From NCBI GenBank assembly GCA_050084515.1, contig CM114271.1, positions 22,568,001 through 22,632,000 on the forward strand: a stretch of DNA of 64,000 nt. The letters run 5' to 3'. Positions 1 to 64,000 of this stretch are shown here, piece after piece. Under the pieces are notes generated by a model that saw only the letters and a program-made list of their open reading frames with translations, had not been told where the DNA came from and did not search any database. The DNA comes from Blasia pusilla (Eukaryota). A program made the position numbers and the translations under genes. Numbering within the stretch: position 1 is the stretch's first letter; every line of letters begins with the position of its first letter.

Positions 1-949
1 TCCGTTCATATCTTCCAAACTACCCCACCTACCCTAGCCACCAACCAAGACTACTTTTTCTTTTGTTTCATTAAAGCACCAACCCCGTTACTTTACTTTT
101 CTAATCCCATCTATTATTTATTATCCCTTTTCCTAAAGTTGGATCCGCGCAAATGAGTCACCCTAAAGAGGTTTAAACATGAGAATTTCCTTTTCCTAAG
201 CTAATTTACTTAAAACTAATAAAACTCTCTCTAACACTTAATGATAGAGGAGTTTACATAGTGGGTGATTTTATTATACGACACGGTGTTGTTTGTAATC
301 ATTCTGTGCGACGAATGCCGCATCGTATCGCTGGATCCGCACCGCACATCGAGGAGATTTGAACATCGTCAATAGCAGAGGAGTACGACTTGCTGCTTGG
401 AGGAGTTGTCTTCACGACCGAGTTGGGATCGAGATTTTTCAATTACCGAGGCGCAACATCGACACTTATTGTCAGGTTATCCATTTTGGTCTTTTTCCCT
501 GCACGTGTTAGGGATTTCCGGGTATTGGGTAGTTGTTTGGGATATTGGGTTTCGTGCTGATACTGAGAGCATCATTGATGTATAGGTTAGGTAACATAGA
601 CTTGTGTGGTATATCTAGAGTTGAGGGTGTATCCTGTCGATGAGATGATAAGACAATAGACGATTTGCCGTACCACGCCGCTTGTTGTCGCACAGCACAT
701 GTCTTAGTGAGAGAATGTGAATTGAGTGCCGCATGTTGGATTGCGTCATTGAGTGATTACTCGCGAGATTGAGAATGATCATGTGAGAGGGGCACAAGGG
801 TCATCACAACGTCCTTTCGGGACTTTGAGAGGCGAGGTGGTAGACCTTAGAGTAGCTCTACACGGTTTACTTGGAGTGGTACGAGGTTTCGAGAGTCTCC
901 ACGTGAGAGACCACCTCGATATCCTTCTGTGTCGTCTTCAAACGATGGA

Positions 950-2400
950 GAGAGTATAGAGGAATCTGCTAGTAATCCACCGCACACATTGAGTGGTCCT
1001 ACCAGTTGGGCGTAAGAGATGGACGACCAGGGTAGAGCACCGCGTAGGTTTTCGCGTGCTATAGGCACTATAGAGTTACACGACTTTATTGCAGAGTTTA
1101 GGAGTTGGTGTGACTTATGGCGGACTAGGAACTCCAGAGAGTTCAACCCGTTTACACCATGGAACGGAATATATTAGCATTTAGAGGGGGCACCCATGGA
1201 CGATTACCATGAGTTCTCGCATAGATATGCCCATAAGATTGAGGCTTGTAGACTCTGCTATGACCCACACTATGTGTCATGGACTGAGCCGTTTCCACAT
1301 GAGGAGGAGGAGTCAGGAGAGGGTTCCTCCACCAGTGATGTTGTAGGAGGGATGACTCACACTAGAGCAGTTGCATCATCCAGTCGAGTTCGTCCCAAGT
1401 TCAACCCCGTGGTTGAGTTCTTCATTGAGTTGAGGACGAGCTGCCAAGGGGTACGAACGCAGAAGTTGCGGAGCTTCCATGACTTCTAGAGGCGCCCAGG
1501 TGAGAGTTTGCATGAAGCCTACACACGCTTGCGCCGGTTGATTAACGTCGCTCATGGGGTGACAGAGGCTCATGCTATCTAGTCATGGTACGCGATGCTG
1601 GACCGGACAATGCGGATACGTGTGCGAGAGGGGATGCTTCTTATGAACACCTCCCCTATGTTGAGAGATGTTTTTAGGACTGCCGAGAACATTGAGCGCA
1701 ACGTGGCGGAGGAGACCGTAGCCACCATGGGTTCTGGGCGAAAGCAGTCATAATTGCGTGCACCACCAGTACAACAACGTGGATTTTGAGATAGGTCCGT
1801 GGCACCACGAGCTCAGAGAGGGTACCGGGAGGCCATGCCACAAAGACGTGCGCCTTCATATGTGGCCCAGCAGTAGGCGCCTTCGATAACTTCTTGGTCA
1901 TATGGTGGAGCCCATCATCAGCGTGATTGCACTCGTCAGGGTCATGGTCGCGTGCCTCAGCATGGAGGAGGAGATAGTGCTTCACCAGGAGTTTATCAGT
2001 GTGATTATTGTCAGAGATACGGTCACATATGTGCTAGGTGTTTCAGCTTACATCCTGAGTTACGTTCGGACCGAGGGCCAGAGAGGGCACTTGAGCAAGT
2101 TGTCGGTCTGGATGGGCCTAGAGGTCGTGCACCAAGTGGTCCCGTTGGGGGACGAGGAGTTGGATTTGTCCGAGGGGGTGGTGGAGTTTCCCGTGGAGGA
2201 TGTAGAGTCCCACCACCTAAACGTGTCAAGGGAGATGTCGGGCGTGAGGCTGGAATAGCAGCTAAGATGTAACAGCTACAACAACAAATTGCAGCTATGG
2301 CATTGAGGTTACTCGATGCCGGATCTGTGGCATCGACATCTTATGGATCCGCCAGAGATATGGAGGATCTTGGTTGGATGTGTAGGGTTGCCCATATGGA
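950..2400 (+). pseudogene. gag: E1 gag remnant (zinc knuckles plus an RGG-rich segment)
   Basis: GTIELHDFIAEF and MDDYHEF segments, CDYCQRYGHICARC knuckle and GGRGVG-type tail; multiple stops. Confidence 0.75.
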
Positions 2401-2959
2401 GGCCGCCGTAGTTGTTACGCGTGGAGCCGCAGAGTTGGATCCACAATGAGGGAAAGCTAGGAAATAGACCGGGCTTCCTCAATCCTTCACGTTGTCCGAG
2501 GCGATGAGGACCCCGTCGATGGATTCTGATCAGAGTTCTCAGAGAGTTGGTGATGTTGTTGGTGTGCAGGCACGGAGGGCGATGGGAGAAGCAAGTGCAA
2601 CGAATCCTATTGCTGATGCTCAGGAGGAGCATGTGTCGAGCACGTTGTTGGGGGCGGCCACTGTTGTGTACCGCGCTCCTTTATTTTCTGCTTTTGATGT
2701 GATGACGTTGGGAGGTACGCCCACCAAGGTTTCCTGGCTGGCCGCTATTGGAGTTCCTATATCACGTTGAGAGGTGATTGCAGAGGAGGTGATGGACCTG
2801 CCCTTGGAGCTTATGCTTGGGCCGTCCACGCCAGATTCATGGTAGGTTGCGGCTTCTAGGATGGCGGAGATGCCCGCTAGACCCGCGATAGAGCGTGCCA
2901 TGGCTTCTCTTGGTGTTGTATTTCTGGATAATCGGGAGAGGTCTTCCAGTTGGTGAGTC

Positions 2960-3340
2960 TAGGAGGTAGAGCTTTTAGTCCACACCGCGTCTTGTTGGAT
3001 TCAGGAGCGCAACCCCTGATGTTGGGGAAAGCGACATTCAGAGGTTTGGGCCTGACAAGGGCCGATGTGGAGCGTTGTCCATTCCGGATACAGACATCCT
3101 TGGGTGGAGTGAGTACCACATAATATATCACTTGACATGAGGTTGTGGTGAGGATTTTCTCGGGACATCCTACAGATGAGTACATGGTGCGACCCAAGGC
3201 GATAGTGACTGATGCAGAGTCCTACGCGGTCTTGGTTGGTGGAGGAATATTTTACTTGATGGGGTTTTCCTTGGATTACTGGGAGGAGTCAACGTCCTAC
3301 AAACCAGGATGGCAGTCACGTGATGGGCGCCTTAGCTAAT
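2960..3340 (+). pseudogene. E1 aspartic protease remnant
   Basis: VLLDSGAQPLMLG active-site motif at about 2989 and downstream YAVLVGG motif. Confidence 0.8.
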
Positions 3341-3710
3341 TACCCGTTTGATTCACAAGTGCAGTGATCAAGCGCCGGCAAGGAGAGATGGTGACCTTAG
3401 TAGCATTTAGCAGCGCCATCACTTAGCCTAGTGATTTGATTGAGGGACATATCCATGCAGAGGATATTCCCGTTCCTGATATTTCTATGGAGAGGAGTGT
3501 CATGGTAGTTGCATCAGTCCGTGGAGGAGAGGTGTTGCTTTGGGGCTCGATTGAGGAGCTCCGACGCTTAGCCAATGAGCATGTGGAGGCCGCGTGGAGT
3601 GAGACGTTTGCACCAAACGTGACGGGTCAAAGGAACCCAAGGTAGCCAAGAGTGCTATGATGACTCCATTGGATACCACACCCATTGTGTGGCGCATCCC
3701 AGAGGAGGGT

Positions 3711-4610
3711 ATTCGGGTGTTGGATCTCTTTGGAGGGATCAACACTAGGTTAGCTGTTGTTTTGCAGGCAGGAGTTCGCGTACAGCAGTACCTCTATGTG
3801 GAGATTGATGATGTTGCAAGGTGCGCTTCACTTCACCATGAGGCACAGTTACGCCTTTATTTTCCCGACTTGTTGTTTGCATCCGCTGTCCAGGGATACC
3901 AGAGTTCCCTATCAAGAGATATTTCATTGCTGGGGGCGCAGGACTTAGAGCGGTTAGGGACCATAGACTTAGTCATTGCTGGTTGGCCGTGTCACGGCCA
4001 GTCGGGTGTTGGACGAGGTAGCGGATTAGCTGACTCGCAGTCCATGTTGTTTTGGGAGATCATGCGGATCTAGCGACATTTACAAGAGCATCAGTCTCAT
4101 CCTCCAGCATACATTCTGGAAAATGTGCCGATTTTTGGCGATTTGAGGTCCCGTGCGCGCATGGATCGGCCCGACAGTGTTGTTGGATGCGGTGAGTGTA
4201 GGTGGGCGAGCATATCGCCCGCGTCTTTGATGGACCAACTTGGTGCCACATGAGGTTTTGTAGAGAGTGTATACTAGAGTGGAGCACCCCTCCGATTTGT
4301 TGGTGGATTCTATTTTGGATCGAGGTCGTCGATCACATGCAGTGAGGCACAATGATCGACCGTTGTTCACTGTGGTCAACAAGATTGGTATGCCATGGGC
4401 AGCAGCCTTTCCCACATTTTTGAGTTTTCCCGCTTCCTACGCATTCATGGTTGAGATGACCAGGTACAGAGGTTGGTGGAGCCCAACGCCGATGAGCGAG
4501 AGAGAGCGATGGGATTCCCCACATAAGTGATCGTCACTATCAGAGGCATCACGACATCATATCTTGGGTCAGGCGACGGACCTAAATTGATTGACATGGA
4601 TTTTCAACTT
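3711..4610 (+). pseudogene. E1 DNMT3-like C5 cytosine DNA methyltransferase domain
   Basis: Motif I VLDLFGGI, II YVEID, IV DLVIAGWPCHG, V DSQSMLFWE, VI YILENV, VIII RPRL*WTNL, IX-X ERERAMGF...ILGQA, in linear order, with stops and frameshifts. Confidence 0.9.
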
Positions 4611-5029
4611 CGGAGTAGTTGAGCAACGTCGTTTGCAGATACGATAGATCACAGTTGTTGCATTGGTGAGCCCCATGCCTACGAAGACGGTTGAGGCAGT
4701 GGTTGGGGGCGAGACCCGAGGAGATTGACACACCAGGGATTATCGGGAGAGATATCCTTGGACTTCTTGGGATGTTTTTCAGGTATGCCAGGAGATGGTA
4801 GCCATAGCATCAAGCGTGGTTACGGGTATTACACATGGAGATCCGATTTTGCACTTGGCTACAGGGGAGTAGTCGAGTTCTGTTGTGCAAGACGGGATCA
4901 CACCATAGCAACCACCCACACCCGCGCCTAAGAGTCCTACCGTTGTCACGATGGAGACTTCGGAGCAAGACCTGGGCCCTAAGTTGACAGGAGGAGAATG
5001 GCGCCGGATACACTAGTTCCTTAGGAGTT

Positions 5030-6385
5030 ATAGGAGTTGCTTTGCATTTAGTATACATGACTTGGGTACGATGAAGGGTCCAGGGATCCGCATTGAGTTG
5101 TCGAGCGACCACCAATCTTCGACGACCCTACACGTATAGTGACATGGAAAGGGCTCTGATTCACAGTAGGAGCCAAGACTTGGTTGGAGCAGGACTACTT
5201 GAGATGTCGCATGGAGAGTATGCATCTGCCATTGTCATGCCCGCCAAGAAGGATGTGCATGGCAACTGGATGGATGTGTGGAGATTATCGACCTATCAAT
5301 CGGAAGACTTAGTCCGATAGGTATGCCATGCCCACCCATGGGGAGATCTTTGATGCGATTGAGCATGCAAAGATCTTCAGTTCATTGGATTTGCGAGCCT
5401 GATACCATCAATTGCCTATCAAATTGGAGGACAGGCAAAGACAACATTTTGGGGCATCGATCCTCATGGGAAGGATTTTTTGTACCAGTGGCGGTTCTTA
5501 CCATTCGGTTTAGAGAACGCACCGGTTGAGTTTCAGAGGATCATGGATAGGATCTTGGCAGGTCTAGATTTTGCTAGTTGTTATATTGATGACATGGTAG
5601 ACTTTAGCGCCACGGTTGAGGAGCATGAGTGACATCTAGAGGAGGTATTTTGACGATTGTAGTTATATGGGCTAAAGCTACATCCAGGCAAGTGCAAGTT
5701 CTTCTACGACCAGATTGAATACTTGGATCATACGATATACGTAGGTGGCCTTGGTGTGCAGAAGAAGAAGATAGAGGCTATTTCACGTATCCTTGCAGAT
5801 GTGAGTCGAGTTTGTGCATTCATGGGATTGGCGAACTTCTATCAATACTACGTCAAGGGGTTCAGTTTGATTGCAAAACCGCTTATCTTGCTGACCAAGG
5901 TGGATCAAGAGTGACAATTGGGGGATGAGCAGGAGAGAGCATTTCATCTGCTCAAGGTCAGATTGACGTCCGCGCCCGTATTGAGGAGACCGATCAATGG
6001 GCGTCCTTTCCAATTGCACACCAATTAGAGCATGTTGGGGCTTGAAGCCGTGCTCACCCAACATGAGGATGATGCTAGAGAGTTCGTGGTGGCTTATGCT
6101 AGTCGCTCGAACAACGTTGCAGAGGTGAAGTATAGCTCGTATGAGGATGAGTGCTTGGCTGCAGTATGGGCTCTCGCCCATTTCAGGTGTTATCTATTCG
6201 GCAATCCCTTTACCATCATAATTGATCATCAACCACTTAAGTGGTTGATGGAGTCTGACAAGATTACATGGAAGCTTGCGAGGTGGGCTCTTTTGTTGCA
6301 GGAGTATGACTTCCACGTGGTGCATAGACCAAGGACGCTCAACCAGGATGCAGATGGTTTGAGCTGTAACCCATGCCCGAGTTAG
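5030..6385 (+). pseudogene. pol: E1 reverse transcriptase and RNase H remnant
   Basis: YASAIVMPAKK, LPFGL, YIDD, FMGLANFY, AYASRS, DHQPLKWL and LARWALLLQEYDF motifs. Confidence 0.92.
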
Positions 6386-6734
6386 CGAGATGCAACTGGA
6401 GCTCGTTGGCATGGTGAGAGTGATGAGGAGTTGGTGCCAGGATGGCACGCGTCAGCCTATTTGGGCTTGTTGGCTATGGAAAGCCACATTATTGAGACTT
6501 TGATGGTGAGGTCTGATGGAGAGTCCTTAGATCCAAAGGCCGGTGAGGAGACAACAGGTGGTCGAAACATTCACGACGATGGAGTGGTCTTGGAGTACCT
6601 GCACATTGGGTGCTAGAGAGCGAGATCGGATCCTACAACGAGCCAGACGGTTGCGGTGGGAGGGGACACATGTGTTGCTAGTTTGGGAGGATGGTAGAGT
6701 GCGTGTAGTGCCTCATCCTTTGTAGAGAGTACGT

Positions 6735-7978
6735 TTGGTGCATCATGCCAAGAGGAGTTGGATCATTTTGGAGTCAAGCGGACGTACAGCTTGCTCTAGA
6801 TATAGTATTGGTGGCGAGGCATGCATACTGACGTTCAGCAATTTGTTGCCATGTGCCTGGTGTGTAGTCAAGTTTGAGCATCGTTCAATGCTCCGACTCC
6901 ACAGTTGCATCCAATTCCGATCATGGGTTTAGGTTATAGATGGAGATTAGATTTTGCAGGACCTTTGCCTTTGACGGAGCGCCATAGTCGTTATGTGTTG
7001 GTGATGGTCGAGCACTTCTCGAAGTGGATAGAGTTGGTTGTATTTCCTGACAAAGCGAGTGAGGGAGTAGCGTATGCCTTCCTAGATCGAGTGTTGAGTC
7101 ATTACGGTGCACCAGTTGAGGTGTTGACAGACTAGGGTACATAGTTTCGTGGGGAGTTTCAGGCCTTGTGTGATTAGGCGCTAATCGACCACCGCACCAC
7201 TTCGCGAGATCATCCTAAGGCAAATGGACTAGCGGAGAGGGTTGCGTAGACGGTGAAGAGAGGATTACACAAGTATGGCTTGCAGAGAGGTCACCTAGGA
7301 GATTGGGACCTCCATTTGCCATGGTTAGTGATGGGATACAGATTCAGCAGGCAAGCATCCTTAGTGTCTTTCTCAACGTACTTGTTGCTTTATGGCCGAG
7401 AACCAGATTTACCTACGGCCATTCGTCGAGATGTTGAACCTTGATGACCCTGATGTATGGATGCGAGCATGTTCTCAGAGGGCTGAGTTATTTCCGAGAG
7501 TAATGCCTCATCACTCTCCCATGGCGTTTGAGAACTTGGAAATTGCGTAGCATCGGGATATGTTGAGGTATGCAATGATTTGGGGAGGTGGTTATCGACC
7601 TACTATCCGGAGGTTTCATCAGGGAGACTATGTCTACTTGCAGCAAACGGCATCCACGACGTTGGATATGACTGCAGGGTGCACCATCTTGAGAGTGCAT
7701 GAGATTTTTCCATCCGGTGTTCTCTTATTGGAGGAACGTGATGGTATGGTTTGGAAGGACCATGTGCGTAACTGTGCGCCATGTCATCTTCTGAACATTT
7801 ACGATACATTTGATCCGAGCTTAGCAGTAGTTTTGTATGTATGTTGTGTGGTTCTGCCCGTGGTGCAGCCACTATGCTAGTCTGTGAGGGATGTTCGACA
7901 GGATAGCATATGGCATGTGTGATGCCACCTCTCACTAGGGTTCTTGAGGGAAAATGGATGTGTCCCAGATGAACATAG
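6735..7978 (+). pseudogene. E1 DDE integrase with C-terminal PHD remnant
   Basis: HHCC region, LDFAGPLP, EVLTD*G and GLAER motifs; degenerate PHD ending WMCPR. Confidence 0.88.
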
Positions 7979-8157
7979 AGTAGGTAGTTCTAGATTCCAA
8001 CTTGTGTCTGTGGCATGGATGACAAGAAGGCGACTAACGATGGGGCCACATGAGCACCCGGCCTTTTTGCTCTTAGCGTCCGAGAGATGTCTGTCATGGT
8101 AGATAGGGATAGATGGCTATCTGGAGTTAGAGGGACCTAACCACCAACTAGGGGGCG

Positions 8158-8920
8158 ATTGGAGATATTTTGGTATTTCTTGTCTCGTTGTTTGGATGCC
8201 ATGAGTAAGCATGGGATCGTGCGTGTTTGTGTGTATGTTTGTCGACATGGATGTATGTTGTGTAGCGATGTGAATGTGCACAATAACTGTCAAGTTTTTT
8301 AGGATAGATCGGAGAGATCTGGTAGAGCGACTTTGCGAGTAGAGGAGGACACGCTCAAGAGGTCGAGGATGACCTATTGAGGTCCTAGGAAACCTGAGAG
8401 AGCAGGTTTTCCCTTCGTTTCGGCTCATTTGGAGCCATATAGAGAAACTTACTATTTTGGGTAAATTTCCATATTTGGTAGAGTTGAATTTCCACTTTAG
8501 GAAGTGGCCCTTGACCCACTAGAGCAGGTCAAGAGCCAAGGAGGTGACCTGCGATCATAAGTTACCGAGGAGAGAGCTTGGGAGAGGGAAGGGAATATAC
8601 CTCAAGGAGAGAGAGTTTGAGAGCTCATTTTATCTTTGTTGAACCTCTTGGCATGAGGCGGCGGAGCTATGGTCCCTTGCCTTGTGAGTGTAACCCAAGC
8701 CTCTCATTAAGAGAGTGGGTTTGGTTTGACATTGAGAGAGAGTGCACACATTTGAGAGCTATGGTGTTGAGAGAGATTGGATCTACTTGATTTATTGGAG
8801 ATATTTTGGTACTTCTTGTCTCGTTGTTTAGATGCCATGAGTTAGCATGGGATCGTGCGTGTTGTGTGTATGTTTATCGACAGCGATGTATGTTGTATAG
8901 TGATGTGTATGCACACGACA
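8158..8920 (+). repeat. E1 3' split direct repeat block: B1 (8158-8285), ac, A2 (8288-8793), B2 (8794-8920)
   Basis: B1 and B2 are ~127-bp direct repeats starting attggagatattttgg. A2 starts TGTCA and matches 44141-44435 and 52915-53320. Purine tract tagggggcga precedes B1. Confidence 0.88.
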
Positions 8921-9099
8921 AGACATTACAAGATCCACCTCAAGATATGTCTTGATGTTGTGTATTCATGCTATGAGTGGGAGCAACAAACTTCACCAAA
9001 TTGTTGCTTGTTCCTCAACTTAGTACATTGGCATTGCTCATGTAGGAAAGGAATTACTTTCGCTTTGTTACTTTCTCAACAGTACCAAATCTCCATGTG

Positions 9100-9215
9100 A
9101 AGGAACTAGAGGTTTCTTAGATAACCAAGGAAATATTGCACTCGACAATAATCCTATTTATTATGCGAGAAGTGAGCCTATCAATGTTTGTCACCACTTC
9201 ATCAAAGATCTCATG
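9100..9215 (+). pseudogene. Ty1/Copia RNase H C-terminal remnant
   Basis: Translates to NPIYYARSEPINVCHHFIKDL, resembling the Copia NPVFHARTKHIDVRHHFIRD motif. Confidence 0.55.
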
Positions 9216-9438
9216 GGGATCGGCCTAAGGTTCATTGGGATTGAAATATGGCAAGCAATTTCCTTGCCAAATCATTGTTATCTATCAAGCATACAAAATG
9301 CTTGAGCATGAATTGTCATTAGTTGTGCACACTATGGTTGGAAATTTACCATGGTTACAAGTCTCTCATTGTAATTAGATTACTTGTTCTTTCTTAAATA
9401 TTCTTGCTAGTTGTGGTTATGTTAATTTTGCTCATAAT

Positions 9439-9645
9439 CAAGGTTGCACGGAAATTGACAGGCGTGGCCCGCATCCAAGCCCGTCCAAAGCCCACCGCGT
9501 AGACCCGGGCTGACATAACCCGGATCTACACGGTGGGCTCTAGGGCGAGATCGAGTGCGGGCCGTGGGTACCCAGGCCCGCACGGACATAAGTCCGCGAA
9601 CATGGACATATCCGCGGATACGGACTTTGTCCGTGTACAACCCTA
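9439..9645. mobile_element. hAT-type MITE
   Basis: TIR caaggttgca...tacaacccta; perfect 8-bp TSD ctcataat (9431-9438 and 9646-9653). Confidence 0.85.
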
Positions 9646-11712
9646 CTCATAATGTGTTGGCCTTTGCATGATGTGTTGGCTCAATGAGTTACTTTATTCA
9701 TGTTGTGATAGCTTATTTAGCTAGCATGCTTCTTTTGCATGCAAGCTAGGAAGCTTTTCCACCTTGCCTTACCATGTAGTGGTCCCTTTTGATGACTCTT
9801 TCTAGGAATCTCTCTCTATCTCTCTCTCATATGGCCCTGTGGGGTCCCCGTGGACAATAAATCTATTCATTCATTCATTCTCTCTGTGACAATGTGCCTT
9901 GAGATTAACTCTTTCTTACACACCTAAATCTTTGTTCGTGCCTTAATCAACTAAGAAGGAATGTGCATTGGTATGGAGGATGCTCCAAGAACCAATTTGA
10001 CACATTTTCCTGCATCTTGCTTTCAACTACGTTTATTCAAGTCTTGTGTATTCTAATAAGGTGGTGTTGTCCTAAGCATCCAATTCCCAATAGAAGTTGT
10101 TGGCTAGTTTTGCATGCAACCCATTTCATATTTGTTCTTTCAGGTTTGTAAGTGATTACCTTCATACATCATTTTGTGGAAGATCTAGTCCAGATCTATG
10201 CTTTTAAAATTTTAAAAGTGAGATCTGAAAGAAATAGAATTTTGATTTCATCAAATAGAACAACAACTATTATGAGCCAAGCTTACCCTATCACTACAAG
10301 GAGACAACTAAATACATATATTTAGAAGTGCAAAAGGAATCGGTTTTAGTACGGGTGACTACGAACATAGGAACTTTGGAGTATTATTGAATTGGCAAAT
10401 ATACTTGGAATTTTTATAAACCATGTTTTCATAAACTAGTTTATTTTATTAATTTTCCCCTTTCCTTCTCCGGCAAGAAACTTCTGAGCAAGCGTTTTCA
10501 ACGGTTGGGTTTTCGAATGTTTTCGCACCTCATATTCGCGGACCAACTTAAGGTCGTGCAAACCGTGTGATTCATCATCCAGATTCTAGCCGACAGAGAC
10601 TCACCGCACCCATTGCCCACTACGACGCATAGAAATGTCTGTAGACGGTTCCGGACGGTAGATAGAGAGAGCTACTGCGAATGTTACTTCCCTTAATACC
10701 TTCAATTTATTATCTCTCATGCTGAATTCAGACTGTGGCTGAGTGGAAAGTGGAGGATTATTCAATCAGAGAACGCTGTCGCCTTGGAAAGGAATGGAAT
10801 GGACAGTCAGTTTCCTTCCCCTGAATCCCCGACGTGTGCAACCGATTTTAGGGGTTGCGATCCTGCGATCAGTGCGATGGAGTGCGGCCACTGCGGCGAA
10901 TGCAGGAGTGGAGTTATGAGGCCGACAAAGCTGTTGACAAGCGGGGAAATCTCAACGGCAATTCGAAGCGCAGCGGCAGACAAGGGGGTACTACATTTTG
11001 TTTCTTTCTTTGATATAGATGGAGCCGTGGGCGAGCAAGCATGAAACGGAAGTGAGGACCCGCAGATATGAAGCACGGAACTGACATGATCGGCATGAAT
11101 GAAAACTTGACACGCAAGACTACGGAAAGGATGAAATGAAATGTGGAATTTACAGCCATTACGAAGCGTGAAAGAATCAAAATTTCGAATCTGGATGGCC
11201 GCAAACATCTGTCGAAGGTTCTCCTTCGCTACATATTGCTCTATATAGATTTCTACAGAGCCTGCACCATCGCTCACTTCAGTACCTCCATTACACTACA
11301 CTATGGACACCCTCAATGAAATGCCCGGGCCTCTTTCTACAGTGTCAAAATGTTAAATAGGCTCCTCATAGTTCCCTGTAAGCCCTTCAATCCGGAACGC
11401 TATGTCTGTAACACCACCACCACCACCTCCGTTACGTACGACTAATAAGTTAAGTCTTACACCCCAAGAAAAGCATCTTACGAATTCGGAGGCAGAGGGG
11501 ATGTTCACGCCGCCGCCCTGGCGGTTTCGATCTCTCGAGACACACCAGGGTTTCAAAATATGACCGTTCGGCCCCAGAATCGACTGTCCAGACGATACTC
11601 ATCACATTCTTTACTCGTTCACCAGCAACAAGTCCACGACTTGCTTTGCACGAGTTTGTCATAACTCACTCATCGGCTCTGTTAGTCACAGAATCAGCTC
11701 TCCTTTGCTACC

Positions 11713-14536
11713 TTACCCTAGAACATGTCTGAAGTTCACGAGGAACAGGGCTACTAGGCAGCCCATGGTCATCACGATCGATATTTCCGATCCTTGGCCG
11801 GCGCCGCTGCCTGGAACGTTTCCGCCGGTCGTGGTGGTAAGATTACTGCTCACCCACAACACGCCCGATTAGTGTGCGGAATGGGAGTGATACTTTAATT
11901 CGGCGCACATCTCCCAAGGCACGAAGACTGCATATGAAAAAGAAAACCACATGTCCACCAAGCATCTTCTAGCACCAGGACTAGCTTGCACACATCCCCA
12001 GAGCCCTAGGAAGCCAGCCCATGTCTGTAACTCCAAAGATGAGTGGACCGGCGTTGGACTGGCATCAAGAGCTGCACCTCCACTGCTGGGAATAGGGTCA
12101 TGGACAGAAATGCAAATGAAAAGAGCGAACGAGGAGGCAGAATCTGTACCTGGCCTGGTATACGCAACCTTGGTAACCTGCACAAAACAGACAGACGGAC
12201 ACACAAGGCTTAATGTCCGTCCACTGGAAGCTCCAATAAAAGTATGTCTAATCCCACATTCGAATTGCTCCAATGCGTTTTGATGGCGAGGAAACAAAGA
12301 GGCCACCCATTTACTCGAAACCATGATAGGCCATCAATTGGATAATTCTGAGGCACAGCCAGCATCCTCGATTCACTGACAATCAAGTGATCGAGCTAGA
12401 ATCCGAGCATAAACACGAGACGGTATTCAGAACGTGTTGAGCTTACTTGGATTGTAGCTGACAATTTGCCCAACACCTCTGAAGTCACATGTGTCGGGGG
12501 CGTTCCCGTTCTTTTGATAGTAGCTGTTGAAGGCCCACGAAGCGTGCGACTCAATCGTATCGGGGAGGAAGCAGGCGGCCCCTTTCTTGATAGTTGAGCA
12601 ATTCACGCCTCCTTGGCCGCAAGTCCAGTCCAGAGCTTGCTGCAATCCCTGTTGACTGACTTGCTTCTTCGCTACACACCAAGTCTGGTATGTGGTACTG
12701 TTGCCGGCCAGCACTCGACCCTGACCAGTAAGATCGACATTGTACAGTGGAGTCAGAGTGTTTGTGAAAAGGCCGTAGTTGCGCTCTGAAGTGGGTCCAG
12801 TTCTGAGGTCCTCGTCGAAGAGCTCGTAAATGTAGACAGAGAGAGGGGCGGTGGGCTTGTACGGAGTACCCATTACACTCCTGTTGTAAACGCGCTTCGC
12901 AAGGTTTCCATTGTACTGAGCAGCATTGACGGTCGTTGCACCGAACTCATTGGCGTCTCCTTGAGAAGGCCAGCCCGTTTCAGTCACCACGATGTCAATT
13001 TGGCTGAAATTTAGAGCTGCCATGGCGTAGTAGCCGGCATCAACCAAAGCGTCGAAGAGACTGCTGTACTCCAAGTTGGAGTATGTGTCCGGCACAGGGG
13101 TGACGGGCTGAAACAGGGCATACTGAAGGTCCACAGCCTGAAGATTGGACTGGTAGGTGTAGTATGGGTATACATTGAGCATCAGGCTTGATCCAGTGAG
13201 GGAGAGAAACTGCAACAGGGGTATGAGGACAGGGACCAGAGTCTTGTTGAATGTAGATTGAGAAGGAGGGAAAGAATTTTGGAAGATGTCAGTGCTGTGG
13301 GGCGTGGAGACACTAATTTGGGAGCTGAGGCCATTCGCGACTAGCGCGTCATTGACCCACAGCATGGTTCGGACGAGGGTAGTGGAGAAAGATGGGAAGC
13401 TAGTGAGCACTTCGCTGCCCACTGCAATCGCTGTTATGTTCACAGTGCCTGCGTAGGGCACCACATTGTCCATGACCCACGATGCTGCGGTAGCATTTGT
13501 TCTTCCGACATCGGCGAGCTGATCGTTGGGGATTCCGATGATCACCGTTATGCCAGAACCGGCGAATGCCTTCAACACATCCTGGTTGGTGTCGTAGATT
13601 CTTACGTGCTCGACGCCGTTGTCCTCCAGAAGCTTCACAGTGGAGGACGGAATGGGAACATTGCTCCCCTGTGTGCCATAAACCACCCCAAGGGTCGCTC
13701 CTGCAGCTCCTGCACCATCCACGAAAGAGATGTACGTACGATGTGAGGTACTCAGTCTATTATCTCTCATTCCAAAGACAGCTAGAAAATCTTTCCGCTA
13801 CTAGCACAGATGACGCAAACCGATGGCCTTCGCCACGTCTCGCGGTGATCCCGGATTATCAGGGTCCGAGCCACCGGGCGACACGGCCTTAGACTCCGAG
13901 CAGCAGGGGCTTCGCCGACAGATTCAACAGACTTCGCTCGAGCTGAAATTTATTTGTCGGACGAAAGTGGATAGAGCCATTCAATCTGAGACTATAAGGG
14001 GTGGCGATTTGCTACTTCGCTCAACTACCAGGCAAAACGTTGGACATGTCTTTGCGCGACTAGAGTTCAAGAAAAGTGCAGGATCACTCGCTCATAAATC
14101 TGAGGGTTTATCGGGGGAGGGAAGGGGGACAGTGACATAATTTCATTGACAAAACACCTTGACTGTAAAGCTTCGGCACACCCGCAGAGGAATTCGTAGC
14201 TTTCGTACAACAACGGCTATGGTGGCAAACCCATCTAAATCCCTTCCTTCAGACAGCTGTGGTGCAAAAAGTCCAATTGCGGGACTGGGCATCCACCAGC
14301 ACGAGCCCGTCCGTGAGATGGGTAAGAACATCGGATGTAAAGCAGGCCTGTGCTCGCACGATTACACGAAGAGTGGATACAATCAGTCCATGAAACACAT
14401 GAGCGATGGGGATTCGCGTGTCCGGGCACTAGCACCGACCACTCGACGGGAACTCACCGGCACACTGAATGAGAAGAGCGACGAGCAGAGTCTGCAGCGC
14501 GAAGAAGAGACTGATCCGTTGGGTAATCCTACCCAT
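11713..14536 (-). CDS. Glucan endo-1,3-beta-glucosidase (GH17 + X8/CBM43 + GPI-anchor signal), about 500 aa, 4 exons: 14536-14458, 13709-12447, 12177-12150, 11845-11713
   Basis: Exon 1 is a signal peptide (MGRITQRISLFFALQTLLVALLIQCA). GT-AG introns keep the frame. GH17 motifs GVVYG, AVGSEV, NVYPY, VTETGWPS, YELFDED, ERNYGLF; X8 WCVAK...ALDWTCG...CDFRG; hydrophobic C-terminus. The exon 2 acceptor could alternatively be 13700. Confidence 0.93.
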
Positions 14537-17500
14537 GGGAGAGATCCCGTAATGGCCCAGCGAACACGAATTTCAGCTCCTGTCCTCGCCTCCCCACCCT
14601 CACAACATGAGCACGGCAATGTCACCAGACCCGCAGCTAGCCTAGGGCTTGGCAAGCCTGAAGTTCCAGCTGCGATTGCAAATCTCGGCGAGCTAACTAT
14701 CTAGCTACCTCACTCCACCGCAACCCGCCCTCGCTCGACGATCCTTCCACCCACAGCCTCCCCAAGCAAATAGCCGAAGTTCTCTGCAACGTCAATCGCG
14801 GGCACTTCGCAACAGCTCTGAGACGAGCGGCGTTCGGTGGGCTGCATGCGACGTCGATCCCACCCAGCACTCAGCGCGCGCCACACGAAACGAAGCTGCA
14901 CACTCTCGATCTCCTCTTCACCTCTCACCCGATCAGCACTCTCTCCTGCGCCGTATCTGGAACGATATAACAACGGTTGAGGGACTGGAGTGGGCCGACA
15001 GAGAAACCCGCAACTGCAGAGAGAGGAGAGAGCCGCGCCACCTTCGTCGAAGCTCTGCGCGACGCCGCGACGAGCGTTTAATACTCCTCACTACTACTGG
15101 AGAGGGAGAGAAGGCAGCAGCAAAGCAGAACAGAACGAACAGTGAGGCACTGAGGGCAACAGAGCGGCAGCAGAACGGTAAGAAAGAGAGGGCGGGAGGG
15201 GGGGGGGAGCGTCGACCGTCTCTGGCACCGATCGCCAGTACTTGTTCTGCCCGTTGCAAGTAGCCCCCAAGTTTAATTAATTAATTAAGCGCGACAACAT
15301 TCCAGTGTGCGCATTGATTATTACCTCATATACACACTCGACATACCAAGGAACCGAATGCTTATGGAAAAAGACGGACTCGTGCAGTACACCATCCCTA
15401 CGATTGTGGGTGGGTGGGTGGGTCGGTCGGTCGGTCGGTGAGTATGTATCGGATTCGCTCGCCATCCATGGACACCCAGCTACACTCAGCCACGGTCGCT
15501 TCATTCTTGGACCCAGACTCCCAGCACCCCAGCACCGGGCTGTGGGAACGCAGTCAACTGCATTGGGCTTCAAATAGAATCTAGGCAGAGAGGCGGGCAG
15601 AGGTAATCTTGACTCTTGAGAGGTGCGAGGTTTTCTTTTCCTTTCCTTTGCTTTTCTCTATTTTTTATTATGAGCTCGTAGACGGTTATCCACGGGAGCA
15701 TCGGGAGACGGGGCTTGTCGTCTTGCTGAGTTGGTTACCCCCATTTGGACGAGCTTAGAAATCAACATCGGGAAATGAAAGGGCGATGGGTCATTAGGTC
15801 TTCGCTTCAAGCTCCACCATTATTATCCAGCCTTTAAGCTTTTTGTTGGCAAGGAATAAATGAGACAGGCTTTATGCCTCCGGCAAGATGCATGCTGAGG
15901 GTGCTGAGGAGGAGGGGGATACTACGGAAGGGAAAGGGCACATGCGAAAAAAAAACTTTCCTTCTGCCTTTGTGGAGTGGAGTAAGGGATCTCGTACGGG
16001 AACAAACCCTCCTTGCCCCCCAAGAAAACTCCACCTCAGGGATATGCCATCTTTCGGTACTCGTGGAGCCATCCATCTTAACAAGTGAACGTGGAAAGGT
16101 CACAATGCCTACACTAGTACTGAGCAGGTGAGTCGGTCATTCGGACAAACTGCTTGATACTTTTTTCGCCTTTTTTGGAGATGGGTTCGACATGCGCTAT
16201 TTCCAGGAGGAATCTTGGACTCTTGTGATTATCATAACTCGATCCTTCTGGGCCTTTCAAGTGCTGAAAGGCTTGGACGATCTTGCGAACTCTTCCGCTG
16301 AAAGACCATCATCAGAACTCATTCGTCCTTCACCTCCCAAGTTCTGGCAACTATACCATATACAATATAAGGAACCAGCCATCTCATACCTAGGCACGAG
16401 AAAAAAGACGAGGACCTCTCGGTCTCGACCACGCATGGCTGGCAGAAACTCTGTCTTGGAGGGTGGAGTCAACCATCTCGGAAGAGACTACGAGAATATC
16501 GCATCTTTATCATGGAGGGAAGCAAGGGGCCGATCGGAAACTCATTGGGAGAGCAGGTTTTCGAGCATGCGAACAACATCGGGTCATGAGACACGAGGAG
16601 GAGGTCCATTTGGAATGGTGACCATAAAAGGGACCGGAAAACCCCAGATTCTTTGTATGTAATGAAGCATATCTCATGACTGAAGACGGAAAGAGACGAG
16701 GACATCGAGTCTTATTGGCAGAGACCGGAGAGCTGAGCACTCATGGGTGCGATACAATTCCGACTTTTAGAACGTTCGCTTGTAAGGAAGGAACCATACG
16801 TAACCATTTGCCAACGCAGCCCGAGGCCCTCGAGTCTTGTCGAGAGAAAGAGCAGAGAGCCGTAGACTTCCTCCACACTGCGAACCCTATTCCAGAGCTT
16901 AGAAAGAGAACGTCCGGTGACTAAACTCGAGCATATGCAGTCGTCCCCGCATTAAGTTACAAGACAGCCAGAAACCCCTCACGATTACCCAGTCGCGACC
17001 ACGAAAGGGAGCGAGCAGAGAGCCCCAGAAACTCCTTGGGAAAAACCAACCCTCTCATTACGGAACACGAGGAAAGACGCGGATCTCGATTCTCGACCAC
17101 AGACGGGGGGGACCAGAGCTTGCACAGAGAGCCAGAAACGGCTCAAAAGTACATGTAAGGCTAGTCGTCGTACGTCGAATCAGCCATCCCGTTGAAGCCA
17201 CTCGATTCTGTATACTCTCAACGAAAACTACCGAGTTCACGCTCAGGACGGTTGGTAAAGTGAAGCGCGTTTTAAATGGCCACAAGCAGCACGGATCCAG
17301 CGGCACGGCTAGGAAGAAAACTACGTCCAGTATCCCGAATAATTATACATAACGAGAGTACACCATGCAATACACGAAACGCAAGGTATTGAACTACCTC
17401 GTAGCTATGGCTACTTCTTGTAACTTGTAGGCGTGGGTTGGTGGACCCGGCTCCCGAATGGAAAGAGTGCGACATTCAACGTAACTCTGTACAGCAGCAT

Positions 17501-18555
17501 AGTACATTACTGTACTGTTAGATCGTGCCTGCCGGGGCGGAGCTATGTCGTCGTAAATACATGCTCTCTCTATGAGCTTATACACTTCAAAGTTCATACG
17601 GTACAAGCATTCATCCATCGCTCGCTCGGGATTGCTGGCATGGCAGGTGTTTCAAGCATCGGAGTCTGGAATGGACGGTGCTAGAATCCTATGCACACTT
17701 GAGCGTAAAAGCGTGCTCAACTTCAGAAGTGCATCAAAAAGTACCCACGCTTTACCCTAATCCAACGAACATCAATCACACCTCATGCTCCGGATCGATC
17801 CATCCATATGGAGTATAATATATAAATAAATAGAAAATAGGATGGGAAGCCATCAAGATACAAATGAGAGAGAAAAAAAACACCCGCCGAAGGGCCAAAA
17901 CCGGCCCCGAGGAGAAAGAAGGGGGCCTTCCCCCTTCTTCCATATGTCGAAGCTCAGGCCCAGTGACATAACGAGATCCGTGCTTCGCAGTTTGCGGCAG
18001 GCACAACCTGGCAGATTGCTAACAAAGCGCATGGCTAATGAGATCACGGGAGCATCGCATTGAAGCACGAACGGGAGCTAATTGGCGAATTGGTTGAATC
18101 AATGAACCGCGCGTGTACATAAAAAGCATTTTTCTTCTCGAGTTCCAACGGCATTTGAGCTCCGACCAGGGTCCGGGGAGTTTTTTTAGAGAGGGGGAAA
18201 GTTTTGGGCAGTAGGTTGAATAAATCGGTAATTAAAAAATTTTAATCGATGTCAAAAGGTAATATTTGAAACTCCCGGGAAATTTTTCCCGTGTGTCTTT
18301 TGGACTTCAGCCTCTTTCCATCTTCATTTCTACTCCACTTCAGCCTCTTCTCGACCTCAATTTTATTGCAAACATTCACTTCACACTTTCTTTTACTACA
18401 TCATCATTGGCAAGAATTGAACCTGGCTAGGCCTCCCACCATCCGGGAGCCAAGTATTTTACCCCTCTATAATACATTCAAGCTTTTTAGTAAAAGCTTG
18501 AATGTATTAGAAAAGGGACCCCCTTATCCCTACCACTAAGCTTTTCCCCCTCATC

Positions 18556-20811
18556 TTACACATCCATAATTTTTTCACTTGGGTCTAAAGCATTTAAATT
18601 TACAAGAACCTCTGGTGGAATTTCTATCTCAGAAATATATCTCTTAGGTTTGGCATACACATAACTAAAGTGTGCTGAATTCTTCCAAAGAACTACAAAT
18701 TCAATCAACAAAGCTTCATAATCATCGATTTTCCCTTCTAAGGCAATCCTAAGAACAGCATCCAAATGCTTTGTCATTAACCTATTCCTACTTTTAGTCT
18801 TAATCACATTTTGCACAGAGAAAGCTCTCTCACAAATAGCAGTACTAACACACTGTATCCTAGCAATATTGGCTAAAATGAGCAAGTTAGAGAACTTACA
18901 TTGCAAGGACAGGCTCCAACTTACCATAGCCCACAAGTCCTTGAAGTTCCGATCTTTTCACTCCGTGGTGGCCATGAGATTAAATGATAGAAACTCTTGT
19001 TTCACAGCTCCTACACTTAGTAAATAAGGTTGCAAGTAACCTTTGAAGGGTAAGTCCGTCCCAAAATGTGCACAGAGGTCATCCAATTCCTTACAACCCC
19101 AACTATTTAGTCCCACTTGCCTTGAAGGCATGTGTAGAGGATTCATTATCCTCATAGCACTAATCAAGTTGTTATCCCTAAACCGATCTCGTAAAGCTAC
19201 ACAAACACTCTCAGAAAAATTATTTTGAAAGAACAAGGCAGCCTCTAGATCCTTTCCTGTCCGATTCCTCAACATTTCTATGCAATGGAACTTTTTGCCC
19301 CTAACATCTGATTGTAAACGTTTCAAATAACCCCCTGGAGGACCAAAGTTTGGTAGAATGTGATAACCACTTTCTTCAGAGAAAGTGGAGGCATTCAGAT
19401 CAGGATTCTCCATAACAAAATTCATTGTTATGGAAGCTATTTCAGAAGTCACTATACTACCTATGGTACTAACATCTACAAACCTATATTGGAACACCTT
19501 ATTCCAGTTAGCAAGAAGAAACAAAATATCTGCCAAAAAGTACAGTTGATAGATCATCTGAAATGATCTGAGTTTGTTATGCAAATTTGCAGCATTACCA
19601 TCATCTTCCGAGGGTGAAATATCTCTGAAATATGTAAGGATAGATTCCAATGAGTCACATAAAGTAGTAACAGCCTGCCAACGTGACAACCAGCGAATCT
19701 TGTGGTACCTCTTCATCACTTTCTGAGAATCGTTCAACTTCTCTTGCAAAGTTGCAAGACCGCACTTCCTCTTGGACGACCTTCTGAAATATCCAGCTAC
19801 AGCATTCAAGATTGAATCTACTTCTATAGATATTTCCTTACACCCAACACTTTTTTCTGTTGTTAAAGCAGCGAGATTTGTCCTGTGCGCCACACAATGC
19901 ACAGACACCATAAAAGGATTGAACTTCTGTTTCAGCTCCGATGCTACTCTGTTTTGGCTTCCTACCATAGTAGAAGCTCCATCAGATCCAAAGGCCACCA
20001 GTTTTGATCCCTCAAGTCCCGAATCCTTTATCAACTCCAACAAATTGTTAGTGATTGCGTTCGAACATTTCTCTGGACATTGTAGCAATCCTATAAAACA
20101 ACTCTATACCTGCCCCTCATCTAAGTAAGTTGCAAATACAACAAGGTGTCCAGTGACAAATATATCTTTAGACTCGTCAATCATTATCCCAAAAAAAGGA
20201 GATTGTTGCACTTTAGAAAGGTTCCTCTTGAGAAGAACCTGGCTAATATAATAACACATATCATCACAACTTTTTTCATCTTGGTACAAGTCGCGGGTTA
20301 TAGGTGCATTCACAGAAATCAATAACTTGCACAGATTTGAGAACTTTGAAAATGGCAAGGCTTCCTTTGCAACGAAATATGCACATTTAAACAAAGTCAA
20401 AAGTGCAATATCACAAGTCCGATTCGTAGTGGCTATAGCCTTGGCCATGGGTCTGTTCCCCACATTTGCAGCCCATGCAAGCTTCATGTGCTCATTAGAC
20501 TTACCATGATCTGTGAAGGTCGAAACCTTACAGTTAATGGCACCATCCCTAGCAAAGGAGCTTTTCCCCTTACGCTGTCAATAAACTTTGCAAAAAATCC
20601 GACCAGATTCTACATGGAATTCTATCCAATCGAACAAAGTATACCAAACATCCTTCCAAGCCAATTTGTTATTCTCACTCTGACTTGTCGGAGTATTTGA
20701 TTTGTCCCCTTCTCTCCCATCTGATGATCCTGACCTACTGTTCTCCTCTGCAAAGTCTTGACTAACTTCCTTGTGTAGCATCTCATTTATTGTTTGCTGT
20801 CTCTTAGCCAT
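18556..20811 (-). pseudogene. hAT transposase (ZNF862-like; TTF-type zinc finger, DDE core, hATC dimerisation domain), one 752-codon frame with 3 premature stops
   Basis: Four ORF-track segments are all in the same frame. Motifs MIDESKD, GSDGASTMVG, HCVAHRTNLA, IRWLSR, STAICERAFS. Confidence 0.88.
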
Positions 20812-21643
20812 GTAGAGGCTCAGAGAGTGTAGAACTATGACGTAGATACTAAAATATGGTGTAAAGGACCTACTATATTCTAAGTACTATTTTTCTCTTA
20901 CTGTTGTGCACTTCACTAAAGTAACCCAAACCCGCGAGCCCAAATGCCCAACCCCAGGCCCCACCCGGGTAAAACTCTAAGCGAAGCTGTGCAAGCTGCG
21001 CAACATAAACCTATCACTTAGTAGGTGCTCAAGAAACAAAGGAGCTCAAGAACATGCGGATCTAAAAACTACTCAAGAAAATGCGAATCTACAACTTACC
21101 ACCTCGCTGCACAAAGCTCCACAGCTAGTACATAGCCTGTATGTACCCTTCTAGCTACCGACCTAGACACAAACACACACGCCTAACCATACCCGCCTAT
21201 TGCAGCGCTCCTGTGGAAAATCGATTTGGTACCGAGTGATACCTCCTTCTCAAACCCTCTCTGGATCCAATCTGCCGAGCTTGAGAGGATCCTTTCACAA
21301 GCATGCAATGGAGATGTTGTGACAAGTGGGTGGAATGGAGAGAGGGAGGGAGAGAGAGAGAATGCGGTGGGAGTGGGTGAGTACGTTCAGTTCAAAGAGA
21401 GAACGTCAGCAGCACTGGGGAATGGAAGGGGTGGGATTTTGATTAGGGGGAAAAATCGGACATTGGTTATCACTGTTTCTATGGATCCTGAGGTACGATG
21501 CGCGTGTAGATAGAACGGGTAGAGGTTATTCGTAATCGAATCACAGTCGGCAATTGAATCAAGCTCTAGTGAGCTAGTTGTTAGCTAGGACTCTCGGTGA
21601 ATTATCTCCCCACGTCCAAAGTTTCGGACCGATTGCTACCAAA

Positions 21644-21748
21644 ATGGGCGAATCGAAATTGATACTCTGCTTTTTTGGACTCGTACTCGTAGCGTCAAAT
21701 ACTGTTCACGCCCAACTTTCCACAACATTCTACGATTCCAACTGCCTG
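21644..21748 (+). pseudogene. Fragment of a class III peroxidase N-terminus inside the hAT element
   Basis: MGESKLILCFFGLVLVASNTVHA-QLSTTFYDSNC: a signal peptide followed by the characteristic QLxxxFYxxxC start of mature plant peroxidases; similarity then stops. Confidence 0.7.
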
Positions 21749-22078
21749 GTTGTTGTGGCTACGTTAGTTGGTACTCGGGACTAAGTATGCAGGTGTGACA
21801 CTACAAGAAGTGTAATAAGGTGGAATCACAGGATTAAGCAGAATCAAAAGCTCAAGCGCTGAGCCGATCCAAGCGAACTCGGAGACAATTGTGTTTGAAC
21901 CCGCAGCAGTAGGAGTAGCATCTAACATGTACTAGAGCCCATACATAATAAGGCCCGTCTCTCCTTTTCAGCTATTGCTATCTCCAATGCCTGGGGACCT
22001 CCATTGAACTCTCAGTTCTTGGCTCAGCAAGACCCACCCTTCACCCAGCACTGTATTCTTGTCCCTCCGTTGTAATTC

Positions 22079-22380
22079 CTTTCTCTCGAACCCAATCAAA
22101 GTCTGCAACTCAAACAAACGCACAGAGCGAGCAGCAACAAGAAAGCGCAAAAAAACACCTGGCTCGCATCGACAAGAAGCAACAAACGAGGGGCTAGCCT
22201 TTCTCTCGAACCCAATCAAAGTCTGCAAGAGTGCAACTCAAACAAACGCACAGAGCGAGCAGCAACAAGAAAGCGCGAAAAAAAATGCCTAGCTCGCATC
22301 GACGCGATGCAACAAACGAGGGGCTAGCCTAAAAAACACCAAGGCTCCGAGCTCGCAGCGACGCGAAGGAACAAACGAGA
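22079..22380. repeat. Tandem duplication of about 120-126 bp (2 copies plus a partial third)
   Basis: ctttctctcgaacccaatcaaagtctgcaa...aacgaggggctagcct repeated at about 22079 and 22199. Confidence 0.85.
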
Positions 22381-24565
22381 GAGCGAGGAGTCAAGGAGGA
22401 GTCGAGGAGGAGTGAGGTGAGAAACTCAGAAGCAGGGAGGCATGGAAATGCCAGCCCCTCCACTCTACCCCCTCAGAGTCTCGTCCAGGCCCGAGTCGCC
22501 CAACTCCCGAGTCCCGACGTGGAGGCTTGCCCTAAGATGGAGGGCCTCGATTAAATCTGATATTTTCGAGTTTTCGGGCAGCCGGCAACTGAGGCGGAAG
22601 CAAACCGCAATTACCATTTTGGTTGACAACCAGAATCCGAATGGCATGCCGTCGGAACGGCGTATTTCCGTCACCTATTCCCTGGGATTCAGTGGAAAAC
22701 CGTCCTATCCCTTTCCGTCCAGCGAGTTTCTGGGATACCTCGAGCCCCTGTCAGAAATGCATCCGGAAAGTTCGAACACGGCCCGGAATTCTTTGAATTT
22801 TCCCGGCTAGGTCAACACGTAGCCCCGGTTCTGGCCGTTCATTGGCTCCGACGCCCCCTCGCAAGCGTGTACGGCTTACAGACAAGAAGTAAATGAGCTG
22901 CTTGAGAATGAATGAAAGAAATGTGTTCACGCTTCATCGAGGAGCGAGGAGTTTACGAGAAGATTTGGGAGAAAAGTTTGGCAGAGTATAGTGCCGGTCG
23001 GCGGGCTGGAAGTTTTTTTTTCAAAGTACATAATGACGAGGTGAAAGAAGAACTTCAATAAAAACCCTTGAAGATCCACGTGGCCCCTTCTTTATTTTCG
23101 GAGTTTTTGACTCTCTGTGCCCCTCTTTCATATCCGGATGGATTTTTAATCAAATTTTTTTAAGTCTATTATTTTTTAGAGATACAAAAGAGGGGGCATA
23201 GCGAGCCAAAACCGGCCCTCAAATAAAGAAGGGGGCTTAATAATGGGGAGGAATTGGTAGTTAGTTCTCGCAACCGCAAAACTTCCCTTAAATTTAGAAT
23301 CTTGGAATGCCCATCTAATTTATGATAATTTATTCTTCCCTCTTATTTGTATATTTCCTTTAAAAATGGAAAATTGTCAAAGTGTGAAATATTTAATTAA
23401 GAAAAAATGATTGAAATTTTTTGTTAGTGTATAATTTGTGAAGGGAAGGATTAATGATGTAACATACAAATTCAAATTTTTGTAATCCTTGCTTGCATGA
23501 GGAGACACATTTTCTTGGTGCTAGTTGTCATGTGTCAAACAGAAAGGTGAGGTGTTTGAAAATCAAGAAGGCACTCTCCCATAATAATGTAGATGTTGCC
23601 CGAGCCATGCACGCCTAGCATAATTTCCTCAATAGAATGGCTTATAAACAAGCGTCGATGCTTTTTCTTTTAATTATATTCAAAATTTTAAAATATATTT
23701 AATTTCAAATTTTAGGTGTAATTTCCACTCTTATCAATCTTAAAAGAATAATAAAATCACCCTTCCATAATATCCATCTCTCCTAAATAATTATGTTCCT
23801 CCCCAATACATCCGAAAAAATTTATTGTTCCCCTTCCACGCTTCATACCAAAATCACATTCACTAAAAAAAAATCGTAATTAATTATATGATTTTCCTGT
23901 TCCATTCAAATTTATTTTCCTTTCCCAAAATATCACATGTGAACTAATATGATTAATTTAAAAATAATTAAATCATTAATTTTAATTTTTATATTTAATT
24001 ATTATTTTCTAAAATATTAACAAATAAGAAAAATTTCACTCTTTTAAGTAATTACAATACTCCATTCAAATTTAAATCATATCCCAATCCTCTAAATTTA
24101 TACCAAGACCAACCAAAAATATCAAAATATAAACGACACACAAACTACCAACTCTGTAGAATTCATATATTGAATTAAAATTTAAAAAGGGAACATTGAA
24201 AAAAAATTCAAAAAACTAAATCTAAATCATTTTTCAAACACCTGGTGGTATATTTCTTACGTACACAAATTTTTGTCTCATCTAATGGCCACTTAAAAAC
24301 TAGATCAATACCCTACGTGAAAAACATGGATCACAAATTATGTGGATTCAAAAGGCACATCTAGCAAAACAATCACATAGCCCACTAAGTATGGGACAAC
24401 CACATAGAGAAGTACTCAGCTCTACAAACTCAATTCAATATTTTTTTACCAAAATTTTGGATGAATATGATGGGATATGACTCTTTAACTCGATTTTTTT
24501 GGTCAAATGGAGTTTTTTTAATAATTATTTACACTTTGAACTTTTTCCATTCTGATTTGTAGATT

Positions 24566-24591
24566 ATATATATATATATATATATATATAT
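24566..24591. repeat. (AT)n microsatellite
   Basis: Direct read. Confidence 0.9.
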
Positions 24592-26029
24592 TTTCATATT
24601 AAAAAATACTTTTTCTACCATCCTTCCAACTTACCACCAAAAAATCAACCTCTTTTTATAGTTTCAATTTTTTACCTCTACTTCACTTAGCTTCATCCCA
24701 AAGCACTCTTGACCTTGAGCTTTGCAAGAAGGAGACTTAGGTTAAGTCCCAAAGACTCAACCGATTCCATATTTTGTAGCTAGTTGAGAAGCCACCAAAT
24801 GCTAATTGGGTCAAATATCCCCAAGTGTGTATCCTCTCCCAAACACACATCACGATTAGTTCTTGGTTCAAGGACTTGAGAGGGTAGGGAGGGAGAGTGT
24901 CCCCTCCAATAGGTACTTCTAGGGTTCTCCGAGGGAATACTCCCTTCCCCTTTCTTCCCCTTGGATCGAAAGGGGAAGAACGTTCGCGACCTCTAGATAG
25001 GCATTCGACTAGTATCCATCAAGATGGCTTGGCATAGGCTTCTTGCAGATTGTGCATTTCTTGGCTCCCCAAATTAATACTGAAGCTTGGATTCATATTT
25101 CATGGCTAGCATCCATATTGACTCCTTGTTTAGCGCCTTAAGATTATCTTGCCTCCATTTTCATTTCATGACTTGTCTCATGACATCTTGCCCATCTTGA
25201 TTTCTTACGTGATCCTTGCTTCTTCCCCTTTACTTGACGCTTGGCTCCAAGGTGTTAAACCTCACTTGCCTTACTTTTTTCCTCGCTAGTAGCTATGTCC
25301 TTTCTCACCCAAGGCCAATCACACGACATGTATGTCTCCCAGGCGTTAGTCTTGTGGTTGGTTCCACCATCCTTCCTAATCTCCCGACTAACTAGTCTAG
25401 GTTTTGACTTTGGTAGGTCAAACCAAGATCTTTCCTCCTTAGACCTGTGATCATTACTCACTTCTTGGATCCCTGGTAGCATGGACTCCTTAGACTTAGT
25501 TATTTGCAATACTCCCCCACTTACTTCAGTCGGCGTGCTTGTTGACTGGATTTGGGCCCTCCCTAAAGAAACCATACATAATCTTTGGGTTGAATTCACC
25601 AAGGCCTTGGGTTAGGGCCTGATCCTTCACTCAACACCCAAGCCTATGCCAATCTAATCTAATGTGGCGGGTCGGATCATATTAAGTATATAAACACTTA
25701 GATCCCAATTACAGTAGCAAACTATGTCAAGCTTACCCACCTAATCTTGTGATGCCACAACACATACAAGTCATGCTCTATTCACAAGTACATGCATTGC
25801 AATAAAAACATTCAAAATCAGTTCTCATTCAAGAAACATTTTGGACACTTTCGTGAATACTTGGAATTTCCAAGTTTTCAAAAACCATTGATATCATACT
25901 AGTAAAATACGGCCAATGGAAATTCTACAAACCACGCCACTACACTCAAGTTATGCGCCAAACTCTAGTCTCACCATCTACCTTCCCTACGATTTTGTAC
26001 TTCTAAATTCCTCTAGAAGTTCCCTAACA

Positions 26030-28200
26030 TAAGTTAGATTAATTTTTGGCTCCCATGCTCTTTCGCATAAATCATAACCTTCCCATTATACTAAGTATTC
26101 ATTTGCTAATCTCTTTCCTCTCTTTATTCTATGCTCATCCAATATAGTCTCGACTCCAAACTCTTATTGGTCTTCAACGATGATCAGGTCAGGTCGCAAA
26201 AGTCTTGTCTAAGAGGGGTCTTGATTATCCACAAACTCCTTAAGTTCACTAACATCAAACACATCATGAACTCGCCTGATCTCCAACAACAACCTCAATT
26301 GGTAGGACATCTCCTTAACCTTTTCGAGTATCTCGAAGGGTTCTTGGCGCCTTCAAGTATCTTCCAGAAGATACTTGAAGGCAATTAGTGGGACCTTAGT
26401 CTTAGCGAGACAACTCATAATAGATCCCTAACTTCAAAGCTCACATCTTAATTGTCTATGAACATCATCTTGCCACTTGGAGCGATGTCAGGAGCATTCT
26501 AACAACATGGATGCCTCTTTATACTCCTACAATCGCTTCGCCTGGAAGTCCTCCACTTTTGGCATGGAACTCCTCACTTTAGATGCCTTTGGTTCTTCAA
26601 ACCAAGTTGGGATTCTTGAATTGAACCCCACTACCAACATAAATGATGTGTATACTATCGTCAAATTCATGGAGTTCTTATACTCAACCTCCACCATAGG
26701 CAAATGCTTTACCCAATCTATTTGATCTATTGAAAAATAGTTTGGAAGATACTCCTTAAGCGCTAAAGTCACATGTTCTACTTGGGCCAGTGTGTTCAAG
26801 TGATAGCCCAAACTTAGAAGCACATCGGCTCCTACTATCTTAAATAGATACATCCAAAACTTAGAGAAAATTGCTATCTAATTGATTACTAACTCACTTG
26901 ATAAAGCCCAATGTTTGAAAAAATTGTCAAAGAAAAGAATCAAAAGATGAGCTACCTCCAATATCTTTCGAGTCAAAATGAAAACTCACATCTTTGAACA
27001 TCGACCTTCCACTACCATGATTGAATTAAAACCTTTTGACCAAGATAATCCCACGATGAAATAGCAGTAGCACTTTCCCATGGTCACTACAAAATTGGAA
27101 AAGGTTGAATAAGCCTTGGCGGCTTACCATAGTCCGTTCAATTCTTTTCACAAACCAAATACGATTGGATTCATTGGACACACTCTATGGTATTCTTGAG
27201 ATGGCCAATATGAATATTCGTTAAGAATCTCCAAGATTGTTATATGATCTAGATGTCCCACCCAAGATGCATCATGATGAACCTCAAAAGCCTTGGTCCT
27301 TAAACTCTTAATTAAGAACATACATCCTTTACTACTTCTATTTCAAAACACTATTCACAAGAATAATTAATATGCCTCACACTCGTCCCCTTCTCATGGT
27401 TGCACCAAAATGGACAAGTCCTTTCTTAGGACGGACATGGGTTCCAAGAGGTGGGACCCACACTTTTAGTCCATGATGGAAGGCAAGGCAAGGACGAGAG
27501 GAGAAATGAGGGAGGAGGGAGTGGAGGTGGAGGGAAGAAGAAATGGGGGAGTATGGAACACGAAGGCAAGTAAGGGGAATGAAAAAGAAGGAAAAAGTGG
27601 GGCCCATACGGACAAGTCCTTCCATTGGACGGACATAAGTCCACGGACACAGGATTTGTCCACATGCAACCTTGCCCCTTCTTGAGAGTCTCTAACCATC
27701 CTTGGGAAATTCTTTTCGTGCAAGTAATCCGCCTTGATCAAGTTTCTCCTATTAGTTTCCAACATCCAAGTTCTTTTCAAGTATTGCTCGTACGTACTCA
27801 AGGCGTCGACAACCACATTCTCCTCGTCTAGCTTATAGAATATTTCCATATTGAATCTCACTAAGTATTATTGCCAATGGAGTTGTTTTAGTGATAGCCA
27901 CTCCTACCTTGCAAAATACTTGCAAGTGATGTTGTGGATATAAACCTTGAAGTCCGGAATATGTAACGAATTCGAATCGAGATTCAAATATACTTCCCAC
28001 TTCTTGAGGTAATGAATAACCACATAAATCTCCCTCTCATGAGTGGGCCAATTATTCTCTAACTTGAACAATTCATAAGAAACTAGTCAAATTGCTTGGT
28101 TTAACACTCCCCCAATGGCAAAGTTCGACGTATCAATCCAAACTTTGAATGGGAACTTGATTTTGGGCAACTTGAGTACAAGATGGTTGCTTACTAGAAA
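26030..28200 (-). mobile_element. Highly decayed chromovirus-type Gypsy remnant (RNase H, integrase, chromodomain)
   Basis: Minus strand FKVWIDTSNFAIGGVL and WPTHERE (RH), DWVKHLPMVE (IN), EYLV*WEGYDLCERAWEP (chromodomain, about 26045-26100). Confidence 0.7.
27395..27674. mobile_element. hAT-type MITE
   Basis: TIR catggttgca...tgcaaccttg; perfect 8-bp TSD ccccttct (27387-27394 and 27675-27682). Confidence 0.9.
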
Positions 28201-30805
28201 CTTTAGTCGCTCAAAAACCTCTTAATGTTCCTCAAACCATCGAAACACTTTTTCTTTCCGTGTTCGGGTTTGAACCTTTTGGGTTTGAACCCCATATGTC
28301 GACTTAATTCATTGGGTTTTCTCTAATTTGTTGTGCCAAACGGTGCCCCTGCCTTCATAACATGGACCATCTTGTCTAGCTTCTCAAGACTTGGATCGTC
28401 CGCCACTAGTGGAGTAGCCATATCAATGGCCACCTTTAGCTTCCCAACTTGGTTGTTGACATAGTACTTTTCTCCCTCAATTTTCATTTCAAATTGGGTG
28501 GCATTGCCTCCACAAAGTCAAAGATTTGATTGGCGTCTCACATATCGTCCATCACTGCCAATATCTCTTGGAATTGAGTAATAAAGCTCGCAATGGAGCC
28601 TCCAAAGTGCATTTGCCACAACAAAAATCTAGCTTGAGTTGCTTGATCTTGAGGTGTCAAAAACATCCTCATTTTTTAAGGTAAGTATCCCCTAATCCTA
28701 TCATGCACCTACTCCCCACACCAATCTTATGTGTCTATGAAGTTGGCATTCAATATGTGACGCTTACCAATTTATACCCAAACACAATTAGATAAGCATG
28801 GTTGCACAAAAACGGATTAGTGCGTCCTATGTCACATCTGAGTAGCCGATAGGCCGAGATCTATCGTGGATAGGGCGTAGGAGCCATCGGACTATCTTGA
28901 GTGTAACTTTGTCCCACAGTGTCGGATGAGGTTGAGGATAGGTCCATTGTGTCAGGAACGTCGTCTCTGACAACTTTCATATTGAGGTCTTTCACAACCG
29001 GGTGACTTGTTGACCAGGTCACCCACCCCTGGTAACTTGTGCGTGCAACTTACCAAGGAGAGGGCTATTTTTAGGGGAAGAGCCTTTGGCTCTTCCCAAC
29101 CCTATATAAGAGAGGAAGATGGATTTCCTAAGCCATCTTTCTCATGTTGGGCCATTGGTGCACCTCCCTTGTATGTGTGTGAGATAGGACTAGGGTGCTA
29201 GCGTCCAGATTCCTTGATAGCACATGGTGGACGAGGCTCGATATGTCAATGTAGATTGAGGAGTGGATTTTTAGGCCGGGTGTGCCGTTTTTACTACTCT
29301 TTATTTTTACATAAGAAAGATGTCAGGGGGCTGGTGGAAATTCGTTGTTTGCAGGTAGGCAAGCGAGTTGCCTTGGTCGGGAGCTCGTGGAGACGTTGGT
29401 TGGCGTCGTATTTGTCATTTTTCTGTTCGGATGGCCGTGGGCGGAAGCGCTGTCCGTTTTTCTCAGATTTTTCTGGTGTGGATTGATGGGGGACATCAGC
29501 AGGGTGTAGCGCAAGTTGTGTCAGCATGAGTAACGTCGTCTAATAGCTAGAATGTCGGGAGTACCCAGGAAGAAGAGTTAGGGCTTGCAGCGGTCGGCGG
29601 GCTATCAAGTAAAGGGTGGATTGGTCGCCTAGGGTTAGGTCGCGCAAGTGATAGGGGTAGGGCACTATGCGTGGGAAGGAAGGCGCAGGAGGTAGCTAGG
29701 TCGGGACGAGTAAAGCTCGCGAATCGTGTGGTTGCCAAGTGTCACACGGGGGAGGTCTGGTGCACCAGGTGCAGAGGGACGTGCGTCACACGCTCGGAGG
29801 ATGCAAGGAAGCAGGGCCGCAACCGCATAGGGCTACGTGCCCTCAACGCGCCACGTAGGCCCAAGGCCGTGGTAGAGAAGGGAGAGCTGGGAGCAAGGAG
29901 CTCCAAGAAGCCCTTACTCCTTCCTGTCGCGCAAGCAGAGGTGGGAGGTCAGCCTTTGGGGCTAGGGCCGCAGGTTGGGGGACGCCGCACCGGGCCATGA
30001 AGGAATGAAGGTGGGAGCAAGGGCTGACCGCATAGGGCGGCATGCCCAAAGCTCCAAGGACATAGGAAGCTGCATAGGGCAGCGCACCAGGGTTGAGTTA
30101 GGACTGAGGTACGTGGTTTCCGTTTAGCCGGACGGAGTGGAGTTGGTTACGCGGTAGGTTCAGACGACATGGTAGGGTCAAGATGTGGTGACCAGGTCAC
30201 CAGGTTGGAGATGCTTATGTAGTTAGGAGAGTTATATGGTTGGGGTCAAGATGGACCCTCTACACTGCTGAGCTGACAATGGAGAGTTAGTGTGCTGCTG
30301 TTGGTGAGTAGTCCGTATCCGCTGACGGGAGGATCGACTTGATGCGGGCGGACATGGTTGTGATTCGGAGGTTGTCATGTCAGATGGAGGAGTGCGTATT
30401 GATGGTGCCGTAGGTTGGAGGGCATGATCACGTTACCCATTCAAGTCCCTTTTCCCGCACTTGTCGTGTGTGATTAAGAGTGCTGAGTATCGGGTAGTAG
30501 CTGGTGCTAGGTGGGTGCAGTGATGGTGACGAGTGTAGATTATGTTCATGTGTAGCATGTTGGTGGATATACTTCGGTTTTCAAGTAGGGGTCGCGTGTA
30601 TGATCCGAGAGAGTGTCGCTAGGTTAGGTGAGTCAGTTGGGAGGCTCATGGTGAGCCCGAGTGTTGAGTGTGCGTGAGGCCGGGTATGTCATCACGGGAT
30701 TGATGTTAGCATATGTGAGCTAGTGAGGCATGTGGGAGACTCTCGGAGACTCTGAGTGCTTGAGCGGGTGAGACCGGGCTTGTCATCACGGCGTTCTTCC
30801 AAGTT

Positions 30806-32374
30806 TTGGAAGAACGGGGTAGTGCGAGCAGTAGTAGTGGTGTGACACGGAGTGGAGTGAGATACCGAGGGGTTACCAATGAGGAGCTACCTCGACATCC
30901 ATCCGTGGCTGGATCGTCATCACTAGACATTGGGTCTGGTGACGAGATCGCTGACAGACACAGTAGTACTTGGCAGGAGATGGACAACATGGGCCATCGG
31001 GGCATGCGTCGTTTCTCAGGTGCAGTGGGCACCATCGACTTAGATGATTTTATCCAGGAGTTCGACACGTGATGCGACTTCCAGGAGATACGGACCCCGA
31101 CACAGTTCAACCCTTTCATGGCATGGAAGGGGTTGTTCCAGCACTTGGAGGGTCCTCCGATGGATGACTATATGGAGTTTTGATCACTATATTCAGTAGA
31201 GATCGATGCCTGTAGGATGTATTGGGCTCCAGGGTATGTGTTCACTAGTGGTCGCAAGGCATATGATGGGATTATGAGAGGAGAGAGACCCACACCATCA
31301 GCCCGAAGACTAGATGGAGAGGAGGGCAGTGAGACAGGCGATGTGGCAGAGACCTTTGGTGGTAGAGGGCCACCCACCTTCAGCCCCACAGTGGAGTTCT
31401 TCCGACAGTTGAGGAAGAGCTACCAGGGCGTACGCACCGACAAGCTGAAGAGTCTATAGGATTTTCAGTGACGATCGGGTGAGAGTCTAAGAGAGGCATT
31501 CACACGCATGAGGAGGCTGATCCTTGCTACGTTTGGAGTGACTGAGGCGCAGTCATTCCGGTATTGGTACGGGGTTCAGGATCAAGAACTACGGAGGAGA
31601 GTGCGAGATGCAGTGCTGATTCACACAGCAACGCCCACATTGAAGGTGGTCTTTGAGTTGTCTGAGCGTATTGAGCTCAACATGAGTGAGGAGCAGGTAG
31701 TGACCGGTGGATTTTCTCAAGAGTCAACGGGTCCACGAGCGATGGTGAGCCCAGAGGTGCCACAGCGAGCACCAGTACCACGGGAGCGGGCCAGTGTGCC
31801 CAGAGAGCAAGGCGGGTACCGTGAGCCTATGAGCCAACGACCCGTACCTACATATGTTGCCCAACAGGGATTGATGTGGTCTTGTTGGACGTGTGGAGGG
31901 GCCCATAGGCAGAGAAACTGCCCACAGCATGGGAGAGGACCACCAACGCTTCCAATTGCTCAGGAGCCACAGAGGATGGTCCCACCACAGCACCAGTGTG
32001 ACTATTGCCACAAATATGGTCACACTAGGGATAGATGTTTTGACCTTGGCCGAAGGGCACGTCCAGAGGTAGGCCGAGGGCCTGGGGGCGGTCGTCCTGG
32101 AGGAGGTCGGGGAGTCCTTCTTGGACGTGGTGGTAGAGGACCACCACCAGCCAGAGGAGATGGAGATGGAGCAGGAGCACCAGAGCCGGCACTTCTCTCA
32201 CGCATCAATCAGTTGGAGCATAGGATTTCTGCCATGATGATGATGCAGCTTAGGGAAGGCAAGCAGCTGCGAGCAGCTAGTGTGACTCGAGCTTCTACCT
32301 CTTACCGTGACCCGAGTGAGGATCTTGCCAATATGGGATTTATGTGTAGTGCAGCCCATGTTGAGGCACTGTAG
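30806..32374 (+). pseudogene. gag: E3 gag remnant
   Basis: FSGAVGTIDLDDFIQEFD; knuckles CWTCGGAHRQRNC and CDYCHKYGHTRDRC; GRGPGGGRPGGGRG tail. Confidence 0.82.
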
Positions 32375-33829
32375 TGGTGACTCGGGGTGCTGCGAGAGGC
32401 ATCGAGCCATCAAGAGGTGGAGTTGAGATTGACCCACAAGAGGGGACCAATGGGCGGCAGGCCAGGGTTCCACAGTCATTCACATTGTCGGAGGCACTAC
32501 ACACACCATTGATGGTGCCTCAATGACTAGCAGTGCCTACAGCTCAGGTACCTACGTGGATGTCACGAGGAGTTGGAGTGACAACTCCTATGCCGGCTCG
32601 AGTGGAGTCAGTGTCAACCATAGTGTTGGAGGTGGCCACCAGAGTGAGTCAGACTCCACTATTTTCCGCCATAGAGTTGGCGACGTTGGGAGTTGGACCA
32701 GCTGAGGTGTTCCGATTGGCCGCCACGTTGTGTGAGCATGGAGAGATGACTGCTTCTTGTTCAGAGGTAGTTGAGGAGGTGGTGGACTTGCCCTCAGAGC
32801 CAGTGCTCGGGACGTTCCTCACCGAGTCATGGCATGCGGCGGCGGCGAAGTTGGTAGATATGCCAGCTCGACCGCACATAGAGTGTTGTGCGCCTACTCT
32901 CCTTGAACGTTAATCTTGTTTGTTGCGGAAGCGTGCGTTCAGTAGGTCACGCTCTCAACGCTGATCTGCATCCAAACACGCACTTCGGTTAGTCGGGTCT
33001 TGGATCAATCAGCGGGATTACTATCCGAGTTCTCGTCTCGGACTCTCTCTTCAAGCTCAACCTTCCTAGTTTCGCGGTTTCCAACACGGGCAAGTCTCGA
33101 AAGACTTGGGACAGACTTTCTGGTCGGTTCAAGAACCTGAAACGGCGTTTCGCGGCTAGCAGTTCCAACTATCCGATGAACATCCAATGAGTTCCTCACC
33201 AAGACTCGCACGAAGTGAATCTCGGGTTGGAATCCAAGTGTGGCGCACAAAGTCCACTCCTTGGATCAGGTTTGGGTTTCGGGTTTCGCGCCAAACTCCC
33301 GTTTCATCCGTGCCTCAAACGCCGTTTGGCGCCCAAAGTGGGGTTTCGTTTCCCGAGACATCTCAAAGAAGGTACTCCCCTTACTAGTACTTCTGGGGAT
33401 CTCCGGGGCCCCTACATTTAGGAAAGACACCGGGCCCTCCATTGGCCCTCAACCCGATTGCTCTCTGAATCGTTTTCGGCCAATATCTCAGCTTGTACTC
33501 ATGCGTTTTCTGAGATCTTTGGTGCGTTGGAAGCGTCTTGAGATCAGCTTTCCAACGCGCCCTTACTTGTCCCGAACGCATCTCGGAGCTCAACGTTATG
33601 GTCCTAAACACAGTCAGATTCTCCCAAACGCTAGCCGTGTTCCAAACTGGTTCTCACCTCTTTGGCAACCAACCTCCAAGACTCAACTCATCTCAAGTCT
33701 CGGCTCGCGTTTGGTCTAGGTTTCCTGGTCGCGACCACTAACGCATGAAACGCACAACTCTGTTCCACGTTTCGTCTCTTAGACTTTTCCAAGAGATTCT
33801 TCCAAACGCCTCTCCAAAGCGCAAACCTC

Positions 33830-34530
33830 GCAGTTGTTTCTGTTATCTGCAGTACGGGGATATTATCATACGCTACTCGCCGACATCTCTTTGGTGGGGG
33901 CGCAGGATCTTGATAGAGTTGGCACCATTCATTTGGTGATTGCTGGATGGCCATGTCACGGTCATTCATCATCTGGCCGAGGATTTGGATTGCAAGATCC
34001 GAGGTCAGGGATGTGACGAGTGTACATCAGGTGAGGTCTTGGTTGGGACCTGTTATGTTGTTAGATGTAACGAGAGTTGGGTCACGTGCCCATCATCCAC
34101 GACTATGGTGGACGAACCTGATACCATCAGAGGTATTGAGTCGAGCATACGGTGGAGTCCAGAGAGCAGCACATCTCACAGTGGATGCTATTTTGGGCTC
34201 AGGGCGTCGATCTTAGGTGGTGACACGCGATGATGGACCACCGTTGGCCATGGCTAATAGGGTGGGGGAGTTGAGGGCAGCCTTACCTATGTTGGTGAGC
34301 TTCCCAGCATCCCTTGCCTTTCGTCAAGGAGGGCTAGGCATGATTTGGGATGAGGTGACCGGAGCATTGGAGGAGCCTACAGCAGATGAGTGCGAATGCG
34401 CCATGGGGTTCGCTACCGGTACTACGGCGGTGCCAAGGATGAGTGAGGCATCCCGGAGATAGGTGTTGGGGCAGGCGATGGACCTCAACTGTCTCACATG
34501 GATAGTCAGCCTAGGTATGGCTGAGTAGAG
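33830..34530 (+). pseudogene. E3 partial DNMT3-like methyltransferase
   Basis: HLVIAGWPCHG...GLQDPRSG, AHHPRLWWTNL, ECECAMGF...SEASRR*VLGQAMD; motifs I and VI are missing. Confidence 0.85.
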
Positions 34531-34879
34531 ACGGATGTGAGAGTCATCCATGATGTCACGTCGACGAGTTGGACCATTGCCTACAGGGTCTGTACAGGCA
34601 TTGGCTGGGGGCGAGACGAGGAGAGATAGGCATCCATGGACTTCCTAGAATGTCATTCGAGCAGAGAGTGCGAAGGCGTCCAGAGTAGCACATGTTCCAT
34701 TTTTTGATGTAGAGCATGGTGTAGGAGGTCAGAGTGGAGTGGTTGTTGCGGAGGTGGCTAGGGTTGCTACATAGCAACCAAAGCCGGAGGTTGCGTCCTC
34801 TCTAAGTGAGGTCACGATGGAGACTTGGGAGCCTGTGATAGGTCTCAAGTTGATAGGTGGAGAGCGACGGCGAGCTCAT

Positions 34880-37837
34880 AGGTTTTTGAGAGGGCATGTC
34901 AGTTGTTTTGCCTTCAGTATGAGAGACTTGGGTACGCTGAAGGGTCCCGGGATACCGATTGAGTTGGCTAGTGATACGCCGATCTTTCGTCGACCCTACA
35001 GGTATTGTGATATGGAGCGAGCCTTGATTTAGAGCAAGAGGCAAGACTTGTTGGAGGTAGGACTTGTGGAGTTATCAAATGGGGAATATGCATCTGCCAG
35101 AGTCATGTCGGCAAAGAAGGATATGTATGGCAATTGGACGGATAGGCGGATGTGTGGAGATTACCGTCTTATCAACCGACAGACGAGGTCAGATCGGTAC
35201 GCCATGCCTACTCCTGAGGAGATCTTTGATGCGGTAGGGCATGCAAAGATCTTCAGTACTTTAGATCTCCGTGCTTGCTATCATCGGCTTCCTATCAGGT
35301 TGGAGGACAGGGAGAAGACAGCATTCTAGGGGATAGATCGGTTCGGGAGAGATTGCTTGTATCAGTGGCGGTTCTTACCATTTGGGTTGAAGAACGTGCC
35401 TGCACAATTTTGGAGAGGGATGGATAGGATTCTGGATGGCTTGGATTGTGTACGATGTTACATAGATGATATTCTTATCTTGAGTTCCACGGTTGAGGAG
35501 CATGAGCGACACTTGGAGGAGGTGTTTTGGCGATTGCAGTTACATGGACTGAAGTTACATCCAAGCAAGTGCAGATTCTTTCAGGAGCAGATTGAGTACT
35601 TGGGACACACCATATATCCGAGTGGGTTAGGCGTTCAGCAGAAGAAGGAAGAGGCGATTGCGCAGATTCCACGCCCTACAGATGTAAGTCGAGTCCGAGC
35701 ATTTCTTGGACTGGCGAACTTCTATCGACGGTATGTCAAGGGTTTTAGTGCGATCGCAAAGTCTTTGACCTTGTTGACGAGACTTGATCAGGTTTGGTTA
35801 TCGGGAGATGATTAGTAGCAAGCATTTCAGGAGCTCAAGGATAGGTTGACGTCCTCACCAATTTTACAGAGACCGGTTAGGGGTCGCCCATTCTAGTTAC
35901 ATACGGATTGGAGCATGTTGGGTGTAGGAGCAGTGCTTACTCGGAGGGATGACGAGGAGAGGGAGTTCGTTGTGGCTTACGCGAGCCGATCGAAGAATAT
36001 TGCAGAGGTGAAGTACATCTCCTACGAGGGAGAGTGCTTGGCTGCAGTGTGGGCCGTGGCACATTTCAGGTGCTATTTATTCGGCAACCCTTTCACACTT
36101 ATCACTGATCATCAACCGTTGAGGTGGTTGATGGAGTCCGACAAGCTTGCAGGAAAGCTTGCCTGGTGGGCTCTATTACTACAGGAGTATGAGTTTGAGG
36201 TGGTTCATAGGCCAGGTCATCTGAACCAGGATGCGGATGGATTGAGTCGTAACCCATATTCAAGTCAGAGAGACAACACAGGAGCTCGATGGCACGGAGA
36301 GAGTGATGAGGAGATGGTGTCCGGTTGGCATGCATCTGCCTATCTTTTTGGTTGACTATGGCAGGTCAGCCACAGGTGATGACTCCAGTGGTGGGGTTGG
36401 ATGATGAGTCTTTGGATTCAGAGGTTAGTGGGGAGGCGACAGGTGGTCGTGATATCCATAACGACGTGGAGGTTGTGGAGTTCTTGTGCACTGGCGTCAT
36501 TGCGAGTACAGTGAGTGCTAGGGAGCGGGATCGCATCCTACAGAGAGCCAAGAGGTTCAGGTGGGAGGGGACTCACATTTTGCAGGTATGGGGAGATGGT
36601 AGGATACGAGTGGTACCTCATCCTTCCCAACGAGCACGTGTAGTGCGACATGCCCATGAGGAGTTGGGACATTTCAGAGTAAAGCGTACTTACAGCTTAC
36701 TCCAAGTTTAGTATTGGTGGCGCGGCATGCATACTGGGATACAACAATTTGTGGCCAGATGTATGGTATGTGACAGAGTGCGAGCATCCTTCAATGCTCC
36801 CACTCCGCAGTTACATCCTTTGTCGATTATGGGTTTAGGTTATCGGTGGAGTTTAGACTTTGCGGGATCTTTGCCATTGACGGGGCGTCATCATAGGTAC
36901 ATGTTGGTCATGCTGGAGCATTTCTTCAAGTGGATAGATTTGGTGGCCCTTCCAGACAAGGCGATCGAGGGAACAGCTTATGCGTTTCTAGATCGTGTGC
37001 TTAGTCACTTTGGTGCACCGGCGGAGGTGTTGACTGACCACGGTACCGAGTTCAGGGGAGAGTTTCAGGCCTTGTGTGATCAGACGCTGATAGATCACCG
37101 CACCACGTCAAGAGATCATCCTGAGGCGGATGGGTTGGCGGAGAGAGTGGTACAGACGGTGAAGAGAGAATTGCGCAAGTATGGCTTGCAGTGGGTACAG
37201 TTTAGGGAGTGGGACCTATAGTTGCCATGGTTGGCTATGGGTTATCGCTTTAGTCGGCAGACATCCTTGGCGTCATTTTCACCGTACTTTTTGCTCTTTG
37301 GGAGAGAGCCAGATTTACCTGCAACGATTCGAGGTGACATAGCGGAGGTGTTAGATCTTGATGATCCAGATGTGTGGGTACAAGCATGTTCTCAGAGGGT
37401 GGAGGTTTTTCATAGAGTTATGCCTATGGCCTTTGAGAACTTTGCTATTGCTCAGCATAGAGATACATTGAGGTACGCGACCATTCGTGGAGGAGTTTAT
37501 TGTCTAGGGATTAGGAGGTTTCATCCTCGAGATTACCTGTATTTACAGCAGGCGGCACCCACGACGCTAGATGTCACTGCAGGGCGCACGATCCTACGTG
37601 TGCACGAGGTATTACCGACCGGAGTCCTCATGTTGGAGGGACGGGATGGTATGGTTTGGAAGGATCATGTGCGCAATTGTGCGCCATGTCATCTTCCGAA
37701 CGTAGATGGGACGGTGGATCCGAGCTTGGCAGCGGTACCTGCAGGCTTGAGGTGTATGTTGTGCGGATCTGCGAGGGATGCAGCCACCATGTTGGTATGT
37801 GATGGTTCTTCTAAAGGGTGGCATATGTCATGTGTGA
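34880..37837 (+). pseudogene. pol: E3 RT, RNase H, integrase and first part of PHD
   Basis: MCGDYR, LPFGLKN, YIDDIL, FLGLANFYRR, AYASRS, TDHQPL, LDFAGS, TDHGTEF, DGLAER, CMLCGS...VCD...GWHMSC. Confidence 0.93.
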
Positions 37838-38591
37838 TTTCGTGCGAATCCACATCGTCATACAACATACATCGCTGACATACCATACTCACATACGTAC
37901 ATAACATAGACGAGAGTATCCACAAACGCAAGTGTACCACAACTGAAATCCGTGAAAGACCTACTGTCATAAAACACGTTTACAATCACATACAATCGAG
38001 CCAAACCCACTCCACGATGGGAGAATCTAGGTCAAAGCTTGCGGGAAACACCATAGACAAGAGCTCTACTCACTACCAAGGCTAACTCCCAACGCAACAG
38101 GCTCAACTCAAAGAATGATTTGTTCTTTGAGTGCACTCCACCTTATATCCTCCAACCTAAGAGCGGGCCCTACTGGGAAACTCACCCCCAACTGAGTAAC
38201 CCCCAACCCTATGTATGGAACCGCATCTCTACCAAGCCACTACGGTCCTACATAAGGAATGTCCTCTACTAGCACACTATACTCTACGACATAATCCGTA
38301 TGGTCATGACAGTTGTCGTGCGAATCCACATCGTCATACAACATACATCGCTGACATACCATACTCACATACGTACATAACATAGACGAGAGTATCCACA
38401 AATGCAAGTGTACCACAACTCGCCCCCCTAACTGGCGGTTAGGTCCCTCTAACTCCCAGGTAGCCCTATACATCTACTACATGCTATACACCTTCTTGGG
38501 TGCCCGAATCAGAAGGCCGGGTGCTAGGTTGCCCCATCGTTAGTCGCACATCTGTAATCCATATCATGCAAAGATCAAGTCATCTACTCTC

Positions 38592-40560
38592 CTAAGTACA
38601 TCGAGGACAAACCCACCTTCCAGTAGGAACGACATCCAAACATGGAGTCAAACACATCATGTGCCAACCCCTAGAACACCGATCACATACCAACATACGG
38701 GCTGCGTTACCAGCAGACCCACACAACATGCACCTCAAGCTAGCAGGTATCATGGCTAAGCTTGGATCAACAGTACCATCCACATTTGGAAGATGACATG
38801 GCGCACAATTACGCACATGGTCCTTCCAAACAACTCCATCACGACCCTCCAACATGAGAACTCCAGAAGCTAACACCTCGTGGACTCGTAAAATAGTGCG
38901 GCCTACCGTCACATCCAACGTTGTCGGGGCAATCTGCTCCAAATAGACATAGTCCCCCACATGGAACCTACGAATCGATGGTCGATAATCTCCACCTCGA
39001 ATGGTTGCATACCGCAACGTATCCCTGTGTTGAGCAATGGCAAGATTCTCAAAGGCTGTTGGCATAACTCTCCGAAAGAGCTCCGCCGCTGAGAACACAT
39101 CCTCATCCACATCTCTCGGGTCATCAAGGTTCACCACCTCACTAGACTCCCAACAATTCTTCTTTGGCAAGTCCGGATCTCGGCCGTATAACGTAAAAAT
39201 AAGGTGAGAAGGAAGCCAAGGATGCTTGGCGATCGAACCTATACCCCATGGCTAACCATGGCAACCGAATATCCGGTCTCCAAGATGCCCCTTCAGAGGC
39301 CATACTTGCGCAATGCCCTCTTCACCGCCCCGAACCACACGCTCAGCCAAACCATCCTCCTCTGGATGATCTCGAGACGTGGTCCGATGATCAATCAACG
39401 CCTTGTCATACAAGACTGAAACTCACCCGAAACTCAGACTGGTCGGTCAAGACTTCAGGTGGTGCACCAAAATAACTAAGCACTCTATCCAGAAACGCAT
39501 ACGCCATTCCCTCACTCGCCTTGTCCGTAATGCCACCAACTCAATCCACTTGGAGAAGTGCTCCACCATCACCAACACATATCGATGATGCAAATGCGAC
39601 CAACGGTAACGGTCCCGCAAAGTCCACACTCCAACGGTAACCCAACCCCATAATAGGCAAGGGGTGTAATTGTGGTATAGGGGCATTAAATGATGCCCTC
39701 ACCCGGTCACAAACCATACAACGTGACACCAAGCTCGCTGCACTGAGTATGCATGCCACGCCACCAATATCGCCAAGGAGTAAGCTATACGTGACGCTTT
39801 ACCCCAAAATGTCCCAACTCCTCATGGGCATGTCGCACAATGCGCTCTCTCGAGCCAAATGTGGCACTACTCGTACTCTACCATCCTCCCACACGCGGAG
39901 AATATGTGTTCCCTCCAATCGATACCTCTTAGCACGTTGAAGAACACGGTCTCGCTCCTTGGCACTCACTATGCCTGGCACCCTCTTTTGGTCCGTAGGA
40001 ACTCCAACACCAACGCATCATCATGAATATCACGCTGATCCGTACCACCATCTCCAACCTTAGGATCTCAAGGTGGCCATCTACCCCCTCGACTAGAGTA
40101 AGATATCACGTGGTCCTCCATACTAGAGTCCACCTAACCAACATAAAAGGCGGATGCATGCCAACCCGGGCACCATCTCCTCATCAACCTCGCCATGCCA
40201 TCTAGCCCCTGTTGTATCCTCTTGGCTAGTACATGGGTTCCTACTCAACCCATGCATCAAGGTTGGCAACTCCAGGTCTATGTACCACCTGGAAGTCATA
40301 CTCCTGTAAGATAAGAGCCCACCGTGCAAGCTTCCCTGTAAGCTTGTCCGACTCCATCAACCACTTGAGCGGTTGGTGATCAGTATCAAGGGTAAACTGG
40401 GTGCCAAACAAGTAACACCTAAAGTGTGCCACAGCCCACACTACTGCCAAGCACTCTCCCTCATATGAACTATAGCGCGACTCCGCTGCATTATTCGAAC
40501 GACTTGCATAGGCCACCACAAACTCCATGTGCTCATCATCATATTGTGTCAACACCGCAG
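38592..40560 (-). pseudogene. E4 RNase H, integrase and intact PHD finger
   Basis: AYASRSNN, TDHQPLKWL, VDFAGPLP; CMLCGSAGNAARMLVCDRCSRGWHMMCLTPCLDVVPTGRWVCPRC (C4HC3). Confidence 0.9.
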
Positions 40561-40561
40561 T

Positions 40562-41598
40562 TCCTACGGTGTGTTGACACAGTTCCTACGTGCTCATAGA
40601 AGTTGTTTTGCCTTTAGCATGAAGGAGTTGGATTCTCTGGTTGGACCCGGTATACGGATTGATTTGGCTAGTGATACGCCAATCTTCCGTCGTCCCTACC
40701 GATATAGTGATATGGAGAGGACTTGATTGAGTAGGACGTTGGACCTTTTGGAGGCTGGATTAGTGGAGTTGTCGCATGGAGAGTATGCATCGCCCATTGT
40801 CATGCTCGCTAAAAAGGATATGCATGGCAACTACACGGATATGCGGATGTGTGGAGATTACCGTCCTATCAATCGGAAAACCAAGGCCGATAGGTATGCC
40901 ATGCCTACACGAGGAGATCTTTGATGTGGTGGGGACAGAAAAGATTTTCAGTACTTTGGATCTTGAGGCGAGATACCATCAATTGCCGATTCGGAGAGTG
41001 ACAAGGCCAAGAAAAGACATTTTGGGGTGTCAACTCTCATGGCAAGGATTGTTTGTACGGTGGAAATTCTTACCCTTTGGGTTGAAGAATGCACTGCCGA
41101 GTTTCAAAGAGTGATGGACAGGATCCTAGCAGGGGTTGGATTTTGTTGGTGTTACATTGATGATATCTTGGTGTTGATAACACGGTGGAGGAGCATCAGA
41201 TACATTTGCAGATGGTGTTTGAGCGGTTGAAAGCTCATGGTCTACGTTTGCATCCAGGAAAGTGTAAGTTCTTCCATGAGGATGTTGAGTACTTGGGTCA
41301 TGTGATCTATCCAGGTGGTTTGGGAGTTCAGCAAGCAAAGGTGGAGGCTATTGCACTTATTCCGCGTCCGGTAGATGTGAGTAGAGTTCGAGCATTCATG
41401 GGATTGGCGAACTACTATCGGAGGTATGTGAAGGGATTTAGTGCTATGGCAAAGCCTTTGAACCAATTGCTGAAATCAGATCAAGAGTGGCACTGGGGAG
41501 ATGATCAGGAGAGAGCTTTTGTGGAGCTTAAGGCCCAGTTGGTGGCGGCGCCTATCTTGAGGAGACCTATCAGAGGGCGCCCATTTCAGTTACACACC
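40562..41598 (+). pseudogene. E4 reverse transcriptase, inverted relative to the rest of E4
   Basis: MCGDYRPIN, LPFGLKNA, YIDDIL and FMGLANYYRR on the plus strand, between minus-strand RH and MTase. Confidence 0.85.
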
Positions 41599-41949
41599 TT
41601 GAGCGTCGTTTCTCACCTCCCGTAAGCTTGGGCCTAAGTAATGGCTCCCAAGTCTCCTCCACTAGCACACTAGAGGGAGAGGACGATGCCATTGGTCGCA
41701 TAACCCCCTCACAAGATGGTACACCCTAGCTACACCATCATCGAGCAAATAACTCCTCCACCAAAGCATGAGCAACCAACTCCACATGCCCGCCATTACA
41801 TCCCATTTACCCAAGGATGCAAAATACTACTGTTCCATCCGCTTTGTTATGCCGTGATGCCTCTACCGCCCGGGAGCCATCGAGCTCATTACAAGGGGTG
41901 GAAGACCCAAAGACATAGTCCGAAGTCGACGCTGCTCGGCCATACCAAG

Positions 41950-42850
41950 ACTCAAAATCCAAGTCAAACAATTCAGGTCCATGGCTGACCCAACACATGA
42001 CGCCGTGAAGCCTCATAAATAGAAGCAACCGATGTCACACCAAAGAGTTAAATCCCATCGCACGCTCTCTCATCGCGTTAGGCTCCACCAAGCGCCGCAC
42101 ATGAGAATCCCATACAAGTACCCGGGACCACCTTCCCCGAGGCATGTGACGCGGAAAACTCACAAATGTGGGTAGTGCCATCCTAGGTGGCCCACACGGT
42201 TCACTTGCCATGCTTGGGTGACCGATCAATAACCCTCACCACTTGAGAAAGTTCGCCAAAGATTCAAGATACTATCCACTGTAAGGCGAGGATCCATCAA
42301 CGCATCATATGCTCCGAGAACCTCCCTAGGCAACAAGTTTGTCCACCACAAGCGTGGGCGATGTGCATTGAGCGTTATTTAGGAACGCATCAACAACCGC
42401 TGGTCCAATCAAGACCGCACCTCAAAAACACCGCCATCATCCGGTCCAGTGTCACCCAACAATGGAACATTCTCGAATGTAAGCTAGAGCACGTGCTCGA
42501 TGAACCGCGGAAGATGTCGTAACACCCGTGAACATCTCCCAAAACAATCGAGACCTAGGGTCATGTAATCCCTCACCACGACCAAATCAGACGTGATGAC
42601 TGGACATGGCCATCCCATCAATCACCAAATGCAGGAAACCCTCTCAAGGTCCTGCGCCCCCAACAATGCAATGTGTGATGGTAAAGCACGCTGGTACCCA
42701 CGAATAGCTGATGGCGGCAACAACTCAGGATATCTCCGCATCAACTGACCAATATGTCGGGATGAGACTCTATGGGCCGTCTCATCTCGCTCCACATACA
42801 CGTATCTCCGCACAGGAATACCGGCCTGCAACACTGCCGCCAAACCAGTG
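41950..42850 (-). pseudogene. E4 DNMT3-like methyltransferase remnant (indel-rich)
   Basis: LAAVLQAGIPVRRYVYVE, GWPCP-like motif IV, DPRSRLFWE, ENV, HRPRLWWTNL, ERAMGF; truncated before motif I. Confidence 0.8.
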
Positions 42851-45800
42851 GAGTAGGTCTTTTTTCAACTTCTATGGAGGGATGGAATTATTTAGGGAAT
42901 TGGGGTGCTATTTAAATTTTAATTGAGGAGTGAATTAATTAATTAAGTGGAATGTTATTACTCCTTTAAGATTTAAGAAAGTGGAGATTATATTTAAATT
43001 TTGAAATGAAAAAATATTTCTAAATTATTAAAGAAAATCATTTTCATGTGCAAGAAAGAGCATGTTAACGAGTTATTGTGATAATGAGATGATCTTTCAA
43101 AGTTTGATGGTTGCAAAAGATATTTTTTACCTTACTTTTATTTTTGGATGTCAAATTTCATTCCTTAAAGATAACTCTACATACTTCTAAGATATCCATG
43201 AAGGCTTTGACATATTTTCAAAAAAAAAAAATTTTTTTTTTACTCAAGAAAAATCATGGAGTAATAAAATGGAACTGGTTTATGGTGCCCAACAAAAGGA
43301 TATCACTCCGTGCTCAACATGCATCCTTGGCATTGTTTTCACCATTTTGCTCTATGGGGAGAGAGTCGGACCTACCTATAGCTATTCAATATGATATGGT
43401 GGAGGCGTTGGTTTTGATTTTGATGTTTGCAAGCCTATTCATAAACAAAAGCGGAGTTTTTTTCAGAGAATTATGCCTATGGCATTTGAGAACTTAGCTC
43501 TTGCTGATATAGTGATACATTAAGATATCAAATCATTCGTGGAGAAGGTTATTGTCCAGGGATTGGGAGGTTCCATCTTGGAGATTATGTGTATTTATAG
43601 CAAGCGGCCCCATGCTCTAGATGTCCCTATAAAATAATTTTGAGTGTCGCAAGGTGTCACTAGGGTTGAGATTATGTGAAACATCAAAAGTCCGTGTCCA
43701 CGAGCATGTCCATGTCCGCAAGCCCGTTATACAATGTGGGCCACAACCTCCCCAAGCTCACTCACCACCAACCTCCCAAGTAGATCCAATCTCTCTCAAC
43801 ACCATAGCTCTCAAATGTGGACACTCTCACATGGCTGAATGTCAAACCTTACCCATTATCCTAATGAGAGGCTTGTGGGATTACACTCACAAGGCAATCA
43901 AGTGCATAGCTCTACGGACGCGGGTCTCATGCCAAGAGGGTTCAACAAAGAGAGAATGAGCTCTCAAGCTCTCTGTTGGAGGTATACTCGGGCCTGGTTC
44001 CCTCTCCCAGGCTCTCCAAAATCTTGGTGTAGGCTCTACTAGATCTTGCCTAGTCGGCTCAGCTAAGGGCGGGCCTTTAACAAACCAGTCCGCACTTGCA
44101 CTAGGACCGTGACGGTCCTAGTGCAAGCTTAAGCGTGGTTTGTTACAAGTTTTAGGATAGATCGGCAAGATCTAGTAGAGCGGCTTCGAAGATTTTGGAG
44201 AGAGCTTGGGAGAGGGAAGGGAGTATACCTCCAACAGAGAGAGCTTGAGAGCTCATTCTCTCTTTGTTGAACCTCTTGGCATGAGGCGGTAGAGCTATGC
44301 TCTTGCTTGCCTTGTGAGTGTAATCCAAGCCTCTCATTAGGATAATGGGTAAGGTTTGACATTCAGAGAGACATGTGAGAGTGTACACATTTGAGAGCTA
44401 TGGTGTTGAGAGAGATTGGATCTACTTGATTTACAAAGAGAGAATGGGTGAGTGAGTGAGCTTCATGGGGGAGCTTGCTGGTTTTTCAGGTTGGGGATTG
44501 TATAACTCGTGCAGCGGTTCATGGGAGTGCTCATTGGAGCAAGAGCCGCTTACTTTTGATGTTTCCTTTGCCGATTTTTTGTGTGAAAGAGTGGCGCGCG
44601 AAAGCACTACCCAATTTTTTATAGGGATTGAGCATGGGGGCGGGTTGCCCCATTTCGGTGCTCTGAGGGACATCATGTAGCTTGCTGATTTTTATTTTCA
44701 TAGGTTTTACATTTTAGTGGGAGAAATCACGTGGAACACTCAAATTTTGCATAGGAGACAAAGACATTGGGCTGCATGGGTCCCTGTTTGTTTTTGGTGG
44801 AAAATCAAATGGAGAAACCAATTTGACAAAGTCATAGATGATTTGATATCTTAATGTATCACTATACTGCTAAAGAAAAGGTTCACAATTTGGATATTGA
44901 GCACGGAGTTATGATCCTTTTGTTGCACTGCCATAGCCTTTGTTCCAAGTGTGAGTGAAAATTGAATTTTTGGGTAGAAATTCTTTCTTGAGAGGTAGTA
45001 GAGAAAAAAATCAGTTTACTTGGTGGATGGGACAAGTGAATTCAGCTATTTGGAGGTAGGGTAGTAGATCCCATTTTTGGGGCCGTTGATTTTCAATCTT
45101 AGGAGGGATTTTCTTGGTAAGGCATTCAATTTTTTTGTCAAGAGGGAGTTGTCAAGTAAGGAAAGATCTTGGAGATCCAATTTTCCTCGGGAGTTATTCT
45201 AGTTAAAAAATTAAAAAACTTAAAAATAAATAAAATAAAATTTAAGGTAGGATAATATCTTTTGCAACCATGTCAAACTTTGAAAGATCATCTCATTATC
45301 ACAATAACTTGTTAACATGCTCTTTATGCTCTATGGTCCGTCAATGATTTGAGGGTCTTTAATAATTTAGGATTTTTTTCATTTCAAAATTTAAAATAAT
45401 CTCCACTTTCTTAAATCTTAATGTAATAACATTCCATAATTAATCCATCCGACCTCAATTAAAATTTAAATAGCCCATAATTCCCTAAATAATTCCATCC
45501 CTCCATAGAAGTTGAAAAAAAGACCGGCTCCTCGTGGTTTCACGGCCGGCCATTTGCATTTTTGGATTGATGGGATAGTGTTCCATGCTTTGTTATGCGT
45601 GATTTGTAGCGCTCGGCCATAGAGTACCATCCCGACATATTGGTCGATTGAACGCCGGCCAAGATGCCACGTCGTCGCTTGTGGCCACCGCATCGTCTCG
45701 ATCGCCGAGCGAACCATCACTAGACATTGTATTGTTGTTAAGGAGGGTAGGACCTTTAGAGAGTGTCCGTGCTATTTGTGCGTTAAAATGGAGTGGCCAT

Positions 45801-48529
45801 GTACCACTAGAAGTCACCGCGTATCGAGGAGATTTGAGCATTACATGACCCTAGGTCTCGACTTGTTTTGGGAGATGCCTTCATGACCAAGTTGGGGTTT
45901 TTCAATTACTAAGGTGCGACATCAACACTTGTTGTCCGATTACCCATTATGGTCTTTTCGAGAATGCACGTGTGAGGGATTTTTTCGGTATTGGGCGTTA
46001 TTTAGGATATTGATTTTCGTGCTAATTGAGCATCATTGATATATGGGTTAGGGAACATAGACCTGTGTGGGATGTTTAGAGTTGAGGGTATGTCCTGTCG
46101 ATGAGATGATAGGACAGTAGACTATTTTCCGCACCACGCCGCTTGTTGCCGCACAACACACGTCTTAGTGAGAGAGTGTGGATTGAGTGTCGCCTGTTTA
46201 GTTGAGTGCTTGAGTGATTACTCATGAGGTTGAGAGTGATTGTGTGAGGGGGGCATGAGGGTCATCACGGCGTCCTTTCGGGACTTTGGGGGCAAGGTGG
46301 TTGACCTGAGAGTAGCTCTAGAGGGTTGACCCGGAGTGGTGCAAGGTTTCAAGAGTCTCCACGTGAGAGACCACCTCGATCTCCTTCTATGTCATCTTCA
46401 GACAAGGGGGAGAGTGTATAGGAGTGTGTTAGTGATCCACCGCACACATTGAGTGGTCCTACTAGTTGGGCGTACGAGATGGACGACCGGAGTAGAGGAC
46501 AGCGTAGGTTTTCGGGTGCTATAGGCACTATAGAGTTACACGATTTCATTGCGGAGTTTAGGAGTTGGTCTGACTGGCAACCTGGATTCAAAGATAGGTC
46601 TCTGGCACCACGAGCTCGGAGAGGATACCAGGAGACCATGCCACAGAGGCTTGCGCCTCCATATGTGGCTCAGCACTAGCCGCCTATGATTACTTGTTGG
46701 TCATGTGGTGGAGCCCATCATCAGCGCGATTGCACTCATCAGGATCATGGACGCGTGCCTCAACATGGAGGAGGAGATGGTGGTGCACCAGGAGGTTATC
46801 AGTGTGACTGTTGTCAGAGATATGGTCACACATGCACGAAGTATTTCAGCTTGTACCTTGAGTTACGTTCCGACCGAGGGCTAGAGAGAACCAAAGCCAG
46901 TTTCTGATCCAGGTGAGCCTAGAGGTCGTGCCCCAGGTGATCCTGTTGGGGGATGAGGGGTTCGATTTGCCCAAAGGGATGGTGGAGTTTCCCATGGAGG
47001 AGGTAGAGTCCCACCACCTAGACGCGTCGAGGGAGACGCTGGGCGTGAGGCTTGGATGGTTGCTCAGATACAACAACTATAGCAACAGATTGCCGCTATG
47101 GCATTGAGGTTATCCTATGCTAGATCCGTGGCATCGACGTCTTATGGAGTCGCCAGAGATATGGAGGATCTTGGTTGAATGTGCGGGGATGCCCAGATGG
47201 AGGCCGCCATAATTATTACGTGTGGAGCAGCCGCAGAGTTGGATCCACTGGGAGGGGAAGCCAAGAAACATACTAGGCTTCCTCAGTCCTTCATGTTGTC
47301 CGAGGCGATGAGGACCCCGTCGATGGGTCTTGATCAGAGTTCTCGGAGAGTTGGTGATGTTTTTGGTGTGCAGGCAGGGAGAGGAATGGGAGAAGCGAGT
47401 GCGACGACTCCTATTGCTGATGCTCAGGAGGAGCATGTATCGAGCACGTTGTTGGGGGCGGCCATTGTTGTGTTCCGCGCTCCTTTATTTTCAGCTTCCG
47501 ATGTTATGACGTTGGAAGGTATGCCCGCCGAGGTTTTTTGGCTTGCCACTACGCTATGTGAACATGGAGTTGATGTTCTTGCGTCACACTCAGGAGTGAT
47601 TGCAGAGGAGATGATGGACTTGCCCTTGGAGCTTATGATCGGGCCATCCACGTCAGATTCATGGCAGGCCGCGGTAGCTAGGATGGCAAAGATGCCCACT
47701 AGACCCGCGATAGAGTGTGCCATGGCTTCTCCTGGTGTTATGTTTCTGGATAAATGGGGATAGGTCTTCCAGTCGGTGAGTCTAAGAGGTAGAGCTTTTA
47801 GTCCGCAATGCGTCTTGTTGGATTCACGAGCGCAATCCCTAATGTTGGGGAAAGCGTCATTGAGAGGATTAGGCTTGACGAGAGCCGATGTGGAGCGTTG
47901 TCATTCCAGATCTGAGAAATCCTTGGGTGGAGCGAGTACCATAGAGTATATCACCCGATAGGAGGTCATGGTGAGGATTTTCCTTGGACACCCTACAGAT
48001 GAGTCCGTGGTGCGAGCCAAGGCGATAGTGACCAATGCAGAGTCCTACGATGTCTTGGTTGGTGGAGCAATGTTGTACCCGATGGGGTTTTCCTTGGATT
48101 ACTGGGAGGAGTTAGCATCCTATAGACCAGGGGCAGTCAGAGGATGGACGCCTGAGCTCATTACTCGTTTGATTCATAGTTGCAGTGATTGAGCCCCGGC
48201 CAAGAGAGATGGCGACCTTAGTAGCATTTAGCAACGCCATCACTAGGCCTAGTGATTTGATTGAAGGACACATCCATGCAGAGGACACTCCTATTCTTGA
48301 CATTTCTATGGAGAAGAGTGTCATGGTAGCCGCATCAGTCCATGGATGAGAGGTGCCGCTTTGGGGCTCGATTGAGGAGCTTTGATGCTTAGCCACTGAG
48401 CATGTGCATACCGCATTGAGCAAGATATTTGCACTAGAGCGTGATGGGTCATAGGAACCCAAGGTAGCAAGAAGTGCTATTATGACCCCTTAGGACACCA
48501 CCTTGATTGTGTGGTGCATCCAGAGGAGG

Positions 48530-49490
48530 GTATTAGGGTGTTGGATCTCTTTGGAGGGATTAATATTGGGTTAGCTGTTGTTTTGCAGCCAGGAGTACGC
48601 ATACAACAATACCTGTATGTGGAGATTGATGATGTTGTAAGACGCGCTTCACTTTACCATGTGGCGTAGTTACACCTCTGTTTTCCCGACTTTTTGTTTG
48701 CGTCCACTATCCAAGGATACGAAAGTTTCCCATCGGAGATATTTCATTGTAGGGGGCGCATGACTTGGAGTGGGTAGGGACCATAGACTTGGTCAGTGCT
48801 GGTTGGCCGTGTCAGGGCTAGTTGATTGCTGGACGGGGTAGCGGATTAGGTCACTCGCGATCTAAGTTGGTTTGGGAGATGATGCCAATCTTGCGATATT
48901 TACAGGAGAATCAGTCCCATTCTCCAGCATATATTTTGGAGAATGTGCCAATTTTGGGCGATTTGAGATCCTACGTGGTGACGAGTGCACATCAAGTGCG
49001 CGCATAGATTGGTGCGGTAGTGTTGTTGGATATAGTGAGTGTAGGTTCACGAGCACATTTCCCGCGTCTTTGATGGACCAACTTGGTGCCACATGAGGTT
49101 TTGTGGAGGGCGATGCAGAGTGGGCGCCCCTCGATTTTTTTGCTGGATTCTATTCTGGATCCAGGTCGTCAATCAAAGGCAGTGAGGCACGATGATGGAC
49201 CGCCGTTGACTGTGGTCAATAGTATTGGCATGCCACGCGTAGTCTTTCCCACATTTGTGAGTTTTCCTGCTTCCTATTCATTCAAGGAGGCCAGACCTAG
49301 CTTGGTTTGGGATGACCAAGTACAGAGGTTAGTGCAGCCCAACGTTGATGAGCGAGAGTGAGCGATAGGATTCCCCACAAGAGTGACGTCAGTACCTTCA
49401 CTATCAAAGGCATCACGACATCATGTCTTGGGTCAGGCAATGGACCTCAACTGCTTGACATGGATTTTCAGCTTAGGAATAGCTGAGCAG
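48530..49490 (+). pseudogene. E5 DNMT3-like methyltransferase
   Basis: IRVLDLFGGINIGLAVVLQ, YVEID, AGWPCQG, RSKLVWE, YILENVP, PRL*WTNL, VLGQAMDLNCL. Confidence 0.9.
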
Positions 49491-50463
49491 AGTCATTTTA
49501 GGATGCGACGGATCACAGCTATTGCGTTGGTGAGCCCCATGCCTACCGAGACGGTTGAGGCAATGGCTTGGGGCAAGACCTGAGGAGATTAACATACCAG
49601 GGATGATTGGGAGAGACACCCTTGGACTTCTTGGGATGTTATGCAGGTACGCCAAGAGATGGTAGCCACAACATCGAGCGTGGTTCCGGGTACTGCACAT
49701 GGAGATCATATTTTGTCAGCTGGTTGTAGGAGAGCAATCAAAATTTGGTGTTCGAGACAGGTTTGCACTATAGCAACCACCTACAGCCACTCCAGAGAGT
49801 CCTACCCTAGTCACGATGGAGACTTGGGAGCCAGACATGGGCCCTAAGATGACAAGAGGAGAGCAGCGCCTGATACATCAATTCCTGAGGAGTTATAAGA
49901 GTTGTTTTGCATTAAGCATGCAGGATTTGCGTACGTTGAAGGGTCCACGGATCCGCATTGACTTGTCGAGTGACACGCAGATCCTCCAATGACCCTACAG
50001 ATACAGTAACATGGAGAGGGCTCTGATTCAAAGTAGGAGCCAGGACTTGGTTGGAGCGGGACTAGTGGAGATGTGGCATGGAGAGTATGCATATGCCACT
50101 ATCATGCCCACCAAGAAGGATGTGCATGGCAATTGGATGGATAGGCAGATGTGTGGAGATTACCGACCTATCGATCGGCGGATGAAGTATGATAGGTATG
50201 CCATGCCCACCCGTGAGGAGATCTTTGATACGATTGGGCATGCACAGGTCTTTAATTCATTCAATTTGTGAGCCAGATACCATCAACTGCCTATGAGATT
50301 GGAGGACATGCAGAATACTTCATTTTGGAGCATCAATCCTCATGGGAAGGATTGTTTGTATAAGTGGCGGTTCTTACCATTCGGGTTAAAGAATACCCCG
50401 GATGAGTTTCAGAGGGTCATGGATAGGATCTTGGCAGGTCTTGATTTTTCTAGGTGTTATATT

Positions 50464-52910
50464 GCTCACTAGGTCATCCTCGCCCTCCTTAAACTGTCCT
50501 CCTGTATCTCCACAGGCGCTCTACTAGATCTGGCCGATCTATCCTAAAAGTCGTGACACTTGTCGTGCACATACACATTGCTACACAATATACATCACTG
50601 TCATCGAACATACACACAAACATGCATAATCCCATGCTAACTCATGAAATCCAAAAAACGAGAAAAGAAGTATCAAAATATCTCCAATCGCCCCTTAGCT
50701 AGTGGTTAGGTTCCTCTAACTCCAGATAGCCATATATCCCTACGTACCATGACATACATCTCTCGCACGCTAAGAGAAAAAAGGCCGGGTGCTCATGTGG
50801 CCCCATCGTTAGTCGCCTTCTTATCATCCATGTCACAGACACAAGTCGGAATCTATAACTATCTACTCTATTTATATCTAGGACACATCCATGGTCCCTA
50901 GTGAGAGGTGGCTTTAGACATACTATATGCACCCTCTCGAACTTCCATCATAGACTAGCATGGTGGCTACGCCACGGGCGGAACCACAAAACATACATCG
51001 CAAGCCTGCACAAACTATTGCTAAGCTCGGATCAACTGTACTGTCAATATTAGGAAGGTGACATAGGGCACAGTTACACACATGGTCCTTCTAAACCATA
51101 TCATCGCGTCCCTCGAATAAGAGAATACCATATGGCAAAATCTCATGCACTCTCAAGATGGTGCGTCCTGTAGTCACATCCAACATTATGGATGCCGTCT
51201 GCTGCAAGTAGACATAGTCTCCCTGATGAAACCTCCGGATAGTAGGTCGATAACCACCTCCCCGAATTGTCGTATACCTCAACGATGTTGCGCAATCGCC
51301 AAGTTCTCAAACGCCATGGGCATCACTCTCTGAAACAACTCAGCCCTCTGAAAACATGATCGCATCCATACATTAGGTTCATCAAGGTTCAACACCTCAC
51401 CAACATCTCGATGAATGGCCGTAGGTAAATCTAGCTCTCAGCCATAAAGCAGCAAGTACGGTCAGAAAGACGCTAAGGATGTTTGCCTGCTGAATCTGTA
51501 TTTCATCGCCAACCATGGTAAATAGAGGTCCCAATCTCCTAGGTGACCTCTCTGCAAGCCATACTTACGTAATCCTCTCTTTACCGTCTGCAGAACCCTC
51601 TCCGCTAGTCCATCCGCCTCAAGATGATCTCGCGGAGTGGTGCGGTGATCAATCAGCGCCTGATCACAGAAGGCCTGAAACTCCCAGTGAAACTATGTAC
51701 CATGGTTTGTCAACACCTCAATTGGTGCGCTTTAATGACTCAACACTCGATCTAGGAAGGCATACTCTACTCCCTCACTCGCTTTGTCAAGCAATGCAAC
51801 CAACTCTATCCACTTCGAGAAGTGCTCGACCATCACCAACACATAACGACTATGGCGCTCCATCAAAGGCAAAAGTCATGCAAAATCCAAACTCCATCTA
51901 TAACCTAAACCCATGATTGGAAGCGAATGCAATTGTGGAGTCGGAGCATTGAACGATGCTTGGACTTGATTCCACACCATGCACCTCGCAACAAACTGCT
52001 GAACATCAGTTTGCATGCCTCCCCACCAATAGTGTATCTGGAGCAAGTTGTACATCTGCTTCACTCCAAAATGATCCAACTCCTTGTAGGCATGATGCAC
52101 CAAACATGCTCTCTGCAAAGGATGAGGCACTACACTCACTCTACCATCCTCCCAAACTCGCAACACATGTGTCCTCTCCCATTGGAACCATCTGGCTTGC
52201 TGTAGGATCGGATCCCGCTCTTTAGCATCCCTTTGTGCTTTAATCCGCTAGTACGCAGGTACTCCAAGACCGTTCCATCGTCGTGAATATCTCGGCCACT
52301 TGTCATTTCCTCATTGGCCTCTAGATCTAAGGACTCTCCATCAAGCCCTGCCATCAAAGTCTTAGCAATTTGGCTCTCCATAGCCACCAAGCCCAAATAG
52401 GCTGACGTGTGCCATCCTGGCACCAACTCCTCATCACCCTCACCATGCCAACAAGCTCCAATCGCATCTTGCTGATTCAATCATGGGTTAGGGCTCAAAC
52501 CATATGCATCTTGGTTGAGCATCCCAAGTCTATGCACCACCTAGAAGTCATACTCCTACAACAAAAGAGCCCCTTACAAGCTTCCCTGTAAGCTTTTCGG
52601 ACTCCATCAACCACTTAAGTGGTTGATGAAGAGTAATGATGGTGAAGGGATTTCTGAATAGATAACACCTTAAATGTGCAATAGCCCACACCGCAGCCAA
52701 GCACTCATCCTCATACGAGCTATATTTTGCCTCTCTGGCGTTCTTGGCGACTAGCGTAAGCCATCACGAACTCTCTACCATCATCGTCATGCTGAGTGAG
52801 CACGGCTCCAATCTCTAACATGCTCCCATTGGTATACAATTGGAAAGGATGCCCGTGATTGGTCTCCTCTATATGGGCGCGGACGTCAATCTGTCCTTGA
52901 GTAACTTGCG
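50464..52910 (-). pseudogene. E5 inverted segment: RNase H, integrase, PHD, purine tract, B1 and start of A2
   Basis: Minus-strand AYASR, WSLDFA and GGYRPTIRRF; B1 50561-50688, junction GCACGACA-ag-TGTCACG at 50558-50561; A2 resumes on the plus strand at about 52915. Confidence 0.85.
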
Positions 52911-53873
52911 ATAGCAGGTTTCTCCTTTGTCTCGGCTCATTTGGAGCCATATAGAGAAACTTACTATTTTGGGTAAGTTTCTATATTTGGTATAGATGAC
53001 TTTCTACTTTGGGAAGTGGCCCTTGACTTGCTATAGTAGGTCAAGAGCCAAAGAGGTGACCTGCGAGCATAGGTTACCGAGGAGAGAGCTTGGAAGAGGG
53101 AAGGGGTTATACCTCCAACAGAGAGAGAGCTTGAGAGCTCATTCTCTCTTTGTTGAACCTCTTGGCATGAGGCGGCGGAACTATGGTCTTGCTTGCCTTA
53201 TGAGTGTAACCCAAGCCTCTCATTAGGAGAGTGGGTTTGGTTTGACATTGAGAGAGACATATGAGAGTGCACACATTTGAGAGCTATGGTGTTGAGAGAG
53301 ATTGAATCTACTTGATTTACAAATTAGAGATATTTTGGTACTTCTTATCTCATTGTTTGGATGCTATGAGTTAGCATAGGATCGTGCATGTTTGTATGTA
53401 TGTTCGGTGATAACAATGTATGTTGTGTAGCGATGTGTATGCGCACGACAGGTTTGTGTACGGGGTAGGGTACTTGAAGCCTTGAAGGGTAGAAGGGTTG
53501 GAGAGAAAGTAGAGGATAAGATAGTTATATTAGAGAATAGGTTAGTTACCAATGAGAGTAGAAGAAGTGGGGAAAGTATTGATGGAGAGAAGAAAAGAGA
53601 ATGTTAAAATATCATTGAATATGGTGGTTGTATTGGAAAATAGGTGGGTTGGAAATACAAGTTGATAAAGAAGTTAGGATAGGTGAAAAAAGGAATGGGA
53701 TAAGAGAACAAAATAAGATTTTCTAAATGGTGATTAGTGGAGATGGTTTAGGAAGAAATTGTAAGTGGGGATAGATGACGAAAAAGAATGAAGGATTTAT
53801 TCTCTTCCTTCCATCCTCCCCTATATAAACTTGCTCATTTTTTGTATACCCTCACAATCTTATTCCACCCTTC

Positions 53874-53875
<2 letters not shown>

Positions 53876-53919
<44 letters not shown>
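53876..53919. repeat. (CT)n microsatellite
   Basis: Direct read. Confidence 0.9.
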
Positions 53920-53921
<2 letters not shown>

Positions 53922-54199
53922 TATTTTTTGGAAGTTTTTTTTCTCCATAGATAGCTGAACTTAATAAGTGAGAATATGTTTTGGCACTGGATAACCCTAA
54001 TAATTAAAGGTATCTCGGTTATCTAGGTTAGCATATTAATCTTTCTTGTTCATAGTGAGTGTTCCACATTTGTTATTGGAGCATTCACATACAATATTTG
54101 GTATAATTTGCATACATTTTACTGGTCGATATATCCTACTATTGACATTGTAAAATTATTGCGAATTATCCAAAAATTATTGGGTGGGGTTAGTGTCTA

Positions 54200-56600
54200 C
54201 CTGTAGTCATGACCAGAGCCAAAGAACTCCAACAGATTGTAAAGGAACATTGGGAAGACGTACAAATGGAAGGTGGAACATCAAGCAAAAGGTAGTGTAA
54301 GTATTCTTCCTATTCTATGAAAACCTATCATAGCACGTGAATGGTGGAGTATTTTACAAGAGAGAAAAGAAAGACAAAGGATGGAAATCATGATACTCAT
54401 CATGCTAAATTATGCGTGAAGGTCCCTCCTAGTGTGCACCGAAATCTCCAAAATAGTATCCTTGTGGGAAATGGACAAAGAAGGAAAGTGAGACCCTCAA
54501 GTGAAGTGGAGGAGACGGGGCCATTACAAATAGGTTTGCAATAGACTTGAAATCATGCTTATATTGTGTCAAATGTTAATGGGGTTGCAAACACGCCACC
54601 GTGTGAGTCTCGAGGAATATAGAGGAGTTGTTGTGCCCATTCAATGGACTAGTAGTATTGGGAAGAAGTAAGCCGATCTCAGGGATTCTTTCAACATCCA
54701 AGGAATAGAAGTTGCAAATGATATGTGGGCAAAGGGTTTCTACAAATGTGGAATATCATTCAATATAGTACGGCAAGATGCTTTCAAAAAAGTGGCGACA
54801 ACAAATGTGAAGGGTTACTCAAGTCTTAGTTACAATTCGTTGCGCACCACTCTAGTTGAGAAACATGGAGGGAAGATAATTACGCTTGATAATTTGCGTT
54901 TGGAGGTCACGATCATCACAGATTATTGGACCAATATGAGGAGTAAGTCTTTGGTGAACATCATGGTCTTGTCTCCACAAGGTGAGGTGATGATTGAGTC
55001 GATAATCATCAAGGGGGAATCCCAAACGGTTGAATGGTTGGCAGGTCACATAGAGAGGACTATCATGCGCATCGGTCCAAAGAATGTATTGCAACTTGTG
55101 ATAGAAAATGCTAGCAATGAGCGAGCAGTAGGGAAACTTAATGAAGAAAATTTTCTTCATATTCTTTGGGATGGATATGTATCACATTCTCTTGATCTAG
55201 TATGTGAATAATGGGATAAATAGCCTTGAGTGGACAGGATTTTTGCACAAGCTCGTGAGATGGTAGTATTTGTGAAGACTAGAACTTGGATGATGACCAA
55301 ATTCATGGAAACCAATCTCGTGAAGAGACGATTGTTGCTTCCTGCATACACATGTTGGGACGTTTCTTGGAATTGAGGAAGGCATTCCATGTCATGGTTG
55401 CCACAAATGCTTTTAGGTAGTATTTCAATGGGAGGGATGCGAGGCAAAGGGAGAAGGCATGAGAGATTGAGACTATTGTGGCCAATCAATTGTTTTGGAT
55501 ACAAGGTGAGGAGTTGTTTGCTAAGGCTTTTCCAACTATTATTCTATTGAGGGAGTGTGATGGTCATAAAGCAATGGCAGGGCGTATTTATCACCGTATA
55601 TTTGAGAGAATGGAAGAGACCCATTCTTCTTTTGGAACTCTATCGCCCGATGTAGGTAGCAGGCGTTGCGGTTTTTTGTGACAATATCCAGAGCTATGGA
55701 CATGGTTAATATTATTTCTAGGCAATGGATCATGGTTGCACAAAAACGGACAAGTCCTTCCTTAGGACGGACATGGACGGACAAGTCTGGACATGTCCAC
55801 ATAAATGGGTTCCAAGATATGGGACCCATACTTTTAGTCCATGATGGAAGACAAGGCAAGGATGAGATGAGAAATGAGGGAGGAGGGAGTGAAGGTAGAG
55901 GGAGGAAGAAATGGGGAAGTATGGAACATAAAGCCAAGTAAGGAAAATGAGAAAGAAGGGAAAGGTGGGGCCCATACGGACAAGTCCTTCCATAGGACAA
56001 ACATAAGTCCACGGACATGGACATGTCCACGGACACGAACTTTATCCACATGCAACCTTATGATGGACACTTATCCACAACAAGTTACATGCAATAGGCT
56101 ACATTCTTGCCCCTTAAAATCTTCTTGATAATGTTCAAGACGTCACTTCAAATGCTAAGTGTATGAGAGAATTCAAAAAATGCTTGAAACTTTCTGCAAA
56201 GAGGATGCACGGCCTCGATGTCACCAAGGATAATTCTTATGTAGGTACTTGTTTGCGTGAGTTCGGAAACATTGTGAACTATCAGGAATTATTTGTGGAT
56301 GAGTTTGATATGGAAGTTGTCAATTCACTTAGCCCCTCTAATTGGTGGAGCATGCACAATCAAGGTGCATGAACATTGCACTCTATGGCTAAGTAGCACA
56401 AGTGGTTTCTTTCTCTTTAGTGGAGAGAAATTCGAGCAGTTATGGTTGTACCCACAACAAGCACATGAATAAATTGACCAACGAGTATGCAAGGGATTTG
56501 GTATACATGTACACAAACTCAAGGTTTGGAGACAAAAGTGTTTCGAAAAAATCAAGACAATCACTCTTGTACGAGTAATACTTTTATGAAAGGGATAGAG
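54200..56600 (+). pseudogene. Decayed hAT transposase (DUF659-type core, hATC remnant)
   Basis: FYKCGISFNIV, SYNSLRTTL, TIITDYWTN, IGPKNVLQLVIENASN, SHSLDL, SPSNWW; many stops. Confidence 0.75.
55731..56060. mobile_element. hAT-type MITE inserted in the decayed transposase
   Basis: TIR catggttgca...tgcaacctta; body similar to the 27395 copy; degenerate TSD caatggat/tgatggac. Confidence 0.82.
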
Positions 56601-57589
56601 AGGAACAAGCTAGAAGGGTTGTAGAAGATGGTAGTGAGTCTAGCTTACATGGAAGAAACCGTGATGGTAATCATGAAGATAACCTCGACTTGCAAGATGA
56701 GGACTTAGAGGATGTGGATGTGCTATGTGGAATTTATGCCACCAAAGGAAAAAAGGATACTCATATCGGCGATATTGAAAATTTTGACTCTGAGGGGCCT
56801 AGAAGAGACGAAGATGACGATGTAATGGAACATTGGATTTGAGAGCTCGAGGAAGAGCAAAAATGGAGGACTTCAATCCAAGAAAATCTCTGAGCATACG
56901 CTAATACAACCTACGACCCTCAGTTGTTGCACCGGTAGAGGGTATTCAAAATTATTCCAACGAGTCTAGTGAACCTATGAGGGATTCTCCTCCATAATAT
57001 TGAATGTTGAAATAGTGGACTTAATAGATGAGCCTCATGATAATGATATTCTTATACATGTTCCAAACTCTCAACCCATTAAGAATGGCATGGATAGTTT
57101 ATATATTTTCCGATGATGAAACAATTGCAATAGGAAATCATCGCTGACCCATCCCACTTAGAACTCTTGAGCCGCCAATCTACCGCCTAGATCTTAACCC
57201 ACCAAACCCAACCACAGACCTAGACTAGTAGAATAATTGGTGATTGTAGTGAAAAAGATTAGTAAATAGTTGTAGCAAACTTGTTTTATAAAGACTATTA
57301 TAAGAATGATATTTTATAGACATTCCTTTTTGTAACATTCTCACTAATAAAGCAATGATTTTTACATTGATGTTCAAATTGGAAAGTGTCATTTTATGGA
57401 GAGAAGATTTTATTTCACATTTAGTTTCAAAATATTTTCTATGCAAGTTATAGAAACTTTAAGACCAATGGAGCGATAGTTTCATGCTGAGTTATAATTT
57501 GTGGGGAAAAATGCTTCATCGATTAGTCGACCCATTTTTTGCTAGAAGGTTTACCGGCGGGCATCTATTTTTGTTATTTTTTTAACTTA

Positions 57590-59290
57590 AAAATTTTTGA
57601 GCTTTTGGTCACGACTCTATTTTGCTAGAAACTTTTCAAGAGAGCTAGATACACCACGCGGATCAAGTATACCAAATTTCACCTAAAGATGAGATACTTG
57701 GAAAATTTGTAAAATAAAAAGATACTCTTTTCATTGAAGGGTTAATGGTGTTTGTCCAAAAATGAGTTAACAATTTTTGAAGTTTTGATCACAACTTTAT
57801 TTTCCTTAAAAACTTTAATCGACAGTAATATACACCTTGCGGATCAAGTGTAGCAAATTTTAGCTCCAGATGAAATACTTGGAGAAGATGGAAAATGAAA
57901 AGAACCTATTTTCATTGAAGGTTTAATGACACCAGTCCAAAAATGAGTTAACAATTTTTGAACTTTTGGTCAGAACTCCATTTTGCGTGAAACTTTGCAA
58001 GAGAGCTACATACACCATGGGGATCAAATGCACCAGATTTTAGCTCTATATGAAATACTTGGACAAGATGGAAAATGAAAAGACTCTATTTTCCTTAAAG
58101 GTTTAATGGCGCGGGTGAAAAAATGAGTTAACAATTTTTTGAGCTTTTGGTCACAACTCCATTTTGCTTGAATATTTGCAAGAGAGCTACATAAACCATG
58201 GGAAATAAGTGTTCCAAATTTCAACTCCATATGAGAAGCTTGGACAAAATAGAAAATGAAAAGACTCTATTTTTATTGAACGTCTAATCGCGAAGGTAAA
58301 AAAATGAGCTAACAATTTTCGAGCTTTTGGTCATAACTCCATTTTGCTTGAAACTTTGCAAGAGAGCTATATACACCATGCGGATTAAGTGGACCAAATG
58401 TGAGCCTGAGATGAAATACTTGTACAAGATGGAAAATGAAAAGATCATATTTTCATTTAAGGTTGAATGATGTGGGTCCAAAGATGACTCAACAGTTTTT
58501 GAGCTTTTGGTCACAACTCCATTTTGCTTGAAATTTTGCAAGAGAGCTAAATACACCATACGGATCAAGTGGACCATATGTGAGTATAAGATGAAATACT
58601 TGTACAAGATGGAAAATGAAAAGATATTATTTTCATTGAAGGTTGAATAATGTGGGTCCAAAAATGACTTAACAATTTTTGAACTTTTGGTCATAACTCC
58701 ATTTTGCTTGAAACTTTGCAAGAGAGTTACATACACTTTGAGTATGATTTGTTTCAAATTTTAGCTCTAGGTGAGATACTTGGACCAGATGTAAAATGAA
58801 AAGACCTTTTCATTAAAGGTTTAATGATGCAGTTTAGAAAATGAATTAAAGATTTTTAAACTTTTGGTCAATACTCCAATTTTCTTGAAAATTTACGAGA
58901 AAGCTATATACACTATGGGGATCATCAAATTTCATCCTTAGATATGATACTTGAAAAATATGGAAAATTAAAAGACCTCATTTTCATTAAAGGTCTAATG
59001 GTGAGGATCCAAAAATGAATTAAAAATTTTTGAGCACTTAGTCACAACTCTATTTTGCTTGAAACTTTTCAAAAGAGCTACATAAATCATGGGGATCATG
59101 TGTACCAAATTTCAGCTCTAGATGAGATATACTTGGACAAGATGGATAATGAAAAGATATTCTTTTCATTAAAGGTTTAATGGCGGGTGTCAAAAAATAA
59201 GTTGATAATTTTTGAACTTTTGGTCACAACTCCATTTTTCAAAGACTGTATTTTCATTAAAGGTTTGATGGCGCACATAAAAAATGGAAC
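57590..59290. repeat. AT-rich tandem array, about 180-bp unit, 9-10 copies
   Basis: ttttggtcacaactccattttgc-like motif recurs at about 57604, 57783, 57964, 58145, 58325, 58505, 58685, 58862, 59037 and 59218. Confidence 0.92.
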
Positions 59291-59479
59291 TTTTTGCGAG
59301 TAAGGTCTTGTGATGGGAGATGGCCTTGTGATTGTTGGGGTCTAAGTTTTCACTCTGCTTTGCTATGCTTCCTGATTGGTAGCCGCTCAACGACGATCGA
59401 GTACCCTGTCATGATGTTCATAGTTGCAACGCGCCGTCGATTGTCGCACCATGCCGCTCGTAACTGTATCACACCATCT

Positions 59480-61250
59480 CGATCACGGAACAACACCAAC
59501 ACTGAGGAGCATACTGCATCCGTGTCTACTACACGCGATGTAGATGCCTCGATCCCGTCGGCTCAATAGGTGCAGAGGGAACCATGGATGGAGTCCTAAG
59601 CACCTCAGACAACAAGAATGACTGGGAAGCCTAGCTCGCCTCCCGGCCTCACCCCTCTGTGGGTCCAACTCACAAGAGCACCACGTGGCTCGACGCTCGA
59701 GTGGCTCCTCTGAATCGCGGTGATGCCTCAACTTTGTCCGCACTCGCCATATAAGAGAGATCATCCCCTCCATAAGAGGTGGAAGCCCTGCTCCCGAACT
59801 TGATCTATCTTTGGATACCACCATAGTAGCCAACTCTCGCTCCAATCTGCTCAATCTCGGCGACCATAGTCGACTCTGTCGTAGTGGTAGGGGTAGCCAC
59901 CGTAGGCTCTCCAACCACTGGTCCACCTCTACCACCCCTACCACCTCGGCCTCTCGGAGCTACTCCACCACGGCCACGGCCTGATCTCAACTCTGGATGA
60001 AGATCAAAGCAACGCTCTCGAGGATGACCTGGTCTCCGCAATGATCACACTGAGTTGGGGCCGATCGAGGCCCATCCTCCAAAGTCCGTCTCCCATCCTC
60101 TTGGGGACAAAACTTCCTAACATGATCACCTCCACATGTCCAACATGATCCTTCTGCGGGGCAGCAAATGAAGGCAATGGTCTCTGCACAAATGTCCTCT
60201 AGGACTTGATCGAGGTCGCGTGTACCCCCACGACTCCCACTACTACTACCACCACCACTACTACGAGATTGTGAGTGGGCCGCTGAACCCGAGAAGTAGT
60301 AGTTGTATCCCTTACTGAATGCGGATGTCACCACTCTCTCCTTCACCATGTTAAGCTCAATCTTCTCAGATAGAGCAAACACATGGGTCAATGTGGGTGA
60401 ATCATCACTCATAAGAGTAGCATCACGTACCCTACGGCGCAAATCTCTGTCCAAGATCCCATACCAAAACTAGATCGCTCGATCCTCAGTCACACCTGGG
60501 TAATCGAAATCAAGCGTCGATACGAGTGTATGCCTTACGAAGACTCTCACCACTCTTTCGCTCAAAGTCTTGAAGATTCCTCAACTTCTCCGTCTTCACT
60601 CCTCGATAGTTCTTCTTCAACCTCTTGAAGAACTGCAGCAACCGGTGAACGATGGTGGGGCACTAGTACCTCCACTAGTACCCCCACTAGTACCTCCATT
60701 GGTACCCCCACTCCCGGCTCGCACTCGTACCACTCAGCGTCGGGCTGGCTGGCATAGTAGGAGCACTACTACCAATACCACCATGGGTGATAGACACATA
60801 GCCTGGAGACCAATATTGTCTCCATGCCTCAATCTCAGCAACATGGTCCTTCCTAAACTCATGGTAATCATCCATGGGTGGTCCTTCCAAGTGCTGAAAC
60901 AACCCCTTCCAAGCCAAGAAGGGTGTAAACAACGTGCGTTCGCAACATCCTGCATATCACACCACGTATCAAACTCTTGCATGAAGTCCTCCAACTCAAT
61001 GGTGCCCACTGCACCTGAGTATCGTCGTGGGCCCTTCATGGCCCCATATCCACCGTCCATGTCCCAAATCAATGGAGCTGCAACACTCGATAACAACGTA
61101 GAAGACTCGGTGTTTGGAACACCCTGGTCCTCCTCTTCATCAACCGTCGGAAGTGGAAAAGGTAGCCGATACCTAAATCCACTCCGTGTGAAACCACCAC
61201 TGTCCGCACCACGGTCCCCAACCAGACCACCCGACAGCTCCGTGATGACC
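59480..61250 (-). pseudogene. gag: E4 gag remnant
   Basis: YSGAVGTIELEDFMQEFD, PMDDYHEF, CWTCGGDHVRKFC, CDHC...HPRERCFDLHPEL, GRGRGG tail. Confidence 0.82.
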
Positions 61251-64000
61251 AACGCCGATGCCGCACCACCACCAAATTACCCAAGTGACGTCGATGTCGC
61301 TCTACTATTGTAGCTCTACTAGCTATGGGTGTAGGCAATCTAACCTCTCATCACCACAAGAAGTCTCCCCACGTCTCCATCTGGTCATCACTCCACCTCA
61401 CTATCGTGAGCACACAGGAGTAACACTACTCGAAATCAGCGTCAACCCTAACAATGGGCGCAGAAGCAAGAAGCACGATGGAGGGGATCGGCATACGTGA
61501 AGTCCAACGACAACCCTCCAACCGCAAATGGAAATCAAGGTAACACAATCCACCAAACGTGGTGCCCCCGAATCCACAAAACCCACCACACAATTCTAAC
61601 GCAATAGCTACTCCGCGGGTCGATGACGTACTAGTCGAACTCGCAAAGACTGAAAATATCACCTACATGGAGAGGCTACACCGCACTATGCGCTAGAGGT
61701 ACATCAACCAAAAACCTGAGATGCATAAAGCGCCTAACACATCTCCGAACAAAGACCAAATGAGCTACAACAACAGACACTTGGCATAGTTAAGAACTCA
61801 ACAGATTAAGCGCCCTCCGCGAGAATAGCCCAAAGATGGGTGACCAGTTATGCAAAACTCAAATCCCAAATCCTGAAAAAATTGCCTCACGCCCAAGCAA
61901 GCAAGCTTGCTTGCTTGCTCCTTGCTCCTTACTCCGCATCTCACGCCCACTCGCCCCGAGCTACCACGAGTTGCCTCGAAGCCTCGAAATGCTCGAGACA
62001 TGCCCCTATCGCCCCGTTCGCCACGCTTCGCCATGCTTCGCTATGGAGAGAGGTCCAACCAGGGCGCCCCCAACGGGATAGGCATCTCCAACAATGAACA
62101 AGTCACCAACCAACCAGCCCCTCTGATCCGTTGTCCACCATAGCCAGACCTTGAGCTAGTCCGCAAAATTTCGATCAGAAATTACTTCACAAATACGTGA
62201 CCGAAATCAAATCTGTTTCGATCAAAATTCAATTGACCACCATTGCTATCTCCCCACAAAAACTCAGCTACAACCGAGCTCCGTACTCCGAGCTAAAAAT
62301 CAGACAAACTTGCTGTCCATACACCTCTAGAACCGCAAATCCGACAGCGCTTCCGCCAAGTTTCATGCACGCAGAAATCCGCAACGCTCCACACACTCGA
62401 GCACATAGCTTCACATGAGATCACAATACAAGTATCAATAGGAACCTCTCACCCGATCTGGATGAACTTCAACAGAGCTTCCGCAATCCAAGCTCTCCAC
62501 ATCAGAAAACTATCGAACACGAACCAGAATCTTCAATGCTTGATAACTTCCAACTCCCTTGACGAAATCCGCGATCTACAACAGCGTTGAAAGCTCTCAG
62601 CAAGGCGCTTCTTTCCCAACCAACAACGCACCTGATTCACACCTCCAACATAGGCAACAAGCCCCGAACATCCACGGCTGAGTACACAATCAGCCCTAAC
62701 CAGATCCTACTGATCTACAATCGAAGCTACCATCGATCTACTCCTGTTCTTTGAGTGAAATCCGTGAAAGACCTACTATCATAAAACACGTTTACAATCA
62801 CATACAATCGAGCCAAACCCACTCCACGATGGGAGAATCTAGGTAGAAGCTTGCGGGAAACACCATAGCCAAGAGCTCTACTCACTACCAAGGCTAACTC
62901 CCAACGCGAAGGCTCAACTCAAAGAATGATTGTTCTTTGAGTGCACTCCACCTTATATCCTCCAACCTAAGAGTGGGCCCCTATCGGGAAACTCACCCCA
63001 ACCGAGTAAGCCCCCAACCTGTATGGAACCGCATCTCTACCAAGCCACTACGGTCCTACATAAGGAATGTCCTCTACTAGCACACTATACTCTATGACAT
63101 AATCCGTATGGTCATGACAGTGATCCCCCCTCTTGATGTGGTTCCCACGGGACGATGGATGTGTCCGAGATGTGTATAGGGTAGTAGGTCATGTCAGAGA
63201 GATGTGATATTTTCTATCTGGAGTTGGGGGGGATCCAACTGCCAACTAGGGGGGCGGTTGTGTGATCTCCATGTATATGTATGAGTTGATTTTTGTACAT
63301 GTGTGGATCGACCCGTGTGAGGGAAGATCGGTGTTGTGTGGTGTAGATGTGATCAGCGATGTATATTATGTAGCGATAGGTATGCGCACGACACCTATGA
63401 CATATCCACGGAGATAGATAAAAAAAATGTGGGATCCACACTTATTGTTCATGATGGTAGGCACGACAAGGGTAAATGGGGTAATAAGGAGGGAGGGAGT
63501 GGAGGTGAAGGAAGGAAGAAACATTGGGTATGGAACACAAAGGCAAGTGGGAGGAATGAGAAAGAAGGGGAAGGTGAAACTCACATGGACAAGTCTTTCC
63601 ATAGGACGGACGTAAGTCCATGGACATTAATATGTCCGTAGACACGGACTTTGTCTGCATGCAATCTTGGAGATTAGCCATGGTTTGGATCAACCAACCA
63701 TGCATCTCCCGAGTCTTCTTGATAACTTAATCGATTTAGTTGGATCATATCACTTCAAAATATGAGCATATAGTAAAACCTTCTTCAATGCTTGAAATAT
63801 AGAGTTGTTGTGTAGTGAAATGATCCACTATGTATATTCCACTCTTATTAGTGTTAGAGAGAGTTTTATGAATATTAAGTAAATTAGTTTAAAAAAATAA
63901 TTTTTCATGTTCAAACCTCTTTATGATGCCTCATTTATGCAAGCCTAACTTTAGGAAAAGAGGTAATAAATGAGACATGGAAAAAAAAAGTGAAATAGTG

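What the first reader, a model, noticed from the sequence alone, without database searches (positions are those of the whole stretch)
3711..4610. Gypsy-like retrotransposons encoding a DNMT3-like cytosine methyltransferase in pol
Seen: all four elements carry C5-MTase motifs immediately upstream of RT (E1 3711-4610, E3 33830-34530, E4 41950-42850, E5 48530-49490). In E1 and E5, where the protease survives, the domain lies between PR and RT. The motifs are LDLFGGI, VEID, IAGWPC(Q/H)G, ENV, HRPRLWWTNL and ERAMGF...SRRQVLGQA. Established: the order is linear, unlike the permuted plant DRMs, and motifs VIII-X resemble DNMT3 (HRARYFWGNL; ERVFGFP...RQRLLGRS). DNMT-carrying retrotransposons have been reported in dinoflagellates and the charophyte Klebsormidium (de Mendoza et al. 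2018); I am not aware of this in land plants. Inference: the same placement in three diverged families points to an old, functional domain that may methylate the element's own cDNA or new insertions.
Basis: partly seen in the sequence, partly recalled or inferred. Interest (0 to 1): 0.9.

Follow-up and report, generated by a model that had tools for sequence, protein, structure and literature searches.

The report
Liverwort retrotransposons carrying a DNA methyltransferase
Four decayed copies of a jumping-gene family in a liverwort genome carry their own DNA-methylating enzyme domain, so elements of this kind, described so far from a freshwater alga, also occur in land plants.

Summary
Four Ty3/gypsy-type retrotransposon copies in the window (E1, E3, E5 on +, E4 on −) carry a C5 cytosine methyltransferase domain between protease and reverse transcriptase. 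PF00145 scores above its cut-off. The closest solved sequences and folds are DNMT3A/B/C, and the motif order is linear.

All four copies are dead: 2-8 in-frame stops each, plus frameshifts, deletions and two internal inversions.

A host gene places the window in a Marchantia-like liverwort. The best named relatives are 17 Marchantia polymorpha, 2 Calypogeia fissa and 1 Sphagnum protein, some with an unbroken Gag-PR-DNMT frame.

Across these species the DNMT domain is 69-77% identical, more conserved than protease (52-65%) or linkers. Between the window's families pN is below pS. The domain is therefore selected, not neutral.

New detail:
- DNMT ends the first ORF.
- A conserved in-frame TAG CAA CC separates it from RT-RH-INT-PHD, in 3 of 4 window copies and 34 of 80 metagenome loci. 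This suggests stop-codon readthrough.

Reads indicate hundreds of genomic copies and sense-strand RNA.

The closest known is KnitGypsy-Dnmt3 of Klebsormidium (2018). My nine searches found no paper reporting such elements in bryophytes, and one paper states that land plants lack them.

Verdict: new member of a known kind. Catalytic activity and target are untested.

The parts
1034..2935 (+). E1 gag-like region
   Evidence: tblastn to the Marchantia protein P0159, residues 9-616, 38% identity
2884..3615 (+). E1 aspartic protease region and linker
   Evidence: tblastn to P0159 residues 603-846, 45% identity
3654..4842 (+). E1 DNMT3-like C5 methyltransferase domain plus tail. It is broken by 5 in-frame stops and at least two frame changes.
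   Evidence: PF00145 at 27.4 bits on 3603-4073; tblastn 59% and 42% identity to P0159; motifs read; stops counted
4906..4914 (+). E1 in-frame TAG CAA CCA between the DNMT tail and the RT frame
4972..7923 (+). E1 RT, RNase H, integrase and degenerate PHD region
   Evidence: tblastn to P0172; 73% DNA identity to E3 34811-37838
8158..8921 (+). E1 3' end. A 129-nt direct repeat (8158-8286 and 8794-8921) flanks about 510 nt. Genomic reads show forms without and with extra copies of the 636-nt unit.
   Evidence: joints 8155->8794 and 8784->8158
30980..32883 (+). E3 gag-like region with two zinc-knuckle-like CX2C..H..C strings
   Evidence: tblastn to P0159 residues 1-602; ORF 31472-32374
33795..34663 (+). 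E3 DNMT domain, truncated at its N-terminus (motifs I and II and the protease are lost), with an internal deletion of the ENV stretch and 2 stops
34772..34780 (+). E3 in-frame TAG CAA CCA. DNMT and RT are in the same frame.
34793..37878 (+). E3 RT, RNase H, integrase and PHD-like end
   Evidence: Pfam: RVT_1 78.5 bits, RT_RNaseH 104.3, rve 42, PHD 18 (below cut-off)
41884..42852 (-). E4 DNMT domain, with 8 stops and motif I lost
40574..41598 (+). E4 RT segment, inverted in place relative to the rest of the minus-strand element
38592..40558 (-). E4 RNase H, integrase and PHD finger
   Evidence: tblastn 89% identity to P0172 RNase H; PHD 37.5 bits against a cut-off of 24
46494..48424 (+). E5 gag-like and protease regions
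48526..49646 (+). E5 DNMT domain with all motifs readable, 6 stops
49771..49779 (+). E5 in-frame TAG CAA CCA
49825..50463 (+). E5 RT, first part
50465..52901 (-). E5 remainder of RT, RNase H and integrase, inverted in place
   Evidence: aligns to E1 5951-8381 in reverse at 84%
44197..44437 (+). Candidate 5' terminal repeat of E5. It is 92% identical to 53081-53323.
53081..53323 (+). Candidate 3' terminal repeat of E5
59500..61060 (-). Further gag-only fragment of the same kind of element
   Evidence: tblastn to P0159 residues 1-517

Best explanation
The four stretches are decayed copies of three related families of a Ty3/gypsy-type retrotransposon lineage living in a Marchantia-like liverwort.

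Intact relatives are built as follows: Gag (zinc knuckles), aspartic protease, a DNMT3-like C5 cytosine methyltransferase domain, a tail of about 90 residues, an in-frame TAG followed by CAA CC, then reverse transcriptase, RNase H, integrase and a PHD finger.

Shown here:
- the domain identity, fold class and linear motif order;
- the placement of the domain;
- its conservation above that of the protease and linkers across liverworts and a moss;
- the conserved stop;
- the decay of all copies in this window;
- the presence of many related copies and of sense-strand RNA in the same species.

Inferred:
- In active copies the methyltransferase is made as the C-terminal part of the abundant Gag-PR-DNMT product.
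- RT-RH-INT-PHD arises from occasional readthrough of the TAG.
- The enzyme would then be packaged with Gag next to the newly made cDNA and would methylate the element's own DNA or its landing site. I put this at about 40%.
- The PHD finger on the integrase would guide or read chromatin at integration.

The copies in this window do nothing today.
For: Domain identity. PF00145 scores above its cut-off on the window fragment and on 7 of 8 bryophyte relatives scanned.

Sequence class. phmmer of Calypogeia P0152 against PDB gives 48 distinct sequences at E<=0.01. The best 29 are DNMT3A/B/C (8.4e-11 to 1.2e-7). Then come DRM (3.9e-7 to 2.1e-4), M.HaeIII, M.HhaI and DNMT2. The alignment to DNMT3A is colinear from motif I through motif X.

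Fold. The AlphaFold2 model has pLDDT 92.0 and pTM 0.91. Every Foldseek row shown (ranks 1-47) is DNMT3A/B/C; the best has E 1.9e-17 and target TM 0.84.

Catalytic positions. They are invariant or nearly so in 34 aligned relatives: F53, G55, C140, Q141, E183, N184, R223, R225.

Backbone. RVT_1, RT_RNaseH, rve and PHD are found by Pfam, and the domain order by tblastn.

Selection.
- DNMT identity is 69-77% in 10 pairwise comparisons of five bryophyte-clade proteins (three named: Marchantia, Calypogeia, Sphagnum; two unnamed). Protease is 52-65%, linker 32-45%, tail 21-38%.
- Between window families, DNMT has pN 0.33-0.46 against pS 0.70-0.76.

The stop.
- TAG CAA CCA stands at 4906, 34772 and 49771, in frame with both DNMT and RT.
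- TAGCAACC is the only fully conserved octamer in an otherwise variable stretch across 11 sequences.
- 34 of 80 metagenome loci show stop-CAA-CCN at the same place.
- 5 of 11 relatives that reach this region end 89-95 residues after DLNCL.
- UAG CAR YYA is the type I readthrough motif of plant viruses (passage read in PMC3542737).

Host. The GH17 gene is 82% identical to Marchantia and 76% to Riccia.

Abundance and RNA. Genomic read depth on E1 is roughly 80 to 1800 times that of the flanking single-copy gene. RNA reads lie about 10:1 on the sense strand.
Against: - No copy in the window is intact. Only 1 of 62 near-full-length metagenome loci (L004) has an unbroken DNMT frame.
- Activity of any element of this lineage is unproven. 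The Klebsormidium domain gave no methylation in yeast, which its authors call inconclusive (section 10 of PMC5890265).
- The last base of the readthrough hexamer is C, not A, in 32 of the 34 metagenome loci. 7 of the 34 have TAA, and E4 has ATG CGA CCA at that place.
- No conserved RNA structure follows the stop: 1 compensatory pair of 18, energy -8.6 kcal/mol.
- Terminal repeats were found only for E5.
- pS is saturated between families, and the codon alignment was guided by protein similarity, so omega values are rough.
- Many metagenome loci may be the same place sampled more than once.
Confidence: 0.85

Rival explanations
1. The domain is host DNMT3 sequence that came to lie next to retrotransposon genes by nested insertion, gene-model chimerism or misassembly. 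On this view it is not part of the element.
For: E4 and E5 do contain internal inversions, so this region is rearranged. Some public gene models clearly splice across element parts (P0163, P0172, P0173).
Against: The same order and spacing appear in four copies of three families here. They also appear in 52 of the 179 relatives classified by architecture and in 80 metagenome loci. DNMT shares a frame with the protease upstream and, across one conserved stop, with RT downstream.
Confidence: 0.02
2. The domain is a retained but catalytically dead methyltransferase fold (a pseudo-enzyme). It would serve as a DNA- or chromatin-binding module of the Gag-PR product.
For: The Klebsormidium domain showed no activity in yeast. 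E1 and E3 read PCH rather than PCQ in motif IV.
Against: The catalytic Cys, the ENV Glu, the RxR arginines and the SAM-loop F-G-G are invariant or nearly so across 34 relatives. They are all present in the one unbroken metagenome copy. A binding-only role would not need them.
Confidence: 0.1
3. The enzyme acts on something other than the element's own DNA. Candidates are host genomic DNA at large, competing elements or viruses, or RNA or RNA-DNA hybrids in the particle.
For: Nothing here fixes the substrate. PMC6338049 (passage read) proposes antiviral roles for transposon methylases. DNMT2, a fold relative, methylates tRNA; it is a weak PDB match at E 9e-3.
Against: The best sequence and fold matches are de novo DNA methyltransferases, not DNMT2. 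Placement in the Gag-PR frame would put it inside the particle with the cDNA; this point is inference.
Confidence: 0.3

Closest known systems
KnitGypsy-Dnmt3 of the charophyte alga Klebsormidium nitens (de Mendoza et al. 2018, PMC5890265; passages and section 10 read)
   Same: It is a gypsy-type backbone carrying a non-rearranged Dnmt3-like domain in the polyprotein. The domain is intronless, has conserved catalytic residues, and is under purifying selection (Ka/Ks < 0.2 reported there).
   Different: The host here is a land plant (liverwort), with relatives in another liverwort class and in a moss. The paper assigns the acquisition to the K. nitens lineage. I could not obtain K. nitens sequence, so shared descent, domain order, the stop codon and the PHD finger could not be compared. 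The paper's supplements were closed.
SymbioDIRS-Dnmt3 and SymbioLINE-Dnmt of Symbiodinium (same paper)
   Same: They are retrotransposons with a DNMT domain. The DIRS ones methylate CG de novo in yeast, which shows that such domains can be active.
   Different: Their backbones differ (tyrosine recombinase or LINE). A Dam-carrying group of my hits (P0041, P0080) forms a separate branch of the DNMT tree.
Green-algal elements with the order RT-RNase H-DNMT-integrase-PHD (found here; named members from Monoraphidium neglectum and Haematococcus lacustris)
   Same: The methyltransferase domain is related: hits to the window fragment reach 1e-16 to 1e-11. The integrase carries a PHD finger.
   Different: The domain lies between RNase H and integrase. 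Motif IV reads ECQ rather than PCQ in the alignment consensus. They form their own clade in a midpoint-rooted tree.
EpiLTRs of Cymbomonas and Euglena (preprint 10.64898/2026.05.21.726589; passages read)
   Same: They are LTR elements that stack epigenetic modules: a DNMT plus a chromatin reader.
   Different: Those carry a Dam adenine methylase and a chromodomain, and a DNMT placed as sister to DNMT4. The preprint itself treats 'streptophytes (Gypsy-DNMT3)' as a distinct acquisition.
Type I stop-codon readthrough of tobamoviruses (UAG CAR YYA; Firth and Brierley 2012, PMC3542737; passage read)
   Same: There is an in-frame UAG followed by CAA and a pyrimidine pair, separating an abundant upstream product from a rarer polymerase fusion. 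The window copies match the full hexamer (CAA CCA).
   Different: This case is untested. In most related loci the sixth base is C. That gammaretroviruses use a comparable gag-pol strategy is my recollection, not from a call.

Membership tests
C5 cytosine DNA methyltransferase (Pfam PF00145) | Profile match above the curated cut-off | tested here: met
   Window 3603-4073 scores 27.4 bits against 22. 7 of 8 bryophyte relatives score 27.7-40.8 bits. The fragments 33917-34216 and 49074-49361 alone gave no hit.
C5 cytosine DNA methyltransferase (Pfam PF00145) | Motifs I (FxG), IV (PC), VI (ENV), VIII (RxR), IX and X present | tested here: met
   Met in the family. In the window, E1 and E5 show all motifs but with interrupting stops, E3 lacks I, II and VI, and E4 lacks I.
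C5 cytosine DNA methyltransferase (Pfam PF00145) | Methyltransferase fold | tested here: met
   Model of relative P0151 has pLDDT 92. 182 PDB matches at E<=0.001, and the top rows are all DNMT3.
C5 cytosine DNA methyltransferase (Pfam PF00145) | Transfers methyl from SAM to cytosine C5 | not testable with these tools
   Needs an assay.
DNMT3 subfamily | Closest to DNMT3 among characterised methyltransferases | tested here: met
   PDB by sequence: DNMT3A at 8.4e-11, ahead of DRM, bacterial enzymes and DNMT2. PDB by fold: ranks 1-47 are DNMT3A/B/C.
DNMT3 subfamily | Linear motif order, unlike the permuted DRM | tested here: met
   The alignment to DNMT3A is colinear (query 315-500 and 589-628 to chain 9-174 and 238-277). 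DRM chains align only by their C-terminal half.
DNMT3 subfamily | Falls inside the DNMT3 clade in a tree with DNMT1/MET1, CMT, DRM, DNMT2, DNMT4, DNMT5 and DNMT6 | not tested
   No reference sequences of these classes could be brought in through the tools. My tree holds only search hits and is midpoint-rooted.
DNMT3 subfamily | Reader domains of canonical DNMT3 proteins (PWWP, ADD; named from recall) | tested here: not met
   Pfam finds none in the bryophyte proteins. Upstream lie Gag and protease. It is therefore a DNMT3-like catalytic domain, not a canonical DNMT3 protein.
Ty3/gypsy LTR retrotransposon | Order PR, RT, RNase H, integrase | tested here: met
   P0079 has all in one 2188-residue frame.
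Ty3/gypsy LTR retrotransposon | Long terminal repeats flanking the coding part | tested here: inconclusive
   Only E5 has a 243-nt direct pair at 92% identity. None was found for E1 or E3. E1's 5' end may lie beyond the window's start.
Ty3/gypsy LTR retrotransposon | Primer binding site, polypurine tract, target-site duplication | not tested
   The element ends are not defined well enough.
KnitGypsy-Dnmt3 lineage | Sequence kinship of DNMT and RT with the K. nitens copies | not testable with these tools
   No K. nitens protein appeared among the named hits.
Type I programmed readthrough | In-frame UAG followed by CAR YYA between two frames that continue one another | tested here: inconclusive
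   The full motif is present in 3 of 4 window copies. Among 34 metagenome loci the stop is TAG in 27 and TAA in 7, CAA is present in 34, and the third codon is CCC in 32, CCA in 1 and CCT in 1.
Type I programmed readthrough | Measured readthrough | not testable with these tools
   Needs a reporter assay or ribosome profiling.

The most novel reading that the evidence does not exclude
A lineage of PHD-integrase gypsy elements has carried an active DNMT3-type enzyme through streptophyte evolution into land plants, or has spread among them. The enzyme is made at Gag-level amounts because it closes the first reading frame, with RT and integrase made only by TAG readthrough. In living bryophytes such as Marchantia polymorpha, unbroken copies would still write cytosine methylation on their own cDNA or insertion sites. 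That would be a transposon-encoded de novo methylation route in a genetically tractable land plant. It would also inflate counts of 'DNMT3' genes in bryophyte proteomes.
Probability: 0.25. Interest if true: 0.8.

Novelty: new member of a known kind. Interest (0 to 1): 0.55.

Why it matters
Retrotransposons that carry their own cytosine methyltransferase are a paradox, because methylation is the host's main weapon against them. What the domain does is still open, and the only streptophyte case in print is an alga that is hard to manipulate.

Finding the same kind of element in liverworts and a moss has three consequences:
- It contradicts the published statement that land plants lack transposon-encoded DNA methylases (PMC6338049, passage read). 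That statement names tracheophytes as its example.
- It moves the question into Marchantia polymorpha, a genetic model with methylome resources. There, annotated proteins such as Mp_4g09160 show an unbroken Gag-PR-DNMT frame.
- It warns that entries annotated 'DNA (cytosine-5-)-methyltransferase' in bryophyte proteomes (Mp_8g17980 and the Sphagnum entry) are transposon genes.

The conserved TAG CAA CC boundary adds a testable case of readthrough in a plant retrotransposon. It also bears on dosage: the methyltransferase would be made with Gag, not with the polymerase.

Tried and rejected
- Whole-genome search of the window's assembly: none is held.
- Cluster look-up for names of unnamed hits: switched off, so the taxa of P0007/P0009, the nearest branch outside the bryophyte clade, and of P0079 stay unknown.
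- Rfam on the whole window: 0 matches.
- Earlier notes of this scan: nothing by place, relatives or sequence. One unrelated diatom note came up by words.
- ESM Atlas on the algal-type domain: only generic methylase clusters.
- LTR search for E1, E3 and a first range of E5: no pairs. A wider range found the E5 pair.
- RNA structure after the stop: not supported.
- dN/dS on unbroken metagenome copies: dropped, because only 1 of 62 was unbroken.
- Omega between families: pS is saturated (two pairs gave no estimate), so I report pN and pS.
- Run index: no RNA holder listed. The RNA evidence comes only from laying raw reads.
- Reads were laid at 90% likeness, and most were 90-95% alike. They therefore speak for the family, not for copy E1.
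- Gene identifiers of the Marchantia relatives: found in no paper.
- Supplements of PMC5890265, which may show the K. nitens domain order and plant taxa sampled, were closed.
- Reading 18958-20103 (-) as a transposase: no Pfam support at E 0.01.
Full report
**What is there.**
- E1 (3603-4842, +) and E5 (48526-49646, +) show the full series: LDLFGGI, YVEID, AGWPC(H/Q)G, ILENV, RPRL*WTNL, ERE(R/*)A(M/I)GF, (I/V)LGQA.
- E3 (33795-34663, +) has lost the protease, motifs I and II and the ENV stretch.
- E4 carries the domain on the minus strand (42852 to 41884).

The stop-free piece 3603-4073 alone passes the Pfam cut-off for PF00145, with 27.4 bits against 22. It also finds 621 proteins at E<=1e-3 in a library of 1.84 billion.

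Every copy is broken. Mapped on a Marchantia reference protein, the DNMT parts hold 5 (E1), 2 (E3), 8 (E4) and 6 (E5) in-frame stops, besides frame changes and deletions.

**The elements.**
- tblastn with two Marchantia proteins lays out gag, protease, DNMT, RT and RNase H in that order in E1 and E5.
- Pfam confirms RVT_1 (78.5 bits), RT_RNaseH (104.3), rve (42.0) and a C-terminal PHD finger (37.5 bits in E4, 18 in E3).
- E1 and E5 are 82% identical in DNA. E3 and E4 are about 72-73% identical to them and to each other. This gives three families.
- In E4 the RT segment 40574-41598 is inverted in place, and in E5 so is the segment 50465-52901.
- Terminal repeats were found only for E5: 44197-44437 and 53081-53323, 92% identical. 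None was found for E1 and E3.
- A further gag-only fragment lies at 59500-61060 (-).

**Which organism.** A single-exon stretch at 12427-13797 (-) encodes a GH17 glucanase with an X8 module. Its best hits are Marchantia polymorpha (82%), Riccia fluitans (76%) and Calypogeia fissa (57%), ahead of vascular plants at about 50%. The window therefore comes from a complex-thalloid liverwort, probably not M. polymorpha itself.

**Relatives.** A search for longer proteins with the E1 fragment gave 30 hits. They are 17 from M. polymorpha, 2 from Calypogeia fissa, 1 from Sphagnum troendelagicum and 10 unnamed, at 39-64% identity.
- Mp_4g09160 (P0159, 1278 residues) reads from a start methionine through zinc knuckles, protease and a complete DNMT domain without a break.
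- MARPO_0091s0058 (P0172) continues into RT and RNase H.

I classified 179 hits with my own domain queries. All 179 hold the DNMT domain.
- 52 have it next to gag/protease upstream or RT downstream, as in the window.
- 14 have it between RNase H and integrase.
- 113 are DNMT-only fragments.

The second arrangement forms its own clade in a midpoint-rooted tree. By a profile search, it belongs to green algae (Monoraphidium neglectum, Haematococcus lacustris) and many unnamed metagenome contigs, almost always with a PHD finger after the integrase.

**Is it DNMT3-like?** By sequence, Calypogeia P0152 against all PDB chains gives 48 distinct sequences at E<=0.01.
- The first 29 are DNMT3A, 3B or 3C (8.4e-11 to 1.2e-7).
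- Then come plant DRM (3.9e-7 to 2.1e-4), M.HaeIII, M.HhaI and DNMT2.
- The alignment to DNMT3A runs colinearly from motif I to VIII and again over IX-X, whereas DRM aligns only with its C-terminal half, as expected for a permuted enzyme.

By fold, an AlphaFold2 model of relative P0151 with 34 aligned sequences reaches pLDDT 92.0 and pTM 0.91. All Foldseek rows shown (ranks 1-47) are DNMT3A/B/C; the best has E 1.9e-17, target TM 0.84 and rmsd 3.1.

No PWWP or ADD domain accompanies it. It is a DNMT3-like catalytic domain in a retroelement frame. A tree with the other DNMT classes could not be made, because no reference sequences were available through the tools.

**Selection.**
- In 10 pairwise comparisons of five bryophyte-clade proteins (three of them named: Marchantia, Calypogeia, Sphagnum), the DNMT domain is 69-77% identical. 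The protease is 52-65%, the PR-DNMT linker 32-45% and the tail after the domain 21-38%.
- Catalytic positions are invariant or nearly so in 34 relatives.
- Between the window's families, DNMT has pN 0.33-0.46 against pS 0.70-0.76. RT has pN 0.18-0.29 and RNase H 0.15-0.30 against similar pS. Within the E1/E5 family, omega is 0.59 (DNMT), 0.44 (RT) and 0.59 (RNase H), as expected when neutral decay after insertion is added.
- pS is saturated and the alignment is protein-guided, so these are rough. Still, they exclude neutral evolution of the domain across families.

**A conserved stop between DNMT and RT.** Five of the eleven relatives that contain the DLNCL string end 89-95 residues after it (P0152, P0155, P0159, P0161, P0179). 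Three end earlier, and three are carried into RT or integrase sequence by gene-model joins.

In the window, E1, E3 and E5 each have TAG CAA CCA at that very place (4906, 34772, 49771). It is in frame with the DNMT tail before it and the RT frame after it. The flanks are almost unalignable between E3 and E1/E5. E4 reads ATG CGA CCA there and has two stops 6 and 10 codons upstream.

I fetched 80 related loci from metagenome contigs.
- 34 show stop-CAA-CCN in the DNMT frame within 125 codons after DLNCL.
- The stop is TAG in 27 and TAA in 7.
- The third codon is CCC in 32, CCA in 1 and CCT in 1.
- Several of these loci look like the same place sampled more than once.

In an 11-sequence alignment, TAGCAACC is the only fully conserved run near the boundary, and no downstream structure is supported.

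UAG CAR YYA is the type I readthrough signal of tobamoviruses and other plant viruses (PMC3542737, passage read). The window copies match it fully; most other loci miss the last base.

I read this as a Gag-PR-DNMT first frame with RT-RH-INT-PHD made by readthrough. The stop is shown; the readthrough is inferred.

**State of the family in this species.** I laid three RNA runs and one genomic run of the same species label on window 1-14000 at 90% likeness.
- Genomic depth. The single-copy gene region has a summed genomic depth of about 0.7. The E1 bins have 53-121 over DNMT, 320-680 over RT to integrase and about 1100-1200 at the 3' end. There are therefore on the order of a hundred to more than a thousand related copies. 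Fewer match in the DNMT part, because it is either more diverged or absent from many copies.
- Which copies the reads come from. Of the 34,986 genomic reads laid, 32,105 were only 90-95% alike, so they come from other copies.
- Direction of decay. Where E1 differs from these reads, E1 has A or T against G or C at 484 places, and the reverse at 169. E1 has therefore decayed mainly by C-to-T and G-to-A changes, as methylated DNA does.
- RNA strand. RNA reads on the element lie about 10:1 with the first mate on the minus strand. The minus-strand host gene shows the opposite and is spliced. The element RNA is therefore sense-strand.
- RNA depth. It is 14-113 per run over RT to the 3' end and 0.3-2.5 over DNMT.
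- Limit. This shows that the family is transcribed, not that E1 is.
- Intactness elsewhere. Only 1 of 62 near-full-length metagenome loci has an unbroken DNMT frame with all motifs.

**What is in print.**
- De Mendoza et al. 2018 (PMC5890265; passages and section 10 read) describe KnitGypsy-Dnmt3 in Klebsormidium nitens. They assign the acquisition to that lineage and found no activity of its domain in yeast, which they call inconclusive. Bryophytes appear there only as hosts of ordinary DNMT3.
- Morozov et al. [quoted passage not shown]
- A 2025 paper (PMC12344493) and a 2026 preprint (10.64898/2026.05.21.726589) speak of 'streptophytes' while citing the 2018 work (passages read).
- Marchantia methylation papers list no such gene: PMC5784723, 10.1101/363937 and PMC10952607 (passages read), and PMC6453930 (two passages read, neither bearing on DNMT genes).
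- Searches found no report for bryophytes.
- The library lacks most subscription journals, and supplements were closed.

**Verdict.** The finding is real and correctly read. It is a new member of a known kind. It extends methyltransferase-carrying gypsy elements to land plants and adds a conserved stop-codon boundary and a PHD-integrase. The copies in this window are relics. Activity, target and kinship with the algal elements remain open.

Noticed in passing
window 40558-41620 and 50465-52901: Two elements each have one internal segment inverted exactly in place: RT in E4, and the RNase H-integrase part in E5. About 360 bp is missing at one E5 breakpoint. These may be real micro-inversions or assembly errors.
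   Followed up: partly
proteins P0300-P0413, P0051, P0302, P0359, P0387: A large group of gypsy polyproteins has the order PR-RT-RNase H-DNMT-integrase-PHD (Tudor-like in one). Named members come from the green algae Monoraphidium neglectum and Haematococcus lacustris. 233 hits were found in one capped search, most from metagenome contigs. Pfam often misses their DNMT part. I did not look for a paper on them.
   Followed up: partly
window 38592-39251 (-), 37222-37878 (+): The integrase ends in a PHD finger instead of the chromodomain of chromoviruses. The element therefore pairs a DNA methyltransferase with a histone-reader module.
   Followed up: partly
window 1-9000, 30000-38000, 46000-50000 (+) and 38000-40000 (-): The coding strand of the elements is G-rich over C, with GC skew about +0.2 and about -0.26 where the element is reversed. 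Non-element stretches are near zero.
   Followed up: no
window 57585-59240: There is a tandem array of a roughly 180-bp unit, with copies 61-81% alike. It abuts the truncated gag fragment.
   Followed up: no
window 11209-13797 (-): The host GH17/X8 glucanase gene is expressed. RNA reads show two introns (11845-12150 and 12175-12445) with GT..AG ends on the minus strand.
   Followed up: partly
window 8158-8921: A 636-bp unit bounded by a 129-nt direct repeat lies at E1's 3' end. Genomic reads show copies without the unit and copies with it in tandem. RNA-only joints (8095->8596) also occur.
   Followed up: partly
window 18556-20577 (-): Three adjoining long open frames (133, 381 and 157 residues) have no Pfam match for the 381-residue one. 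This may be another mobile element.
   Followed up: partly
window 37944-38313 and 62756-63121: A 370-bp stretch just after E3 recurs at 95% identity near the window's end, the most similar repeat pair in the window. It may be a terminal repeat of the E3 family.
   Followed up: no
window 9808-10274: A short stretch has high RNA depth on both strands and many loose read ends at 9831 and 9884. It behaves like a dispersed expressed repeat.
   Followed up: no

Follow-up and report, generated by a model that had tools for sequence, protein, structure and literature searches.

Gypsy-DNMT3-type retrotransposons in Blasia pusilla with an A...B-A-B arrangement of terminal repeats that suggests integration from head-to-tail joined DNA copies

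The window analysed here is a stretch of 64,000 nt from Blasia pusilla (GCA_050084515.1, CM114271.1), and all coordinates refer to positions within it. The elements under study are Ty3/gypsy-order LTR retrotransposons of the kind named 'Gypsy-DNMT3' of streptophytes in the available text of a 2026 preprint (10.64898/2026.05.21.726589). The gene order of the family is gag, protease, Dnmt3-like C5-methylase, reverse transcriptase (RT), RNase H, DDE integrase and PHD finger, and its integrated copies have the layout A1-PBS...PPT-B1-NN-A2-B2, in which A and B are repeated segments flanking a primer-binding region (PBS) and a polypurine tract (PPT). The copy referred to as E1 has the following features:

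3915..4133, plus strand: degenerate C-5 cytosine DNA methyltransferase domain (Pfam DNA_methylase, E 2.9e-8, frame 3, amino acids 1305-1377)
5462..6307, plus strand: C-terminal part of the reverse transcriptase, and RNase H (Pfam RVT_1 1.4e-18, RT_RNaseH 8.9e-32)
6761..7216, plus strand: integrase zinc-binding domain and DDE core (Pfam Integrase_H2C2 6.6e-10, rve 1.9e-9)
7838..7969, plus strand: PHD finger at the integrase C-terminus (Pfam PHD 2.9e-8)
8150..8158, plus strand: polypurine tract agggggcga, directly 5' of B1 (read from the sequence)
8159..8285, plus strand: B1 (blastn against B2)
8286..8287, plus strand: 2-nt spacer 'ac', separating the CA with which B ends from the TG with which A begins (read from the sequence)
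8288..8794, plus strand: A2, first letters tgtcaag (homology to A of E5)
8795..8920, plus strand: B2, final letters cgaca, which is the end of the element (blastn against B1)

Motifs I, IV and VI could be discerned by eye in the E1 methyltransferase domain; the Dnmt3-like domain of the window elements had been overlooked in a preliminary description of this DNA. Pfam RVT_1, RT_RNaseH, Integrase_H2C2 and rve were found in that sequence in E1, in seven database relatives and in L020, a near-intact metagenome relative used for domain searches, and relatives of E1 carry a PHD finger at the equivalent position. Inspection of the L020 translation by eye showed a DTG protease motif and a CCHC gag knuckle. 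DNA_methylase matches lie upstream of RT in E1, L020, P0032, P0041 and P0051, and the top solved-structure matches of the L020 domain are DNMT3A, 3B and 3C (E 2e-6). Pfam searches of E1, its relatives and L020 detected no chromodomain, the PHD finger standing in its place. These Dnmt3 and PHD modules are relevant to the interaction between transposons and host chromatin.

The 3' end of E1 had been read as PPT-B1-ac-A2-B2, and positions 8150-8920 bear this out: blastn aligns B1 with B2 at 91.6% identity across 119 nt (E 3e-42), and A2, together with B2, aligns to the A of E5 at 86.9% over 558 nt. A2 of E1 includes a TATA-like box and a site complementary to the PBS of the family. The 5' end of E1 falls outside the window, placing its A1 and target-site duplication (TSD) beyond view. 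A Ty1/copia tail to the right of E1, from 8921 onward, was considered and found to be without Pfam support in the six frames of 8921-11922. The ends of three further copies are laid out as follows:

62757..63119, minus strand: E4 A1, the 5' end, beginning TGTCATG and followed by PBS-like ACTCAAAGAA (62756-62747)
37838..38429, minus strand: E4 3' end, with PPT 38429-38421, B1 38420-38314, AC 38313-38312, A2 38311-37945 and B2 37944-37838
37834..37837 and 63120-63123, no strand assigned: E4 TSD, GTGA on the plus strand (from the sequence and a paralogous empty site)
63248..63423, plus strand: 3' part of E3, downstream of the E4 insertion, with PPT 63248-63257, B1 63258-63393, CC and the A2 start at 63396
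44137-44140 and 53451-53454, plus strand: E5 TSD GGTT, a perfect match
44141..44433, plus strand: E5 A1, internally deleted relative to A2, then PBS-like CAAAGAGAGAATG (44434-44446)
50465..52901, minus strand: E5 block of ~2.4 kb, inverted relative to E1, carrying RH-IN-PHD, PPT, B1, AG and the A2 start
Parts of that block, minus strand: PPT 50696-50688, B1 50687 to 50561, AG, and the first ~94 nt of A2, 50558-50465
52893..53454, plus strand: E5 3' part, with the rest of A2 (to 53319), CAAA 53320-53323, B2 53324-53450 and TSD GGTT 53451-53454

The arrangement proposed for E4, with A1 at its 5' end and B1-A2-B2 at its 3' end, was confirmed: downstream of A1 lie the PBS-like sequence and unrelated leader rather than B, and the A pair is 95.2% identical over 372 nt and the B pair 99% over 105 nt. 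E4 is inserted within the PHD-finger region of another copy, E3, both halves of which align to one unbroken stretch of E1 (7880-7923 and 7910-7990). Since this stretch spans both halves and so acts as a paralogous empty site, it supports the E4 TSD. E3 itself, a fourth window copy, shows PPT-B1-CC and an A2 start, after which it is broken by a ~245-bp dispersed repeat. The claim that E5 is laid out like E4 holds for its solitary A1, which is adjoined by leader, and for its B2 and TSD, but not for the 2.4-kb block, the inversion of which places the PPT, B1, AG and first ~94 nt of A2 on the minus strand. Similarly, of the 4-bp TSDs that had been listed, GTGA and GGTT were recovered at E4 and E5, but 'ccta' could be matched to no element.

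To describe how these ends are organised, we compared the window copies with relatives from metagenome contigs. The PPT lies directly 5' of B in all 18 aligned 3' ends, as well as in L007, L033, E1, E3, E4 and E5, and the spacer between the end of B and the start of A is exactly 2 nt in 24/24 junctions read. Because the G-rich PPT abuts B1 and a PBS-like complement abuts A1, the LTR expected from reverse transcription is B-NN-A. The ends used for integration are different: A starts with TGTCA and B ends with CGACA, which together form an imperfect terminal inverted repeat with a 4-bp duplication outside it, so that the combination of a DDE integrase (Pfam rve, Integrase_H2C2) with TG...CA ends put forward in the preliminary description holds. 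Within the RT-defined LTR the two integrase ends meet as CA-NN-TG, with an invariant 2-nt spacer. In the window, matches to CGACANNTGTCA with up to two mismatches were uninformative (58 against 57.8 expected), with exact matches at just two places, the junctions of E4 and E5.

The PBS appears to be of a self-priming type. A contains a TATA box and, ~30 nt downstream, a 10-15-nt stretch complementary to the PBS; in nine of the 14 copies tested no more than 2 of 300 shuffles equalled this complementarity, and in the other five (L007, L036, L066, L078 and L079) it was weak or absent. The PBS-complementary sequences vary by lineage (ACTCAAAGAA in E4, CAAAGAGAGAATG in E5 and AATTCTAGAAAAACT in the L020 group) and the complementarity covaries between lineages, the putative transcription start being placed from TATA spacing only. 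Seven of eight MFE folds, one per copy, show base pairing between the PBS and the predicted 5' end, E4 being the exception. Complementarity of the PBS to the element's own RNA at its predicted start, instead of to a tRNA, recalls the Tf1/sushi elements, in which self-priming involves the first ~11 nt of the mRNA, and the plant Tcn1 clade, for which the text consulted of Neumann et al. (2019, PMC6317226) predicts self-priming. The window family differs from both in having a PHD finger for a chromodomain, a DNMT domain and permuted termini.

The A2|B2 joint brings together two cDNA ends, the one on the U5 side, visible at A1|PBS, and the one on the U3 side, visible at PPT|B1. Where a copy's own A1 and B1 are known (11 distinct copies), the joint is imperfect in six cases, with small copy-specific deletions, additions, or bases derived from the PBS or PPT; background indels amount to 22 events in 4,951 aligned interior nt. 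The extra bases include four from the PBS in E5 (the CAAA at 53320-53323, identical to its first 4 nt), one PPT base in L060, and the PBS with ~35 nt of leader in L079. Judged by these sequences, A2|B2 resembles a place where cDNA ends were joined head to tail, with indels that differ from copy to copy, although these could alternatively mark an ordinary mutational hot spot beside T-rich sequence.

To determine how general the layout is, we took a census of 80 related loci from metagenome contigs. PPT-B-NN-A-B was present in 28/80 (20 distinct places, two lineages), and a short A...B form, in which PPT-B gives way to 700 nt or more of unrelated flank, in 20/80 (17 distinct); in five loci B-A is seen but A2 or B2 is incomplete or absent, and three end inside B at a contig end. 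The remaining 24, from other lineages or lacking flank (L001-L004, L008, L043, L058 and L062, for example, in which no repeats could be interpreted, mostly because <1.5 kb lies downstream), were not judged and were counted neither way. At all 23 visible 5' ends, and likewise in E4 and E5, A stands alone: neither B beside A1 nor, among the 23, an A-B-A end was seen. The elements are not bounded by two identical TG...CA LTRs, having A alone at the 5' end and B-NN-A-B at the 3' end, and the possibility that most copies would prove to have ordinary A+B LTRs did not materialise. A perfect 4-bp TSD flanks the A1 start and B2 end, as had been anticipated, in eight of the 12 distinct full copies for which both ends are present (L007, L020, L027, L036, L056, L057, L066, L078), with three of four bases matching in L024 and L070 and no match in L060 and L079. 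With two of three A...B copies (L016, L021), this gives 10/15 metagenome copies with both ends, in addition to E4 and E5. The TSDs of L021, L036, L066 and L079 were read by eye, as their B ends with a short internal repeat that misplaces the automatic B end. The recurrence of the layout in 28/80 loci at 20 distinct places, together with the lack of B at 23 of 23 5' ends, takes it beyond chance.

The short A...B form is about as frequent as the full A...BAB form. The two are intermixed on the pol tree (15 changes against a shuffled mean of 12.7), implying that A...B is no separate heritable lineage, and the scattered A...B copies have terminal branch lengths similar to those of full copies. Direct integration and post-insertion recombination between B1 and B2 fit this tree equally well.

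The A...B-A-B layout suggests integration from a head-to-tail joined DNA copy. The reading we favour, with modest confidence, is that of a Gypsy-DNMT3-type family with permuted ends whose integrase opens head-to-tail joined cDNA at an internal CA-NN-TG. Transcription would run from a predicted start in A1 to a putative poly(A) site in A2, and self-primed reverse transcription would yield [B-NN-A]...[B-NN-A]. The ends of this cDNA might then be joined head to tail, either by 2-LTR-like circularisation through a presumed circular form or by end-to-end template switching of RT. Integrase would cut one CA-NN-TG site with a 2-nt stagger to leave 3'-recessed CA ends, and the linearised molecule would be inserted as A...B-NN-A|B; cutting of a one-LTR circle, or of both sites, would produce the common dead-end form A...B. 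The broader proposition, that RT ends and DDE-integrase ends are circularly permuted and that all productive insertions pass through head-to-tail joined cDNA (a circle or run-on concatemer) cut at the built-in CA-NN-TG, is plausible but falls somewhat short of an even chance. A simple circle model predicts A...B-A-B and A-B-A...B in equal numbers; as A-B-A was seen at 0/23 5' ends, that model is incomplete and needs an asymmetric step. The total absence of A-B-A...B copies is left unaccounted for by the head-to-tail joining mechanism.

This strict asymmetry is what an extra B made at the right end by RT would explain. Once copied as far as the U5 end, the plus strand would make an end-to-end jump to the minus strand's 3' end and there recopy B, and possibly more, to give a linear [B-NN-A]...[B-NN-A]|[B-NN..] from which integrase cutting at sites 1 and 3 would yield A...BAB and at sites 1 and 2 A...B, with no ligated circle. 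Both observed forms, and the untemplated or microhomology-type variation at A2|B2, would follow. However, a reciprocal minus-strand jump is not obviously excluded by such a scheme, and the L079 joint with its PBS and leader would require a further aberrant event; we regard the plus-strand jump as rather unlikely, if worth keeping in mind. Opening of joined cDNA ends by integrase remains our preferred reading.

Two other explanations fare much worse. In their split direct repeats A1...B1A2B2 the window elements resemble PAT, Ngaro, VIPER and TOC of the DIRS order, and a DIRS-like mechanism, in which an undetected or in-trans tyrosine recombinase inserts a circle while the DDE integrase is vestigial, would make sense of that likeness. 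DIRS-order elements (PAT, Ngaro, VIPER, TOC) are not known to make a target-site duplication. A1...B1-A2-B2 is the layout by which PAT, Ngaro and VIPER are defined in the portion of PMC4157794 available, where the internal B1|A2 junction of split direct repeats equals the junction of the joined termini. Unlike that order, the window family has a DDE integrase, a protease, 4-bp TSDs and a canonical PPT and PBS, with zinc-binding and core integrase domains in most relatives, and both its TSDs and its inverted TGTCA/CGACA ends are characteristic of DDE integration. In agreement with the preliminary description, Pfam detected no tyrosine recombinase in six frames of L020 or the plus frames of E1, in a type of search that divergent recombinases can escape, and L020 gave only gypsy-set matches on either strand (E<=0.01 on the plus and E<=0.1 on the minus strand). 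A DIRS-like mechanism is therefore very improbable. Least credible of all is that these are ordinary LTR elements (LTR = A+B or B+A) with ends altered by deletion, nesting, unequal recombination or misassembly. The window copies are indeed old and rearranged, with inversions in E5 and E4 and ~20 kb of nested material in E4, but the same layout recurs in three window lineages only 72-75% identical in pol and in the 20 metagenome places, the TSDs lie exactly at A-left and B-right, and no canonical B-A or A-B 5' LTR was present at the 23 visible 5' ends.

For retroviruses, the idea of integrase acting at an internal junction between joined ends has been a matter of debate since the 1980s, and the route is seen as a side pathway. 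One HIV-1 study reportedly found the 2-LTR circle junction to be cleaved by integrase. Foamy-virus integrase, according to the part of Delelis et al. (2005, PMC1180852) consulted, cuts 2-LTR circles at their palindromic LTR-LTR junction, and the product is linear DNA with 3'-processed ends. The CA..TG palindromic junction of both ends in the window family would, by our reading, be an internal integrase substrate like that of prototype foamy virus; in retroviruses this junction exists in the circle only, whereas here CA-NN-TG is permanent in every LTR copy and integrated element. If the proposed route is right, the family would be a natural case of a retroviral-type integrase acting on an internal junction of joined ends, and if the broader proposition is true, a retroelement with a DDE integrase for which a circle-junction-type substrate is obligatory in integration. 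Split direct repeats would then be convergent in tyrosine-recombinase and DDE elements, as a footprint of joined-end integration. As terminal layout serves as a diagnostic feature in the classification of transposable elements, the window family blurs the boundary between the LTR and DIRS orders. LTR finders, when they match A1 to A2, would set the PPT 107-180 nt from the '3' LTR', miss B2 and the true TSD, and then mis-date or discard copies.

The preliminary description suggested that this structural class may be undescribed, which was wrong. KnitGypsy-Dnmt3 of Klebsormidium nitens, in the text parts compared of de Mendoza et al. (2018, Nat Commun 9:1341, PMC5890265, Fig. 4c legend), combines Gypsy domain content with DIRS-type repeats, so that the A...B-A-B gypsy layout is known once before in the literature as far as it was covered. 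The window family shares with it the Gypsy domains, a Dnmt3-type methylase inside Pol and A-coding-B-A-B repeats 'as in DIRS'. Those text parts do not give TSDs, PBS and PPT positions, a junction analysis or a mechanism, some of which the figures or supplements may hold. Among the open-access papers listed on split direct repeats in retrotransposons, titles and abstract openings revealed no DDE element with such repeats. What the present analysis adds is that the PPT is immediately adjacent to B and a PBS of self-priming type to A, which makes B-NN-A the RT-made LTR; that the integrase ends TGTCA...CGACA lie inside this LTR at CA-NN-TG with its invariant spacer; and that A2|B2 looks like a head-to-tail joint, alongside a similarly common shorter form. 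Proteins of K. nitens are 39-46% identical to E1 pol, and one of these has a C-terminal PHD finger; K. nitens was absent among DNMT-region matches within the length range searched. The hosts differ from that of KnitGypsy-Dnmt3: the closest named matches to E1 are from liverworts (Marchantia 67%, Riccia 66%, Calypogeia 63%), and the L020 group matches Sphagnum at 93%. In the metagenome scan 384 of 488 pattern matches encode a relative, from which the family appears to be common in bryophyte-like DNA.

Self-comparison of the window revealed several related elements, E1, E3, E4 and E5, all copies of one Ty3/gypsy-type retrotransposon family with a DDE integrase, whose ends are built from two terminal repeat segments, A and B (A1 at the 5' end; B1, A2 and B2 at the 3' end).

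Features of the window copies
off-window start to 8920, plus strand: E1
8150-8158, plus strand: E1 polypurine tract (PPT), agggggcga, from sequence reading
8159-8285, plus strand: E1 B1, directly after the PPT
two bases between B1 and A2, plus strand: E1 spacer, ac
8288-8794, plus strand: E1 A2, first bases tgtcaag
8795-8920, plus strand: E1 B2, last bases cgaca
34811-37837, then 63120 onward, plus strand: E3
63119 to 37838, minus strand: E4
63119 to 62757, minus strand: E4 A1, continuing into leader sequence
38429 to 37838, minus strand: E4 3' end, PPT-B1-AC-A2-B2
44141-53450, plus strand: E5

The PPT-B1-ac-A2-B2 layout that a preliminary description had assigned to E1 at 8158-8920 was borne out, B1 and B2 being 91.6% identical over 119 nt (E 3e-42), as was that of E4, with an A1 lacking B and a 3' B1-A2-B2 (repeat pairs 99% identical for B and 95% for A). 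E3 also possesses PPT-B1-CC-A2. E4 is inserted in the PHD-finger region of E3, which aligns to E1 7880-7923 on the left of E4 and to E1 7910-7990 on the right, and GTGA is found on either side; these flanks are a paralogous empty site, at which the 4-bp duplication directly borders the A1 start and the B2 end. For E5, said to share this layout, the leader directly following A1 and the flanking GGTT on both sides held, while the PPT, B1, AG spacer and first ~94 nt of A2 were found inverted, which had gone unmentioned; they belong to a 2.4-kb block (50465-52901) whose orientation is opposite to that in E1.

Sixteen relatives were aligned, and the alignment was used to retrieve 80 loci from metagenome contigs, which were classed by self-comparison and by BLAST with A and B of two lineages.

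Layout of the 3' side at 80 metagenome loci (NN, 2-nt spacer)
28 loci, 20 distinct places: PPT-B-NN-A-B
20 loci, 17 distinct places: PPT-B with 700 nt or more of unrelated DNA beyond it ('A...B' when the 5' end is included)
5 loci, not deduplicated: B-A, A2 or B2 being incomplete or absent
3 loci, not deduplicated: end inside B at the contig end
24 loci, not deduplicated: not judged (from other lineages, or lacking flank)

Within the truncated class, L057 retains the terminal 29 nt of B2 and is flanked by a perfect target-site duplication (TSD), and L076 is without any B2. The preliminary description had proposed to test whether TSDs flank the A1 start and B2 end and whether B never follows A1. 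Perfect 4-bp TSDs at the A1 start and last B end were present in 8 of 12 distinct full copies, plus E4 and E5, and in 2 of 3 A...B copies, with two more copies matching at three of four bases; at all 23 visible 5' ends A stood by itself, with B on neither side, as in E4 and E5. The A...B-NN-A-B layout is real and typical of the family. L076 (13221-13511) is also the sole copy in which PPT-B-NN-A leads directly into unrelated DNA; the 10 kb of flank upstream yielded no A1, and this copy may have been rearranged or may be linear cDNA captured by end joining.

The anatomy of the ends was read from an alignment of 18 3' ends. In these, a G-run PPT lies directly 5' of B (ATACATGAG...GTCACGACA), which is followed by exactly two variable bases and then by A, which begins TGTCATGCC and includes TATAAAAGG. 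Within A, AGTTTTTCTAGAATT is located ~30 nt downstream of a TATA box and is followed by an AATAA-like signal; A terminates ...TTCAAT, the second B comes next, and similarity ends right after ...GACA. The left end of A (TGTCATGCC) resembles the reverse complement of the right end of B (TGTCGTGAC). The spacer measured 2 nt in 24 of 24 junctions read, and its sequence (AC, GC, GT, AT, AG or CC) varies but is common to close relatives; it is therefore inherited and constrained only in length. We also noted that A1/A2 are more diverged than B1/B2 of the same copies (361/3,187 versus 153/1,764 mismatches in 11 distinct full copies, L007-L079; 4.8% versus 1% in E4), possibly because the two B copies, lying close together, undergo gene conversion, or because mutability differs.

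Bases at the A1/leader border, the putative primer-binding site (PBS), are complementary to a site downstream of the TATA box, over 15 nt in L020, L060 and L070, 14 in E5, 13 in L027 and L029, 11 in L024 and L056, and 10 in E4. Complements as long as those of these nine copies arose in no more than 2 of 300 shuffles; 5 of the 14 copies tested had no significant PBS complement. The sequences that pair are not the same from one lineage to the next, in effect covarying, and in minimum-energy folds the predicted RNA 5' end pairs with the PBS in 7 of 8 copies. Judged from sequence, such an arrangement matches Tf1-type self-priming, in which the PBS is likewise complementary to the predicted 5' end of the element's own RNA; self-priming has been predicted for the plant Tcn1 clade (Neumann et al. 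2019, PMC6317226). Since the PPT adjoins the left of B and the PBS the right of A, standard reverse transcription must yield the LTR B-NN-A; the integrated element instead starts at A-left and stops at B-right.

For each copy, the expected A2|B2 joint was composed of A-right (from A1|PBS) and B-left (from PPT|B1). The joint was exactly as expected in E1, E4, L020, L024, L027, L066 and L078.

Deviations at the A2|B2 joint
L036: -2 nt
L056: +1 nt
L060: -1 nt, plus G from the PPT
L070: -8 / +1 nt
L007: +17 nt
E5: +CAAA (first four PBS bases)
L079: + PBS and ~35 nt of leader (A2 region, L079 13211-13580)

Given that the joint was imperfect in 6 of the 11 distinct metagenome copies for which both A1 and B1 were known, against a background of 22 indel events in 4,951 nt of repeat interiors, and that the variants were not common to sister copies in the pol tree, the joint behaves as if made anew, imprecisely, in each cycle. 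B1-NN-A2, unlike A2|B2, is copied through RNA. In L079, the joined cDNA end seems to have been extended past U5.

When E1 was translated straight through, with stops as X, a Pfam search identified, in order, C-5 DNA methylase (3915-4133), RVT_1, RT_RNaseH, Integrase_H2C2, rve and PHD (7838-7969), in agreement with the DDE integrase reported earlier. The Dnmt3-like C5-methyltransferase upstream of RT and the PHD finger after the integrase were both absent from that report. Among 8,000 candidates scored, the E1 pol query matched at least 407 database proteins at E<=1e-10, the best named being from the liverworts Marchantia polymorpha (67%), Riccia sorocarpa (66%) and Calypogeia fissa (63%), with Klebsormidium nitens at 39-46%; judged by the names of these hits, the window probably comes from a liverwort. 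The order DNMT-RT-RNase H-integrase-PHD is common to E1 relatives. The nearly intact L020 codes for a gag with a CCHC knuckle and, in a single frame with four stops, DTG protease, DNMT, RT, RNase H, integrase and PHD; a domain search of its minus strand found nothing. The best solved-structure matches of its methylase region (8816-9868) are DNMT3A/3B/3C, and since named relatives of this region occur in Sphagnum (93%), Calypogeia, Closterium and two chlorophytes, the type is widespread in green plants and algae.

The family was initially put forward as a possibly undescribed structural class, a claim that fails, since KnitGypsy-Dnmt3 of K. nitens, an LTR Gypsy element with Dnmt3-type methylases in its Pol, has already been published, if briefly (de Mendoza et al. 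2018, PMC5890265). The Fig. 4c legend of that paper gives a DIRS-element repeat structure with Gypsy domains, and a 2026 preprint (10.64898/2026.05.21.726589) names 'streptophytes (Gypsy-DNMT3)'; literature searches on the type brought up no other paper. The reading as a DDE-integrase element with DIRS-like termini, whose limits standard tools would misplace, was right. Sharing Gypsy domains, a Dnmt3-type methylase and DIRS-like repeats with KnitGypsy-Dnmt3, the window copies are new members of this Gypsy-DNMT3 kind. The available text of either source does not deal with TSDs, priming sites or a mechanism. What is added here is the anatomy of the ends: reverse transcriptase and integrase ends that are permuted, a spacer of invariably 2 nt, putative self-priming, a head-to-tail joint that varies between copies, and many A...B forms, which jointly point to a testable mechanism.

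In such a mechanism, cDNA ends would be joined head to tail and the integrase would nick 3' of both CA dinucleotides at one CA-NN-TG site, leaving standard 3'-recessed ends with 2-nt 5' overhangs, after which the linearised molecule would be inserted with a 4-bp duplication. Foamy-virus integrase likewise acts at the palindromic junction of 2-LTR circles, cutting it in this way (PMC1180852). The A...B form could stem from a one-LTR circle or from cleavage at both CA-NN-TG sites, and should be dead on arrival because it has no A farther downstream at which termination and strand transfer could take place. Alternatively, A...B copies may be later B1 x B2 deletions; their scattering in the tree, with branch lengths similar to those of full copies, is compatible with a direct or a deletion origin. 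Because the two sites of a 2-LTR circle are equivalent, A-B-A...B copies would be expected as frequently as A...B-A-B, and their absence from all 23 visible 5' ends does not fit a simple 2-LTR circle. This asymmetry implies either a directed choice of site or an extra B added on one side only. One-sided addition, for example by reverse transcriptase through plus-strand end-to-end template switching, would account for the missing A-B-A...B copies; we regard this template-switching route as rather unlikely.

Several further features of the window were noted. Another copy of the E1/E5 family is represented by its 5' end (~42842-44095, minus strand), head-to-head with E5; its A1 continues into leader, not B, and forms with E5 A1 a palindrome at 43777-44428. 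Two independent copies have inversions (E5 50465-52901, E4 40577-41598) with one of the breakpoints falling in almost the same part of RT/RNase H (E1-equivalent positions 5588-5951 in E5 and 6022-6080 in E4), which could reflect a recombination hot spot, a family feature or an assembly artefact; E5 also lacks 362 nt of RT and has its other breakpoint ~94 nt inside A2. Within the nested interior of E4 is a tandem array (57629-59238) of at least nine ~180-bp units, 61-92% identical to the reference unit. Finally, a dispersed repeat of ~230-250 bp with GGACGGACA/GTCC-type internal repeats is present at 27437-27663, 55805-56059 and 63424-63668 (copies 76-89% identical); one copy interrupts A2 of E3, and the repeat may be a MITE-like element.

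Follow-up and report, generated by a model that had tools for sequence, protein, structure and literature searches.

Introduction

Priming of reverse transcription by an element's own RNA has been described for the retrotransposon Tf1 and proposed for Tj1, in which a site by the 5' repeat is complementary to a block of that repeat taken to be the 5' end of the RNA (PMC4600332). In plants, Neumann et al. 2019 (PMC6317226) predicted self-priming for 12% of the elements in their survey, namely the Tcn1 clade and TAR; the main text contains no mention of Marchantia, of liverworts or of PHD. A Tcn1 element of Selaginella gave evidence for neither tRNA priming nor self-priming, according to the part of PMC2864245 that deals with it. 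As regards repeat layout, the legend to Fig. 4c of de Mendoza et al. 2018 (PMC5890265) presents KnitGypsy-Dnmt3 of Klebsormidium nitens as an element with gypsy domains and a DIRS-like arrangement of repeats. The passages of that paper on Gypsy, LTR and Klebsormidium do not mention a primer site, a polypurine tract, a target duplication or a short form, and the term PHD is absent from the main text.

The current study concerns a 64-kb stretch of DNA (the window), most of which, besides a glucanase gene, consists of nested, degenerate Ty3/gypsy retrotransposons (RT, RNase H, rve integrase). A preliminary description of the window had proposed that these elements prime themselves in the manner of Tf1. 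To our knowledge, self-priming has been demonstrated at the bench only for the fission-yeast elements, the plant cases (Tcn1, TAR) being predictions from sequence only.

The window and its elements

The window is plant-like. It carries a 456-aa frame (nt 12427 – 13797, minus strand) for a family 17 glucanase with an X8 domain, the nearest matches of which are streptophyte protein clusters. Every retrotransposon copy within it is degenerate. The order of domains is RT – RNase H – integrase, as in Ty3/gypsy (Metaviridae), and the full polyproteins of relatives agree with this. No chromodomain was detected by Pfam at the integrase C-terminus, which carries a PHD finger instead (nt 38592 – 39251, minus strand; PF00628, E-value 2.4e-9), and PF00628 is also found in relatives of the window polyprotein. 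The closest named relatives of the PHD-finger tail are from Marchantia polymorpha (81% and 77%) and Calypogeia fissa (76%), with green algae more distant, and an RT-RNase H query added relatives in Klebsormidium, Closterium and Chara. In the latter search, some relatives had a cytosine methyltransferase domain, which was not found in the nine window frames scanned, where the copies are broken, and the best 120 matches included nothing named as Tf1, Tf2 or Tcn1.

Four elements (E1, E3, E4 and E5) are considered here. E4 lies on the minus strand and is inserted into the PHD-finger coding frame of E3, which stops at nt 37838 and resumes at nt 63120, while E1 belongs to the same family as E5. The repeats of E3, E4 and E5 are homologous to one another, so the signals described below represent three versions of one inherited signal and not three independent inventions.

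Complementarity between the 5' repeat and the adjoining site

The elements have a 5' repeat, A1, and at the 3' side a further copy, A2, which is accompanied by copies of a second sequence, B1 and B2. Repeat ends were set from second copies, that is, from alignments of A1 with A2 and from the joints between A and B. In E3, A1 spans nt 28828 – 29311 (plus strand). Its start, at about nt 28828 – 28830, is given by the A-start motif of relatives and by the start of A2 near nt 63396, and its end is set by the primer-binding site that comes next; there is no second full copy of it within the window. An RNA-seq contig (X1) fuses a piece resembling a B end and an A start to nt 28835, near the start of this repeat.

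The A1 of E5 (nt 44141 – 44438, plus strand) is shorter than the A2 of E1 and aligns with nt 52990 – 53400 and 8470 – 8870. Its start matches that of E1 A2 at nt 8288, and its end was taken from the A2/B2 joint of E5 (A2, nt 52893 – 53323; B2, directly after it, nt 53324 – 53450; both plus strand). The 5' side of E5 is rearranged and is uninformative on flanking sequence. In E4, A1 (nt 62756 – 63119, minus strand) is 95% identical to nt 37944 – 38311, the A2 of this element as placed by alignment to A1, and is bounded by a target duplication.

A block within each of these A1 repeats is complementary to a putative primer-binding site at the repeat end. In E3, the motif TATATAA (nt 29103 – 29109) is found 31 nt upstream of the block (nt 29134 – 29147, the putative first bases of the transcript), and 13 of the 14 block positions, nine of them contiguous, are complementary to nt 29309 – 29322, i.e. 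the last 3 nt of A1 and the following 11 nt. The E5 block (nt 44254 – 44267), 30 nt after a TATA-like motif, matches nt 44433 – 44446 at 14 of 14 positions. On the minus strand, E4 has TATAA at nt 62957 – 62953, 31 nt before a block (nt 62917 – 62926) that is complementary at 10/10 positions to nt 62747 – 62756, the last base of A1 plus 9 nt.

These three complementarities had been reported in the preliminary description, and all were recovered when the sequence was re-read. The accompanying claims also stood: the site lies at or just after the end of A1 (it starts about 1 – 3 nt inside the repeat end and reaches about 9 – 11 nt beyond it), the block follows the TATA motif by about 30 nt (30 – 31 nt in E3, E4 and E5), and a TGG-type tRNA primer-binding site is absent, there being no TGG at the repeat boundary in any family, whether E3, E4, E5 or their relatives. 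When the upstream repeat of each element was shuffled 20000 times with dinucleotide composition preserved, a match as good or better was reached once for E3, never for E5 and 40 times for E4. The best match always lay 170 – 179 nt upstream of the site.

Relatives from metagenomes

Ten full polyproteins were aligned, by way of which 76 related loci were recovered from metagenome contigs. Their 5' repeats were located by their own 3' copies (five loci) or by homology to the 3' repeats of other loci, and this gave 12 further distinct 5' copies. Each has, after the repeat, a site complementary to a block of the repeat, L031, L033 and L037b being decayed, and the arrangement recurs among the relatives in two further sequence versions. 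In the group resembling E4, the complement is a 12-mer in L005, a 9-mer in L012 and an 8-mer in L076. In an AT-rich, moss-like group it is a 15-mer in L020, L058 and L069, and 10 – 11 nt long in L028, L035 and L063.

The position of the pairing varies little. The best complement falls 30 – 33 nt after the TATA motif in 12 of 15 5' copies, and its distance to the end of A is 127 – 185 nt in 13 of 15 (the same 12 together with L012, at 170 nt); for L031 and L037b it was found at other positions. The spacing of 30 – 33 nt would fit a transcription start at the block. In E3, E5, L005 and the L020 group, the 5' edge of the pairing coincides with a pyrimidine-purine step or precedes one by a single base, and in E4 the pairing starts one base after such a step. 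When RNA reaching from block to site was folded, the lowest-energy structure was closed by this duplex in 12/12 copies, a result that follows partly by construction.

Could such matches be due to chance or to low complexity of the sequence? The sequences are purine/pyrimidine-rich, and the short matches of L076 (8-mer, 120/5000) and L012 (9-mer, 178/5000) are reached in 2 – 4% of shuffles. In addition, a scan for TATA followed by a complement of at least 9 nt, 90 – 230 nt further on, recovered the known copies, and was not used as evidence because it also gave many matches in AT-rich loci. Against this, the match occupies the same position in every family, the 12-mer of L005 was reached in only 6/5000 shuffles, the 14-mer of E5 and the 15-mer of L020 (0/5000) were never reached, and the pairing is specific to cognate partners, as described next. 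Chance was rejected as an explanation, its probability being negligible.

Covariation

The longest Watson-Crick run between a block and its own site is 9 in E3, 14 in E5, 10 in E4, 12 in L005, 8 in L076 and 15 in L020, while runs between families are only 3 – 7, the exception being E4 with L005, which are one family. Pairing across families was scored without alignment because MAFFT misaligns block and site between families. Covariation across more families had been named beforehand as a check on the proposal, and the outcome, cognate-specific pairing among E3, E5, E4, L005, L076 and L020, bears out the earlier statement that site sequences differ between families with the pairing kept: each block pairs with the site of its own family.

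Within the E4 group (five aligned copies), 85% of cells pair, compared with 28 – 47% if the register is slid by 1 – 3, and there are two compensatory double changes, both in L076 relative to E4/L005. As these represent the history of one lineage, and as the shuffle control for this group gave no separation from chance (208/500 as good, with only five sequences), the argument rests on the comparison between families and on the constant position. The signal is real, non-chance and covarying.

The same comparison bears on whether a small RNA, such as a fragment of a host tRNA, serves as primer at the site, with the match to the element itself being secondary. Plant copia lineages are known to use half-tRNA priming, as mentioned in PMC6317226, but the related families here show five different site sequences, each matching its own block only, and L076 has changed two site bases along with their partners. 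Priming of this kind is highly improbable. A tRNA scan with ARAGORN found none in the window and one in the 76 fetched loci.

Transcription

Three stranded RNA-seq runs carrying the same species label were mapped to nt 28500 – 44700 at 90% likeness, and depth was given in 30 bins together with variant places, a resolution too coarse to locate a transcript start or poly(A) site. The reads are in the sense of the coding frames (over E3 the first mate falls on the minus strand, over E4 on the plus strand), which shows that the families are transcribed. Sense depth in the three runs was 27/20/16 at nt 29123, before the E3 block, and 26/19/15 at nt 29154, with no step at nt 29134. A start at this place would be masked, since the interval is also spanned by reads of 3' or solo copies, in which the upstream part of A is included.

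The equal depth over the block and over the interval between TATA and block would also fit a primer that is an internal block, or the corresponding block of the 3' repeat, cut free on one side or on both; the block is indeed present in both A copies. The spacing to TATA in 12 of the 15 copies and the nearness of the pairing edge to a pyrimidine-purine step fit a start at the block instead, and an internal primer would leave strong-stop DNA lacking a repeated region for the first jump. We regard priming from an internal block, or from its copy in the 3' repeat, as distinctly unlikely.

Two further features of the reads are unexplained. In one run, 26 molecules (depth 105) begin at nt 38150, which is 3 nt upstream of the TATA motif in E4 A2, and a joint from nt 38278 back to nt 37990 is present in 3 – 6 reads per run. 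Joints to the opposite strand (nt 40555 – 40575 / 41597 – 41603) indicate that the window copy has an inversion with no counterpart in the transcribed copies.

Repeat layout and probable DNA origins

In its own orientation, E4 consists of A1, the site, the genes, a G-run polypurine tract (nt 38420 – 38430), B1 (nt 38314 – 38419, about 105 nt), two bases, A2 and B2 (nt 37839 – 37943), all on the minus strand. B2 is a copy of B1 (99% identical over 104 nt) and starts at the base after the last base of A2. E1 has the same layout, with B1 at about nt 8159 – 8285, A2 at nt 8288 – 8794 and B2 at nt 8795 – 8920 (all plus strand; B2 91.5% identical to B1 over 118 nt), and the 3' end of E5 is built likewise. 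To the right of the E4 insertion, E3 continues on the plus strand with its 3' polypurine tract (nt 63248 – 63256), B1 (nt 63257 – 63393), two bases and the start of A2 (about nt 63396).

Among 42 loci with at least 900 nt after the integrase, 21 end B1-A2-B2, several of these being the same place in different metagenomes. Of the ends of the other 21, 18 were inspected, and about 15 of them have a single B without A2, followed by unrelated DNA. B was not present beside A1, on either side, in any of 12 A1 copies. The two identical terminal LTRs that are a trait of Ty3/gypsy were not observed, as copies end in B and not in A. Copies of A with an intact 3' end are followed by either the site or B, without exception among those found. 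Two forms can be distinguished: a short form, A-site-genes-PPT-B, and a long form, in which A-B is added to the short form.

Target duplications of 4 bp flank the A start and the B end. They are perfect in four of eight copies (L012, L020, L063 and E4), agree at three of four bases in L005, L035 and L058, and are absent in L031. That of E4, GTGA(T), is present at nt 37834 – 37838 and again at nt 63120 – 63124, where the PHD frame of E3 stops and resumes. Their position indicates that the integrase joins TG...CA ends, i.e. the A start and the B end.

In all families, B1 directly follows the G-run and B2 directly follows the last base of A. The A/B joint abuts both places at which a reverse transcriptase would start a strand and, without recourse to complementarity, the base before the site may therefore be taken as the minus-strand origin. 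The end of A and the start of B thus appear to behave as two DNA origins, as is supported by the layout. The primer lengths that would follow from the A/B joint are about 9 nt (E5), 9 – 10 nt (E4) and 12 nt (moss-like group). The figure for the Tf1 primer is 11 nt. The duplex continues 1 – 5 bp further into A than the inferred DNA origin.

These origins help to assess whether the pairing could represent a conserved long-range RNA stem of the 5' leader (serving, for example, packaging, dimerisation or translation control) in an element that uses another primer. Pairing and covariation would fit any selected stem, as would the RNA-seq depth without a step at the block, and in E3, E4/L005 and E5 the block also pairs with a near copy of the site located between TATA and block, which hints at alternative structures. 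A stem alone, however, gives no reason for the site to abut the repeat end in every family, there is no alternative primer site next to A, and the A/B joint sets the minus-strand origin exactly at the site. A leader stem without a priming role is, in our judgement, rather unlikely.

Proposed mechanism

Tf1-like self-priming of reverse transcription is considered the best reading of these Ty3/gypsy elements, with a probability of roughly 65%. The earlier proposal to this effect is supported by the same arrangement in relatives, the cognate pairing, the double changes of L076 and the A/B joint. The term 'Tf1-like' is meant for the mechanism only; a PHD finger is found where Tf1/sushi elements carry a chromodomain.

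Transcription would start about 30 – 33 nt after TATA, inside the 5' repeat A, and the first 9 – 12 bases of the RNA would fold back over about 125 – 180 nt onto the site after A. The duplex would extend 1 – 5 bp into A; as in Tf1, the RNase H of the element would cut within the duplex and free a 3'-OH. Minus-strand DNA would then begin at the last base of A, an origin supported by the A/B joint, and plus-strand DNA, judging by position, after the G-run tract just before B. By analogy with the Tf1 model, the site would be re-copied from the primer in every replication cycle, so that block and site would stay complementary while drifting between families. A hairpin between TATA and block was also tried as part of the mechanism and was dropped because it is not conserved, being lost in L012 and L037b and showing no covariation in L076.

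Standard two-jump synthesis from the two origins would produce B+A at both ends, and the genomic copies represent circular permutations of that product. The short form could be obtained by cutting both internal B/A joints, while the long form needs the A end joined to the B start. Five routes to the long form were considered: ordinary two-jump synthesis, an additional plus-strand start at the B/A joint, use of the RNA 3' end as primer, a jump from B to B, and an RNA tail made by read-through. They were rejected because the product is in each case either the short form or a molecule with B+A at both of its ends. A circle with two repeats, if opened at B/A, does give the long form but predicts A-B-A...B copies in equal number, and there were none among 12 locus 5' ends. 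Within the window, E3 A1 abuts unrelated sequence and E4 A1 abuts the target duplication.

It is possible, and is put forward tentatively, that a green-lineage family of PHD-finger gypsy elements replicates in a non-textbook manner, with self-priming and with circularly permuted insertions made via the internal B/A joint. Self-priming at the A end and G-run priming before B would define a repeat B+A, and the integrase would join the DNA to the host at the internal ...CA-NN-TG... joint between B and A. This would give the short form (A...B) without a terminal repeat and the long form as A...B-A-B, and would need either an intermediate with joined ends (circle-like) or integration by one joint followed by host end-joining. 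Since the upstream part of A lies within the transcript only in the long form, only this form should found new copies.

If self-priming is correct, a third, unrelated-looking plant lineage, which ranges from streptophyte algae to liverworts and moss-like genomes, would use it. This would bear on the origin of plant self-priming, which may have arrived together with horizontally transferred Tf1/sushi relatives (a case made for Tcn1), be older, or have arisen again. Annotation tools that depend on a tRNA site or on paired LTRs would miss these elements or give them wrong bounds, since many copies have no second repeat. The A/B joint offers a readout of both DNA origins directly from sequence, and the mismatch between these origins and the integration ends poses a testable question as to how the cDNA is joined to the genome.

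Comparison with known systems

Elements of the DIRS order with split direct repeats, such as PAT and Ngaro, have a tyrosine recombinase and are not known to make a target duplication. They resemble the present elements in the order A1 – genes – B1 A2 B2, with an internal B/A joint that repeats both ends, whereas the latter have an rve integrase and 4-bp target duplications. Literature on retrotransposons with 'split direct repeats' concerned, among the matches listed, mainly tyrosine-recombinase elements and general reviews, and that on PHD together with gypsy, integrase, Marchantia or bryophyte yielded no description of priming in this lineage. KnitGypsy-Dnmt3, by its figure legend, also joins gypsy domains to a DIRS-like layout (PMC5890265), and the window polyprotein has Klebsormidium relatives, some with a methyltransferase. 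No such domain was found in the nine window frames scanned, where the copies are broken.

Plant elements predicted to self-prime, i.e. Tcn1 (chromoviruses of mosses and club-mosses) and TAR (Ty1/copia), likewise lack a tRNA site and, as set out in the relevant passages of PMC6317226, have an LTR-derived complement after the 5' LTR; unlike Tcn1, the lineage described here has no chromodomain.

With Tf1/Tf2 of Schizosaccharomyces pombe and Tj1 of S. japonicus, the elements share a repeat-adjacent site complementary to a block, in place of a tRNA site. A duplex longer than the primer, with a cut (here putative) made inside it, is a further likeness according to the passages on priming in PMC4600332. 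The differences are that the host here is a plant, that the integrase carries a PHD finger and not a chromodomain, that a primer of 9 – 12 nt is inferred, that copies are not bounded by two full LTRs, and that the present system is known from sequence alone. Because the repeat layout is unlike that of Tf1, the later steps of replication must differ. The putative self-priming signal is new for the PHD-finger gypsy lineage and its setting is unusual, while the proposed mechanism is of a known kind.

Organization of the copies and their termini

Copies of this gypsy lineage, both in the window and at related metagenome loci (L007, L016, L022, L035, L058, L063 and others), lack the two bounding LTRs. 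In the short form a copy runs from the terminal repeat A through the putative primer-binding site at its end (the site), the genes and a G-run polypurine tract to the short segment B, and in the long form this is followed by two bases and a further A and B. The 4-bp target duplications that flank these copies lie at the start of A and at the end of B, and both element ends are repeated at the internal B|A joint. Within the window this layout is seen at nt 8159-8920, 37839-38430, 53324-53450 and 63248-63400.

Between the TATA motif and the block, the stretch inside A that putatively forms the first bases of the transcript, sits a near-copy, in direct orientation, of A's end together with the site (nt 29110-29147, 44231-44267 and, on the minus strand, 62942-62917; nt 9809-9833 of L005). 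This copy and the block could form a hairpin. The copy has been deleted in L012 and L037b, and in L076 it has not followed the changes in block and site.

In the 3' repeat (A2) of element E4, 26 molecules of one RNA-seq run start at nt 38150, which lies 3 nt upstream of the TATA motif, and a backward joint of 289 nt (37990/38278) is present in 3-6 reads of each of the three runs.

Nested insertion and rearrangements

E4, together with all the sequences nested within it (nt 37839-63119), interrupts the PHD-finger coding frame of E3, an element extending from nt 28828 to beyond 63400. The insertion is bordered by the target duplication GTGA(T) (nt 37834-37838 and 63120-63124), and the E3 frame picks up again at nt 63120. 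A reverse transcriptase piece of E4 (nt 40577-41598; region listed as 40576-41597) runs in the opposite orientation to the remainder of the element. RNA reads join nt 40555-40575 to 41597-41603 on opposite strands, indicating that the transcribed copies are collinear. The RNase H-integrase part of E5 (nt 50465-52901) is likewise inverted relative to E1 and E3. An inverted duplication (nt 43777-44428), centred near nt 44111, has a left arm that mirrors the 5' repeat of E5, except that A's end and the site have been replaced.

Other features of the window

The sole clear host gene seen is an uninterrupted 456-aa frame (nt 12427-13797, minus strand) encoding a family 17 beta-1,3-glucanase with an X8 domain. 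Neither a 381-aa frame (nt 18958-20103, minus) nor a 269-aa frame (nt 60504-61313, plus) has a Pfam match; the latter lies opposite the gag region of E4 and may be spurious. A tandem array (nt 57585-59240) repeats about every 180 nt, its roughly 9 copies being 61-92% alike.

Relatives outside the window

Downstream of the matched element in L017 (nt 9522-9687), a TATA motif is followed after 35 nt by a 12-nt complement whose halves are separated by 119 nt; this may be the 5' end of a further self-priming element. In some polyprotein relatives (P0049, P0057, P0066 and P0102, two Marchantia records among them), a cytosine DNA methyltransferase domain (PF00145) separates RNase H from integrase.

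What the first reader, a model, noticed from the sequence alone, without database searches (positions are those of the whole stretch)
38305..38322. Internal CA-NN-TG junction that looks like joined element ends
Seen, in element orientation: the B1/A2 join is GCACGACA-ac-TGTCATG in E4 (38311-38314), GCACAATA-ac-TGTCAAG in E1 (8285-8288) and GCACGACA-ag-TGTCACG in E5 (50558-50561). Each is the element's right end and left end separated by exactly 2 nt. The PPT precedes B1 and the PBS follows A1, so the unit copied by RT would be B-NN-A. Inference: if a cDNA with B-NN-A at both ends circularised and integrase cut at one internal CA-NN-TG site, the product would be exactly A-internal-B-NN-A-B with a TSD. 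This would be integration from a circular intermediate.
Basis: inference. Interest (0 to 1): 0.78.

Follow-up and report, generated by a model that had tools for sequence, protein, structure and literature searches.

The report
Retrotransposon with circularly permuted terminal repeats
A family of integrase-bearing plant retrotransposons carries, inside its 3' repeat, its own right and left ends joined with two bases between them, which suggests that it inserts by cutting a joined-end (circle-type) junction instead of the ends of a linear DNA copy.

Summary
In 3 of 3 long-form copies (E1 8285-8288, E4 38311-38314, E5 50558-50561) repeat B ends in ..GACA (E1..AATA), two bases follow (ac, ac, ag), and repeat A starts TGTC. 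The same B end and A start are the outer ends of the inserted elements and abut 4-bp target duplications (E4 TCAC, E5 GGTT, X' CCTA). E4 is a 25.3-kb insertion (37838-63119) that splits a PHD-finger reading frame of an older copy.

The elements are Ty3/gypsy-type: C5-DNA-methyltransferase, RT, RNase H, DDE integrase, PHD finger. The host looks like a marchantiid liverwort.

The polypurine tract precedes B1. A primer site complementary to the predicted RNA 5' end follows A1. So reverse transcription should build an LTR of B-NN-A, and the genomic form A-internal-B-NN-A-B is a circular permutation of that product. The A2|B2 join is exactly cDNA end to cDNA end in 2 of 2 testable copies. Integrase cutting a circle-type junction is the best reading, but it is inferred, not shown.

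The repeat layout was noted once before, for KnitGypsy-Dnmt3 of Klebsormidium (PMC5890265), without a mechanism. E5's junction lies in an inverted segment. A fourth copy, X', ends at B.

The parts
37838..63119 (-). E4: complete long-form element, 25.3 kb including nested material. Layout is A1-PBS-internal-PPT-B1-NN-A2-B2.
   Evidence: 4-bp target duplication (GTGA on the + strand) at 37834-37837 and 63120-63123. It splits the PHD frame of X', which resumes in frame.
62757..63119 (-). E4 A1 (363 nt). Starts TGTCATG. TATAA lies 31 nt upstream of the motif TTCTTTGAGT.
   Evidence: 95.1% identical to A2; TATA spacing.
62747..62756 (-). E4 primer-binding site ACTCAAAGAA, directly after A1 and complementary to TTCTTTGAGT inside A.
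   Evidence: Exact 10-nt complement at offset 0. 68 of 20000 shuffles of A hold a complement of that length.
38421..38433 (-). E4 polypurine tract (agttaggggggcg), ending at the B1 start.
   Evidence: the motif is conserved in E1, E5 and X'.
38314..38420 (-). E4 B1 (107 nt), ending ..CGCACGACA.
   Evidence: 98.1% identical to B2.
38312..38313 (-). E4 2-nt spacer (ac in element orientation) between the B1 end and the A2 start. This is the finding itself.
37945..38311 (-). E4 A2 (367 nt), starting TGTCATG. Its end is joined directly to the B2 start.
   Evidence: the A2|B2 join is the A end as it stands before the PBS plus the B start as it stands after the PPT.
37838..37944 (-). E4 B2, the right end of the element (..CGCACGAAA), abutting the target duplication.
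38595..39251 (-). E4 open reading frame for the integrase C-terminus plus PHD finger.
   Evidence: Pfam PHD E=2.4e-9. Relatives carry rve, Integrase_H2C2 and PHD.
8158..8920 (+). E1 3' block: B1 8158-8285, spacer ac 8286-8287, A2 8288-8793, B2 8794-8920. The PPT ends at 8157.
3603..4070 (+). E1 C5 DNA-methyltransferase domain (motifs DLFGGI, GWPCHG, ENV), upstream of RT.
   Evidence: Pfam DNA_methylase 27.4 bits against a cut-off of 22; motifs; liverwort relatives.
44141..53450 (+). E5: long-form element with an internal inversion. A1 44141-44436; PBS AGAGAGAATG 44437-44446; A2 remainder 52893-53322; B2 53323-53450.
   Evidence: Target duplication GGTT at 44137-44140 and 53451-54; self-blast.
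50465..52901 (-). E5 inverted segment: RNase H-integrase-PHD-PPT-B1 (50561-50688), spacer ag (50559-50560), and the first 94 nt of A2 (50465-50558).
   Evidence: Breakpoints lie in the RT YIDD codons and at a 9-nt microhomology.
28830..63393 (+). X': older short-form copy (A1 28830-29313, PBS-like 29314-29322, B 63257-63393) with no A2-B2. It is interrupted by E4.
   Evidence: Target duplication CCTA at 28826-28829 and 63394-63397, inside a MITE-like repeat. X' A1 has no second copy in the window.

Best explanation
These are Ty3/gypsy-type retrotransposons of a liverwort-like plant. Their domains are gag, C5-DNA-methyltransferase, RT, RNase H, DDE integrase and a PHD finger. Their integrated form is a circular permutation of the DNA that reverse transcription should make.

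Shown:
- The plus-strand primer (PPT) abuts B1.
- The minus-strand primer site abuts A1. It is complementary to a motif in A that lies about 30 nt downstream of a TATA box, which points to Tf1-type self-priming.
- The inserted element starts at the A start (TGTC..), ends at the B end (..GACA), and is flanked by a 4-bp target duplication.
- The 3' block is B1, 2 nt, A2, B2.
- A2|B2 is the exact join of the A end to the B start.

Inferred:
- The RNA runs from inside A1 to inside A2, so the cDNA is (B-NN-A)-internal-(B-NN-A).
- Its two ends are joined, as in a 2-LTR circle, which creates A|B.
- Integrase nicks after each CA on the two strands of one GACA-NN-TGTC site. This gives recessed CA-3'OH ends with 2-nt 5' overhangs, the same shape as processed retroviral ends.
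- Integrase then inserts them with a 4-bp stagger.

Only the long form keeps a 3' copy of R, so only it can replicate. The short form (X') would be either a B1xB2 recombinant or a product cut at both junctions.
For: - Target duplications match 4 of 4 bases in 3 of 3 bounded elements.
- The empty site of E4 reads through in frame.
- The PPT motif is conserved before B in 4 of 4 copies.
- The primer site is an exact 10-nt complement starting at the first base after A1 in E4 and E5. Shuffled A sequences reach that length in 68 and 4 of 20000 trials. The two words differ between subfamilies, which is covariation. X' has a 9-nt complement.
- TATAA lies 29-31 nt upstream of the 5' motif in E4 and X', and TATAC lies 30 nt upstream in E5.
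- The minimum-energy fold pairs the 5' end with the PBS in E5 and X'.
- The A2|B2 join is precise in E4 and E5.
- A DDE integrase is present and no tyrosine recombinase was found: rve and Integrase_H2C2 hits.
- The last ~60 nt of B are conserved across subfamilies (71-84%), and the termini form a short inverted repeat, TGTC..GACA.
- Retroviral integrases can cut an LTR-LTR junction: PFV (PMC1180852, abstract read) and HIV-1 (PMC1905944, abstract read).
Against: - No circle, cDNA end or enzyme activity can be observed here.
- A symmetric 2-LTR circle has two equivalent junctions. Cutting the other one gives A|B-NN-A-internal-B, which is not seen: 0 of 3 long-form copies, and E7's 5' end is also A followed by leader.
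- The E4 fold does not pair the 5' end with the PBS.
- The E1 A2|B2 join lacks 4 nt (ACAA) that E5 has, and E1's own A1 is off the window.
- E5's A1 is about 230 nt shorter than its A2, although the model makes them equal at insertion.
- E5 is nested in E4 yet has more diverged repeat pairs (92% and 84%, against 95% and 98%).
- All copies are decayed, with frames broken by stops.
- Only one window was available, with 4 informative copies.
Confidence: 0.55

Rival explanations
1. Same cut, no circle. Integrase cuts the CA-NN-TG site of the left LTR on the linear cDNA and inserts the two processed ends. This leaves the free B start and A end facing each other, and host end-joining closes them afterwards, which creates A2|B2.
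For: It yields exactly the same product and target duplication as the circle route (boundaries). It needs only one junction-cleavage event.
Against: It leaves a chromosome break until repair. It predicts frequent imprecise A|B joins, yet 2 of 2 testable joins are exact. Like the circle route, it predicts the unseen mirror form.
Confidence: 0.12
2. DIRS/PAT/Ngaro-style route. RT itself, by template switches on the internal B1-A2 bridge, restores a complete or circular copy from a shorter transcript, as proposed for split-direct-repeat elements. Integrase then opens it at the B|A junction.
For: The repeat layout A1-B1-A2-B2 is the one that defines PAT and Ngaro elements (PMC4157794, passages read). 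The exact A|B join fits a templated origin. PMC5890265 states that a Gypsy family has this repeat structure.
Against: The PPT sits directly before B1 and a self-primer site directly after A1, so ordinary two-jump LTR synthesis is the simpler reading. No tyrosine recombinase domain was found. Even for DIRS-1 the circle remains unproven, and its cDNA is mostly linear and single-stranded (PMC7192593, passages read).
Confidence: 0.15
3. The layout is secondary. An ordinary element (A-internal-B, or one with normal LTRs) acquired the extra A-B by tandem partial duplication, unequal recombination, or adjacent insertion of an internally deleted copy. The junction would then have no role.
For: The region is heavily rearranged, with inversions in E4 and E5 and a palindrome at about 44110. 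One copy (X') has only A-internal-B.
Against: Three subfamilies about 30% apart share the same layout with the same 2-nt spacer. E4's A1/A2 and B1/B2 pairs are equally young. The short form has no 3' R and could not replicate. Klebsormidium elements have the same layout (PMC5890265).
Confidence: 0.05

Closest known systems
KnitGypsy-Dnmt3 of Klebsormidium nitens (de Mendoza et al. 2018, PMC5890265; section 9 and Fig. 4c legend read, supplements searched)
   Same: Gypsy-type domain set with a C5 DNA methyltransferase in the polyprotein. The repeats are described as 'the same as that of a DIRS retrotransposon' (A-coding-B-A-B).
   Different: The host is a charophyte alga, not a liverwort-like land plant. 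The paper gives no junction sequence, target duplication, primer sites or mechanism ('circular' 0 hits, 'target site' 0 hits, and the 1 'TSD' hit concerns LINEs). Direct homology to the window's elements was not tested: no Klebsormidium protein appeared among named hits.
PAT-like, Ngaro and VIPER tyrosine-recombinase retrotransposons (split direct repeats)
   Same: The A1-internal-B1-A2-B2 layout, and the idea that a B|A junction in a circular copy is the site used for insertion (PMC4157794 and PMC7192593, passages read).
   Different: Those elements encode a tyrosine recombinase. From recall, not from a call: they make no target duplication and lack TG..CA ends. Here there is a DDE integrase, TG..CA ends, a 4-bp duplication, a PPT and a PBS.
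Retroviral 2-LTR circle junction cleaved by integrase (PFV, HIV-1)
   Same: A near-palindromic ..CA-N-TG.. junction of right and left ends, cut internally by integrase to give processed ends (PMC1180852 and PMC1905944, abstracts read).
   Different: In retroviruses the junction exists only in a by-product circle, and the provirus has ordinary LTRs. From recall: the retroviral junction holds 4 bases between CA and TG. Here the junction has 2 bases, is carried permanently inside the RT-defined LTR, and the outer ends of the insert are the junction halves.
Tf1/Tj1-type self-primed LTR retrotransposons
   Same: The PBS is complementary to the 5' end of the element's own RNA instead of a tRNA (PMC4600332, passages read). 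Here 10-nt complements covary between subfamilies.
   Different: Tf1 has ordinary LTRs. Self-priming here is predicted from sequence only, and the E4 fold does not show the pairing.

Membership tests
Ty3/gypsy (Metaviridae-type) LTR retrotransposon | Domain order RT, then RNase H, then DDE integrase | tested here: met
   RVT_1, RT_RNaseH, Integrase_H2C2 and rve occur in that order in E1, X' and E4. Intact relatives show the same order.
Ty3/gypsy (Metaviridae-type) LTR retrotransposon | Two identical direct LTRs at the two ends of the insert | tested here: not met
   The 5' end is A only and the 3' end is B-NN-A-B. A1 is not followed by B in E4, E5, E7 or X'.
Ty3/gypsy (Metaviridae-type) LTR retrotransposon | TG..CA ends and a short target duplication | tested here: met
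   TGTC..GACA ends and 4-bp duplications in 3 of 3 bounded copies.
DIRS-order split-direct-repeat elements (PAT/Ngaro) | A1-internal-B1-A2-B2 repeats | tested here: met
   Seen in E4 and E5, and on the 3' side of E1.
DIRS-order split-direct-repeat elements (PAT/Ngaro) | Encoded tyrosine recombinase | tested here: not met
   No Phage_integrase hit in 147 window ORFs (27, 120) or in 9 related proteins. rve was found instead. The copies are decayed, so absence from the window ORFs alone is weak evidence.
KnitGypsy-Dnmt3-like (Gypsy with DNMT and DIRS-like repeats) | C5-DNMT domain within the gag-pol coding region | tested here: met
   E1 3603-4070 matches Pfam DNA_methylase. Motifs I, IV and VI are seen in E1, and motif IV in E5 and X'. 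The M. polymorpha relative P0197 has DNMT, then RT, then RNase H in one protein.
KnitGypsy-Dnmt3-like (Gypsy with DNMT and DIRS-like repeats) | Sequence relatedness to the K. nitens elements | not tested
   No K. nitens sequence was on hand, and none appeared among named hits. The searches depend on shared words.
Tf1-type self-primed elements | PBS complementary to the first bases of the transcript | tested here: inconclusive
   The complementarity and the TATA spacing fit, but the transcription start is predicted, not mapped.

The most novel reading that the evidence does not exclude
A whole lineage of DDE-integrase retrotransposons (bryophytes, and probably charophyte and green algae) has moved its integrase sites from the LTR tips to the middle of the LTR. 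The end-joined (2-LTR-circle-type) form would then be the obligatory integration substrate, and integrase would work as a junction-cutting enzyme. That would be a natural realisation of the old circle-junction model of retroviral integration, and a case of convergence with tyrosine-recombinase retroelements.
Probability: 0.4. Interest if true: 0.85.

Novelty: new member of a known kind. Interest (0 to 1): 0.68.

Why it matters
For retroviruses and LTR retrotransposons, the linear cDNA is taken to be the integration substrate and 2-LTR circles to be dead ends. Here the genomic copies can only be derived from the RT product by joining its ends and cutting an internal CA-NN-TG. If that holds, a DDE integrase has a circle-type junction as its normal substrate.

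This can be tested directly. Close protein relatives are annotated in Marchantia polymorpha, a tractable model plant. Candidate tests are extrachromosomal-DNA sequencing, 5' RACE and integrase assays on a junction oligonucleotide.

It would also explain why annotation pipelines that expect two identical LTRs would mis-call this family. It links the family's methyltransferase and PHD finger to an unusual life cycle.

Tried and rejected
1. My first reading was that E4 and E5 were simple (-) elements. Self-blast showed otherwise. E5 is a (+) element with an inverted 2.4-kb segment. E4 spans 25.3 kb, and its A1 lies at 62757-63119.

2. I first took the A-like copy at 43777-44084 (E7) for E4's A1. 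I rejected that because it is of the E1/E5 type, whereas E4's A2 is 95% identical to 62757-63119.

3. I first counted the 4th pattern match (63386-63398) as a junction with spacer 'cc'. I rejected that because what follows is the target duplication CCTA and a MITE-like repeat whose other half lies at 28797-28829.

4. tRNA-type PBS: no TGG-type site follows A1, and ARAGORN finds 0 tRNA genes in the window.

5. I recalled that PHD-integrase elements belong to 'Chlamyvir'. The papers found describe that clade with chromodomains and do not mention PHD, so I dropped the label.

6. Autointegration as the cause of the E5 inversion: rejected, because the breakpoints are not at the TG/CA ends.

7. Target preference for the MITE-like repeat: X' sits in one, but E5's right flank resembles it only weakly (score 28 over ~110 nt of purine-rich sequence). 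Left open.

8. Literature searches for a description of the junction or the mechanism found only PMC5890265: 'split direct repeats' + retrotransposon (17 papers, 15 listed, by title/abstract all on tyrosine-recombinase elements or general reviews), 'KnitGypsy-Dnmt3' (1 paper), Klebsormidium+Gypsy+DIRS+Dnmt3 (1 paper), and Marchantia+Gypsy+DNA methyltransferase domain+retrotransposon (1 unrelated preprint).

9. No plant DNA collection was available, so no further copies could be fetched.

Full report
**What the window is.** The window is repeat-rich nuclear DNA of a plant. An intact 456-codon frame at 12430-13797 (-) encodes a GH17 glucanase with an X8 domain. Its best named relatives are from Marchantia polymorpha (82% identity) and Riccia fluitans (76%), so the host is probably a marchantiid liverwort that is not M. 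polymorpha itself. The window also holds hAT transposase remnants, a MITE-like repeat and a 180-bp satellite.

**The element family.** Self-comparison shows several decayed copies of one retroelement family, in three subfamilies about 30% apart: E1/E5/E7, E4 and X'. Pfam finds RVT_1, RT_RNaseH, Integrase_H2C2, rve and a C-terminal PHD finger in that order. Upstream of RT it finds a C5 DNA-methyltransferase domain, at E1 3603-4070, scoring 27.4 bits against a cut-off of 22. Reading that region shows methyltransferase motifs I, IV and VI in E1, and motif IV in E5 and X'.

Relatives of the integrase-PHD part occur in Marchantia, Calypogeia, Haematococcus and Chlamydomonas eustigma. Relatives of the methyltransferase part occur in Marchantia, Calypogeia and Sphagnum. 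One M. polymorpha protein carries DNMT (residues 460-529), RT (833-919) and RNase H (974-1098) in a single chain. No tyrosine-recombinase domain was found in 147 window ORFs or in 9 related proteins.

**Check of the observation.** One search prints every boundary in element orientation.
- E1: PPT ..ctagggggcg | B1 8158-8285 | ac | A2 8288-8793 | B2 8794-8920.
- E4 (- strand): A1 63119..62757, PBS, internal region, PPT, B1 38420..38314, ac (38313..38312), A2 38311..37945, B2 37944..37838.
- E5: A1 44141-44436, PBS, then B1 (50688..50561), ag, A2, and B2 53323-53450.

The A2 start repeats the A1 start, and the B1 end repeats the B2 end.

**The A1 start and B2 end are the true insertion boundaries.** Each bounded element has a matching 4-bp duplication: E4 TCAC, E5 GGTT, X' CCTA. 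A fifth base is ambiguous in each case.

E4 gives the strongest proof. It interrupts the PHD-finger frame of the older copy X'. The left part of X' ends ..GWHMSCVI, and the right part, read from 63120, continues VIPPLDVVPTGRWMCPRCV*. E4's own intact frame reads ..GWHMMCLTPCLDVVPTGRWVCPRCT*. So 37838-63119 is one insertion, now 25.3 kb long because other material is nested in it. Its repeat pairs are A1/A2 95.1% identical and B1/B2 98.1% identical.

- E5 is a (+) element. Its RNase H to A2-start portion (50465-52901) is inverted relative to E1. The breakpoints lie in the RT YIDD codons and at a 9-nt microhomology, and about 350 nt are lost. The junction is genuine but sits in a rearranged segment.
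- E1's A1 lies beyond the left edge of the window.
- A fourth site found with a junction-derived pattern is not a junction. X' ends at B (63393), followed by its target duplication and the other half of the MITE-like repeat in which it landed. X' A1 has no second copy in the window. X' is therefore a short form, A-internal-B.

**Primer sites.** A conserved motif ending in a purine run (..TAGGGGGGCG) stops exactly at the first base of B in 4 of 4 copies.

The A end is defined independently by the A2|B2 boundary. Directly after it, E4 has ACTCAAAGAA and E5 has AGAGAGAATG. Each is the exact reverse complement of a 10-mer inside its own A (TTCTTTGAGT and CATTCTCTCT). Shuffled A sequences hold a complement of that length in 68 and 4 of 20000 trials. 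X' has a 9-nt equivalent (CATCTTTCT / AGAAAGATG).

The internal word lies 29-31 nt downstream of TATAA in E4 and X', and 30 nt downstream of TATAC in E5. That is where a transcript would start. The minimum-energy fold of the predicted leader pairs the 5' end with this site in E5 and X' but not in E4.

This pattern is the one described for self-primed elements such as Tf1 and Tj1 (PMC4600332, passages read). It also places the promoter and R inside A.

**Consequence.** With those primer sites and an RNA running from A1 to A2, standard two-jump synthesis gives (B-NN-A)-PBS-internal-PPT-(B-NN-A). The genomic form A-PBS-internal-PPT-B-NN-A-B is this molecule with the left B moved to the right end. 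That requires two things: the cDNA's A end joined to its B start, and a break at one GACA-NN-TGTC.

The A2|B2 join is that end-to-end join to the base in E4 (..cggatttc|AGTTGTGG) and in E5 (..gatttacaa|ATTAGAGA). E1 lacks 4 nt there, and its A1 is not available for comparison.

Two nicks after the CA on each strand of GACA-NN-TGTC would leave recessed CA-3'OH ends with 2-nt 5' overhangs, which is the geometry of processed retroviral ends. This last step is my inference. Internal cleavage of LTR-LTR junctions by integrase has been reported for PFV and HIV-1 (PMC1180852 and PMC1905944, abstracts read).

Only the long form keeps a 3' R and can replicate. X' may be a B1xB2 recombinant or a product cut at both junctions.

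**What weakens this reading.**
- Nothing here shows a circle or an enzyme activity. End-joining after integration, or an RT-templated circle as proposed for DIRS-type elements, would give the same product. For DIRS-1 itself the circle is still unproven (PMC7192593, passages read).
- A symmetric circle should also give the mirror form A|B-NN-A-internal-B. None is seen, but only 3 long-form copies and one further 5' end (E7) exist here.
- E5's A1 is about 230 nt shorter than its A2.
- E5, although nested in E4, has more diverged repeat pairs (92% and 84%) than E4.
- The region carries inversions and a palindrome.

**Comparison with what is known.** The layout A1-B1-A2-B2 defines the PAT, Ngaro and VIPER tyrosine-recombinase elements (PMC4157794, passages read). 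One paper reports it for a Gypsy-type family: KnitGypsy-Dnmt3 of Klebsormidium nitens. Its Fig. [quoted passage not shown] That paper gives no junction sequence, target duplication, primer sites or mechanism (supplements searched). My searches found no other description.

The window's family is therefore a new, land-plant member of that little-studied kind. The mechanistic reading of the CA-NN-TG junction appears not to be in print in the searched library.

Noticed in passing
42533-45877, centre about 44110: Palindrome. An inverted partial copy (E7) of E5's 5' end (A1 plus leader) faces E5 head to head. The symmetry runs through the ~30-nt flank to a central ..accgtgacggt... Both arms lack the same ~230 nt of A. 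Yet the arms are only ~80% identical, while E5's A1 and A2 are 92% identical. Unexplained.
   Followed up: partly
40577-41598: Within E4, the segment matching E1 5010-6022 (RT) lies in the opposite orientation to the rest of the element. This is a second internal inversion, with one breakpoint near the RT/RNase H border, as in E5.
   Followed up: no
50464/50465 and 52893-52901: The E5 inversion breakpoints fall in the RT YIDD codons and at a 9-nt microhomology (GTCCTTGAG), with loss of about 350 nt. This looks like a microhomology-mediated rearrangement.
   Followed up: yes
E1 3603-4070; E5 about 48600-48900; X' about 33700-33900: A C5 DNA methyltransferase domain (catalytic PC motif GWPCHG or GWPCQG) lies upstream of RT in all three subfamilies. 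Many annotated 'hypothetical proteins' of M. polymorpha, Calypogeia and Sphagnum carry it.
   Followed up: partly
27394-27675, 55735-56060, and 28797-28829 with 63394-63680: MITE-like repeat of about 300 bp with ends CATGGTTGCA..TGCAACCTTG and internal GGACAAGTCC motifs. One copy is the target of X'. E5's right flank resembles it weakly. A possible target preference was not established.
   Followed up: partly
57587-59238: Tandem array of a 180-bp satellite: 9.2 copies, 78% matches, with a 361-bp higher-order period. It is nested inside E4.
   Followed up: no
12430-13797 (-): Uninterrupted 456-codon frame for a GH17 beta-1,3-glucanase with an X8 domain. It is 82% identical to an M. polymorpha protein over 92% of its length and is the only clear host gene seen.
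   Followed up: partly
18559-20577 (-) and 54672-55208 (+): hAT-type transposase remnants: the hAT dimerisation domain and DUF659.
   Followed up: no
43318-43628 (+): An isolated fragment of the integrase C-terminal region, 74% identical to X' 37262-37578, lies inside the left palindrome arm in the opposite orientation to E7.
   Followed up: no
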